Source of the DNA: Octopus bimaculoides
Lineage: Eukaryota
DNA length: 64,000 bases
Assembly (NCBI RefSeq): GCF_001194135.2
Contig: NC_068981.1
Span: 163,335,844 to 163,399,843 of the forward strand
Reading direction: 5' to 3'
Shown one piece after another: positions 1 to 64,000 of this stretch (position 1 is the stretch's first letter; each line of letters begins with the position of its first letter). The translations under genes were made by a program, and so were the position numbers. Below the pieces are notes generated by a model. The model worked only from the letters and a program-made list of their open reading frames with translations, did not search any database and was not told the origin of the DNA.

Positions 1-114
1 GGTTCTATGAAAGTTAAAAAGATTTAACATATTTAAATGAAATATTACATTTGTTTTTTATCACCTTAATTTGTCTAAAATGACCACAATAATTCTCTTA
101 TTACTGTGCATATT

Positions 115-320
115 TTTGATTGTTTGTCCTCCCACCACCACTTTACAACTAGTGGGGGTGGGGTGTTTGTTTAAGTCCCTGTAACTTATTGCTTCAGCAA
201 AAGACATGATAGAATATGTACCAGACTTAAAAGAAAAAGAAAAAAAGGTACTGGGGTTGATTTCACTGAAACCAAGCATTGCTGCAGTCCAATGACTGAA
301 ACTAGTAAAAGAGAAAAGAT
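115..320 (+). mobile_element. 3' portion of abundant tRNA/CORE-type SINE, decayed
   Basis: Matches the tail of the intact copy at 22709-23090 (cctgtaactta...gcagtccaatgactgaaactagtaaaaga). Confidence 0.7.
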
Positions 321-326
321 AATGAA

Positions 327-363
<37 letters not shown>

Positions 364-443
364 GCAAATTTCTAAAAATAATCAGATATTTTCGCAAAAT
401 GAATGAACGAGTTCTTGTTATTTATCCATTGTATCTTCCTTAA

Positions 444-648
444 CCTTATAGAATTTAAACCAGCCACATCCAACCCAAATGTTCTATCAGTTTTTATGTT
501 CAAACTGGCCAGATCCAGCCTCTCACACCTACCTGACAAAGTCATTCTAAAGATAAGCAACTACAACACTGAAATCTTGAAGCTAGGAGCTAATGCATGA
601 TGAATTCATAAGCATTACATTTGACAGAGTAACCCGAATGCTAAAGAG
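444..648. mobile_element. TTAA-flanked piggyBac-like MITE (family A)
   Basis: TTAA at 440-443; degenerate TIR ccttatagaatt...aatgctaaagag; aligns with the reverse complement of 6273-6492. Confidence 0.7.
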
Positions 649-899
649 TCGAGCAGAGTAACCCAAGTGCTAAAGAGTTGAGTGGGGTGGAGGTGAGGTG
701 AAGTGGGACAGGCAGTGAAAAAGATTAGATCATTGTTTTTTTTCTTCTTTTTTTTAAGCATAGATATATCAACCTGAGTATTCAACTGGGCAATCAATAA
801 CAGCATTCTTTTTTATAGGTAATCACTCTTAGCAATCAGCATCCATTTTTAATGCTACATGTATTGAAATGACACATACAGTTTCTTACTAATACAAGA

Positions 900-1012
900 A
901 ATGTGTGCGTGTATGTGTGCATATATGTGCATGTACTATATGTATGTGTATGTATATGTAATATATATATGTCTATGTATATATAAATGTGTGTGTGTGC
1001 ATGTGTGTATGC

Positions 1013-1060
<48 letters not shown>

Positions 1061-1065
1061 ATACA
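900..1065. repeat. (TG)n/(TA)n compound microsatellite
   Basis: Direct reading; source of the spurious YI/HT/CV ORFs. Confidence 0.9.
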
Positions 1066-1293
1066 CAAATATTGTGTAAAATGCATAGTTAGGGGGTATG
1101 AAAGGAGAATATAGATTTATAATTTTTTAAATTTTTTATATGACTCCCATATGATTAAAGTCATTTCATAACTTTTCTCGTGTAATATTATTAATTTCAG
1201 TATGCAAAATTATACATACATGATTCCATCAATATGTATGTTCAGCATTATATAATTGTATGTTCACAGAAAATTAACATGGGTACAATTACA

Positions 1294-1324
<31 letters not shown>

Positions 1325-1885
1325 TTATATAAGAGGTCATGTAAGCATTAAAAATACATTTTAAATGCAATGAACAAAAAAAAAAACACAGGAAGGACAA
1401 GCTTTAACAAATTACTGTATCAGCTTAATAACTAAAAGGAAGGGAGTTAAAACGTTTCAGACACCAGTCCTTTATCATAAGAAAAGGAATAACAAGAATA
1501 GTGAGAAAGAGAAACAGCCAGGGAGGAGGAGGAGGAGGAGGAGCATGTTACTGCAAGTGTAATAGTGCATCTGTATTTTGAGATGAACAATATGGCGGAG
1601 TGTGTGTGTGTGTGTGTGTGTGTGTAGAAGTGAGCAAATGCAGAGGCATATTGCTGTAAGCTAGTGTGTGTGTGTGTGTGAGTAATCGGTAAGCATGAGT
1701 TCGGAAAACATGGGTAGGAAAAAGTGGGAATGGGTGCAAGTGTAAGGTAAAAAGAGAGGCAAGAGTAATGTGAAAGGTGTGATAGAGTTATGTATGTGTA
1801 GGCAAGGACATGGGCATTAAACATTATTACATGTTTATGAATAAAGATACATTTATATACATGCATATGCATGCACATGTGTGTC

Positions 1886-1946
<61 letters not shown>

Positions 1947-2309
1947 GTACATATATGCACATACACATAAATGTATATGTATTAAAAAGACAGGGGGCAA
2001 AAACTGCTTTGACAAAGAGAAAAACAGAGAATGCAAAAAAAAAGAAAAAAGAAAAAAAGAAACTTCTACACAATACAAAACATTTTATATAAAAAAAAAA
2101 AAAAAGTAACAGAGGACAAAACTAAAGATTTGTAAATTAACAAAGCTATCTTCTGAATATCTAGATCTCAGAAATTAAGCTGTGAGGCAGCAAATAAGAT
2201 TCCAGCTTGGTTATGGAAATTCCTCAAATGAAGATGATATTGCTGATATTAGCTCTGGTTCTTATTTACATTTTCCAAATGTGAAGAAAGTATTAAAAGG
2301 AAAAAAGAA

Positions 2310-2695
2310 ACTGATGATGATGGTGGTGGTGATGATGATGATGCGCAGGAGGAGGAGGATTATAGTGATGATGATGATAAGATGACGATAGTGATGGTGA
2401 TGGTGGTGGTGGTGGTGGTGGTGGTGATAATGATACTGACAACGATAATGATATAACTGACAATGATAACCATAATGATACTATGATGATGATAATGATA
2501 TTACAGACAATTATAGTGATAACGATAATGATATTACAGATGATGATGATGATGATGATGATGACGACGATAATGCTATTATTACAGACAATGATAATGA
2601 TATTAGAGACAATGTTGATAGTGAGGATAACAATAAGCAAGAAGCTGTCTCTAAGAACTGAAGAGGAAGCAGCAGCAGCAGCAGCAGCAGCAACA
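2310..2695. repeat. Degenerate trinucleotide tract (ATG/GTG/ATA)n followed by (GCA)n
   Basis: Direct reading; gives low-complexity ORFs 2293-2715, 2483-2710 and 2511-2732. Confidence 0.9.
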
Positions 2696-4119
2696 GAAGA
2701 AATTGGATGATACACAAGAAGAGATAAGACATTTCAAATTAATGTAGTTTAATGTTTAATAAATAAACAAGTGCACAGAAGAAGTAGAGTAAATAAAAGA
2801 ATAAAAACTAAGAGAGCACATGAAATGCAATTAAATGACGCGGGTGAGAGAAGACGGAGTAGGAAAGCAGAGAAGAAACAAAGAAAGAGAATGGAAAGTG
2901 GGGCGTAGGAGAACATGAAGCAGCAAAATTTATTGGGCGAGAAAGGTGNNNNNNNNNNNNNNNNNNNNNNNNNNNNNNNNNNNNNNNNNNNNNNNNNNNN
3001 NNNNNNNNNNNNNNNNNNNNNNNNNNNNNNNNNNNNNNNNNNNNNNNNNNNNNNNNNNNNNNNNNNNNNNNNNNNNNNNNNNNNNNNNNNNNNNNNNNNN
3101 NNNNNNNNNNNNNNNNNNNNNNNNNNNNNNNNNNNNNNNNNNNNNNNNNNNNNNNNNNNNNNNNNNNNNNNNNNNNNNNNNNNNNNNNNNNNNNNNNNNN
3201 NNNNNNNNNNNNNNNNNNNNNNNNNNNNNNNNNNNNNNNNNNNNNNNNNNNNNNNNNNNNNNNNNNNNNNNNNNNNNNNNNNNNNNNNNNNNNNNNNNNN
3301 NNNNNNNNNNNNNNNNNNNNNNNNNNNNNNNNNNNNNNNNNNNNNNNNNNNNNNNNNNNNNNNNNNNNNNNNNNNNNNNNNNNNNNNNNNNNNNNNNNNN
3401 NNNNNNNATATATATATATATATATATAGTTAATTAAAACAACGGAGAAAAAAGATAAAAAGGGAAAAAACGTGAGGACATAGCACATGCAAAGTATTAA
3501 TAAGATAGTCAGAGGAGGAAAGAGTGGTTGTTTTATGTTTCGAGTATAGCTCTTCTTTGGAAACAGGAGATAGGAAACTCCAAAAGAAAAGGAAGAAGGA
3601 GGAAAAAATGTCGCCAACAGCACTTGTGTAGTTACACACACACACACACACTTGTGTAGGTATGGCTGTGAGGTTAAGAAGTCTACTTCTCAATCACATG
3701 GTTTTGGGTTCAAGACCAACCATGTATGTATGTATGTATGTATGTATGTACATGCACACATTTATTAAGCATTGTCTGATTATGTATAAATGTTTTAAAT
3801 ATCTTCTTTTAAATCCAAAACAATGCAAGTTATAAAAAGTTAATAAAACATTACCTGATATTTCAATATTTCAGGGTTAGAACCCATTCTTCAGGAAATT
3901 CATGGAGAAAAAGTGTATTATAAATTTTTAATAACTTACATTGTTCTGGCTTTAAAACAATATTTAAAGCCTCAACCCCATGTATGAGAGAGAGTTATTT
4001 GCATGCATTTAGGGACACTATTCTCATTGAATATGAGTTCAGAGATAATCGATCAAAAAGGTCTGCTGCATCACCAAAAATAATCAGTATTAAGGTTACT
4101 CACTGCTTTATTCTGTTAT

Positions 4120-4430
4120 TGTAATTAGCTTTTAAAACCTTGTATATCTTTAGCTGAAATGGCTGCAACTGCAGCTTTTGGAAGTATATTCCATACGTTG
4201 ATAGCCAAATGCAAATAACTCCCGTAGGATTTGCATGTCTTAATCTGCTGATGAGTACCAAGAACTATAAGTACTGAATACATGAGACGTTCAGATCCAA
4301 ATATGTAACCCTGTTTGCATATAAGAAAATGTATATCAGAATCTACACACTTCTAACAGAAGGATCTATTGAGCACTTCAATGTTTTTGTATCAATATAA
4401 ACACCATCAGTATGTATATAGACACACCCA
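4120..4430 (-). mobile_element. Decayed CR1/L2-type LINE 3' fragment
   Basis: Minus translation ...LAINVWNILPKAAVAAISAKDIQGFKS* resembles the 'V.N.WN.LP..VV.A.S...FK' C-terminus of CR1/L2 ORF2. Boundaries approximate. Confidence 0.55.
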
Positions 4431-4444
4431 CATTTAAATTCATA

Positions 4445-4662
4445 CATACTGAACTAAAATTTCAATCCACACTGCCTTTGTTTCAATTCATCTTTAAAAC
4501 AATAAAGAATTTACTTAAAAAAATTGGGTTATTATCAAGCTAGTATTAAGAAGGTAAACTAATGTGGAATTTTAATGAAAAGTTCTAATTTAAATCACTT
4601 CAAAATAGGTCACATGTATCATATAACCAGAGGTGGTCTCCGGTGGATTGGTATGAAAAGTG
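4445..4662. mobile_element. piggyBac-like MITE (family B), decayed
   Basis: Reverse-orientation similarity to 24514-24752 and 14765-14910. Confidence 0.55.
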
Positions 4663-4724
4663 CTAAACTCATGGTACTTATAGGCATTAAAAATCCAGTG
4701 CTACACCTCACTAGTTACTCTTAA

Positions 4725-4946
4725 TCCTTTCGTTACTGTATTTATTTTGAGATGCTCTGTGTTTCTTTCAATTACTTTAAATATAACAAAGGATTTAGTA
4801 AAATAACTTAGTTATCATTCAGCTTAGTGTTAGGAACATAAATTGTGACTAAGGTTTGCAGCAAGATTTTAATTCAAAACTTATGAAAACAAGACATTTG
4901 TACACTGAGCCAGAGCCGGTTTCAGTCGGGTTGGTAAGTGAAAGGG
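4725..4946. mobile_element. TTAA-flanked piggyBac-like MITE (family B-related)
   Basis: ttaa|tcctttcgttac...gtaagtgaaaggg|taaa; imperfect TIRs and TTAA-like flanks. Confidence 0.7.
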
Positions 4947-5048
4947 TAAATTCATAATGATTAGTTTACATTTTTTTTTTTTTTTGTAGTATTTTACTTG
5001 AATTTCTTTTAGATGCAAAGAATAAATATTAAATTATCTGTGAACTGT

Positions 5049-5400
5049 AGGTGCAGGATGGTTGTGTGACTAAGAAGCATATTCACAACCACATGGTTGC
5101 AGGTTCAGTCCTACTGCGTGGCACTGTGTCTTCAACTATAAACTTGAACTGACCAATGCCTTGTGAGTGAATTTGGTAGATGGTAACTGTGAGGAAGCCC
5201 AACATATGTATGTGCATTTTGTTTGTCAACAGGTGATGTTTGTTTACATCTCCATAATGTAGTGGTTCAACAAAAGAGACTGACAGAATAAGTATTCAAC
5301 TTAAAAAATTAAGTACTAGAGTCAATTTGTTCAACTAAGCCCCTTGAAGCAATGCTCCAGCTTGGTTGCAATTCAATGACTGAAACAAGTAAAAGATAAA
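5049..5400 (+). mobile_element. tRNA/CORE-type SINE, near full length, CpG-decayed
   Basis: Colinear with 22709-23090. Confidence 0.8.
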
Positions 5401-6272
5401 ATGAAAAAGTTCTTCCAGCACTCTAGTATATACATTATTGATAATCTTGTTTAAATATAACATTATGGATATCTGGGAATAATGTTACTTAAATAACAGT
5501 AATGTGTTGTTAAGAGAGGGAAGAAAATATTTTTTAAAATGTAATTTAGTTTTGCATACGGGTGACGGGGAAATCAACATCAGAATGAAATAATTATCTT
5601 CTGAAGGGAAACATCACTCAAAATTACACTTGAAATTCAACAATTCATTGATTAGATATATATTTTTTTTCTCATATACATAATAAAGAAAGAGAGATGT
5701 AAAAAAAAAAAGTACTAAAATAAAAAATTTAAAGATTAAAAATTGATGTGGGGGTGAGGAAGGTGTGATTTTTTTGTTTTGTTTTTTTTGTTTTTCTTTC
5801 TTTTTCAATGTTAAGTTGCAACCTGATTTTCATTTCAGGTGTGTTTGTGTTGTGTGTCTGTGTGTGCAAAAGGTGTGTTTCCTGGCAACACTTGAAACTC
5901 AGAACAGATAATGATAGGTGGTGCAGGTGGAGGACAACTAAAGTTAATTCCTACGAAACATTTGAGTCAGACACTCATTTTATTTGTGTGTGTGTGTAAC
6001 TTTTCTAATTGTATCATTCTTTATATCAAACTTTTCTAATTAAACATATATATATACATATTTTACGAAACAAAATAATCCACAACCTTCCATCTCAATA
6101 AACTACTATTGTCCCAAAAGTTGTTTTGTGAGTATGTGCATATTTTTTCTCTTTTGCCCATCTATATTTTTCCTGTCCATTTCTATCAATTCACGACCAA
6201 ATTTATAAGAACGTCAAATTTACAAGAACGCCAGTATAGGAATCAAACATGAACTTTTTTCTTGTTGATTAA

Positions 6273-6492
6273 TCCTTTAGCATTCAGATTATTCTGTAAA
6301 ATGTAATATTTATTCACATTTTTAAAAATTAACCATGCATTATCATCACATAGCTTCCAGATTTTGTTGATGTGGTTGGTTATTCTATAGAATGACATTG
6401 TAGGGTGGGTGTAAGAAGCAGGATCTGGTCAATTTGAGCAAAAGACAGGTAGAATATATGGACCAGATATGGTCAGTTTAAATGCTAAAGGG
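6273..6492. mobile_element. TTAA-flanked piggyBac-like MITE (family A)
   Basis: ttaa|tcctttagcatt...aatgctaaaggg|ttaa; TTAA at 6269-6272 and 6493-6496. Confidence 0.85.
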
Positions 6493-7674
6493 TTAAGATG
6501 TGCATGTGTGTGTGTGTGTGTGTGTGTGCATTTGAAAGAGTGTGTGCACGTTCATGCATTACTGGGTGCATGTTACCCATGTCCCGATTTTTAGGATAGG
6601 TTCACTGTATCCCAGCATGCCTAAAAGATGACGAAAAGCCCTCAAAGGTTAGCATCAGGAAAAGCATCTGGCCAAAAGAGCATGCCTCAAAAACACCCAT
6701 CCAACTTGTGTTTACATAGGAAAAGCTGATGTCAAAATAATGATAATGAGTGTCTGCATCTGTTTTCAGTGTAGATGAGGAGTTTTTAGTCATAAGCTCA
6801 TCAACCAAAAGTCACTGAAAGTGGTATCCCAGTATGGCTGCAGTCCAATGACTGACACCAGTAAAAGAATAAAAGTATTTATTTTATATTGTATTATAAA
6901 TTGATAATTTTTTCTTTTTTTTCTGAAACTTCAGATTTAATACCATAAGAATGAACAGCAATCATCAGATTGTAATAAAGTATACTGAAAATTTTAGGTA
7001 TTTAGCTGATTGCCATTTGTTTCTATGGTGAAACTTTCAAGTTATGGCAAAGTAATATACAGCTCTGATTATAGTATAAATTCATTTTTACTTAATGTAA
7101 AAAGTTGCCTCCTTCAGTACCAGTAGGTCCTCAGTTTAGTGGTCTGTCAAGTTACCTGTGACCTGACCTCACTGGTGAAAAGCAATGAGTACACACTTAA
7201 GTGGTTGGCATTAGGAAAGGTATCCAGATGTAAGTACCATACCATAGCAGTCCTTTGCACATTGGTGCAGTCCTTTGGTTCGCTAGATCCTGCCAAACAG
7301 TCCAACCCATGACAGCACGAAAAACAAATATCAAATGATGATGATGTATTCAATACAGTTTTGCCTTACAACATTACTTTGTTCACAACATACACACACA
7401 CACATACAGTTAGCAGTGGTAGCTATACACATATATGTATAGCAAGTGTAGAGGAAGAAGCATGCATTCAGTATCGAGACAGTGGTGCCAATGTTTATTT
7501 TCAAGCTGAGAAATTCAACATCAATTTCTCCCNNNNNNNNNNNNNNNNNNNNNNNNNNNNNNNNNNNAATGTGAGTTACTTCTTCCTTCCTTCCTGTTTC
7601 TTTTTCGCAAGAAATTCAGCAAGGTATAGGTGAGTTATGTTAAACTTCTCAACAAGCTTAAATAAATAAATAAC

Positions 7675-8043
7675 TGTGGCTGTGTGGTAAGAAGCTTGCT
7701 TCTCAACCATATGGTTCTGGCTTCAGTCCCACTGTGTGGCACCTTGGGCAAGAGCCTTCTACTACAGCCACAGGCCGATCAAAGCCTTATGAGTGGATTT
7801 GGTAGACGGAAACTGAAAGAAGCCCATCATATATATGTGTGTGTTTGTCCCCCCCCCCCAGCATCGCTTGACAACTGATGCTGGTGTGTTTACATCCCTG
7901 TAACTTAGCGGTTCAGTAAAAGATACCAATAGAATAAGTACTAGGCTTACAAAGAATAAGTCCTGGGGTAAATTTGCTCAACTAAAGGTGGTGGTCCAGC
8001 ATGGCCACAGTTAAATGACTGAAACAAGTAAAAGGGAAAGAGT
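7675..8043 (+). mobile_element. tRNA/CORE-type SINE, full length, CpG-decayed
   Basis: Close to 22709-23090 except for systematic CG to TG/CA changes (cccgtcgt to cccatcat, tacgtccccgt to tacatccctgt, accgat to accaat). Confidence 0.9.
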
Positions 8044-8560
8044 ATGTATATNNNNNNNNNNNNNNNNNNNNNNNNNNNNNNNNNNNNNNNNNNNNNNNNN
8101 NNNNNNNNNNNNNNNNNNNNNNNNNNNNNNNNNNNNNNNNNNNNNNNNNNNNNNNNNNNNNNNNNNNNNNNNNNNNNNNNNNNNNNNNNNNNNNNNNNNN
8201 NNNNNNNNNNNNNNNNNNNNNNNNNNNNNNNNNNNNNNNNNNNNNNNNNNNNNNNNNNNNNNNNNNNNNNNNNNNNNNNNNNNNNNNNNNNNNNNNNNNN
8301 NNNNNNNNNNNNNNNNNNNNNNNNNNNNNNNNNNNNNNNNNNNNNNNNNNNNNNNNNNNNNNNNNNNNNNNNNNNNNNNNNNNNNNNNNNNNNNNNNNNN
8401 NNNNNNNNNNNNNNNNNNNNNNNNNNNNNNNNNNNNNNNNNNNNNNNNNNNNNNNNNNNNNNNNNNNNNNNNNNNNNNNNNNNNNNNNNNNNNNNTTGTT
8501 ATTTGTGTCTATGTTTGTCCCCCCACCATCGCTTGACAACCAATGTTGGTGTGTTTATGT

Positions 8561-8595
<35 letters not shown>

Positions 8596-8816
8596 CTGTT
8601 CAGTGGATTGACAACTTCCATACATGACTCCATAGGCAGAAAATTCTGTTTTTATCCTGCAATTAAAGAAAATTTTGGGAGGGGTGATTCTGAAGGGATG
8701 AAAATCCAGCAAGCCCAGTGGGAATTGAACTTAAAGCAATAAACAAACAGAACCAAAATTACCATTTTTAAATCTCACAACGTGAGATATTCAGCAACAG
8801 TACTTTGTAGTAAAGA

Positions 8817-9096
8817 TTGTTTGCCAACATAACATGGTAATCCTGGTTTAAGACTTATGTTGCTGTAATTTAGCCCCAGGAGACAGTCTCCAGCTGGCTA
8901 TACGAAATAACCCATAAATTGCGATATACAGATATTGTTTTGAGCTGTGCTACAAGTGGGGGTGCTAGATTCCCTTGTTTGAAAATGTAAGGACACAGAT
9001 CATGTCGTTATAGCCAGCTGGAGACAATGTCTCCTGGGGCTAAATTACAGTAACATTAGTCCTAAACCAGGACTGCCATGTTATGTTGGTAAACAA
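8817..9096. mobile_element. Foldback/MITE with about 90-bp inverted repeats
   Basis: Arm 8817-8905 (ttgtttgccaacataacatgg...cagctggctatacga) is the reverse complement of 9005-9096 with few mismatches. Confidence 0.8.
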
Positions 9097-9342
9097 TACT
9101 ACAAACAGAACCAAATTTGAATTTTTCTTGTTTAACCTCCAAGTCAACCCTGGTCAAGCAGACTCATTACCAAAATCATCCTAGCCATAACCATTCTATC
9201 TTTTTTTTGCAATTGTTGAACTACACCGTACAATGTATCCGTCCTCGTTTTAAGACAGTAGAGTCCAATGAGTGGGAGATAATGCTGCTATTTCTAGCTA
9301 GCTGAGTGACTATGTAAAGATTCTCTTACAAATTTTACATCT

Positions 9343-9590
9343 TACTTGTTTCAGTCATTAGATTGTGGCCATGCTGGAGCACCACCTTTAATCGAGCAAG
9401 TCGACCCCAGGACTTATTCTTTGTAAGCCCAGTATTTATTCAATCGTCTCTTTTGCCAAACCGCTAAGTTATGGGGACGTAAACACACCAGCATAAGTTG
9501 TCAAGTGATGTTGGGGAGGACAAACACAGACACACACACACACACACAAAGAGGGCCTCTTTCAGTCTCCATCAACCAAAATCCACTCTC
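9343..9590 (-). mobile_element. tRNA/CORE-type SINE, truncated by gap
   Basis: Reverse complement of the 22709-23090 3' half. Confidence 0.85.
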
Positions 9591-10589
9591 TCTCTCTGTA
9601 TGTATGTATATATATATATATATANNNNNNNNNNNNNNNNNNNNNNNNNNNNNNNNNNNNNNNNNNNNNNNNNNNNNNNNNNNNNNNNNNNNNNNNNNNN
9701 NNNNNNNNNNNNNNNNNNNNNNNNNNNNNNNNNNNNNNNNNNNNNNNNNNNNNNNNNNNNNNNNNNNNNNNNNNNNNNNNNNNNNNNNNNNNNNNNNNNN
9801 NNNNNNNNNNNNNNNNNNNNNNNNNNNNNNNNNNNNNNNNNNNNNNNNNNNNNNNNNNNNNNNNNNNNNNNNNNNNNNNNNNNNNNNNNNNNNNNNNNNN
9901 GGGGGGGGGGAGATAGAGACATTTTTTTTTGCATATGAGAGGGACATTTTCTCATTAACTTCAGTTTTTTTTGTTTGTTTTTTCTTACAAAATTGGGTTT
10001 TGATATTTGCTCAATACAGGATTGCTCAGAATTATTATTTTTTTTCTTTAAACAAATTAATCATTTTAAATTGGATGGAAGATGTGAGAAGTTATTTAAA
10101 TGTTAAGATGTTAAATTTTATACATTTAAAACAAATTGCATTTTAAAAAAAGAAAAAAGACAAAAAACAAAAGCAAACTTCTAAATTGAAAATATTGAAA
10201 AAGACAAAGAACGACAACTAATTTTCTAAAAACCATTTTACAGATAGAATGGTGAGCAAAGGATGGCGGTTGTAATTTTCGTGGAAGCAGTGTTGAGGTG
10301 GAGACAAATTTGAAAATAATTTCAAAGAAAACTCTGAGTTACAGCCGTTTAGCAATTTAGAAAATTAACAAAGAACAACTTGCTATATATTCTGTGTAGA
10401 GAATGTTAAGATTGCCCACACTACCAAACCTTGTGCTCCAATAAATCTGGCCAAAATGCAATATAGTTATTTGCTTTAAATAAGCCGGAACAAATACACA
10501 TTATGTATGTGTGTTTGTGCATGCACACATGCGTATGAGCGCACACATACACAACAGTATTACACCCACACATATATATATATATATAT

Positions 10590-10625
<36 letters not shown>

Positions 10626-11577
10626 CATACAAAACACACATCTACAAACCTAAACATCAATTTGGTTTAAACAAACTCAGACAGGAAGAAGAGTGATGAA
10701 GGTGCAAATCTATACAGCAGACATAGAGAGAGAAGAAAGAGAGAGAGAGACAGAGAGAGACTGAGGCAGTGGTGGTGGCGGTAGTTGGGTGTGGGGTAGC
10801 TATAGGGCAGTCAGTCAGGCAGACAGACAAACAGAGATTAATATCTGCAAAACTGTTAGGTTAAGTCAACAACTTAGAGAGAAAGAGAAATTATATATAA
10901 ACAAAAGTCAAACCCAAATGGTAGGGGGATAGCAGGCGTATAAAAGATAGATAGCTATATAGCTTGAGAGAGAGAGGGGAGGAAGAGGGAGGAAGGGAGG
11001 AGGAGAAGATTATATGGTGGTGGCAGTGGGGAGTAGTGGAAGTATTAGTAACAGCTGAGAGGAAGGAGACAACGGAAGAAAGAGAAAACATTGAAGCTAG
11101 AAGGTAAATTATGAAGTTTCGTTAACCTTCGTAGCAGATACCACTGGATAATGGATTCTTATAACAAAACCTGTATTTCTTACATCTGCATTTGGTGAAA
11201 GGAGTGCGGGGGGGGGGGGGGAGATTGGTAGATACAGTGAACTTGTATGGACCTCCCCAGTACCTTTATCAAAGCCTGGAAGGCAAAACTCAAGTACTCA
11301 GAGCTTATCGTGTGATGCAGCTTAAATGAACACCAAGCGTTTTTGCTTGGCGCTCTTATGAGAGCATCGTCATGGTGGTGGTGGCAGCAGTAACAACAAC
11401 AACAACACCACCACCGTGGAAGTCATCTTTAACCTTTCTTTTTTTTTTGAGATCGATTAAAAATTAAAATGAATGATATAAATTGATTATTTTCTCTCCT
11501 AGGATTCTTGGCCTGGTGCATCTGCTAGAAATACTAATCATTTCTGACACCTATCTTCATTTCATTATCAATATTAA

Positions 11578-12310
11578 GGGCGCAGGCATGGCTGAGTGGC
11601 AAGTAGTTTGCTTCCTAACAATATGGTTCTGGGTTCACTGCATAGCCCCTTGGGCAAGTGTCTTCTACTACAGCCCAGGGCTGACCAAATCCTTGTGAGT
11701 GGATTTGATAGACAAAACTGGGAAAAGCCTGTCGTCTATATCAGGGATTTTCAAACTGTGGTCCACGGACCACAGGGGGTCCACATGGACAAGACAGGGG
11801 GGTCCGTGGACAGCAAATACTTTTTATGGGCAATTTGATTTTATATATGTTTTTTTAATCGAAATCTTTTAACTGACAATAAACCTATTTGTTAAATACT
11901 GTTAAATAAATAAATGGAAAAATATGTTATTTTAAGCAAATATTTATGTATAAATTTCATAAGCGTTTATAAGGGGGTCCCTAAGGTAAAGCCTGAAATA
12001 TAAAGGGGTCCGCAAGTCAGAAAGTTTGAAAACCCCTGGTCTATATCTCTCTGTGTGTTTGTGTGTTTTACTGCCTTGGTATGGCATGATAGCTGTGAGT
12101 GCCAATGTCATGAAAGCAGTGCTTTTCACTTTCAATACCCTGAGTAAATATAACTGCTCAAGGAGAAATATCACCATACTTGGAAATGGGTGAAAATTAG
12201 TATGAGGAAGGGCATCTGGCTGTAGAAAATCTGCCTCAACAGAGTTCATCCAACCCAAGTGAGCATGGAATAGCAGATGTTAAACCAATGATGATGATGA
12301 TGATGATGGT
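11578..12310 (+). mobile_element. SINE with CORE-type head and RTE-like tail, interrupted by a hAT MITE
   Basis: Head 11578-11741; resumes at 12047; ends ggaagggcatctggctgtagaaaatctgcc...(gat)n. Confidence 0.75.
11742..12038. mobile_element. hAT (Charlie-like) MITE
   Basis: TIRs cagggattttcaaact / agtttgaaaacccctg; perfect 8-bp TSD GTCTATAT at 11734-11741 and 12039-12046. Confidence 0.92.
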
Positions 12311-14764
12311 TTTCTATGCTTGCACAGGTCAGATGAAATTTGGTGTGGCAGGTTTTTTTTTTTTTTAATGGCTGGATGCTCCTCCTGTTGCCAACTCGTA
12401 CCAGTTTCCAAGCAAGGCAATATTTCTCCTTCAATCAAAAGCATCACAAATGACGAGATGTTTTCACATTTATTACAATAATGATTGTTCTTGATATAAG
12501 CATAAGCTATAACACTGGACTGATAGTGTTTGTTTCTCCCCCATCTGATAACTGGTGATAATTTGTTTCCATCTTTGTAACTTACCAGATAAAAAAAAAA
12601 GAATCAATAGAAGTACCGGGCTTTAAGTACAGGGGTTGATTTGTTCAACTAAACCCAGCATGGATGAAACAAGAATAAAATACATGTTTATATGTGTGTG
12701 TGTAATTTTAACTTCAAGCAGGCTCTTTGTGGAAGAACAGGTATCATGTACATGCATGATCATCATGATATCTGAATCAGCAAGTTCAATGGCCCACACC
12801 AGGAAGCTTCTAGATACTAAACAGTAGAATTTCAGGGAGTGAATCTAGCCTTATACCTATTATTTATCCTTGAACCAATTGATATACTGTATGACTATTT
12901 ACCCATTGTAGGAACTCAGTCATCCCTTATCTTGTTTATATTATCTCACTTGCTTATCCTGTATCTGCTTTATTAATCTACAGGTGCATTTGGGCTTAGG
13001 ATTTGTTAAGCTAAACAGTTATCTGTTTGGTCTCTTTATTGGTGTTGCAATAATAAGTCTTATAGTTCACCTTCTATGTAGTTTTTAGTTATGTTCATCA
13101 TTTAACAATTTGTCACATTACGTTTTACCATATACATTATACCTTTCAATCAGAAAAAAACAAAAAAACTTTTGGAGTTCTTTAACATTCTAATATCATG
13201 TAATTTCAAAATAATTTGAGTACTTACAAATTTTAAACTGGCCACTATGTCTAAGAAATTTGTTTCAAAAGTGCTAAGTCTTTTCTACACTGGAGGGGTG
13301 AATGAATTTCCATGTCCTTAAGTCAATGCCCCATGGCAGCAGATAGCAACTCAAGAAAGAAAAATACAGTCTTCGAGCAAATGCATTTCACCAGATTTCC
13401 TATGACTGGGTGTTCTGCCTGTAACCAACTCATACTTGTTTCTGAATAAAGTAACTGTTTCCCCTATTTCTTTAAACATGAACAGCCCAATAGTCAAACA
13501 TGTTTTTGCAGAAGACAGCAAATGAGTAATAAAGCTTGTATGATGACGGTGCTGGATGTTAAGACAACAAGAAAAATACACACACACAATGAGGTATTTA
13601 TGGGCATTGGTGAGCTTGGGGCAACAGAAGACACATGCTCAAGATGCTGTGCTGTGAGATTGAACTAAAAACTATGTCGTGGGTGAAGCAAATTCCATAA
13701 CCCCACAGCCATATTTATCTCCTCCTCTCGATATATACTTAGATAAATAGGTAAACAATTAGGTAGATATACAGATAGATAAAGAGACAGGTAATACAAA
13801 TATTAAACAAAATTACACGTTCAGTTACATAACACATGTAAGCATAAATATAATGATAATTAATTCTGTTTTATTGGTCACAAAGGCTAATATAAAGCAA
13901 AAACATGTAAGGACAAAGACAGGACGAAGGTTACAAAAGGTTTTGTCCGAAAAGAAGAAAACGTTCGTGTAAACAGAGGAAAAACAGAGAAAGATATAAC
14001 AAATAAAACTCCCAATAGGGGGAGGTGCTTCGAAAGGTTACACGTGGAAAAACCCACAAAAGCTACGGGAGCCTGGTCAGAAAAAATAAGAAAGGGGTAT
14101 AGTAATAATGTTGTCATTGTGTGTGTGTAATTTTAAACAGAATAAGTGGGAACTGACTTCTGGCTCAGTTTATGCAAAATGTAAAAAATGTAAGGTAAAA
14201 AAAAAAACTGGGTAACATATTTTGAATGTTTAAATATTTATTTGCCAAAAGATCCAATAGTTATAGTAAGGGTATTTAATGTATTTGAGATGATGGGGTG
14301 CGAAGGGTTTCTAAGCCGCTAGAAGAATACTACACAAAACCTTGTGTACGGTATTTACCTTCTTTTAACCTCCTTTCCCCATGTTTTTTCTCTCATGGCT
14401 GTAGTGAAATTTGATTCTCAAAGTAGTTAACATTACCTTCAATTTTTTCATTCAGCAGGGAACATAAAACAACCAAGAGCTGATAATAAATTAATTAATT
14501 TGATTTAATCCTTTCATAAAAAACAACAACAATCTCTCTATACAAGGTCGATATGTATGTGACCCTCATTTGTGCACAGTACACCCCAGCCATAATGGAG
14601 TTTCCATAATATGAAACCTACTTACAAATAAGTTCCACATTATAGCAAAATTTTCATCAACGTAATGCTTACACAATGCCCATTTTTTGCATGGCTGTGT
14701 AGGGAAGTAGTTAACTTCAAGTCTACAGTAAGACACTTACTTCTATCCCCCTATCATACTTTAA

Positions 14765-14910
14765 CGTTCCCCAGACCACTTCTTGCTGTGTTACAAAGTG
14801 TTAATTTATGTTTAAAAAAAGAAAAAATTATTTTACTAAATTCTCCCTTATTTACAGAATCAATTGAAGTAAAGACAGAGCATCTCAACAGAAATATGGT
14901 AACAGAAGGG
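14765..14910. mobile_element. Internally deleted piggyBac-like MITE (family B)
   Basis: Ends caacagaaatatggtaacagaaggg|ttaa, as at 24730-24752; TTAA also at 14761-14764. Confidence 0.65.
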
Positions 14911-15364
14911 TTAACCTCTAACCTCTCATCATCCGACATGAAACCACCTCCCTCAATACTACACTCTCAGTTGAAGGGTCTTGTCTTGAGAGTCACTGGG
15001 TGACCTCCCTTGTTCCTGTGCCATGTGATACGGTTGGTGCTATGAAGAGCATCAAGCTATGAAAAACATGCCAAAGCAGATATAGGTGCTTGGCAGAGTC
15101 CTCTGGTTTGTCAGCTCCTGACAGACTTTTCAACCCATGACAGCATGGAAAACAGAAGTTATATGATGACAATGATGATGATGATATCCTTATAACAGAC
15201 TCAGATAGATTGCGCAAAGGGAATCTGGCAGACTGAAAATGTTTTAAATCTATTATATACCCCCCCCCCCCCACTACCTACCTTGGACCCTCAACATCAG
15301 GACACACAGAGCATTATATGGACCTTAAACCTGATAGAATCCATTCCTTCCTAGATTTTGATAA

Positions 15365-15405
<41 letters not shown>

Positions 15406-15424
15406 ATCAAATACAATATCTTTT

Positions 15425-15790
15425 ATCTTTTACTTGTTCCAGTCATTAGATACAGCCATACTAGGGCACCACTTTCAAGAAATTTTGTTGAACAAACTGA
15501 TCCCAGTACTTATTTATTTGAAGTTTAGGTTTTATTCTATTGGTCTCTTTTGCTGAACCACTAAGTTACAGGATCATAAACACACCAACACAAGTTGTCA
15601 AGCAGTAGTGGGGGACAAACACAGACACACATATGAAGAGCTTCTTTCAGTTTCCATCTACCAAATCCACTCACAAGGCTTTGGTTGGCCAGAGGCTAAA
15701 ATGGAAGACACTGGCCCATGGTGCCAAGCAGTGGGACTGAACTTGGAACTGGTAAGAAACTTCTTACTGCAAAGCCACGTCTGTGCCTAT
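15425..15790 (-). mobile_element. tRNA/CORE-type SINE, CpG-decayed
   Basis: Reverse complement of the 22709-23090 family. Confidence 0.85.
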
Positions 15791-17749
15791 GGACTGGTAA
15801 TCTATTTCTCTCTACAGAAAGAATGAGACAACGTTGACCTCTGCATGATTCCAGCACAGGGAGTTGGAACAGACCACTTCAGAAAAACTCTACCAACTCC
15901 ACATGTACGTGTACGTGTGTGTGTGTGTGTGTGTGTGTCTGTAAGCTGGTAAGAAATGTGTTGAAAATACCCTTTTGTTTTAATGTATACATGTAGCCCA
16001 CTCCATAAGGTGGTGTTAACTGTAAAAACCCTACCAAAACAGACAATGAAGTCTGGTGCAGTCTTCTGCCTAGCTAGCCTTTGTCAAACTGTCCAACACA
16101 TGCCGGCATGGGGAATGGATGTTAAATGATGATGATGACGATGATACATGTGTGCATGTTTGTGTTCCCTTGTTTAGATATCAAGAGATGGCAGTATATG
16201 GCCTCATGGTCATGTGCACAAGCATGTTCATTTCTAGGACTTCTGTGAAAAACATGCCTAAGGTAAAAAATATTACCTTACTTAGTTAGAATAGGAGAGG
16301 GGATCTGGTTATAGGAAATCTGCCACAACAAATTTCATATGACCTATAAAAGCATGGAAAAGGGGACGCTAAATGATAATGCTAATATACATATATAGTC
16401 ACAATGAGGATACTTAAACCTCTTATAGGGATATTTATCCAAGATATACTGGTTTAATATATTAAATCTTGAAGAGATAATTCTTCAATGAATATATTAT
16501 ATAGAACATCAAAATATCAAACATTTTATTTTTATTGAGTTAGAAAACAGAGAGATCTAATGGATACAAATTAATCTGTTAATTAATCTACATATTCACC
16601 AACGATTGTTTCATTTCATAAATAAAATTAAAATTACAAAACGTATATAAATATGTAATTTTGCATTTTCAATACCTTGTATGGAAAATCACTAGGGTGT
16701 GCAGAGGACAATAAGGATTACATTAGGATACTTTTGGAATACACAGAATATAGACATGTTTACTATGTGTGTATGTATACGTGCGTGTGTGTACGCATGC
16801 GTTAAAATTATTCTACTTTCAATATTATTTTTGTGCATATATATATATATANNNNNNNNNNNNNNNNNNNNNNNNNNNNNNNNNNNNNNNNNNNNNNNNN
16901 NNNNNNNNNNNNNNNNNNNNNNNNNNNNNNNNNNNNNNNNNNNNNNNNNNNNNNNNNNNNNNNNNNNNNNNNNNNNNNNNNNNNNNNNNNNNNNNNNNNN
17001 NNNNNNNNNNNNNNNNNNNNNNNNNNNNNNNNNNNNNNNNNNNNNNNNNNNNNNNNNNNNNNNNNNNNNNNNNNNNNNNNNNNNNNNNNNNNNNNNNNNN
17101 NNNNNNNNNNNNNNNNNNNNNNNNNNNNNNNNNNNNNNNNNNNNNNNNNNNNNNNNNNNNNNNNNNNNNNNNNNNNNNNNNNNNNNNNNNNNNNNNTATA
17201 TATACACACACACACACACACATATATCTTGCTCAGTGTCATTTGGACTAATGAGTAGAGAGTGCTCAATACATGTAGTGGATATAGATTTTTTTCCTTT
17301 CATTTAAAACTTAAACTCAGAATTTTCAGTTTTATGCCACTGGACACTCGAGCTTAAATGAAAGAAACAAAACTATATTCATACACACACAACAAAACAC
17401 ATGTGCTCGTCTCTTTATCCATACTCTAGCTTCCCAACACCTCTACTACACTCCGACTCATTTGAAAGGGACTTCTTTAGTCTTTGTCTTGCAAGTTAAT
17501 TGGCAACTATTGCTAGTGTCACGAAAAAAAAAAAAAAAAAAAGCACCCCGTACACTCGGCAAAATAGTTGGCATTAGAAAAGCCATCAATCAGTAAGACC
17601 ATCCCAAAGCAGATTTTGGACCACCGACACTAGCCTGTGAAACTTAAACCTATACCAGCGTGATAGTAATGTGTGCGTGTGCGTGTGGATATAATGGAAT
17701 GAGGAAGTTAAACGATGATGATTATATATTACATGATGATTATATATTA

Positions 17750-17874
17750 CAGGGTGTCTACAAATTCTGGGTACATGTGGATTAACACATACTTTAAGAA
17801 ATTATTATTTCTTATATTTAATTGTTTGTTATGATTTTATTTACTCCATGTACTCAGACTTTGCGGACACCCTG
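17750..17874. mobile_element. Tc1/mariner-type MITE (125 bp)
   Basis: TA|CAGGGTGTCTACAAATTCTGGGTACATG...CATGTACTCAGACTTTGCGGACACCCTG|TA; 28-bp TIR with 4 mismatches and TA TSD. Confidence 0.9.
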
Positions 17875-17934
17875 TATTATACACATACATAACGTGTGGG
17901 TGTGTGTATAATGGAAAGAGGACGTTGAACGATG

Positions 17935-17968
<34 letters not shown>

Positions 17969-18040
17969 ATAAGTATATTATACACACGTATATGATATAT
18001 GTGTATGCATGCATGTACATTTACACCAATGATTGTGTGC

Positions 18041-18139
<99 letters not shown>

Positions 18140-18366
18140 TACACACACACGTATGCATACATACTCGGACACAAATACGTATATCAAATTCATTTTACTC
18201 GAGAATGCACCGTTTCCAAGCCCTTTGAATGTCTGCTTGTATGTACATGTACGTTCTCACGTATGTACCTATTTGGGGGTTGTTTTTTTTTCATAACCTA
18301 TAAAAATATAGGCTATTCTTTATTAATGTTAGTGTTTGCGCACGGGTTTATTTCTCTCTCTCTCTC

Positions 18367-18414
<48 letters not shown>

Positions 18415-19639
18415 TATACACACAAAAAAAAAGAGAGAGAATGAAATATAATAAACATACAACACGCGCGCAAGGATTACCACAAAAGACAGACAAAATA
18501 ATGCCAATATGCCAGAATATGAATTCGGGTGGAAGACAAAAAAAGAAAACGGAGTTATCTCCACTTTGACTGGACAATTAGAAAAAGACAGAGCGAGCGA
18601 GCGAGCGAGCGAACGAGAGAGAGAGAGAGAGAGAGTATTAGTCTGTGTCATAGCTGAAATAACGATTTCTGTTAACAAGACAAGGCGACAACTTTGTAGA
18701 GTTGTACAGATAGTTCGCTAGGTAGCTGGCTGGTTGGCTGAATCGACAACTTGTATTTCGTTGCATTAGACGCTACCTAGATGACCAGAATTGCTAAAGG
18801 GACTCGTTAGCAAATTCCCACAATGAATTTTCAAACAAACCTCTCTACAAACAATAGAAGGATGGGGGGAAAATGATTTAAATAAAATATGAACTGCTAC
18901 TTTCTATCCGTCTCTTATGCTTCCACAAGGCTACGCACTCCCACATACGATACCAGGGCTTGTCAAACACTTAAAAAATACATTTAATACACACGTATGT
19001 ATACTGACACATGCTATATATTTATTCATACACACACTTCGCGTCACGAGTTAAACCCTAAATGTGTACATTACATCTCTCCCTCGTGTGTATGTGTGTG
19101 TGTGTGTGCATGTATAATATTACGTAAATATTTATACAAATACACAAATTTATATGTACTTAGTTTATTTACAGATTTTATATGTATAGACACACACACA
19201 CACATATATATATTATATATATACCCCACACACTCAAAACTATATAAAATTATATACACATATACGCACGCATATGTATGTGTGTATTCACACAATAATA
19301 TAAGCACACAATACATATACACAAAGATATTTAACAAAATTGCACACAAACACAATACACATATATAGGGTATCTATGTTATAAGTGCGACTATATAGCA
19401 CCTAAAACAAATTGCGAAAGTATAGCAGAGGACTGGTGCGGATCTAAACACATATATGTACAGAATTTACTTGTGAATAAGTGTCATTATTTTATATGGA
19501 TTTTAACAGAAAAAACTAGGGTCCGACTTAGACATACATGGTGGGTCAAAGTTAAAATTATGACATGAAAAATTTTATACTAGGGGTGCGACGGATCCAC
19601 GAGTAAATACGTTGGAATATACATGTATTTATACACCGT

Positions 19640-19785
19640 ATATGCGTCTCCTTGTTTCTTTCTGTGGAAGAGCGTAGGCTCGAAACGTTAAAGACTTTTT
19701 CACTTCCCGAGCGTTAAACTAATACATCTGTTTGTTGTCTACACCACCTGCCTTCGTCTTTTTTGTGAATTCTCCCTATATATAA
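19640..19785 (+). mobile_element. Probable Penelope-like-element terminal fragment carrying a minimal hammerhead-like motif
   Basis: tcttt-ctgtgga-a-gagc-gtag-gctc-gaaac-gtt-aaaga; its 3' end (ttgtgaattctccctatatata) recurs at about 53125-53150. Confidence 0.5.
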
Positions 19786-19867
19786 ATATATATACATACA
19801 CACACCTTAAGGCGGTGCTCCAGCATTGCTGCAGTCAAATGACAAGCAAAAGAATGGAATGTGCACA

Positions 19868-19919
<52 letters not shown>

Positions 19920-20806
19920 ATATATATATATATATAAGCATATGTATGTAACTAATTTGGCATGTATATTAAATATGCATGTTGGACTACGCCTTGAAGC
20001 TTCTTGTGAAACAAATCATCTCCAATACTTTCTATCGGTTTGTTTTGCCGAACAGCTAAGTTATAGGGTCCTAAGCGCACCAACGCTGATTGATTGTGAA
20101 AGGGTGCGAGAACAAACACACTATATATATATATATATATATATAAAATAAACACACGCACTCATACGACGGTCTTCCAGGATTTCCATGCACCGTAATA
20201 CTCATGCGTGCCCAACGTGCAGCGAAGCGAGGTGCTTAACAGCAACACCTTCGTGCTGGTTAACATTTCGCGTACCTCATTTAATATACACAGGAGTTAT
20301 ATTATAAATTTCATGCTCAAGTAATACAGTAATTGGACGGGCTTGTACATACAGCGTGCCGTCCGGGGAATCCTATCTGACCCACGCAGGCAGGGTTGGG
20401 TCAGACATAGGAATACTTTGAAGACGATTTTCTACGGCCGAAAGCTCTTCCTGTTGTCAACCTTAACCGGTTTCCGAGCGAGGTAATACTTGGTCATGGC
20501 CAGACGTTTTTATTTTTATTTTTATGGAAGACTGAAAGCGAGCGCACACAACGGGCTTCCTTCAGAAGTTTCCGCCTATCAAATCCACTCACTAAGCTTT
20601 TGATCGACTCGTGGGGTACCGTTGAAGACACTTGCCCAAGGTGTCACACAGTGGGACTGAACACGAAACGTCTGTTTGTATATATGAACCTAATATATAT
20701 CTTAAAGTGTCCTACTTAATTCGTTTATGATATTAGGACTGCAGGATTTCTTGAAGGGTTTCCACATTGAGCGGCAAAAGGTTTAGACGGTACAATTTAC
20801 CGCGAA

Positions 20807-21179
20807 TGTTGGCACTCCGTCGGTTACGACGCCGAGGGTTCCAGTTAATCCGATCAACGGAACAGCCTGCTCGTGAAATTAACGTGCAAGTGGCTGAGCA
20901 CTCCACGGACACGTGTACCCTTAACGTAGTTCTCGGGGGAGATTCAGCGTGACAAGGCTGGCCCTTTGAAATACAGGTACAACAGAAACAGGAAGTAAGA
21001 GTGAGAGAAAGTTGTGGTGAGAGAGTACAGCAGGGTTCGCCACCATCCCCTGCCGGAGCCTTGTGGAGCTTTAGGTGTTTCCGCTCAACAGACACTCACA
21101 ACGCCCGGTCTGGGAATCGAAACCGCGAACCTACGACCGCGATTCCGCTGCCCTAATCACTGGGCCATTGCGCCTCCAC
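20807..21179 (-). mobile_element. tRNA-derived SINE (second family), intact with CpGs retained
   Basis: Minus-strand head gtggaggcgcaatggcccagtgattagggcagcg...gtttcgattccc has A- and B-box-like motifs, followed by a non-tRNA body. Confidence 0.85.
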
Positions 21180-21842
21180 ACTTTATCACGCAGACACTGA
21201 CATTATGCATAAACAATGCCTTCTTTTACACACAATGCATGAAAGCAGATCGACACATGAAACTGGCATTAAGAAATGAGAGATTAAACAACGTAGAAAA
21301 TATCCAAAATGCGGTATTATTTATTAACTCAAACTACACAGGGAAATCACGTTCAGGAAAAATGGGCGACCACTTATAAAATACACAGAGACATTTACTC
21401 CTTCAACTTCTGTTTATACGTCCCCGTTTCTAGCGGTTCGGCAAAAGAGACCGATAGAATAAGTACTAGGCTCACAAAGAATAAGTCCTGGGGTCGATTT
21501 GCTCGACTAAAGGCGGTGCTCCAGCATGGCCACAGTCTGAAACAGACTGAAACAAGGAAAAAAAAAATATGTGTGTAAATACATGAAGTACAACACCGAT
21601 ATTCCAGAAACTTTGGTTCCTAAGCGTTTCCGAATTAATAATTTTTTCCAAACACAATCTGAATTATACAAATATTAAATCTACTTATATAATTTTTTTT
21701 TTAAATTTAAAAAACCCAGCTACCTCTACAATAAGGTTAAATTAGCGGGGATTATAAAGAGGTTCCGGACCTTTCAGTATCCGGAAACTCGGTGCTGTAC
21801 CTGCATTGCGTGTTTATGTGTGTGTATACACACACATACCTA

Positions 21843-22146
21843 AACAAGTGTGTCCCCGACTTAATTTCTTTGTAATTTTCAGGAAAATACTAATATATCT
21901 TGATGAAATTTTATACAAATACTTTTCAGAATCTAGGGTGTAAAAAACTAAAAATGTTGGGCACTGTACGTGTGCATGTGTGCGCGAAACACTAATATTT
22001 TTTCCGCATTAGATTCCGGATATAACCCTAATATACACACCATTTGAAAAATATTTGTATGAAATTTCATTTAAAAAAAAAAAAAATCTGTTTTACGGAG
22101 AGTTTATGAGTAAATAAAATCGGGGTGTGGTGGGGAGCAAACTTGT
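21843..22146. mobile_element. Degenerate inverted-repeat element
   Basis: aacaagtgtgtcccc...atgaaattttatacaaatacttttca is mirrored by tgaaaaatatttgtatgaaatttcat...ggggagcaaacttgt. Confidence 0.4.
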
Positions 22147-22708
22147 AGCAGTTGCATAGTTTCATGGTTTTTTTTTGTCTTTTTTTTTTTTTTTTTCCTT
22201 ACTGGATGCGGTATCTCTTCGGATAGCTTAAATTTAAAAACAGAAAAGAAAGTGAATAAATATACAGCATTTTGGGCGTTCTCTGTACCCTTAAAATTTA
22301 TCGTCTCCGGGCAAATTTAAGTATATGCCTTTTTATGCATGTGCATATATATATATCACAAAAATCCTCGCATTTGAGAGGCGGAAGCGGCAGATGCAGT
22401 ATTATTAATGCCAAAAGGTAATATTTATCCCCACTTCAAAGTGGAGTTTAAGTGGGGATAAATACACATTTATACACGCACACAAGTATATGCTTGTGTT
22501 TGTTACCCACCCACAAGCTCTTGACAACCGGTGCTGGTTTGTTTACCTCACTAGAAACTTAGCGGTTCAGCATGGGACCGATTGAATAAGCACCAGACAA
22601 AATAATAATAATAAAAGCTAAGTACAGTTCGACTAAATCCATTTAAGTGATGCCCCAGCGTGGCCGTAGTCCAATGACTGAAACAAAGATAAAAATAAAT
22701 TCACAACG

Positions 22709-23090
22709 TAAGAGTGGCTACGTGGTAAGTAGCTTGCTTACCAACCACATGGTTCCGGGTTCAGTCCCACTGCGTGGCACCTTGGGCAAGTATAGCCTCG
22801 GGTCGACCAAAGCCTTGTGAGTGGATTTGGTAGACGGAAACTGAAAAGAAGCCCGTCGTATATATACATATGTGTGTGTGTGTTTGTCCCCCCCCCCCAC
22901 CAACATCGCTTGACAACCGATACTGGTATGTTTAGGTCCCCGTAACTTAGCGGTTCGGCAAAAGAGAGACCGATCGAATAAGTACTAGGCTTTCAAAGAA
23001 TAAGTCCTGGGGTCGATTTTCTCGACTAAAGGCGGTGCTCCGGCATGGCCGCAGTCAAAAGACTGAAAACAAGTAAAAGAGTAAAGAGTA
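22709..23090 (+). mobile_element. tRNA/CORE-type SINE (probably OR-family-like), full length, CpGs intact
   Basis: tRNA-like head (tggctacgtggtaag...gggttcagtccc), CORE-like ggcaccttgggcaag, internal (TG)n, tail aatgactgaaacaagtaaaaga-type. Dozens of related copies in the window. Family name is from recall. Confidence 0.9.
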
Positions 23091-23769
23091 TAACATTATG
23101 GAAGGTCCAACTATTGACTTAAAATCTATTGGATCGACGCGAATTTATGTATCTGCTTTTAATTCATAAATATATTTACAGAAAATAAAACATCTATATA
23201 TTATGTGGACGCATGTATACACATTACGTGCATACATATTGCATGTATGCACACAAATACATCTCGTAGTTGTCAGGCATGTATATTTCTATTATAGTCT
23301 CCTGACTTACAAAAAGACGGAACAGGAAGTAGATATGGGACACGTGACAAAAACATCCTGTTCAAGGAACTGACTTTTCTTTCATGCTCTCTCGCTGACA
23401 GAACAAAACTAGGTTAATTGTATCTATGTGTATATAGATAAGTACATACACATACATTTATACGTCTACGTATATACACATATGTATATCGATGTATGCG
23501 CACACAATTATACGTCTTAAGCTTTTACTTGTTTTAGTCGTTGGGCTGCGGTCATGCTAGGGCACAACCTTGAAGGGTTTAGTCAAACAAATCGACCCCC
23601 ATCAATTTTTCCACCCCCTCAAAACTTCGCACTTGCTCCATCTGTTTTTGTTGCTGAACAGCAAAGTTACGGGGACGTAAACAAACCCGCCTTGGTTGTC
23701 GTCGTATTCTATATGCGTGTGTGTTTCCGTCAACATTATCCACACGCAAAATTTTTGATGGCTCAAGGT

Positions 23770-24101
23770 GTTGCGTAGCGAAACTGCACCCAAGACCACA
23801 AGGTGGGAAAGCACGAAGCAGAGTACTTATTCTATCGGTTTCTTTTGCCGAACCACTAGGTTACGGGGACGTAAACACACCAGCATCGGTTGTCAAGCAA
23901 TGTTAGCGGGGGGTGGGGTGACAAACATACACACACAAATATATACGACGGGCTTCTTTCAATTTCCATCTACCAAATCCACTCACAAGGTTTTAGCCGG
24001 CCCGAGGCTATAGTAGAAGACACTTCACCCAAGGTGCCACGCAGTGGACTGAACCCAGAACCATGTCGTTGGTAAGCAAGCTACTTAGCACACAGACACT
24101 C

Positions 24102-24105
<4 letters not shown>
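23770..24105 (-). mobile_element. tRNA/CORE-type SINE
   Basis: Reverse complement of the 22709-23090 family. Confidence 0.85.
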
Positions 24106-24156
<51 letters not shown>

Positions 24157-24513
24157 AGGATTTCATATATATGTATATATATATAGTATTAAAACTTCAG
24201 ATGTATGTTAAATTCTGAATTAAAAATAAATCAATGAAGTAATTTAGTATGGACGGGTGACGGAAAGACAGATATGCGTGTACATGTGTGTGTGTGTGAA
24301 TATTCTATACGTAAACTAATTTTCTCAGCTACCATATATATAACTTCATTGCCACTGCCAGTCACACAAAGGAACTCATCCACAAATGTTACGATATTTG
24401 TAGCGAAATGTACTGTTATATTATTGCGTTTTTGTTATCCGAACTGCGATTGTCATCCTCCTATACTCATATCCATACATCACACCTTATGCAGATATTG
24501 TAACAGTTTTTAA

Positions 24514-24752
24514 CTGTTTTGTTCCTAACCACCTCAGACCGTCCTTGGTCTTTTGATACAAACCCCATTGTTTAAAATGATATAAATTGTAATCTTTCAT
24601 CAAAATTCTATACTAATATAGACATCTGCTTAATAATAAGAAATTTAATCTTTAATAATTAGGTAGTTATCTTTTTTTACTAAATTCTTCATGGTTTTTT
24701 AAAAATTGAATGAACAAACGCAGTATGTGTCAACAGAAATATGGTAAAGGGG
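24514..24752. mobile_element. piggyBac-like MITE (family B)
   Basis: TTAA at 24510-24513; ends gtcaacagaaatatggtaaagggg; similar to 4445-4662, 4725-4946 and 14765-14910. Confidence 0.65.
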
Positions 24753-25359
24753 TATAAACAAGTCCGGTCGCATAACCTCTGGGTAACACGAAGCTTCGAG
24801 AGAAAACTGATGAAAACGTAAATATAAATAAATCTGTGTTGTTTATTTAAAAGCATTTGCTGACGGTGTGAGACCAAACTAACAGAGAATCAAACCAAAA
24901 GACAAGAAAATAGGCGAAACTTAAAAAGCCCAGCCACTTTATCGTTACTATATATGTGTGTGGTGTGTGTGTGTGTCCTACTTGTTTCAGTCAATGGATT
25001 GCGGCCTTGCTGGGGCACCGCCTTGAAGGGTTTAAGTCGAACAAATCAATCCCGATAGTTTTTTCTTCAAAGTCTGGTACTTATTCTGTTGGTCTCCTTT
25101 ACCGAGCCAACACTGGTTTGTCAAGCTTATGTGTGATGTGTGTGCGTGGGGGGGGGGATATTAAACCGGTCTGCACACAAACACACACACACATATATAT
25201 ATATACATGTAACCATGCACAGACATTATACACATACATGTAATCGTTGAATCACCGTGTATAAATATTCATATATCTAGATGAATAAATTTTATACACG
25301 TTCGTGTATCTGTGTAAATATACACACACGTGTATGAATATAAATGTGCAAACATACAT

Positions 25360-25437
25360 TACGATAGATAGCTAGATAGATCGACAAACAGACATATAGA
25401 CAGACAGACAGACAGACAGACAGATAGATGATTGACT

Positions 25438-25488
<51 letters not shown>

Positions 25489-25655
25489 GATTGACAAACA
25501 GATAGATAGATAGATAGATGATTGACAGACAGACAGATAGATAGATGATTGATAGATAGATAGATAGATGATTGACAGACAGACAGATAGATAGATGATA
25601 GATATATAGATAGATATATAGATAGATAGATAAATAGATAGATAGATAGATATTA
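25360..25655. repeat. Compound (GATA)n/(GACA)n satellite with recurring GATGATTGAC variant units
   Basis: Direct reading. Confidence 0.95.
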
Positions 25656-25904
25656 CATCGATACATGTGTATGATTTTTCACAATGAAACATAGTTTCGT
25701 TAGACACGCTGGGAAGAGGGGAGTTGACCTAAAATGTAATAACAGAACTAAAAGGAATAAGCGAAAGTGGAGCAGTAAAGAGTTTCTGCACAATCGTTCG
25801 ACCAGTGAGAAACGGCAATCAAAATCTCCCATGCATATTGTTTCCAACCATTAAAAAAAATGGGGGTGGGGAGAGACACACATCCAATAACATAGTACTA
25901 CAAA

Positions 25905-26230
25905 CATAGGCGCAGTCGTGGTTGTGTGGTGAGAAGCTTGCTTCCCAACTCCATGATTCCCTTGGCCAAGGGTCTCTCCTATAGCCTCGGAAAAAATCAC
26001 ACGTATAGGTGTCATATCTATCTATCTATCTATGTGTGTCTTTGTGTTTGTTTGTTCTTCGGTCATTGCTTGACAACCGGTGTTTGTGTTTACGTCCCCG
26101 TAACTTAGCGGTCGGCAAAAGAGATCGATACTAAGCTTTAAAAAAAAATCCTGGGGTTGGTTTGATCGACTAAAACCCTTCAAGGTGGCGCTACAGTATG
26201 GCCGCAGTCAAATGACTGAAAACGGTATAA
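25905..26230 (+). mobile_element. tRNA/CORE-type SINE, internally deleted
   Basis: Head ggcgcagtcgtggttgtgtggtgagaagc; tail gcagtcaaatgactgaaa. Confidence 0.8.
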
Positions 26231-26271
26231 AATACATAAATCAGCCCCCCCCCCCAGGTCGCGAATGTTTT

Positions 26272-26791
26272 TCCCACGAGAGTTCCGGACCCCAGTTATG
26301 AACTCATTTGCATACAGCCAATCAGAGCTCAACTATCAAACTAATTTATGAGCGCATAACAAGTGATGGGAGATAAGATATGGTCACTTATGGATAAAGA
26401 ATGACCATGCTTCTTTTCCCTTTTAATAATGCTTATTGTTCCTGTTCTTGTTTCAACCATGGCTGCCTCTGCGTAGTTATTTGTGCTGTTGTTTATTTTG
26501 TATAACAATAAGGGGAGAGGGTTGCTAGCACATCACTATCTACCCACATTTTCCCCATACACATCTTTACCATATGCGGCCCTAACAAAATCCGATTATA
26601 GATATAGATGCAAATCTATCTAATCACTTGTCTCCGTCCAAAAATCAGGCATAACTTTGCGATCGGTCGACATCGTTCTTCGTCTTGAGTTTACTTGGTA
26701 GAGTGTGTTTATTAACTTGACAAGGTCAAAGTGAGCTCTGATTGACTGTATGCAAATGAGTTCATTACTGGGGTCCGGAACTATCGTGGGA
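26272..26791. mobile_element. Non-autonomous DNA element with 59-bp terminal inverted repeats
   Basis: 26272-26330 matches the reverse complement of 26733-26791 with 3 mismatches; no clear TSD. Confidence 0.85.
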
Positions 26792-27259
26792 CTCCCCCTC
26801 CCCTCGGCCAAACGGCATGTTCACGGCGTGAGCAAAGAATTCATTGGTTTATTCGCCTGTTGGCTCAAGTGTTAAGCTAATCCTAAATAACAAATTTGAA
26901 TTATGTGTCAGTTGCCAAACTCTTTATTGTATCCCATAGCAACAATACATAGCTTTTCAGAACGGTGTGTAACCTCACTAATTTTCGTTTCAAGCATGTT
27001 TCTTCAGACCTATTATCTATTCCTTTATCTGTCTACAAATGTGTGCATTGTAAAATAAATAAATAAATAAATAAAAAAATCGCGTCTCGTTTGTTGGAGA
27101 AGAAACCTTGTACGAAACACTGATAATTTTCTCCACAACGCTATTAAATCCGTCGGGACACAGAGGACATTTTATATAATCGATAAAGACACCATTGCTC
27201 TGTTACTATTATTTTCAAACATTTAAGAAACGTATGTTTACATCGGTCCCAACAATTAT

Positions 27260-29370
27260 GGAGTGATCAACTGATGCTTATTTTCTCGACCCCGAAAGGA
27301 TGAAAGGCAAATATCGACCTCGGCGATATTTGAACCAAGAAGGTAAGGACGGGCGAAATACCGCTAGGCAATTTTACCCGGCGTGCTAACGTTTCTCTCA
27401 GCTCGACGTCTTGATAATACACACAGATGTTTCTATAATGAGTTGTGCATATCAAAATATGAACAGAATTAAAAGTGCGTCCTACATAAAACCTACATTT
27501 GAGTAGGTAAGTATAAATGAAAAATAACCAGTGGATTAACGGCAGAAGGTGCATGTCCATACACACAGACGCAAACACAAATGCTGCACAAAAACCTGTG
27601 CCCCTTACATCAGAACCAAGATAAAACAAAAATAGTTAACAGATACAATTAATATTAAAGTTATTGAATGCAAACAGAAAGACACACGCATACACATAGT
27701 TGCGATTCACTATATGTGACATTATGTAGTATAAATCTAAGACGCACTTGGAAATAGCAGCTAATATTTAGGAAGCCCACGCCTATGTGTATTCATTCAG
27801 CTGCTTGTAAAGCTATGTTGTTAGCGGTTTTTTATTGTTCTGTCGGTGAAAATCGAACGTAAAGTGATGTAGCTAAACACTTATCTACCACTACATTGGT
27901 TACGTCCTTTCATTAATAATCCTTACTACTAAACGCACAAGGCTAGGAATTTTGGGGGACGACACTAATCGATTATATCGACCCCCAGTGGTGGTGATGA
28001 TGATGACTTGAAATTTTGACAGAAGGCCAGCAATTTCGGGAGATAGGATAAGTCGATTATACCCACCCCAGTGATCAACTGGTACTTATTTTAACGACGC
28101 CGAAAGGATGAAAGGCGAAGTCGACTTCGGTGGAATTTGAACTAAGAACGTAAAGACGGATGAAATGCCGCTAAGCATTTTGTCCAGAGTGCTAACGTTT
28201 CTGCCAACTCGTCGCTTTAATCACAATAATGCTTTCTACTATAGGTCCAAAGCCTGAAATTTGTGGGGAGGGGGACTAGTCGATTGCATCGACCCCAGTG
28301 TTTCACTGGTACCTAATTTATCGACCGCGAAAGGATGAAAAGTAAAGTCAACCTCGGCGGAATTTGAACTCAGAACGTAGCAACGGGCGAAATACCGCTT
28401 AGCATTACGCCCGTCGCTACGTTCTGAGTTCAAATTCCGCCGAGGTCGCTAAGCACTTCGCTCGGCCGCTAAAGATTCTACCAGCTCGCCGCCTTAATAA
28501 TAATTTCTTTTATTAGCCACAGGGGCATAGATAAAGGGGACATCACAAGGACAGACAACAATTTGTGTGCGGATTTACATAAAGGATGTGGAAAAGATGG
28601 TGAAATGTGATTAGAGTGTACATAATATACAAAGTATGTAATAATATGAATAACGCAGTCCTCTTGAAATAGGAGAAACTCCAGCTCGGGCCAATCAAGG
28701 AACCTCACAGATCCAGGATTACCCTGATCACCAAAGGTACGAGCCCTTTCTCTTGCTCTCCAATCTACAGGAGCATACTTAGAGGAGGACCATTCACTCT
28801 AACCGTTTTTGCCCCAGTCATCCATCTTTTCACAAATTCAATTGAAGGTAGCGCTTCCCTCTCTATCCTCACTTTCCTTTCCAAGTGGAACTTCAAAAAG
28901 TCAATGAGAGCCTGACCGAAGAAGATGGTGTCTTTCTCCAATCCTTGGGTCCCCAATCCTTTCGGCTTCATCCATGAACCACAAAACCTCTTTCGCCATC
29001 CCTGTGCCTATAGTCACAACTATAGGTACGTGGCTTGAAATTTCGAATGGGGGGAGGAGCTAGTCGATTGCAACGATTCCCTAGTGTTCAACTGGTGGAG
29101 CTTGAAAAAAGATGAAAGAAAGTCAACCTCGTCGGAAATTGATCTGAGAATGTAAGGAAAACGGAAGAAACGCCGCTTAGTGGTAACGATAATAATCGTT
29201 TCTAATATAGGCACAAGACTAGAAATTTAGAGTTCCCGCGGTACAATCAATTAAATCAATCTCAATACTCGACAAAAAATTTTTTTTTATCAATTTTGAA
29301 AGAATGAAAGGCAAAGTTGACCGCAGTGAGATTTGAACTTGAACCATAAAGAGAGAAGAAATTCAAAGAA
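27260..29370 (-). mobile_element. Cluster of at least 5 same-orientation copies of a third tRNA-derived SINE family
   Basis: Repeated atcgacccc...aaggatgaaaggcaaagtcgacctcggcggaatttgaactcagaacg at about 27260-27410, 27921-28217, 28233-28495, 29010-29190 and 29200-29370. Minus-strand head ggcggcgagctggcagaa with B box gttcaaattcc. Confidence 0.85.
28500..29012 (-). mobile_element. L1/Tx1-type LINE 3' fragment
   Basis: Minus translation ...QALIDFLKFHLERKVRIEREALPSIEFVKRWMTGAKTVRVNGPPLSMLL* resembles L1/Tx1 ORF2 C-termini, followed by a 3' UTR and A-rich end. Confidence 0.6.
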
Positions 29371-31261
29371 TGTTGTCTAACGATAACTTCTTTGGTCCAG
29401 ACACGAGGCTTTTTTTTTATATATTCAGGTGATGGTGGGAGTCGGTCGATAAAATGGGTTCCATATAAAGGCGTGCAATAAAAGAGCTACAATGGACAGA
29501 CATATGTTCTATACATAGAACACTAGAATCAAATCAATCAAATCGATTGACCGACTGAGCGATCAATCAATCGAATGACTTGAACAAAAGAACACGATGA
29601 CAATTACAAATATTCGATTCTTGTTAGTTTTGCGTATAAGACTATTGACTGAGCTCACAGCTGTTTGGCCGAATCCAGGTAGGTGCCCACTAAGAGGATG
29701 AGAGTAAAAGTGGTGGTGGTGGGGAAATATTTGCGAACCAGTGGGATACGATACTAGTTTATCAATAAATAACTTGTCTTGCTACCTTATTAAGCGAATG
29801 ATAACCACACTAAAATAGGAGGAAAGAAACTTGATTTAAATACCCAATTTGAAAGAAAATTAGCCTTTACTATCAAGAGTGATAGGTAATACAGTCACCT
29901 GGTATGACAAGGTGTAATGGTTCGAGTCCCGGCACTACAGTAGTTTTTTTTTTTTTTTCCCTTTATCTCAAAGTTGTGCTTCTAATATCTAATATCATTT
30001 TACATTCTGTACCACAGCAGTTAAATTCATTCACAAATGACCGACTTTGTCAGCATACAATAAGTAAACACAGAAATCCCGCCCACCACCTTGTTCATTC
30101 TTTTGTTTCAACAAATACTGGAACAAAATGATTTAGCTCTGATAGACGCAACGGAGAAATGCTTTTTTTTTTTTTTTACCAACTAAATTTTTCTTACGAC
30201 TACTAAACATCTGGGATTTCTTTCTATATCGTTAATAAATTAAAATAAGAAAAACGTAGAATAAAATAATCCTTAGCCAGAGCTACATAACAAATCTGGG
30301 ATAAGATGTTTCATTTTCCATAGCTCAGGACAGTTAGATATTAAAGTAAAACCGAATTAAGCAAAATTAATTGACCTTCGCAGTGAAAAGGAAAAAATTG
30401 GTCCGCAACGAGGTATTAACTAAAGAAAAACGACAAAGAAACCACACGAATGATTTTTACCTCAAACTAGTTTTAAATATAAAATGAAATTTAACAGTAA
30501 TAATAATAACGATTAGGCGTTGGGACCCTGTGACATACTTTGGACGTTCAGTAATAATCAATCTTTTGAATTAACTGCAATGTTTAATTGGTACATATTT
30601 TAACAAGGCGTCATCACGAGAGGAACCGAACTATGAAGTAAGTTAAAAAAGAAAAAAAAAAGAGGATTAGGCGGGCGAAAGCTAAGTTGAGGGGCGAATA
30701 TAATACTGATTTTCTGGGGATAATTTTATCGAGGCACAAAAAAAAAAGGAGAGAAAGATGAAAAATAAAAGAAAATATAATGAGCGTAATGCGAGGAATT
30801 TGCCGGAAATAGAGCTCTAAATCGTAGCCAGTGTAAAATTGGTAATATTATTGTTGATACAATACAAAGAAAAGAATACTGTAACACACACACACACACA
30901 CCAGGATTTCAAATTCAATCAAGCTACACCGCATTGCAACTCTTCATTCTACAATTTCATTTCATTTACACAACTACTCCCCACCCCCTCTACAAAGAAA
31001 CACACACACACACACATAATCACGCACATTTCTCTGAAAAAATGTTCAGCCACTGAAGCCGTTCTATGGTCTATCTATACATGATATATCGCACACACAC
31101 ACACATATATATATATATGTGTGTGTGTGTGATGTAAGGTACAAAGAAATTTTTATAACATACATATTATACACAAATAAGATTACATTATTTCACATTT
31201 TAAACAAGAAAAAAAAAAATTCTTTCGAAGCATAAAAATGTAACTTTCAAAATAACCTTAC

Positions 31262-31335
31262 CTGTTTTTTCCTTGATTTCGCATAAAACACTGAATAAAG
31301 CAGGTTTCATACGATGACAGTTTAGCGTGTGTTTC
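31262..31335 (-). CDS. exd: extradenticle/Pbx (TALE homeobox, PBC class) internal coding exon 2, PBC-A domain
   Basis: Minus strand reads tcttttttttttccAG|G AAA CAC ACG CTA AAC TGT CAT CGT ATG AAA CCT GCT TTA TTC AGT GTT TTA TGC GAA ATC AAG GAA AAA ACA G|GTAAGG, i.e. (R)[24 protein letters not shown]. This matches the Exd/PBX PBC-A sequence as recalled. Length (74 nt) and phases (2 to 1) match PBX exon 2 as recalled. Too short for the ORF track. Confidence 0.97.
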
Positions 31336-31642
31336 CTGGAAAAAAAAAGAGAGGACTAGAGTTATTAAAAAGAAGGGAAAAAAAAAGAAAAGATATTGTA
31401 TAACAGATTAACAGCAACACAATTCACGCTATATACAAAATAAAGGGGAAAAACAATCTCAATAAAGTTAAAACAACTGGATACATACAATGTTAAAATT
31501 TATCGCATGCAGCAAAAATATTTATTTATTTCTGTTGGCGTATACTGTAATAATTAAGTTTTAAGTTTATGTTGTTTGTGCACTTACATGTATTGTTTTT
31601 GTGCGTGACAGAGATGTACGTGTGTGCAACCGCGTCTGTGCG

Positions 31643-31680
<38 letters not shown>

Positions 31681-31921
31681 NNNNNNNNNNNNNNNNNNNN
31701 NNNNNNNNNNNNNNNNNNNNNNNNNNNNNNNNNNNNNNNNNNNNNNNNNNNNNNNNNNNNNNNNNNNNNNNNNNNNNNNNNNNNNNNNNNNNNNNNNNNN
31801 NNNNNNNNNNNNNNNNNNNNNNNNNNNNNNNNNNNNNNNNNNNNNNNNNNNNNNNNNNNNNNNNNNNNNNNNNNNNNNNNNNNNNNNNNNNNNNNNNNNN
31901 NNNNNNNNNNNNNNNNNNNNN
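31681..31921. other. Assembly gap likely to overlap exd exon 1. Other gaps: 2949-3407, 7533-7567, 8052-8495, 9625-9900, 16852-17196, 33335-33680, 46478-46487, 52840-53118, 54740-55066, 55461-56115, 61807-61816
   Basis: N-runs are seen directly; the overlap with exon 1 is inference. Confidence 0.6.
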
Positions 31922-32033
31922 AGGGTAGAAGAGCCGAAGAAGGATCCGTGAATATCTGAGGGTCACCTCAACCCGTCGAACGGTTCCAAATGCAGTCTGG
32001 TTCCCTGTTTCGTAGATTTGTCTCTCAGAGGCC

Positions 32034-32046
32034 CTTTATATATAAG
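32034..32046 (-). promoter_or_regulatory. TATA-like box of a putative exd promoter
   Basis: Minus strand CTTATATATAAAG, followed by about 110 nt of unique ATG-free sequence (31922-32033) that runs into the gap 0.35 kb upstream of exon 2. Lies in a CpG-retaining region. AT-rich genomes produce such motifs by chance. Confidence 0.4.
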
Positions 32047-32158
32047 CACGCATATATAATATCGACACACACACACACACAGGCATAAATAGCACAATAA
32101 ATTTCTGACTATAATTGATATTGAGATTTTATATCAGTAAATGTTTATTTATCACTAA

Positions 32159-32200
<42 letters not shown>

Positions 32201-32201
32201 A

Positions 32202-32239
<38 letters not shown>

Positions 32240-34091
32240 AGCAGGGCAGTCTCGGCCGAGGGATTTTTCAATTATCCAGACTCTGAACATAAGACATCTA
32301 ATTAAGCGGAAATCAAAAAGTCCAAAGATTATATTTGCAAGGAGGTGCTTACTCCGGACCTGTGGGTGGGGATATATACGCTGTATTGATTAAAAAAAAA
32401 ATACCCGCGGAATGTAATACGCGTGGGTGTAAAACACACAAACTAACCTATTCCGACACGCACAAAGGAAAAAAAATATTTATAAAGACCGACACGGTAG
32501 GTTTGAGTGGGTGTGTAAGCATAAAAGAAATCATTCAGTTACAGGGATTCGTTAGAATTTTGGTATTTGAACATACAGGACGGCGAAAAGGGGTCGAGTC
32601 CCACACATACGTACACGTATCATACATACACATGTAGCCATATACGTGTATTCGAATATATATATATATATATACACATAGCTTTCCGATCCAATGCAAG
32701 TTATGGGTCCAATATAGGGATGTTTCCACGTGTGATATTTGTATAATAGAACACGAATTTATATATATATATATAAGGATTAAGAAACTATCTACAGAGT
32801 GATTCATAGCTTCGTACGAATAAACAAGCTATAAATGTAATTAATGATTATGCCCTGTGTGTAGCTGTGTGATTAGGTTATGTATTACTGACTTCACGAG
32901 ATTTTTGAATGCCAAACAATAATATACTATTTGAGAGACTCGTTTAGTCAGATCCACAACAAACGTGCGTGTGTGTGTTTGTGTATGAAATATGCACATG
33001 AACATGTATATATATGCTTGTGTATGTTCATACACGCACGCACTCAGGTACGTGTATGCACGCACGCCCAGACACACACACATAAATATATATACACACA
33101 TATTTCTATAAGCAAATATATACATGCATACATATACATCTGTATATGCGAACATTTATACATGTGTATGTAAATAGGCATATGTGTCTGTCTATATATA
33201 TATATATATATATATATGACTGTAAAAAGGATTTAGATAATCCTATCAGGTGGTGCTATCAAGTTAGACATAGCCTGGACCAATCTTTGGTCGAAACGTA
33301 TCTAAGTTTATATATATATATATATATATATATANNNNNNNNNNNNNNNNNNNNNNNNNNNNNNNNNNNNNNNNNNNNNNNNNNNNNNNNNNNNNNNNNN
33401 NNNNNNNNNNNNNNNNNNNNNNNNNNNNNNNNNNNNNNNNNNNNNNNNNNNNNNNNNNNNNNNNNNNNNNNNNNNNNNNNNNNNNNNNNNNNNNNNNNNN
33501 NNNNNNNNNNNNNNNNNNNNNNNNNNNNNNNNNNNNNNNNNNNNNNNNNNNNNNNNNNNNNNNNNNNNNNNNNNNNNNNNNNNNNNNNNNNNNNNNNNNN
33601 NNNNNNNNNNNNNNNNNNNNNNNNNNNNNNNNNNNNNNNNNNNNNNNNNNNNNNNNNNNNNNNNNNNNNNNNNNNNNNNNTATATATATATATATATGGA
33701 GAGAGAGAGAGATATGCACAGATACACACACACACATATATATATATATACATGCATACACCGACTTCCCAGACATTATGGTCCGAAACCTCATGTAATC
33801 TGCACTAATTTATGAGCAGGAACTTCAAATTCCCATGGCCGCCAGACAAGTTTATTAGGCGGCCCTGTTTCCCTGTACGTTGTACAGTACACCAGTATTA
33901 ATAAACTTTTATCATTTATACTAATGTACAGATTACCTGTACATTACAAATAAATTCAATATTTGTTTCAGTCAGAGGGGACCAACACATTGCTTCGGAA
34001 AAAATCAGTGAAGGCTTTGGAACCACAAAGGTTCCGAAAAATCGATGTTGTACTTGTATATACATACATATATGTGGGATAGCTGAGTATA

Positions 34092-34640
34092 CAGGGTGGC
34101 CCAAAAGTAAGTTTACGGTTATTCAACTGTCTCTTTCGCATTCATATATTAACAGTTTGGAACTGTTCTTTCAGCAAGATGGAGCACCTCCACGTTATGC
34201 GTTGACGGTAAGGCAATAATACCTTAACCAAGCCTTATCACGACGTTGGTTTGGAAGACGGGGCAGCATCGAATGGCCACCACGTTCACCTGACCCAACA
34301 CAAATGAATTTCTTTTTTCGGGGGTATTGTAAAGAACAAGGTTTATGAGAAGAATCCCAAAACAGTAAGTGAATTAAAAGATAACATTTCTGACGCATTC
34401 ACTGGAATTGATGGAGATCGGAACTTGTGCCACACTGCGTGTCAGTGTTCTGAAGAGGTTTGAAGAATGTTGCAATGTTGAAGGAGGGCATTTTGAGGAT
34501 CTGAGAGATTAAACATTGTCTGTTTAAGATGTGCATAAACAATATGATTGTAAGATAGAAATTTAAATGTAATAAAATGTTTTTAAAAGAAATTTAAAGT
34601 GCCTACGTGATAACCATAAACCTACTCTTGGGCCACCTTG
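34092..34640 (+). mobile_element. Internally deleted Tc1/mariner element with a transposase C-terminal remnant
   Basis: TA|CAGGGTGGCCCAAAAGTAAGTTTACGGTTAT...ATAACCATAAACCTACTCTTGGGCCACCTTG|TA. Internal LFFQQDGAPPRY...EWPPRSPDPTQMNFF...VKNKVY...EGGHFE with a stop and frameshifts. Confidence 0.95.
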
Positions 34641-35544
34641 TATAATTTATATATTCTTACGTTCGTTTCAGTTATTGAACTGTGATCATGCTGACACCGC
34701 CTTGATAGACTGTAGTTATGCTGGGGGGGGGGTCTTGTTGAGCAAATCGATCCCAGCACTTATTCTATCGGTGTGCATAAACAAACCGTATACACAGATA
34801 TGTATACAAGTCTACCAAATCCACTCACAAAGCTTTGATCAGCCCAAAGCTATAGTAGAAAATACCTGTCCAAGGTGCTACGCAGTGGGACTTGAACTCC
34901 GAAACATGTGGTCAGGAAGCAAACTTACCACACAGCCACGGCTGCGCCTACACACACACACATTCGTGCGAACGCACACGCTAGTATACTGGTGATGTCC
35001 AGTAATGGAAATGTTTGTTATGAACTAGGGTTCGCAGACAGTTTAAACCACCCACTACTGTAAAGTGAAAAGTAGCACTCTACCTGCGTATTCCACACAT
35101 AGTGACGTCGTGTGTACTGTTTACTTATTCGATATAACAATTATCAAAATAAATAATGCGCCTAACATGAAAGGATAATGACTTTTAAAAAATTATAGAC
35201 AGGAAAAAATAATTAGAAAAGAAAATCAAGCAAATTAGTGTAAATAATATTGAACTATGCGGAGTGAAGCGTGTGATTCTGTGTATGTTGCACACATTGC
35301 ATGATGTTTGTGTGAGTACTATTCGATTGGTTTGAATGTACATGTGTGTGTGCGTGCGTGCGTGCGTACTGTTGAACTGATACAAGTCAATTTAGAGAGA
35401 CAAATACACGCAAAACCAAAAAGAGATACACGTGTTACTGACACTCTACACAAACACACACACACATATCTGTGTGTGTATGTATGTAAACACACACATA
35501 TATACACACTACGCACACACAAAAGATATATAGATACATATGTA

Positions 35545-36092
35545 CATAGCGTGCCACCAAAAAGATGTTAACATCTGATTACTCAATTTTCATTTCTTTG
35601 TAGATTTACTAATTAGAAATAATGAAATAAGCCAGACTAGGCTTTGAACGAAGGCAATTTTATCCTAAAATGTTTACTGGAAGTTTGAAAATGCAGTCAA
35701 AGCACAAAGACAGTTTAGGAGGGAAGTTCCACCTTCATGACTTGAATTAGAGATAAATTTGAAGCAAGATGGAAATGTTCCAGAAGACACTCTGCAAGAA
35801 AGGATACTAAAAAAGAAGTATAGCCAGTGTTCAAAGAAATCTGTGCTGTCAAGTAAGTTGTGAGATAAGAACCTCAAAATCAAGGATTGATTGCATTTTG
35901 AAACATTGTCATTATGTTTCATTCCAAATAATGCATGCACTCAAATATGACGATCCAGACCAAAGAGTAGAGTTTTGTAAATGGTACTTGGCAAAATGTG
36001 TAGAAGACATGCACTTTCCAACAAGGATTGCTTAGAGTGATGAGGCTACATTTGAATTAAATAACACAGTTAACTGCCACAATTGCACTTCC
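35545..36092 (+). mobile_element. Tc1/mariner transposase N-terminal remnant
   Basis: Frameshifted ...YWKFENAVKAQRQFRREVPPS...MHALKYDDPDQRVEFCKWYL...SDEATFELNNTVNCHNC; TIR-like start near 35545. Confidence 0.85.
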
Positions 36093-37195
36093 CAGTAAAG
36101 TCATGGAACAAAAAAAGAAACTAATCACATTCCTTGAAGAAAATGACTTGCTAACGACCAACATGGTCTTCAACTAGGAAGCTACTGCTTCATACAGCTC
36201 CAACAACACAATGATTGGATGTTTAAACAGTTGCTCGACCTTTAAAATAGCAATATATCTCAATTTTGTGAAAGCCTTTAATAAAGTCAGTCACAGAATG
36301 ATATCATAACCTGCATGATCTCGGCATAGTTGGAAAACTGTAGGAATGGCTACATGGCTTTTAAAACAGATTCCTGACAGTAGTAACCAATGGGGTTATC
36401 TTCCAGGAAACAATAATAGTGATAGGAGCCCCCCCCCAGGTATGATCTTCAGGCCACTGCTAGTCACAGTGACACTCATACAAGCCCTTAGTTATGCAGA
36501 GAGCAAAACTCACTAGATATGCACAAGGTACAAAAGTATCACAGATGATAAAGACCCTGGAAGATTCTATGCACCTGCAACATGACTTACATCCTACATA
36601 TAAGTAGGCTGAAGGAATTAAAATGCAATTTAATGCTGAAAAATTCTAAACCCTCAACTATCAGTAGACGAAATTCAATGCAATGCTGAGAAAATACTTT
36701 GGATCAGGAGAAATTGCAGCCCCAGAATCACAATCAGTATGTGACCCAGGTATTAATATAAGTAATGATGCTTCTTTTCATGTGCAGATTAAGATGTCAA
36801 TGAAATGTAGGTAGCTAGTCAGATAGATTCTACGAACTTTTAGAACTCAAGGGCAGGAAACCATGATGGTCCTCTAGAGAATATTTGCCCACAGCCACAT
36901 CTAGATTATTTTCCCCAATTGTGGTTCCTGCATAGTGTAAAATTAATAGAACTTAAAGCAATCCAAAGCTACAAAAAAAAAAAAAAAAATTGCCTTAGTG
37001 AAACAGATCAGCTACTGAGAAACCGAAGATGGAAAAAATATGCAGTAATGTATGGCTGGAAAATCCTAGAAGGATTTGCATCAAACTTTGGTACTGAAAG
37101 CTATACTAATCCTCAAACAGAGCACCACTGCATAGTACGAAAGATCCAATCCTTGCAATTGAGATCAAAAACCAAATGCTGCATTAGCTTAGGAA
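36093..37195 (+). mobile_element. Decayed CR1-type LINE reverse-transcriptase fragment
   Basis: SKVMEQ...FLEENDLL...IYLNFVKAFNKVSHR...LHDLGIVGKL...RRWKKYAVMYGWKILEG; many stops and frameshifts. Confidence 0.85.
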
Positions 37196-37400
37196 AGACT
37201 GAACTGGTGTGTAGTTCAGGGAAGACTGTACTGGTATGGTCATGTGATGCATATGGATGTGGACAGCTGTGTGAAGAAGTGGTGATCACTCAATATAGAT
37301 GATGCTTATGGAAGAGGGTGATCCAAGTTAACACGGGATGCAGTTATGAAGGCTGATTACAGGTAACTTTGGACCTCACAGAGATAACAAGGGAGTGGGA
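37196..37400 (+). mobile_element. RTE-type LINE 3' fragment
   Basis: ...RLYWYGHVMHMDVDSCVKKW*SLNIDDAYGRG... resembles the RTE C-terminal 'RLRWYGHV.RM' motif. Confidence 0.7.
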
Positions 37401-37419
37401 TAATTGTGTGTGTGTGTGT

Positions 37420-37479
<60 letters not shown>

Positions 37480-40121
37480 AGCTGCCCCTTTACCCAAATT
37501 TCCTCCTCAAGGCACCATTATCACCTTCCATTTCTCCAGCTGCAATTTTTCTTTGGATACCATTAATCTTCCAAACTGCCCAAAACTGTTTCATGATATT
37601 CATCCCTCATTCTTAATACTGTCCTCACAATCCATATTTTTACATTCCACCTACCCAGCTATCAAATCACCTCACCTCAATCATCATTACTATTCTATTT
37701 ACTACTCTTCATTACATTTGGTTATCCCCTACCCCTTACCTACCTCAACCTTATCCAGTCTTAAGCTACTCTTCCCTACTTCCCCTATTTAGATCTGCTC
37801 AATACTTGTTCTTAATTCATTATAATTATTTACTGCCTCGCCATTACCCATCTCTCACTTGTTCATTCTTGCAACCTCCATCCACCTATATTCTCTGTTA
37901 TGTTACCATTCACTTCCACTCACAGATGCTTCATCACCACTATTTTCATCTCTCCCCCAGACACTCCCTACATTTTATTCTAAAATGTGAGAAGCCATGT
38001 GGCCCCTCTACAACAAGAAACCTCTTCTGATCTGGTCCCTTCTCTCATACTTTAACTCTTTGTCTCCTAGTAGAAAATAAGGTTACTCTCTCAGGGTTCA
38101 TTGTTTTACAAGCAGTGTGCCAACTTTACAAATCCTGATAGCATGAGAAAAGCAACCAGTACATACTGTAAATTGGTTGGTGTAGGAAAGGTACACAGCC
38201 ATACAAACCATGCCAAAGTAAGCAGCGGAGCATGATGCAGTTCTTGGACCCATGAGATCCTGCCAAATGATCCATCCCATACCAGCTTGAGATAAGGGTA
38301 TTAAATGATGATGATGGTGATGATATATACATATGCATACATATACATGTCTATCTATCTATCTATCTATCTATATAAACACAAACATATGTACATATAT
38401 ATATATATATGTTTGAAGAACCTACAAGAATAGGTGCAAGCACTAACATTTATAAAACATGTGACATATTAATAAAAAAATCTGTAAATGTACAACCATC
38501 CAGATATCTGAGTACCTTATTATTTTTTCCAATATGTAATTCCTGTACATCACCTCCAAACCTTCCAACACACACACACACATACATATATATACACACA
38601 CATACACACACACACACACATCTTTACAGGTGTTATCCATCTCAATCATATTTCATCTCGGTAATCTCTATTATATCTCAGTGTGCTCTGAGATTACTCT
38701 TAAGACTAACAGTTGACCTGCAATGCTTCAAGTATGTATAATAGATTAGATTCAAAACATTTACAGGGTTTACACATAGCGCTTACAGACAGTACAGTAA
38801 TTTCGTGCAGGCTTACACAGCCAGCTCTTAATAGGAAATATTGGTCACAAAGATTGCATTTCCAACTCTTTATCTTATCTGGTGCATCCACAATACCTCC
38901 TTTTTTCAAAGTATGTTTCAACACAGTGCATACTACTCTTTGGCCAGCTCAAAGTGCACAATACCTTCCTACAACAGAGAACTCCATCTATTTCTATTAC
39001 CCCTTACTCTTCCCAGAATTGAAAATCTATTTTCATTTATACTGAGTGGCTGCTTTTGAATTTCAGCATACTTTTAGGTATAGGGTTGGGGAAAACAGTA
39101 AGAGAAAGCGCTCTAAAAACATGCATATATGGTCCATGTCCAGTTGCTGTAGTTTCCACAGCCTGTCACTGCTTACTCAGATAAGTCAGATTGAATGTGT
39201 ATATTACAGACACACACACTACACAGTGGTCTGTTAACCTGGCAGAAATACCAACCAAATCTTAAAGACACACTAAATAACATAATCGTTCATACAATAC
39301 ATGTGAGAAGAAAGATGGAATGGTTACGTCTGGAATGTCTCTTGTAGATGTACTATTGAATCAGAGGTTATCTGGAGTTAACCAACAATAGAAACTGAAA
39401 CAACCAAATGTATTCATAAATCAAAAACAAAACAGACAATGATACGTTCTTCTTTGCATACTGTCCCGACAACCCATTTCAAAATCCACTTAGGAGAACC
39501 GAAGAGAAATTTCTGAGATTTCAAATAGTCTTGAATAACACTGATTCATATGATTCTTTTAAATAGAAGGCATTTTCAAAGTAAATAATAGTTTCTTGTT
39601 TTTAGCTAACAAAATTCAACATTAATACTGAAGGTACAAGTTCTGCTGGGCCAGACAAGCTGCAAGGTTTACAGACAACAGGTGAATCCAATGCAGCTGC
39701 TGAGAGGTATCCAAGAGATTGAAAAAGGCCAGGTGGAAGGCCTCAGTGACAATAGGAAGATGATTTAGTAAAACTATTCAAACCAGCATGGAAAAGAATA
39801 TGGCACAGTAAAGAAAGAACTGGAAGCTCATTGTGACCAGCAGTGTATAACATCCGATGGTGTGATAGAGACGATAGGTGAATATAGCAATATCATACAT
39901 ATGTATGTTTTTATGTATTATGTATAAAAATACAACTTCTGAGAATAACAAAAAATATTTCAGAAGTGAATGACTTAAATAGAACTCAATGAAACAATAA
40001 AAGCAAGAAATATTCAGTTCAGAGTTGAATTTTGTCATCTGCATTTATGTTTTTTGCATTTGTAACAAACTTACGATTTTAGAGATTGTGTGTATACATA
40101 ACCAGTGTAGGGGAGAGATTA

Positions 40122-40187
<66 letters not shown>

Positions 40188-43100
40188 CTGTTCAAAGTGA
40201 ATCAATGTTTAATGCATGACTGCTGGTATTTAGCAATGTTATCAATTGTGGAGAGAGTGGGGTACAAAAACAAAAAAAAAAAACGCGAATTATGTTTTGA
40301 ACTTAAGCAAGAACTGAATTAAAAAACTTGAAACTATTCTTTACAATATTTGACCATTTCTGCCACATCAATAAACCAAGTAACTTCTTATAATGCTAAA
40401 AATAGTTCAACTTACCATTTATCAAATGTTACTGATGTATTATTAGCTTACACAATGTTAAAAAAAGTGTCTTCCTCATTCGTGCTTAATGAAAATGTAC
40501 TCTACATTTATTAACATATATATGGGATGAATGTAATGTATGATAATAACAAGGATGTTCATTTAAACGAATAAAATTTTTAATGAATGCCATTTTTAAA
40601 TAAATGGCATACACAAGTGTGACTGTGTGGTTAAGAAGTTTACTTCCCAACCACATGATTTTGAGTCCACTGCATGGCATTTTGTGCAAGTATTTTCTAC
40701 TAAAACCTCAAACCAACTGAAGCCTTTTGAGTATATTTAGTAAACAGAAACTGTAATAATTGTGTACACATGTGTTTCTTGATATTGTGCGATTGTTGTA
40801 AATGAATATCATTCATATACAATATTGTGTGAAAACATGTCAGGCCATAAGGAAATATTATCTTGGTTGAAAAGATGTAAGATTTGGCAACAGGAAGGGC
40901 ATCCAGCCATAGTTACATTTTCAGAACTATACAACTGCAAGGTTTACTGTTTGAATCTCTAGCAATGCTTCCAAACTACAAGCAGTTTGTATAAAAATTA
41001 ATAAGCATCAAATAAAGCAATAATCAATAATGATAATGATCATGATTGTACTGGAAGACAAAGGTACAGTACCATAAGGATCCAAACTATACCTCTTCTA
41101 TTCAAATTTAGCTGCACTCCCACAGGAACTGGCCAATAATGAATAATAACACAGGCACAGCACCTGCAGTTTTCAGGGGAAGGGATCTGTCGATTAACAC
41201 AATATTTTATTATTGATCTGAGGGAAAACAAGCAAGATTTGAAAGATGAATGAGGAGCCAACCCTAATACAATACCCCAGGACATTTTTTTGCTGAGGCT
41301 CTAATGATTCTGCCAATAATAATAATGAGAATTTTAATATTATCAGCCTATATTATCATATCATTGTTTAATATCTGTCTTGTGTTAGTATGTTTGTGTC
41401 TCCTTGTCTTGCCATATTGTCGCTGTAAATTAATGCTATTCATTTCCAATATTCTGGGAAAACATATCTGCCTATGGGGAATTATTACCTTGCTTGGAAA
41501 TGAGGTAGACAATTCAACAGGAAACTTTACAATGTATTGATACTTTTCTGAAAGCTAAGGGTATTTCAAGAGACAAAAAAATTTGCAACATGAAACTGAA
41601 ACAAAACCAGAACTGGGTCTAAATAGTTTTGACTCTTTCTTGTCTTTTAACAACAATTTTGCAATTTAATAAACATAATTAACAAAGTAATGCATACAAG
41701 AGAAATTTTTTGCAAGGGAAACAGATTTTTAAGTAGATGTGTGTATGTATATATAATTGAGAGAGAGAGAGAAAGAAAGTCAGCAAGTGAGTGAGTAAGA
41801 ATGTTGTTTGTGTGGTATCTTATACCACATTAGAAAAAAATAATGATTTCAACAGTTAAGATTTAAACCAGGGCTGACAATGAATCAATGCCTTGATTTT
41901 CTTTGCTAATAAATGCTTTCATTTTCATACAAATCTATGCCTGTTGTATGTGCATAACGGTTACACAAATGGCAATAAGTTCTGAAAAACGAAGTATTCA
42001 AAGTGTGTGTATATGCATGCACATTGATCCAAGTGAAAAGAAGGTGCAGAAGAGGAAAGGAGACCAAGGGATAATATATGGAAGAAATAGGGGAAACTGA
42101 CCTCAAGAAGCTGAAACTTATGAAGCAGATGACAAAAGCATCAATAATAGATGAGACTTTGTGCTAAAGAAGACCAATTCAACACATATATTGCCAGAAT
42201 AGAAAAACAAACTCATAATTGTGTGTGTGTGTGTGTGTGTGCATGCGCTGAACTGCACACAGCCAACTGGCTGCAATAGCAAAGCAAAAAACAACACTTC
42301 ATACATACACTACAGAACAGAGAAATCAGCTAACACCACGATTTGAAAATTTCCAGAAGGGACCCTAACACCGAGATATTGACATACAAGGTAAAAGTAC
42401 TGACTATAGACCTGTATTATTTCTTATAACTTGCACTGTTTTGGTTTTATAAATAAATATATTTGGGAATATATCTAATATATAAATGAGTGAAAGATGT
42501 ATATTAGATATATACAACATACACATGTCTAAATTTACACACACTATGTGTAATTCTCTTTAAATCTTGAGTGCTCAAGTGGTACTTAATTTTATCGCCC
42601 CTGAAAGAATGAAAGGCAACGTCAACCTCTGTGGTATTTGAACTCAGAACATAAAGGAATCGGAAGAAATGTCACTGAGCACTTTTGTCTAATATGCTAA
42701 AGATTTTGCCAGCTCACTATACAGTCAATTCCCTGCAATTACATAGTAACCATCAATGAATAAAATTCTTATGCAACTAGCTCAGTAGATGATCAATTTT
42801 GACATTGTCAATAGTAGGATACACATGTATGGATTATATGAGAATGAAATTAAAGCGATTTTACTTGCAGTATGATCATGTGTGCATGTGTGTATATACA
42901 CATACACACGCCTGTTTCACCTAGTCAATGCTATTTTTTTTTCATTCATTGATATGTACATGATGACAATCCTTTGACTTGTGTCATAGGTTTTTCAGTT
43001 CTCTCTCATATACTTCAATACCCTGAGCTTAACCTGATTCACACATCTCAACAATGACTTTCACACACTTTTTAATTAATTACCCAATCACAACACTGTG

Positions 43101-46019
43101 GATGAAGAAAAATTTAATTAGGTCAACTACAGAGTGGTGTAGTCAATAAAGAAAACAAAAATAACACCTTGTGATTGCTTGATTTTCTATAATCTTTTGA
43201 CAAATTTTATCTATTACGAAAATTGTTTTATTGAAACATTTGCATTGCATAATAAAAATTAAATTACATCGACAGTTTTAATTCTTTCAAATGGTGACAT
43301 AAGTTGTTTTGTAAACAAGAAGTGGACTTCAGCTATTTTAAACAGTATAGAAATGGAACCATCCAGAATCACTTATTCATATCTAAATCAAATGTTTACA
43401 CTTCATCAACTCTTTCACTTTAAATGGAAAAAAACATGCAATATATCAAATTTAAAATTATTTGCATATGCAATTAATTGGAACCATTCCTTCCCAGCAC
43501 AAAATACATTGTAGACTTTCTTATCAAACAACAGATGGGGTGGGGGGACACACAGCTTCTTGTAGAACAACCTGTGCAGAGGATTTTGTTTATAGTGATC
43601 AAATGTTTGTGTTGTACATTAGCTCATGCCCTCCATCAAATTGACATTGCCTGTACAAGTGCATGGTGTGCCACACGTCAGATGTCAACATGATTGTAAA
43701 GCAGAAGTATTTTATATATACATATATGTATCCTTAAAGATATATGAGCACACAGACACACATACATTGTGTATATGAACAAACAGACACAATTTGTAAC
43801 TATTTCAGAATTATAAACAATATCTTTTATATCCTAAGAACTGTTTATCAGTCTTTAGCTTGCATCATATAATCATAGAGCAATGTCCTATATAATCAAT
43901 ATAGTCACTTATTTCGAGAGAAGAAACAGTCGATTTTACCAGTGTTTTACAGCTACTATATCAACCACCCTGGAAGAAAAACTATCATCTCTGCTTCATA
44001 AAGCATTATTATTGTTGTTGCCTAACCATACCAGCATGTAAATGGTCATAAAATGATGACTGAGCTGGCAGAACTGTTTGTTAGCTTGTTGGACAAAATA
44101 CTTAATAGCATTTCTTCTGACTCTAAATTCTGAGTTCAAATGCTGCCAAAGTAAACTCTGCCTTTCATTCTTTCAGGGTTGATAAAATACCAATTAAATA
44201 CTGAGGTTGGTGTAATTGGCTATCCACTCCCATTAAAATTGCTAGTTGTGTGCCAAAAATTTACAACAAAAATTTATAACAATTACTATTATCTAATATA
44301 GGCACAAAGCCAACAGTTTGATGAAAGAGGATTACTAGATCAAACAGACCTTAGTACTTGACTGGTACTTTATTTTATTGACCCTGGGAAGATGAAAAGG
44401 CAAAGTTGAACTCAGCAGGATTTGAACACAGGGTAGGGAAAAGCCGAAACAAATTCCGCAATAATAATAATTTATTTCTCACTTGAACGATAGATAAGGG
44501 GATAATGCAAGAACAAGCCCAATGATATAAATAAAAACAAAGAAAAGATAGAAAGAACAGAGGAGGTTACCAAAGGCAATTCTTCCCAACACATCCTGGT
44601 TTGCACTATTTACTGGTCATGTCCTTCAGCCTACAAGTGTAGGATGAATGTAGTCTTTTTTTCACCCAGATCATACTTTCACACATTTGAGTTATTGTAA
44701 GAGAAACCAACAATGATTTCCAACATTAGCATGAGGGCACATATTTGAGGGGCAGGGGAATACAGTAGAATGTATTGCTATACATAGTGTGTGTGTGTGT
44801 AATGGTAATTTTATCTATCTTTGGGTATAGCATGATAGAAAGAACAATAGAGAAACAAGCACAAATTCTGAACAGAGGTTGTTCCATATTTTAATGACTC
44901 CGAGTGTGCAATAAACCAGGTTTTAATCTTTTTAATAATAAATATTTCTTTTCATAACCAAGGGGCCCAACACATTGGAAAAAATGCAGAGGTTAAATAC
45001 AGGGGAGAACAATAAACAAGAGAAATTGGGATTATAAAAAGTAAAATAAAAATTTAATTTCAAAATACAAATACATAAGTGGAGGAGGGGGGATAAATTG
45101 ATAAAAACTATAGAATTGAAATAGGAAAATAAAACCGTAGTATATTCCTGGTACTTATTTCCGTACAGTCCACGTAAACAGAGCATGCAGTTTCATAATC
45201 AGAATAGTTCATGACCACTGGTTAGTAAGCAATGTGGCAAAATGCAGCTAAACTGAACATTGGTGATAAAAATCAAGATTTGTAACTATTTACTTTAATT
45301 CTACATGTTATAAGGCCTCAGCTTGGAACGATTTAATAAACGCTAATACATCTATTGAGTAGCGCTCTAATACAATTGCAATTATGTGTGTGTAAGCACA
45401 AGCATATGAGAGAGTAAGATAATTGTATAGAGGCACATGTGAAATCAAAATCACCGAGAGACATGCATAATGTGGGAAACAAAGATGTGACTATGCAGCT
45501 TTATATGTCAACATTGATGTTGAAAATCACCACGTGGAGCTTTTGACATCAACAACATACAATCACCTGTGTATATTCATATAAAAACCATATGTGCAGC
45601 GCATGTATAGGTAACTTTCCTATTATTGACAGCCGATTTATATTTACTAAAAGTATAGTAAAGAATCACATGTTTATATAAACATGTGTGTGCATGTGTA
45701 AGTGTGGGTGAATCGCACATAAAATTTTGAAGGCTTCAGTTATGAAACCTTCATCAGAGAGTCAGAAGGCCACATAACTGAAACTTCCAACTGTCAGCCA
45801 TTATTTGTATAAATGAAATAAATATGTTATTCTACTGCTAAGTATTGAGCAATCCTTCAGTTTTAATGTTTATTTTTGTACACAAACATAAAAGTAAACA
45901 TTAATGCACACACACATGTATGTGGTATGTCTCAATTTTGTAAAGGTCTTCCATAACCTTCATCACAGAACACATGCAAACAAGACATATATCACATAAC
46001 CGGAAAACTGGGGGGAATG

Positions 46020-47035
46020 ACTGCAGGACTTTTTAAAAGGTAGAGGTTGGAGAATCTCTCATAGTCCAAGGAATTACTCAAAGAAACTGTCTTAGAGCTC
46101 ATAGTACCCTCAGCTGTAGAGAGAGCCCCCTCTGCACTGGCTAAGCTGATGATACAAAAGCATCACATGCAATGAAGAACTGATGATGCTGCATACTTCC
46201 AACAAGACCTGAATACAATATATAAGTGGGCAGAGGACAGCAATATGCAATTTAATGCGGGAAAATTTCAAAAGCACTACTTGTCAACTCACAAACACTA
46301 ACACACTGCAACAAAACTACACAGGACTAGCCATGAGGTACTGCAGCGTCAGAGTTATAAGTGCATAAGCTTGGAATCGATATGAATGATGATGCAACAC
46401 TTCAGGTGTATACAACTAAGATGGCTTTGATGTGTAAGTAACTGGCTGAGTGAATTAGGAGATCTTTCAGAGTAAGGNNNNNNNNNNGGGGCAGTGTTGC
46501 TTTGTCATTTGGACTATTGCTCCCAAACAATGCTCACCTACTTGCATAGTGGCTAAATTAAATGCAAAAGTTCAAGCAGTCAGGTGCTCCTACACCAAAT
46601 AGATTGCCTCAATGCAACAAATGACCCACAAGGAAAGGCCAAAGAAGCTAAAACTGCACTTCCTGGAGCAAAGGCAAAAAAAGATATAGTGATGTGTATC
46701 TGTGTGTAAGATCCTTGAAGAGTTGGTACCAAATTTCAGCATTAAGAGCTACACTGGTCCCCAAACTGGTTGCCACAGAATAGTGTTAAAAGTCCCACAT
46801 TTCCTACATAGATCAAGATCCAAATACTACAATAAATAGCTAAGCATTTAAAGGACCCACAGCTCTTCAATAACCTGCTCAAACATTATGAGACCATATG
46901 TAGGGTGGACATTGATGTCTTTTAGATGCACTTGGACACTCTACTAAGACCTTAGATGAACCTGCTTCACAACAAGAGATACAAATGAGAGCAGTAGTAT
47001 TAAACTCTTTTATCCATCAAAGACCAATGTAACAA
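46020..47035 (+). mobile_element. Decayed CR1-type LINE reverse-transcriptase fragment
   Basis: (Y)ADDTK...TDDAAYFQQDLNTIYKWAEDSNMQFNAGKFQ...; same family as 36093-37195. Confidence 0.85.
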
Positions 47036-47108
47036 TATTAATGGTAGCCCAGCATGGCCACAGACCACAAGATAGAACAAGTAAAAGTGTATATGCATAT
47101 ACATATAT

Positions 47109-47498
47109 TCTTTTACTTGTTTCAGTCATTTGACTGCAGCCATGCTGCAGCACCGCCTTTAGTCAAACAAATCGACCCCAGGACTTATTCTTTGTAAGCC
47201 TAGTACTTATTCTACCAGTCTCTTTTGCCAAACCGCTAAGTTACAGGGATGCAAGTACACCAACATCAGTTGTCAAGCGATGGTGGGGGTACAAACACAG
47301 ACACACAAACACACATACACATACATGTATGTATATTATGACAGCCTTCTTTCAGTTTCTGTCTATCAAAACCACTCACAAGGATTTTGGTTGACCCGAG
47401 GCTATTGTAGAAGACACTAGCCCAAGGTGCCATGTAGAGGGAATGAACCTGGAACCATGTGGTTAGTAAGCAAGCTACTTACCACATAAACACTCCTA
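47109..47498 (-). mobile_element. tRNA/CORE-type SINE, full length
   Basis: Reverse complement of the 22709-23090 family, partly CpG-decayed. Confidence 0.9.
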
Positions 47499-48229
47499 TA
47501 TATACAAATTATTTATAGAAACACATATGCTCCCCACCCCACAAACAAACACTTATTACAGAAAGTGATAAGATCTTGGAAATGGAATAATCAGAGACCC
47601 AGGATGTGTGGTAGAAAAGGACTAAGTGTATGATGATACGTGAGTGAAAACAGGGTTTAGACAGGCGATACAAAAGGGGAGAGTAAAGGGTTCAATGTAA
47701 CCTGTTGCATCAGACATAGGAAAGAGAGGTCAAGTGAAGATAGAGATTGGGGTGGGATATGGAAAGTGACTGGGCCCCACACTAGTGAACAGTACAAATG
47801 GATGTTGATGAGAGGGCCAAATAAGTACAGCCATACACTGTGAGCAATGTATGGTGGACAGAAATCTGCCAACAGTGAAATTAAGAAGAGGAGGGAGTGA
47901 CTAAATTGTGTGAGAGGAGTTATAGAGGCATGGGCATGGAAAGAATAAGGTAAGGATATGGGCAAAAAAAGAGACAAATGTGACAGTGAATGAGTGGTAA
48001 AGATGGGTAACAAGATGAAGAAGGGTAAGCGATAGAGTGATAGCAGAGAAGGGTAAGTAATGGGGAGTGACAGAGGAGAAGGCAACAGAGGTGTTAGGTG
48101 AGAGAAAGGCTAACAAAGAGGCCAATAATGTGACTTTGACAGCATGCAGAGGAAGATAGAGAGACAAATGAAGACATAGAGAAGGAAGATATGGAAGCTA
48201 TAAAAGATTCTGTAATGGGAAAAGATTTA

Positions 48230-49880
48230 GTGAAATTTTAACTGATGCACATGACTGCAGGGAGTTAGATTTAGACACCTGTAATGTAGATGAAAGCTGA
48301 GAATTTCAAGAATTCTGTCCCGGGCCACTGGACAGATGTCACTGGAGCAACAAAGCCAAAAGGAACATGGTAGAGGAACAATACAGTTAACAGGGCAGTC
48401 AAGACAAACAGGCATAGAGAACCTAAGAGGATGGTGGCTAGAAGAGCAGCTATGAAACAGGTTTGAAGTGTTCAGGATCTTAAGGCAGTGTGTGAAAGAG
48501 AACAGAGAGGTCACTGGTGAGAAGTGTATTCAAAATGATGAAGGCATACTTGCCACTGATATGGAAGATAAGAAAGTAGCACAGAAGTGCTATTATGAGA
48601 GGTTGTTTCATGTAAAGAATGCATGGGATAAAGAGAGGGTATCTTGTGATGACCCTACAGAGGGACCAGAAATTCAAGGTGACAGTAGTAAAGTAGATAA
48701 GGTGATCGAGGAGATAAAGATGAGAAAGCTGCAAGTCTATCTGGAATAGTTGTGGAGATGCTCAAAATATATGGTGAGTTAGGGTACATGATTACGACCC
48801 AGATAGTAAATCAAGTTGTACAAGAGTTATACCCAATGACTGGCATAACAGTATCACTGTAAGCTGCTACAAAGACAAAGGAGATGCCTAAGACAGAAGC
48901 AGTTATACAGAATTAAATTACTGGATCACAGAGAGGGTCATTGCACAATTGATTCACGAGAAGATGAGATGCTGAGGATCTAGATGAGTTGCAGTTTAAT
49001 TTTGTGCCTGGAAGAGGTACTACAGATGCAACTACAAGAGAAATACTTGGCTAAGAATAAACCATTATTCCTGGCCAGAGAAAGCATTCAACAGGGTATC
49101 ACATACAGTAACCTGCTGGTCACTTTGGTACTCTCAGAGAAATGACTGATATGCAGAAAAGGAGTATGTTTAAATTCCATACACTGCATTTGATATAAGC
49201 TATGGGCACACAATAGATGTAGTGAAATCACAGGCAGATGATTAGAGAACATAGGCTTCATTTGTGATAGATGCACTGGAACAGTAAATTCCATGAGCAC
49301 ACCTGAAATAGAACCCTTTGAATGCTTGGCTAGCTCTCTTGAAGTGGTTGATAGCTTTTGTTATCTAGGAGCTGTCATCATAAACAAGGAAGGTGGTTAC
49401 TGTGAAAATATAGTAACCAGCACAAGAACAGGTTGGAAGAAGTTAAAGGAGCTACAACTACAGTTGACAATAAAGGTCTTTTCCCAAAGAGTAAAGGCAG
49501 ATTGTATGATATTTGTGCTAGAATTGCCATGCTGTATGGTAGTGAGACATGGGCCTTCAATGCAGAGGACATGAGATGACTGGAAAGAAATGAAGCAAGC
49601 ATGCTCCATTGGATGTACAACAGTATAAATGTGCTGAGAGAAAGACTGGACATAAAACGAATTACATGTACTTATGAAACAAAAAAGACTATTCTAGAAT
49701 GTGTATAGATGAAAAGAGCTAATCACTAAATGTGACTGGAGTACCCAGGAATATGTCTGAAGTGGTGCAGGCTGACTTCAGGACCCTAAGCTTAACAGAG
49801 GAAAAACAATAAAGAACCAGGATATCTGGCAATACAAGGGTCTCATGAAAAACTGCCTATTGTAGTGAAACTGAGAATAC
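48230..49880 (+). mobile_element. Decayed RTE-type LINE ORF2
   Basis: FRILRQCVKENREVTGEKCIQNDEG...YYERLFHVKNAWD...; GTTDA; LEVVDSFCYLG...TRTGWKKLKEL; fragmented by stops. Purine-rich 47560-48230 may be its 5' part. Confidence 0.85.
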
Positions 49881-50479
49881 AAGGGTAATATTTGTTGACA
49901 TATCCTGTTAACAATTTGTCTGCTAGCTCTGCACTTCTGAGGACAAGTGGAAGGAAAATAAACCTTAGAAGGAAATAGGGAAGAGTTAGAAAGGAAGGAC
50001 ATTGGCTGTAAAAAATGGTCTCAATATATATACTCAGCTAACCCATACTAGCATGTAAAAAAATACATAAAACAGACAGACACATATTGAATTTTACAAA
50101 GGCTGACAAACTTCATAAAATATTACCCAATCTTTAGACAGGAGTGAAGCAGTTGAACAATACAAAGGTATTTTACTAAGGTACTTTTAAAGACTGCAAG
50201 TAATTTCAATGGTGAAAACAGCATCTGTTACTGCTCTCAGTTTCACATTCTAAGTTGTTAGCTGCATTGTGTGGCAGTGTACTGATAATTGAGCTTCATA
50301 AAAGTAACTACAGCAGTAGAACGGATACTGCAAGCTATCTTCATGTCTAGAAAGTGTACTGCCAAAGTGTACTGAATAAATATGATGGGCTTCCACATAG
50401 TTCCCATCTACCAAATTCACTCACAAGGCAAGGCATATATTTTGTGGGTAGTCACCGACTTCCACAGCATCGAAGATTT

Positions 50480-51900
50480 CATCTGATGACGCCCTTATTC
50501 TGGAGTTTCAGCTAACTTCCTTTAATATACCTTACACATTTCAAAAAGCAAGATAGTATGGCCTTGTGTATTCTAATGTCCATCACATGAACTGTGTGTC
50601 TCACACAGCACAGCAGCTGCTCTACTGTAATATTTGCATATTGCAGGAGATTGGTAATGTGGTCTTGCTTAGAATATTCATTAGAGATCAAAAGTGGTAC
50701 AACTGACAGTTCACCAGCTTTGTGCTTCAATGTTTTTACTAATCAATCACTGAATATAATAAAAATGCTACTGCTGTATCTAGGTTGTTGACATTCCTAT
50801 TAAGATGGTCAGTAACTTATATTATGGGACTCCAGGTAAAAGTTGATACAAAACTTCAGTTACTTTTTACATTAATTGAGAGATTGAGAACTGTTGGTAC
50901 ACAGCAAAATTTTCTGGCTATTTTGCAGAGAGTAAACTACCAAAGCCGAGTCAATCAGTTCATGGCTATACATATCACAACACTTTCTAGGGGACCTTAG
51001 CTTCAATAGTTTTAATAGCCCACCACCACTTATTGAGCAGTTCATACACTCCAGCTAAAAGCTCATTTGCTATCCTTTGTAGCCAAAATTAATATAATGT
51101 TCTAATCAAGTACACAGCACTGCTTTACTTGAGCAACATGAAGAGGGTGAGCTGTCACTCCTAAGAGAAACTATGGCAGTCATATCAAAGAGTTGCTGCT
51201 TTGAGCAGGGTTCACAAACCTGCTGAACATCTGCATAAAGTCAATGAGCATGACAAACAAAGGGATTTCAAGTTCAATAGTCTTTACATGAATGAGTCAC
51301 ATGATAGAAGTGATGTCATAGGTGCTCCTAAAACAGAATCCACACTAATTTACAGGTAGAATTTCAGATTATTTTTATTACAAGCAGGAATATTGCAACA
51401 CTGTTCCCAGTAGCTGAAATACAAGAAAATCCTACACTGTCATTGACTGGAGGGACACTAATTTCAAGTAGTATTCCTTCAGCCAGACACTCAACCATCT
51501 CCTTCCTATTTTACAAGTTATTTTCAGAGAGCAGACTTATAGTACATATTGTTTCAACAGGGATATAAACATGACAATACACACACACATACAACAATAA
51601 TAACAAAATACATACATACATATGTGTGTGTGTGTGTGTGTGTGGATATCATTTATATATATATAATCATTTTTGTCTTTTAACATCTCCAGAAAATGAC
51701 ACATGCCCAAGATGCCATAAAGCAGAATCAAAACCAGCAACTGCAAAGCAAGTTTCTTAAACATTTGGCTATCCAACTACTACACAGTATAAATAAATGG
51801 ACTTTGAATGGGAGCTTGTCAGCTATATTATGCCCGAGACTGAAAGGGCCATGCTTCTCACAAACTGCTAAATTGATTCTGCAGGAAATTTACTTTGAGG
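50480..51900 (-). mobile_element. Highly decayed RTE (BovB-like) LINE
   Basis: Minus-strand remnants EIPLFVMLIDF, LSINVK..TEVLYQLLPGVP, QDHITNLLQYANIT, HVMDIRIHKAIL. Boundaries approximate. Confidence 0.65.
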
Positions 51901-52426
51901 GTACAGTATTTAGCTAAATCAATGGGCCTGTCAGATCAGTTGGCACAACTGAACACACATGGCAAGAAATTAGGAACACGTTCCATTTCATACATGCATA
52001 TTTATTTTCTATGGTTGCATGCCCTTCCTATACAAAGCCCACATTTGTTTCCAAGCAAGGTAATATTTTTCAATGACCAGACAAATTTTCACAGAAGATT
52101 GAAAATAGATGGCACTGCTTATATGATTTACAATTATTACAATATGTCAAGAGTAAGAAGCACAACAAAGACATACACACAACTATATGTATCTATATTT
52201 ATATATCGTAAGCTTCTCATCTATATATATATATATATTTATTATATCAAGCTTCTTTCAGTTGTTGCCTACAAAATATATCCAAAAGAATTTTGTACAG
52301 GATCTATGGTAGAAAACACTTGCCTACGATGCTACAATGTTACTGAACACAAACACACATGGTTCAGAAGCAAACTTCTAAACCACACAATCAATCATGC
52401 ACAGAGAGAGGGAGAGAGAGAGAGAG

Positions 52427-52474
<48 letters not shown>

Positions 52475-52504
52475 AGAGAGAGGGGAGGGAGGAGGGGAGA
52501 GAGT

Positions 52505-52536
<32 letters not shown>

Positions 52537-52783
52537 GAGAGAGACAGACAAATCATTAAGGTGGTTATTCATGATTTACAACCTAAAGGTAACAAGTATA
52601 GTTGTCACTAGAGTGATACAGGTGTGGTTGTGAGGTAAGATGCTTTCTTCCCAACCACATGATCTGGGGTTCAGTCCCACTGTGTGACAACTTGGGGCAA
52701 GTGTCTTCTACTATAGCCTTATAAGTGGATGTGGTAGACAGAAGCTGCAAAGCCTGTCGTATGTATGTATGTATGTACGTATG

Positions 52784-52839
<56 letters not shown>

Positions 52840-53149
52840 NNNNNNNNNNNNNNNNNNNNNNNNNNNNNNNNNNNNNNNNNNNNNNNNNNNNNNNNNNNNN
52901 NNNNNNNNNNNNNNNNNNNNNNNNNNNNNNNNNNNNNNNNNNNNNNNNNNNNNNNNNNNNNNNNNNNNNNNNNNNNNNNNNNNNNNNNNNNNNNNNNNNN
53001 NNNNNNNNNNNNNNNNNNNNNNNNNNNNNNNNNNNNNNNNNNNNNNNNNNNNNNNNNNNNNNNNNNNNNNNNNNNNNNNNNNNNNNNNNNNNNNNNNNNN
53101 NNNNNNNNNNNNNNNNNNTTGTTTTTTTGTGAATTCTCCCTATATATAT

Positions 53150-53499
53150 CATCATCGTCGTTTAACGTCCTCTTTCCATGCTGGCATGGGTTGGACGATT
53201 TGACTAAGGACTGGCGAACCAGATGGCTGCACCAGACTCCAATCTGATCTTGCAGAGTTTCTACAGCTGGATGCCCTTCCTAATGCCAACCACTCTGAGA
53301 GTGTAGTAGGTGCTTTTACATGCCACCGGCACGAGGGCCAATCAGGCCGTACTGGCAATGGCCATGCTCAAATGTTGTTTTTTACGTGCCACCTGCACAG
53401 GAGCCAGTCCAACAGCACTGGCAAGGACCTGGCTCGAATATTTTTTCACGTGCCAGTAAGTTGACGCTGGTAGCAATCACGCTCAAATGGTGCTTTTTA

Positions 53500-53505
<6 letters not shown>
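53150..53505 (-). mobile_element. SINE with RTE-like 3' tail
   Basis: Reverse complement of 55067-55385 (ggaagggcatccagctgtagaaactctg...ggacgttaaacgatgatg). Confidence 0.85.
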
Positions 53506-53577
<72 letters not shown>

Positions 53578-54147
53578 ATGTCTTCTTGTTTATCCTCCAT
53601 CACTGCTTAACAACCAGTGCTGATGTGTTTACGCCCCCATAACTTAGTGGTTCAGCAAAAGAGACCAATAAAATAAATATCAAGCTCTAAAACAAAAATG
53701 TACTGGGGTCAATACATTCAATTAAAAACTGTTCCAAGATAGTGCCCCAGCATGGCTGCAATCTATAATGACTGAGACAAGCAAAAGATAAACGATTACA
53801 CACACGCACAAACATGTATATGAATGACCAAGGGATAGCACCTAGAAAGTTCCCCTCAAAGGCACAAGACTGGGAAAGGTTCTTTGGGAAGTTTAACAGT
53901 CACCTGTGCCTATCAGACTCACCTCTCCATGTTGTCCAAGGAAAAGGCTAAGAACATTACAGCTTGGCACCAGTGATTTCTCAACTCATTTTTGCAGCTG
54001 AGTGAACAGGATCAATGTCAAATAAAGTGTCTCATGCTTAAGAACACAACATACAATCTGGTCTAGGAATCGAACTCATAACCTCATTGTAAGTCTGATG
54101 TTCTTACTGAGCCATGTGCCTTCACTCACACACACACACACACACAC

Positions 54148-54186
<39 letters not shown>

Positions 54187-55066
54187 AAATAAAAGAAAAA
54201 TGATCAAAGAACTCTCCCAACCAAGGCTCACGATGCTGGATACAGAGACTCCAAGGAGTATATACGACCACCCCTGGATGGGACACCAGTCCATAGCAAG
54301 AGTATTTCTGCCAGATGAGTGGACTACAGGAACATGAAATGAAGTGTTCTGCTCAAGAACACAACACATTCCCAGGGACATGAATTGAGACCACAACAAC
54401 TTAACGACTAGATAATGAGTCTCCATTATACTATATTTACTAAACATGAATATACACACAGAAAACACAGTGTATATTTATCAACATAAATATATAAACA
54501 TATATTTTATGGAGTAATGTTTGTTTTTATACTGAATTATAATTAAAAACAGTTTAACATAAAACTGGAGAAATGCTCAATACTTTCCATAGAGAACACA
54601 TATATTACACATTAACAGGAAGAGATGTGACAGTGACTTCCAAGTTTCATCCTGCTTGCTTTTCTCAGACTGTCTGATGAAGGAGAGCAGGATGAAACAA
54701 TTATACTTGAAAGATATATGTATACTTATATATATATATNNNNNNNNNNNNNNNNNNNNNNNNNNNNNNNNNNNNNNNNNNNNNNNNNNNNNNNNNNNNN
54801 NNNNNNNNNNNNNNNNNNNNNNNNNNNNNNNNNNNNNNNNNNNNNNNNNNNNNNNNNNNNNNNNNNNNNNNNNNNNNNNNNNNNNNNNNNNNNNNNNNNN
54901 NNNNNNNNNNNNNNNNNNNNNNNNNNNNNNNNNNNNNNNNNNNNNNNNNNNNNNNNNNNNNNNNNNNNNNNNNNNNNNNNNNNNNNNNNNNNNNNNNNNN
55001 NNNNNNNNNNNNNNNNNNNNNNNNNNNNNNNNNNNNNNNNNNNNNNNNNNNNNNNNNNNNNNNNNN

Positions 55067-55385
55067 GTGCTGGTGGCATGTTTGGAAAATCATTCAAGCG
55101 AAGTCGTTGCCAGTGCCGCTGGACTGGCTCCCGTGCAGGTGGCACGTAAAAAACACCTTTTTGAGTGTGGCCGTTGCCAGTACCATGTGACTGGCCCTCG
55201 TGTCAGTGGCACATAAAAGCACCCACTACACTCTGAGAGTGGTTGGCATTAGGAAGGGCATCCAGCTGTAGAAACTCTGCCAAATCAGATTGGAGCCTGG
55301 TGCAGCCCCCTGTTTGGCCAGTACTCAGTCAAATCATCCAGCCTATGCTAGCATGGAAAGCGGACGTTAAACGATGATGATGACG
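55067..55385 (+). mobile_element. SINE with RTE-like 3' tail
   Basis: gtggttggcattaggaagggcatccagctgtagaaac...agcatggaaagcggacgttaaacgatgatgatg. Confidence 0.85.
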
Positions 55386-56115
55386 AAATAAATACATATA
55401 TATATATATATATAGGCGCAGGAGTGGCTGTGTGGTAAGTAGCTTGCTTACCAACCACATNNNNNNNNNNNNNNNNNNNNNNNNNNNNNNNNNNNNNNNN
55501 NNNNNNNNNNNNNNNNNNNNNNNNNNNNNNNNNNNNNNNNNNNNNNNNNNNNNNNNNNNNNNNNNNNNNNNNNNNNNNNNNNNNNNNNNNNNNNNNNNNN
55601 NNNNNNNNNNNNNNNNNNNNNNNNNNNNNNNNNNNNNNNNNNNNNNNNNNNNNNNNNNNNNNNNNNNNNNNNNNNNNNNNNNNNNNNNNNNNNNNNNNNN
55701 NNNNNNNNNNNNNNNNNNNNNNNNNNNNNNNNNNNNNNNNNNNNNNNNNNNNNNNNNNNNNNNNNNNNNNNNNNNNNNNNNNNNNNNNNNNNNNNNNNNN
55801 NNNNNNNNNNNNNNNNNNNNNNNNNNNNNNNNNNNNNNNNNNNNNNNNNNNNNNNNNNNNNNNNNNNNNNNNNNNNNNNNNNNNNNNNNNNNNNNNNNNN
55901 NNNNNNNNNNNNNNNNNNNNNNNNNNNNNNNNNNNNNNNNNNNNNNNNNNNNNNNNNNNNNNNNNNNNNNNNNNNNNNNNNNNNNNNNNNNNNNNNNNNN
56001 NNNNNNNNNNNNNNNNNNNNNNNNNNNNNNNNNNNNNNNNNNNNNNNNNNNNNNNNNNNNNNNNNNNNNNNNNNNNNNNNNNNNNNNNNNNNNNNNNNNN
56101 NNNNNNNNNNNNNNN

Positions 56116-56162
56116 TATATACACATATAAATATATACATACATATAAATATATACATACAT

Positions 56163-56205
<43 letters not shown>

Positions 56206-56330
56206 AATATATACATACATATAAATATATACATACATATACATACATACATATACATACATATAAATATATACATACATATAAATATATACATACATAT
56301 ACATACATATAAATATATACATACATATAC

Positions 56331-56373
<43 letters not shown>

Positions 56374-56450
56374 CATATATATATGAATATATAAATACAT
56401 ATGAATATATACATACATATGAATATATACATACATATGAATATATACAC
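56116..56450. repeat. TA/CATA-based minisatellite (TATACATACATATAAA-like units)
   Basis: Direct reading. Confidence 0.9.
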
Positions 56451-59234
56451 ACCAGGTGGTTGGGAAGCAAGCTTCTTACCACACAGCCACTCCTGTAGCT
56501 ATGTATATGTATGATATTTATGACTGCCTACATATACAGACAAGATTGTGTGCATGTGTATATATGTGTGTATATGCACTGATGTTCCAAATATGTGTTT
56601 GTATAAATATATATATATATATGCATAGTCATATATATATATACTCGTGTGCATTCACACATATACCTATCTAATGATTAGCTCACATTTCCTATCTTCC
56701 TTTACATATATATTTATATCATTTACATAGTGTACATGTTATAATATTTACCTTATAAAATGTGTACATACATATATATTCACAAGGCATGTGCTCATAA
56801 TATGTATTGGTAGCATATATTGTGTTCTGTGAGATGTATCGGCAGTATATATTGTATTCTGTACATATATTTGGAGAATATGATGTACCATTGTACATTT
56901 AACATATACAAGTAGTCTACAACATACTGTGTAAATATGTATTATATTTGTAGTACACTTATTTAATTACACATACATTTATATGCACACACATATATAA
57001 AACCACACACATATATACATAAAGGTGTGTTGATGCTTACATGTAGGCATGTTTTTATACCAGTAAGTATATTTGCCTGTATAAATGCATGTGCGCACAT
57101 GTGTATGTGCTGCTGTTCCGATCATACATGTCTCATATAAACTGCTTTCCCACTAACCGAACAAAGGTGCTATCTCTTTGCCTCAGCCAAAGTGTGTTTT
57201 TTTTTTTTTTTCCTTCTTTTTATCCAACTTCCAGACTATTCCTTTCAAAATATGCCAGGTTTCACTCTTTGATTTACAATACATAGACCTCATTCTTCTA
57301 TTACCAGGAATAGATTTTCAGCCCCATGTCATGTCTGATTTAGCAAAGCTATGGTGACTAAAGGCATTGCAGCCATGACCATTTTGAATATTTTTATTCT
57401 ACATGACCTGATAGAGTGCTTCATTCTCCAAGACAGTGGACTATGTTTTGACTGAATAGTTGGTTGTAGTTTCTAGTACATGTATAACATTGACTTTAAA
57501 GAACCTTTTGTTCCAATGCCTTTCTGGTTTACTGACTTTTTTCCTAACCAGGAGCAATCACCTCTTAATTAAACACGTATTAAATTTACTCCAATAATTA
57601 AATGAAATAAAAGTATACATTAGTATAGTGTTAGGAAGGACATCCAGCTCATCCAACTGTAGAAACCTTTACAAAGCAGACACTGAAGCACAATGCAATC
57701 CTTGGGCCCATCAGCTCCTGTCCAACCATCCAACCCATGTCAGCATGGAACATGAATGTCAAAATAATGCTGATGATACAAGTTTTTAATACTGTACTAT
57801 GTAAGGTACTGCAAAATAGGGTCACCCAGTAAACAAGCCTGGTGGTTGTGGGTTTTCAAAGTTCCTTCTTGTAAATTATACAAGATGGTTTATAGAGGCT
57901 CCAGACCAACAATGTCCAGAAAGTTGGTGCTGCACTTGCATACTGAGTGAGCTTATACAGACAGCATATATCAAGAGCGTGAGTTTCACTGAACTTTCTT
58001 TTAATTGGACAGTGGATAGACAAAACAGCAAGACATGTCATTTTTGATAAACAAAATAAAATTTGTTAAGCTGTGTGCTATCATTACTAAGATTTGTATG
58101 GGGGCTTTGCTAGTTTCAAAATTTGCTTCTTTTTCTGAATAAAATATACAAAAACATGTTCTATAACCACAACATACTCCATAACCTAGACTTGCACCAT
58201 TATCAACAGTATATACATAATTATACATTTGTATCATCATCATTGTTTTATAGTCCAACTTTCCTTTCTTGCATGGGTCAGATGTTGTTTCTTGAGGTAA
58301 ATTTTCTGTGGATAGATACATTTTCTGCTGCCAACCCTGACCTGTTTTCAAACAAAATAATATTTCCCCATAGCTAGACATATTTTTGAAGAATAGGAGA
58401 TGTGTTTGAATATATTTATATATTAATATATTTGTGCATAAGCTTGTGTGTATGTGTGTGTACATAACATACATATCCACAATACATTTCAACAATACAC
58501 GTACATATACACAAGTATATATATATACATACACAAAGACAATGTAAATATATGGATATTTCTCTATAATACAAAGAATATATATGCATGTATACACACA
58601 TATATGTACATACTTACATCTACATGTGTATATAGATGCATATCAGAGTACAGGACGTTAGAACAATGAACTACAGACAACGGAACTAACACATAGGAAA
58701 ACGGAAAGCCCCTTGGAATATTCCTTCATCAGCTGCCTCTATTCTAACCTGACGTTTCGAAGATCACCCACATACATATACATTCACACATATCCATGCA
58801 TATGTATACACATCAATACACACACACACACATATATATATATATTGTACACACTTTCTCATTCTATCAATTTCTAACTTTATGTGTGTGTATACATGCG
58901 TGTAAGTACAAATAAATACACACACACGAAGGGCTCTCAACAATATGGTCATTATATCATTTCGTGGAACAGGTGATGAATACATAGGTACCTAAAACAA
59001 TTAGCGAAAACAGCACATTCTCGCGAAGTGTTTCAGGTGCCTATTCAGAAATATGCACCTTCTTGGCACTCCTATCCACGACCTAATAATGCAACATGTG
59101 ACTGTTAGGAGGGGTAGAGAGGGTTACAGCAAGTTGGCTGGTATTTTTCAGTAGCCGATAAAAGTGTCATGCTCAAATATAACACGTACCACCTGTAAAA
59201 GGAAGTGAACACATGGCCATATGACCGGGAGCCC

Positions 59235-59286
<52 letters not shown>

Positions 59287-59407
59287 GATGGATGGATCGA
59301 CCGATGGATAGCCAGATATAAGCATTGATAAATATATGCATGTAAAATACATCAATAAAATATACACAGAAAGATATGCCCTATACCCAGCGTAATATAA
59401 AGACTTA

Positions 59408-59945
59408 CAGGGTGCAGCGAAAAACACATCCCAAATTCTACAGCCATTCCAACAGCAAATATACGGTGAGCTCCGACCAAACCATGACGGTAACTGAGAG
59501 AAAAAACCACAATGAACGCACCGCTATCACCTGCCTAACCCTAATATACATTGCAACAAGAGTGGGAGGTTTTCGGCCGCAACCTGTATTTTATAATATA
59601 TATATATATATATGTATGAAGCAGTATATCGTAATTGTTTATGTTTTTGTATATATACATCTTATATATTTACAAATATATAGATAAACAAATATACAAA
59701 CTGAAATACTGAAATACATATATCAAGAGTGCGGCACAAAAATTTACCATATCCTATACGTCTGAATATAATGAAATTAGGCAGGTGCTAATGGTGTCCT
59801 CATGTAGCTAATGTTTTACCGTTATTTTATTGTTCATCTTTTTGTTTAACTTTTCAGTTACCATCACGGTTCGGTCCGGTGCATGCCGTGTGTTGTTGGA
59901 ATATTTACCAAGAATGGCGAAGCAGATATTTTTACCGAACCCCTG
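59408..59945. mobile_element. Decayed Tc1/mariner-like element with about 100-bp imperfect TIRs
   Basis: TA|CAGGGTGCAGCGAAAAAC...ccaaaccatgacggtaactga is mirrored by tcagttaccatcacggttcgg...gaacccctg|TA. Confidence 0.6.
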
Positions 59946-59997
59946 TACATGCTCTTATATGCAAACACACCAACAGATAAATATAACATCATAATAT

Positions 59998-60032
<35 letters not shown>

Positions 60033-60222
60033 TTTACACACACACACATACAGATAGAGAAACAAATATATATACAATATGTATGAGTAAAATATACACA
60101 CAACACATAGGTAAATATATATATATATAACAGACAGACAGACAGACAGACACACAAATAGATAGGCTTACACATCACAGAACATATAATACTTGTATAA
60201 ATATAACTAACACACAAATACG

Positions 60223-60269
<47 letters not shown>

Positions 60270-60352
60270 ATTTGTATTTATAATTATATACATAAATACA
60301 AAATCTGGACACATACAGATAGACAATATTTATCATACAAAATACTACTCGA

Positions 60353-60390
<38 letters not shown>

Positions 60391-60511
60391 ATAGCATATA
60401 TTAATGTGTGTACACATAAATCCGCATACAGACTCATAATGTATATACAGATAATTGAGGGAGGTATGTATACAAATCTAACGCAAACAATTACACAATG
60501 CTTATGACATT

Positions 60512-60553
<42 letters not shown>

Positions 60554-60739
60554 TACCTGTACATAAGATATAAATGTCCATATTCACAAGATCCAATATG
60601 AATACATATGCATCTGTATATGTGGGTTTGAATCTATATGTATATACATCTCTAAGTGTTACATCTATCTATCTACCTCTCAATCTATCTACATACATAC
60701 ATATACGTGTGTGTAGATTGGTATTATATATTCTTTTCT

Positions 60740-60880
60740 ACTCTAGGTACAAGGCCCAACATTTTTGGGGAGGGGACCAGTCGCTAGGACCGACCTTAGT
60801 ACGCAACTGGTAGTTAATTTATCGACCCCGAAAGGATGAAAGGCAAAGTCGACCTCGGTGGAATTTGAACTCAGAACGTT
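60740..60880 (-). mobile_element. Third-family tRNA-derived SINE, partial
   Basis: atcgaccccgaaaggatgaaaggcaaagtcgacctcggtggaatttgaactcagaacg. Confidence 0.85.
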
Positions 60881-61414
60881 GGTATTATATATTAATACTA
60901 TATAGTCACCGGATTCTAACTGTATATGTACCAATTACACATATAAACATTTACATATTAACGTGGTGTGCACACGCGTGGATATATGTGAAATATGCAG
61001 TATATAAACATGCGATATTACTTTTTGTATACACGATTATGTCCGTATATTTTGCCAAGACTCACAAAAAAGTCCATGTAAACACACTGGAGTGAATCGA
61101 ACTATCCAGTATGACCAATATTTCTCGAGTTGGTGTCTAAAATTAAGATATACTGAACAACAGGCTTCCATGTAAACAAAATTTATATACATACACACAC
61201 ACACATACATATATATATATTATATATATGTACTTGTGCACACGCGCACGCACACACAAAAGAAATAATGAAATAGATAAAACGAAATCTTGATATTGGG
61301 ACACCTACTCCACTTAGCATCATGCTACAGAGTAAATATATATATAGATTATGTATGCATGCATAAAAACACATATATTTGCACAGGATTCTCTGTGTGT
61401 AGATAAAGCAAAAA

Positions 61415-61448
<34 letters not shown>

Positions 61449-61599
61449 CCATATATACACGTATATATATACATATACTGAAGACTTACCCAGCGTACCT
61501 AGTCGTTTAGATCACCTGTGAATTGAACCCTCATAATTTGTATACTGATACACACGAGTATATTACAAATAGACGCATTATTATCATTATTTTTTTTTT

Positions 61600-61638
61600 T
61601 TGTTAGGTATAGACTGCATGTATACATACACATAAATG

Positions 61639-61670
<32 letters not shown>

Positions 61671-61753
61671 TGTACATGTATGTACATATATGCATATGTA
61701 TACACATGTATCTATCCGCATGTATAGACATATACATATTTATATGCATATAC

Positions 61754-61802
<49 letters not shown>

Positions 61803-62110
61803 TATANNNNNNNNNNTATATATACATACACACATATATATACACACACATAGATATGCATTTACAAATATATACATGTGTATATACATATATATAAATG
61901 TGCATATACATACATGTGTATAAACATATACATGTGTATATGTATATACATACACACATATATATATGTACACACACATACCTATCTACGCACGCATATG
62001 CGTACATGAGTACATGTGCATATACTAAATCTACAAACAAACGTGTGTATATACACGGATTTGTGTAAATAAAATACCTTACACCTGTATGAATATCTCT
62101 ACAAATATAC
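61600..62110. repeat. Degenerate TA/CA/TG microsatellite field
   Basis: Direct reading. Confidence 0.9.
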
Positions 62111-62388
62111 ATTTTTTTTAAGGGTATGGATTAATTAAACCACGATTTCATGTTTGAGTGAAATTTATTTAAAGTGTCGTTTTGATTTTCTAAGACTGAA
62201 CTGCATGAACTAAGAAAAGTTTGGCTGCCATTTCTAGCAGGCTGTTTTGTTTACTCGATATCGTGGCCATGTGTGTGGGTGTTGTGCGTGTGTGTGTGTT
62301 TTCCTGTCAGTTCCGCTTTTTAACAGCACTCATTATGAATGAATGCCCTTAATCTCTGATTTTATTAATTGCAGGTAAGTTATGCCTT

Positions 62389-62426
<38 letters not shown>

Positions 62427-63099
62427 GTCCAAAATCACGAATACAGGAGATGAAAACGTCGATCTTTTTGTTATTTATTGTTGTCAAACAATGACATTAA
62501 GATTTCTTTTTCTTTTTTTTCATTTCATTCAATAATCAAGAGCAGAGGCGGTAGAGCGTAGAGAATTTTAAGTGCGTCCATCAACTCTTTTCAAATTCAA
62601 TTCCCGCTATTTTAGACTCGTTTTTTTTTTTTCTTCTTTCGTGGCTTCCCGGTTCTTGCATAGGAGAAACACATCGTCATGAATACGAAATCACACATAA
62701 ACATACACAAAGAGGGATCTTCAACCAAGTCTGCTTCAAATTAAACTACTCTTTTTCAGAAAGGGGTCACATTAAACATAGTCTTGGGCTTCATGTGAAT
62801 AGGTAAAGGACAGAATGGTCACGGTTAGAATTCTGTGAATCATGAGTTTGAGCTGACGTGGGGGGGGGGGAGGAAAGCAACAAGCCGGTAAGTGATCATT
62901 CGGCTTGCTAGAGATAGATAAATTTCCCTCAAATCACACCAGCCATGTAGAAAAAGACAGGACACATGGGGTAAATGAAGTCCTCCTATATACCTCTAGA
63001 TGGTCGAAACGACCGTGAGTGAAATACCTTCCGCCAGTACTGATATGGGTTGAAGCAAGAAGCAAATACAAACGTATTGAACAAGAGCGAAAGCAGGGG

Positions 63100-63545
63100 G
63101 ACCAGCTAACGTGAATTACAGCCTGACATTTTGTGGGGAGTAGTAGAATATATTGATCCCAGAGCTCAGCTGGTACTTATTTTACAGACTTTGAAAGGAT
63201 AAACAGCAAAGTCGACGTCTGTGAAATTTGAACTCGGTAAGAAGTGGTGATAAGCATTTTTTTCGACGTGCTAATAATGCCAATAGTCTTTTCTTCTACA
63301 GACACAAAGCCTGCTAATAATAATCTTCTCTACTATGGGCACAAGGCCTGGTATTTGGGGGAGGGATTAAGTCAGTTACATCGACACCCCAATGCTCGGC
63401 GGGTACTTATTTTATTGACTTCGAAAGGGTTAAAAGTCAAGTCGATCTCGGTAGAAAATTAATTTAGAACGTAAAGACGGACAAAATGCTGCTAAGCATT
63501 TTCTCCCGCGTGTTAACGATTCTGCCAGCTCGCCGCCCTCCTGCT
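63100..63545 (-). mobile_element. Two tandem third-family tRNA-derived SINE copies
   Basis: Two iterations of ggtacttattttat...aaagtcgac...ttgaac...; ends gccagctcgccgcc followed by (taa)n. Confidence 0.8.
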
Positions 63546-64000
63546 AATAATAATAATAATAATAATAATAGTAATAGTATTATTGATGTAGGTAAATGTA
63601 ATCCTATGCAGAAACATACATCTGAAAGAATACGGCAATATGGTCACGTCTGGAATGCCTTTGATCATATTAAGTCTGTTCGATCATGGCCGATGTGGTG
63701 ACCAAACTACATAACAGCCAATGTCGAGACCCAATAATGGCGACAATTCAAATGATCAACTGCACACACACACACACACACACAGTGTGCAATCTTGCTC
63801 ATCTTCAAATTTGAGCGTATGTGAGTGTATGTGTAGAGGGTATTCATGTATAAAATGATAGTTCTTCAATCTATCATTTCGTATTGTCGTGCTCCGCGGA
63901 ATTTTCATTATTTTCAGACATCTTGTTTCCACCCCACCACCAAAGACTGACTGAGCAGTAGTGACTGAGTCAGGTGAAAGTTTTTGGAGTTTTATTAACT

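What the first reader, a model, noticed from the sequence alone, without database searches (positions are those of the whole stretch)
18400..35500. Fossil methylation map: a 17-kb CpG-retaining domain over the exd 5' end
Seen: same-family SINEs keep CpGs here (20807-21179, 22709-23090, 28233-28495), whereas the otherwise near-identical copy at 7675-8043 shows systematic CG to TG/CA, as do older copies at 42580-42720 and 44050-44460. The transitions near 18.3 kb and 35 kb look sharp. Established: germline 5mC deaminates to T, and invertebrates methylate mosaically, mainly gene bodies. Inference: an unmethylated, valley-like regulatory domain covers the promoter and first 13 kb of intron 2. Caveat: young insertions (e.g. 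55067-55385) keep CpGs anywhere.
Basis: partly seen in the sequence, partly recalled or inferred. Interest (0 to 1): 0.7.

Follow-up and report, generated by a model that had tools for sequence, protein, structure and literature searches.

The report
Unmethylated-DNA footprint inside octopus Pbx gene
An 18-kb stretch around the second exon of an octopus Pbx/extradenticle gene has kept its CpG dinucleotides while the DNA on both sides has lost about 80% of them; this is a clear but ordinary footprint of the patchy germline DNA methylation already described in octopus and other invertebrates.

Summary
CpG observed/expected is 0.96 over about 17.5-35.55 kb, against 0.28 (1-17.5 kb) and 0.19 (35.55-58.7 kb). 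GpC is about 1 everywhere, and TpG+CpA is in excess outside. Change-points are sharp, within 300 bp or less.

Age does not explain the pattern. In one SINE family, copies inside keep 69% of ancestral CpGs and copies outside keep 15%, at similar non-CpG divergence (odds ratio 11.5 after controlling for age). Repeat pairs show 167 sites with CG inside and TG/CA outside, against 14 the other way.

Corrections:
- The left edge is near 17.5 kb and abuts an assembly gap.
- The three "same-family" SINEs belong to three families.
- Only exon 2 of Pbx (31262-31335, minus strand) is in the window. Coding exon 1 is absent from all read letters, so coverage of the promoter is not shown.
- The domain is more likely intragenic, interrupting gene-body methylation.

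Published octopus methylomes already describe genes with unmethylated 5' parts and methylated remainders. I rate this a new example of a known kind, of modest interest.

The parts
17500..35550 (.). CpG-retaining domain D1 (CpG o/e 0.96, GC 37.5%). I infer it has been unmethylated in the germline for a long time.
   Evidence: Support intervals are 17406-17676 (left) and 35369-35665 (right). The right edge lies inside one contig (33681-46477).
1..17499 (.). CpG-depleted block (o/e 0.28) within Pbx intron 2. I infer it was methylated in the germline (gene-body type).
   Evidence: SINE copies here keep 0-5 of up to 16 ancestral CpGs.
35551..58680 (.). CpG-depleted block (o/e 0.19) upstream of exon 2. 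It is probably intron 1 or a 5' intron of the same gene.
   Evidence: No Pbx exon was found. O. sinensis has no other gene called within the 382-kb Pbx range or 10 kb either side.
58681..64000 (.). Second CpG-retaining block D2 (o/e 0.86), running off the window end.
   Evidence: The old repeat copy 60735-60879 shares 6 CpGs with the in-domain copy 28233, at 16.8% non-CpG mismatch.
31262..31335 (-). Pbx/extradenticle exon 2 (74 nt, encodes (R)[24 protein letters not shown]). It has a polypyrimidine tract with AG acceptor and a GTAAGG donor.
   Evidence: The same 74-nt exon exists in Aplysia. Octopus RefSeq models start at its internal Met.
22709..23090 (+). SINE family B copy inside D1. It keeps 15 of 16 ancestral CpGs at 5.5% non-CpG divergence.
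7675..8044 (+). SINE family B copy outside D1. It keeps 4 of 16 ancestral CpGs at 7.5% non-CpG divergence.
47106..47498 (-). SINE family B copy outside D1. It keeps 4 of 16 ancestral CpGs at 9.6% non-CpG divergence.
23816..24101 (-). SINE family B copy inside D1. It keeps 8 of 12 ancestral CpGs at 7.3% non-CpG divergence.
20807..21179 (-). Single-copy repeat (family A) with 27 CpGs. It has a tRNA-like head when read by eye on the minus strand. It is not the same family as 22709 or 28233.
   Evidence: self-hit only. ARAGORN and Rfam found nothing.
28233..28495 (+). Family C repeat inside D1 (23 CpGs, internally palindromic). It is related to 42580-42720, 44050-44460 and 60735-60879.
16852..17196 (.). 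Assembly gap abutting the left edge of D1. It has (TA)n on both sides. CpG o/e is 0.27 to its left and 0.95 to its right.

Best explanation
The window lies inside the very large Pbx/extradenticle gene of an Octopus species. It is probably the draft O. bimaculoides assembly.

Its CpG landscape records long-term mosaic germline methylation. Two blocks (1-17.5 kb and 35.55-58.7 kb) were methylated, and their CpGs decayed to TpG/CpA by 5mC deamination. Two blocks (17.5-35.55 kb, and 58.7 kb to the window end) stayed unmethylated and kept CpG at the frequency expected from base composition.

The 18-kb domain surrounds exon 2. It takes in about 4.2 kb of the upstream intron and 13.8 kb of intron 2. 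Most likely it is an interruption of gene-body methylation within one transcription unit, not the canonical promoter region.

- Shown: the compositional footprint, its sharp edges, and its independence from repeat age.
- Inferred: that the cause is germline 5mC.
- More weakly inferred: that the domain escapes methylation because it is regulatory chromatin that excludes the methylation machinery. This could be an internal promoter giving the Met-in-exon-2 transcripts that RefSeq models, an enhancer cluster, or a Polycomb-type domain.
For: - **CpG-specific depletion with reciprocal TpG/CpA excess.** GpC and GC content are unchanged across segments.
- **Four-segment model.** Edges are resolved to 300 bp or less.
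- **Same pattern in unique and repeated DNA**.
- **SINE family B.** Retention is 53/77 inside against 17/114 outside (Fisher p=2.6e-14), at non-CpG divergence of 11.8% against 14.5%. The odds ratio is 11.5 after controlling for divergence, with 0 of 2000 permutations as extreme.
- **Old copies.** In-domain copies at 19-23% divergence still keep 4/6 and 4/9 CpGs. Equally old outside copies keep 1/16, 0/10 and 0/4.
- **Consensus-free repeat pairs.** Inside-outside pairs give 167:14. Outside-outside pairs give 44:36.
- **Size of the loss.** Loss inside is close to what ordinary substitution at two bases predicts (-ln 0.69 = 0.37 against 2 x 0.122). Outside it is about 6.5 times that expectation.
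- **Gene identity and orientation**.
- **Octopus identity**.
- **Gene range.** It is 382 kb in O. sinensis, with no other gene called in the range or 10 kb either side.
- **Literature.** In O. bimaculoides methylation sits on the bodies of a subset of genes. [quoted passage not shown]
Against: - No methylation data were available. The link to 5mC rests on established chemistry and on genome-wide patterns published for the presumed species.
- The left edge coincides with a scaffold gap, so only the right edge is proven contiguous.
- Whether the upstream CpG-poor block belongs to the Pbx transcription unit is inferred, not shown. Exon 1 was not located.
- CpG-decay strand asymmetry (30:29 and 15:12) gave no information on transcription. 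SINE orientation (8+/6- within intron 2, tallied from the copies) gave none either.
- A regulatory role for the domain is untested.
Confidence: 0.8

Rival explanations
1. The domain is the promoter-proximal unmethylated region of exd/Pbx. Transcription starts inside it, upstream of exon 2, and gene-body methylation begins 13.8 kb into intron 2. The CpG-poor DNA upstream would then be a separate methylated unit.
For: RefSeq models of three Octopus species begin at the Met inside this exon or at another alternative exon. None carries exon 1. The pattern 'first part unmethylated, rest methylated' is a described octopus class, MP3. An internal promoter in the domain is compatible with the best explanation too.
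Against: Codons upstream of the Met in exon 2 are conserved with synonymous changes only, and they are preceded by a canonical acceptor. The exon is therefore spliced to an upstream coding exon, and that exon is absent from the read letters. The two in-domain gaps (241 and 346 N, with (TA)n at one or both ends) are too short for an exon 1 of 368 nt or more, as seen in the related cephalopod transcript. The upstream 23 kb is strongly CpG-depleted, and O. sinensis has no neighbouring gene within 10 kb of its Pbx gene.
Confidence: 0.2
2. Age effect only. Repeats and other DNA inside the domain are simply younger, so they have had less time to lose CpGs.
For: Age does matter within each class (LRT for divergence p=1.6e-4).
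Against: Non-CpG divergence is similar inside and outside (11.8% against 14.5%). The domain effect remains after controlling for it (odds ratio 11.5, p=2.7e-12). The oldest in-domain copies keep more CpGs than the youngest outside copies. Unique DNA shows the same contrast.
Confidence: 0.02
3. Assembly artefact. Contigs from an unmethylated part of the genome, or from another genome, were scaffolded into a CpG-poor locus.
For: The left edge coincides with the gap 16852-17196. The draft has 12 gaps in 64 kb.
Against: The right edge lies within one contig, 33681-46477. The same repeat families occur inside and outside. Exon 2 sits in the domain in the expected orientation, with a structure shared with Aplysia. 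The gap flanks are the same (TA)n microsatellite.
Confidence: 0.03
4. A methylation-independent mutational or compositional difference creates the CpG contrast. Examples are local biased gene conversion, a recombination hotspot or replication timing.
For: None specific. It cannot be formally excluded without methylomes.
Against: GC content and GpC o/e are nearly the same across segments. The differences are specifically CG to TG/CA at shared ancestral sites. Edges are sharper than 300 bp.
Confidence: 0.04

Closest known systems
Mosaic invertebrate methylation read from CpG o/e, as shown for Ciona. There, methylated and unmethylated domains were predicted from CpG depletion, and methylation was targeted to transcription units (Suzuki et al. 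2007 and Tweedie et al. 1997, cited from my own knowledge).
   Same: There are long domains of CpG depletion and CpG retention with sharp edges. Depletion falls over intronic, transcribed DNA. TpG/CpA is reciprocally in excess. The inference rests on the same logic.
   Different: Here the unmethylated domain appears to lie inside a single very large gene, rather than between transcription units or over a whole unmethylated gene.
Octopus bimaculoides gene methylation patterns MP2 and MP3 (Macchi et al. 2022, PMC9476566)
   Same: It is the same genus and probably the same species. The TSS or first part of a gene is unmethylated and the remainder methylated. The pattern is invariant among brain and hatchling samples, which fits a long-lived footprint.
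   Different: Those classes were defined on annotated transcripts binned from TSS to TTS. This locus also has a methylated-type block upstream of the annotated start. That fits a 5'-truncated annotation rather than a new pattern. The gene's class could not be looked up: there were no hits in that paper's supplements.
Vertebrate DNA methylation valleys or canyons (5 kb or more, mean methylation below 0.15, over developmental transcription-factor genes, often Polycomb-bound; PMC5806489)
   Same: It is a large (18 kb) unmethylated-type block with methylated-type flanks, over part of a developmental homeobox cofactor gene. It is not a GC-rich CpG island.
   Different: Methylation was inferred, not measured. 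The host genome is sparsely methylated, not globally methylated. No chromatin data exist. The block covers an internal exon and intron rather than the whole gene or a known promoter.
Hypomethylated or demethylated intragenic regulatory regions in gene-body-methylated developmental genes of sea urchin and lancelet (Skvortsova et al. 2022, PMC10936051)
   Same: [quoted passage not shown]
   Different: Those regions lose methylation during development, as that paper's abstract states. From my own knowledge they are far shorter than 18 kb. The domain here is 18 kb and must be unmethylated in the germline over evolutionary time to keep its CpGs.

Membership tests
Footprint of mosaic germline CpG methylation (CpG o/e domains) | CpG depletion specific to the CpG dinucleotide (GpC and GC content unchanged) | tested here: met
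   CpG o/e is 0.19-0.28 against 0.86-0.96. GpC o/e is 0.98-1.07. GC is 34-37.5%.
Footprint of mosaic germline CpG methylation (CpG o/e domains) | Reciprocal excess of the deamination products TpG/CpA, and CG to TG/CA changes at homologous sites | tested here: met
   TpG+CpA o/e is 1.32-1.40 outside against 1.15 in D1. Repeat-pair asymmetry is 167:14. Both TG and CA variants occur at the same ancestral sites.
Footprint of mosaic germline CpG methylation (CpG o/e domains) | Effect not explained by sequence age | tested here: met
   Odds ratio 11.5 for the domain after controlling for non-CpG divergence; 0 of 2000 permutations as extreme.
Footprint of mosaic germline CpG methylation (CpG o/e domains) | 5mC actually present in germ cells over the depleted blocks and absent from the retained blocks | not testable with these tools
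   No methylome data could be reached. Only genome-wide statements from PMC9476566 were available.
DNA methylation valley / canyon | 5 kb or more with mean methylation below 0.15 (PMC5806489 methods) | not testable with these tools
   The length is met by proxy (18 kb). The methylation level was not measured.
DNA methylation valley / canyon | An exception within a globally methylated genome | tested here: not met
   The two local flanks are methylated-type. However, fewer than 10% of CpGs are methylated genome-wide in O. bimaculoides, according to PMC9476566. This rests on the literature and on the species assignment.
DNA methylation valley / canyon | Covers a developmental regulator gene or promoter, with Polycomb/H3K27me3 or H3K4me3 marks | tested here: inconclusive
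   It overlaps exon 2 of Pbx. The promoter is not shown to be inside. There are no chromatin data.
CpG-island / non-methylated-island promoter | GC-rich (classically above 50%), CpG o/e above 0.6, 0.2-2 kb, at a transcription start | tested here: not met
   GC is 37.5% and the length is 18 kb. CpG o/e is met. No transcription start was shown.
Octopus MP2/MP3 gene methylation pattern (PMC9476566) | Unmethylated TSS or first third of the annotated transcript, with the remainder methylated | tested here: inconclusive
   Relative to RefSeq models that start in this exon, the CpG footprint fits: it is retained for 13.8 kb downstream, then depleted for 17.5 kb or more. The annotation is 5'-truncated, and the gene's class was not found in that paper's supplements.

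The most novel reading that the evidence does not exclude
The whole window lies inside one transcription unit, and the 18-kb domain is an evolutionarily stable, sharply bounded unmethylated 'valley'. It is embedded in the methylated body of a giant lophotrochozoan Pbx gene and marks an internal promoter or a Polycomb/enhancer block. That would be a vertebrate-type methylation-valley architecture at a Hox-cofactor locus in a mollusc. Its edges are set by something other than exons or repeats, since both lie in ordinary intronic sequence.
Probability: 0.3. Interest if true: 0.55.

Novelty: new member of a known kind. Interest (0 to 1): 0.3.

Why it matters
The case shows that a raw-sequence reader can recover a germline methylation map at sub-kilobase resolution, and that repeat copies serve as internal clocks separating methylation from age. 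Biologically it flags three things:
- A candidate regulatory block, or an internal promoter, around exon 2 of a key Hox cofactor gene in octopus.
- Probable 5' truncation of the Pbx gene models in three Octopus annotations.
- Methylation boundaries deep in introns whose determinants are unknown.

None of this changes current understanding of invertebrate methylation. It is a clean locus-level example that public octopus bisulfite data could confirm quickly.

Tried and rejected
1. **Looking for exon 1 and exon 3 in the window.** I used tblastn with Drosophila, vertebrate and mollusc sequences, short-query sensitive settings, regular expressions in six frames, and blastn with a related cephalopod transcript. 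Only exon 2 was found.
2. **Fetching orthologous octopus DNA.** The gene ranges are too long for the tool (113.8 kb in O. vulgaris, 382 kb in O. sinensis), so no DNA was returned. The O. bimaculoides product is not on record. Two window ORFs are not on record. The Pomacea product is not on record.
3. **Comparison with Aplysia.** Its Pbx locus has the same exon 2 but a flat CpG o/e of 0.5-0.8, so it does not help with the domain.
4. **Transcription direction of the upstream block.**
   - CpG-decay strand asymmetry is 30:29 and 15:12.
   - SINE orientation within intron 2 is 8+/6-, tallied from the copies.
   - CA/TG skew is uninformative.
   - AT skew is positive across the whole window, but the genome baseline is unknown.
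5. **RNA and repeat annotation.** Rfam and ARAGORN gave no hits, so the tRNA-like heads of the SINEs are read by eye only. A Pfam scan of ten TE-like ORFs gave nothing above threshold, so the mariner-like and LINE-like fossils are also by-eye calls.
6. **Supplements of PMC9476566.** A search for Pbx found no occurrences.
7. **First segmentation script.** It timed out and was rerun vectorised.

Full report

Yes. In 2-kb windows, CpG observed/expected (o/e) is 0.9-1.1 from about 17 kb to about 35.5 kb, and 0.1-0.4 from 1 to 16 kb and from 36 to 58 kb. By segment:

| Segment | CpG o/e |
|---|---|
| 1-17.5 kb | 0.28 |
| 17.5-35.55 kb | 0.96 |
| 35.55-58.68 kb | 0.19 |
| 58.68-64 kb | 0.86 |

GpC o/e stays at 0.98-1.07 and GC at 34-37.5%. 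TpG+CpA o/e is 1.15 in the domain against 1.32-1.40 in the depleted blocks.

A binomial change-point model on P(G|C) is best with four segments by BIC. P(G|C) is 0.053, 0.181, 0.034 and 0.141, and the log-likelihood is 259 units better than for one segment. The 2-log-unit support intervals for the edges are 17406-17676, 35369-35665 and 58477-58963.

The left one is near 17.5 kb rather than 18.3 kb. A second CpG-retaining block at the right end of the window was missed. Unique DNA and DNA repeated within the window give the same contrast: 0.95 and 0.96 inside, 0.17-0.30 outside.

**2. The assembly gaps**

The two gaps inside the finding (31681-31921 and 33335-33680) start and/or end in (TA)n microsatellite. 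CpG o/e on their two sides is 1.11/1.00 and 1.00/0.74. No reading frame relevant to the finding crosses them, so they do not affect the result.

It abuts the left edge (o/e 0.27 to its left, 0.95 to its right). CpG density already rises at 16603-16800. The left edge can therefore only be placed within about 16.6-17.7 kb, and its contiguity is not proven.

The right edge lies within a single contig (33681-46477) and is secure.

**3. Age or methylation?**

20807-21179 hits only itself. 22709-23090 is the family of 7675-8044. 28233-28495 is the family of 42580-42720 and 44050-44460.

I aligned 19 copies of the 22709/7675 family. I called 16 ancestral CpG sites, defined as columns where copies carry CG, TG or CA. 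Results:
- Copies inside the domain keep 53 of 77 sites (69%).
- Copies outside keep 17 of 114 (15%). Fisher p=2.6e-14.
- Non-CpG divergence from the consensus is 11.8% inside against 14.5% outside.

Matched examples from the same table:

| Copy | Location | Non-CpG divergence | CpGs kept |
|---|---|---|---|
| 22709 | inside | 5.5% | 15/16 |
| 7675 | outside | 7.5% | 4/16 |
| 24979 | inside | 19.4% | 4/6 |
| 23522 | inside | 23.1% | 4/9 |
| 5059 | outside | 20.6% | 1/16 |
| 110 | outside | 20.9% | 0/10 |
| 40615 | outside | 20.3% | 0/4 |

In a binomial regression, the domain term remains after controlling for divergence (odds ratio 11.5, LRT p=2.7e-12). Zero of 2000 copy-level label permutations reach it. 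Age also contributes (p=1.6e-4).

A consensus-free test on all self-BLAST repeat pairs gives:
- 167 sites with CG inside and TG/CA outside, against 14 the other way.
- 44:36 for outside-outside pairs.
- 19:30, with 74 shared CpGs, for inside-inside pairs.
- Non-CpG mismatch of 0.15-0.20 in these classes (0.13-0.21 over all classes).

22709 against 7675 gives 14:0 with 4 shared. 28233 against 42580 gives 5:0. 28233 against 44050 gives 8:0.

Inside the domain, CpG loss (-ln 0.69 = 0.37) is close to what ordinary substitution at two bases predicts (2 x 0.122). Outside it is about 6.5 times that expectation (computed).

The domain has been protected for as long as the oldest repeats in it have existed.

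**4. What is in the domain?**

The only Pbx/extradenticle coding sequence in the window is a 74-nt exon on the minus strand, 31262-31335. It encodes (R)[24 protein letters not shown]. It has a polypyrimidine tract with an AG acceptor, and a GTAAGG donor.

Aplysia californica has the same short exon as its second coding exon. Exon 1 lies 5.8 kb upstream and exon 3 lies 3.2 kb downstream.

Neither exon 1 nor exon 3 is in the read letters of the window. The exon 1 of a closely related cephalopod transcript also finds nothing. That transcript is the Logan contig L002, whose exon 2 is 68/76 identical to the window, against 60/76 for Aplysia.

**5. Organism and gene models**

RefSeq proteins of Octopus bimaculoides (XP_014777406 and isoforms) and O. 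sinensis start at '[16 protein letters not shown]', which is the Met inside this very exon. O. vulgaris models start at another alternative exon.

The window is therefore from an Octopus. The gap-rich draft suggests O. bimaculoides, but that is an inference.

The eight codons upstream of that Met differ from the related cephalopod and from Aplysia only at synonymous positions: 7 synonymous and 0 non-synonymous codon differences over the whole exon against the cephalopod transcript, and 13 and 1 against Aplysia. They are therefore translated. A coding exon 1 must exist upstream, and the octopus models are 5'-truncated.

The related transcript's exon 1 is at least 368 nt and is GC- and CpG-rich. 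It would not fit in the two in-domain gaps of 241 and 346 N, which have (TA)n at one or both ends.

The Pbx gene range is 382 kb in O. sinensis, with no other gene called in it or within 10 kb. In O. vulgaris the range is 113.8 kb for the shorter model.

**6. Interpretation**

The 'fossil methylation map' reading is well supported as a footprint. The CpG-specific, TG/CA-directed, age-independent loss is what germline 5mC deamination produces (established chemistry).

The presumed host species has exactly this kind of mosaic (PMC9476566):
- Fewer than 10% of CpGs are methylated.
- Methylation is concentrated on the bodies of a subset of genes.
- The patterns are the same in brain and hatchling.

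What is not supported is that the domain 'covers the promoter'. Three points make it more likely that the whole window lies inside the transcription unit, with the domain interrupting gene-body methylation around exon 2 (my estimate, about 0.7):
- Exon 1 is absent from the read letters.
- The 23 kb upstream of the domain is as depleted as the downstream intron.
- O. sinensis has no neighbouring gene nearby.

The second CpG-retaining block (58.7 kb onward), or sequence beyond the window, is then the natural place to look for exon 1.

An internal promoter inside the domain would fit the RefSeq models that begin in exon 2. It remains possible and is compatible with either reading.

Why the domain escapes methylation is not known. 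I commit, at about even odds, to regulatory chromatin that excludes the methylation machinery (a promoter, an enhancer cluster or a Polycomb-type block). The alternative is a passive 5' effect.

**7. Rivals**

- Age only is refuted.
- Mis-assembly could at most account for the left edge.
- A methylation-independent compositional cause is unlikely, given the unchanged GpC and GC and the site-specific CG to TG/CA changes.

**8. Comparison with what is known**

The closest known things are:
- CpG-o/e domain maps of mosaic invertebrate genomes (Ciona; from my own knowledge).
- The octopus MP2/MP3 classes (PMC9476566).
- By analogy only, vertebrate DNA methylation valleys: 5 kb or more with mean methylation below 0.15, often Polycomb-bound (PMC5806489).

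Membership in the first is met on every sequence-level criterion. Actual 5mC could not be tested. Membership in 'valley' fails on the criterion of a globally methylated genome and is untestable on methylation level and chromatin. It is not a CpG island, with GC of 37.5% over 18 kb.

**9. Verdict**

This is a robust observation and a largely correct reading, with a wrong or unproven detail about the promoter. It is a clean new example of a well-known phenomenon in a species whose methylome is already published. Interest is modest (0.3).

The most novel reading not excluded is a stable, sharply bounded valley-like block inside the methylated body of a giant Pbx gene in a mollusc. I give it a probability of about 0.3. 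It would be moderately interesting if true.

Noticed in passing
window 58681-64000: A second CpG-retaining block (o/e 0.86) starts sharply at about 58.5-59.0 kb and runs off the window end. An old family C repeat in it (60735-60879) shares 6 CpGs with the in-domain copy. It is a candidate location for the missing 5' end of the gene.
   Followed up: partly
window 31262-31335 (-), and proteins P0238/P0254/P0244: RefSeq Pbx models of O. bimaculoides and O. sinensis start at the Met inside exon 2. O. vulgaris models start at another exon. Yet the eight codons upstream of that Met are conserved with synonymous changes only. The octopus Pbx models therefore look 5'-truncated, lacking the N-terminal part of the PBC-A domain. 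Exon 1 is missing from this window.
   Followed up: partly
Its placement is uncertain. Its CpG retention could come from a collapsed multi-copy contig rather than from youth.
   Followed up: no
window, all 12 gaps: About nine of the twelve N runs start and/or end in (TA)n or TA-rich microsatellite. The assembly seems to break at long TA repeats rather than at genes.
   Followed up: yes
window 28233-28495 (also 28051-28210, 27262-27375, 60735-60879): The family C repeat is internally palindromic: 28351-28446 matches its own reverse complement at 89%. It occurs as several adjacent partial copies, so it looks MITE-like or hairpin-forming rather than like a typical SINE.
   Followed up: no
window 33905-34545 (+), 35700-36100 (+), 36211-36309 (+), 48456-49571 (+): By eye these are decayed transposon coding fragments: mariner-like transposase motifs (FQQDGAPP.., ..GGHFE.., ..RVEFC.W..) and LINE reverse-transcriptase-like stretches. 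Pfam found nothing above threshold, so these calls are unverified. One mariner-like fossil begins just outside the right edge of the domain.
   Followed up: partly
window 18594-18614 and 35353-35365: Short CpG-containing tetranucleotide microsatellites, with a CG every 4 bases, lie inside the domain. The second lies next to its right edge. They add only about 10 CpGs and do not drive the signal.
   Followed up: no
L001 (Aplysia californica KB941832.1) 10001-31752: The Aplysia Pbx gene is only 21.7 kb, with a flat CpG o/e of 0.5-0.8. The octopus ortholog is at least 15 times larger (382 kb in O. sinensis). Aplysia also has two tandem alternative copies of the homeodomain-encoding exon (24646-24801 and 25286-25432).
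   Followed up: no
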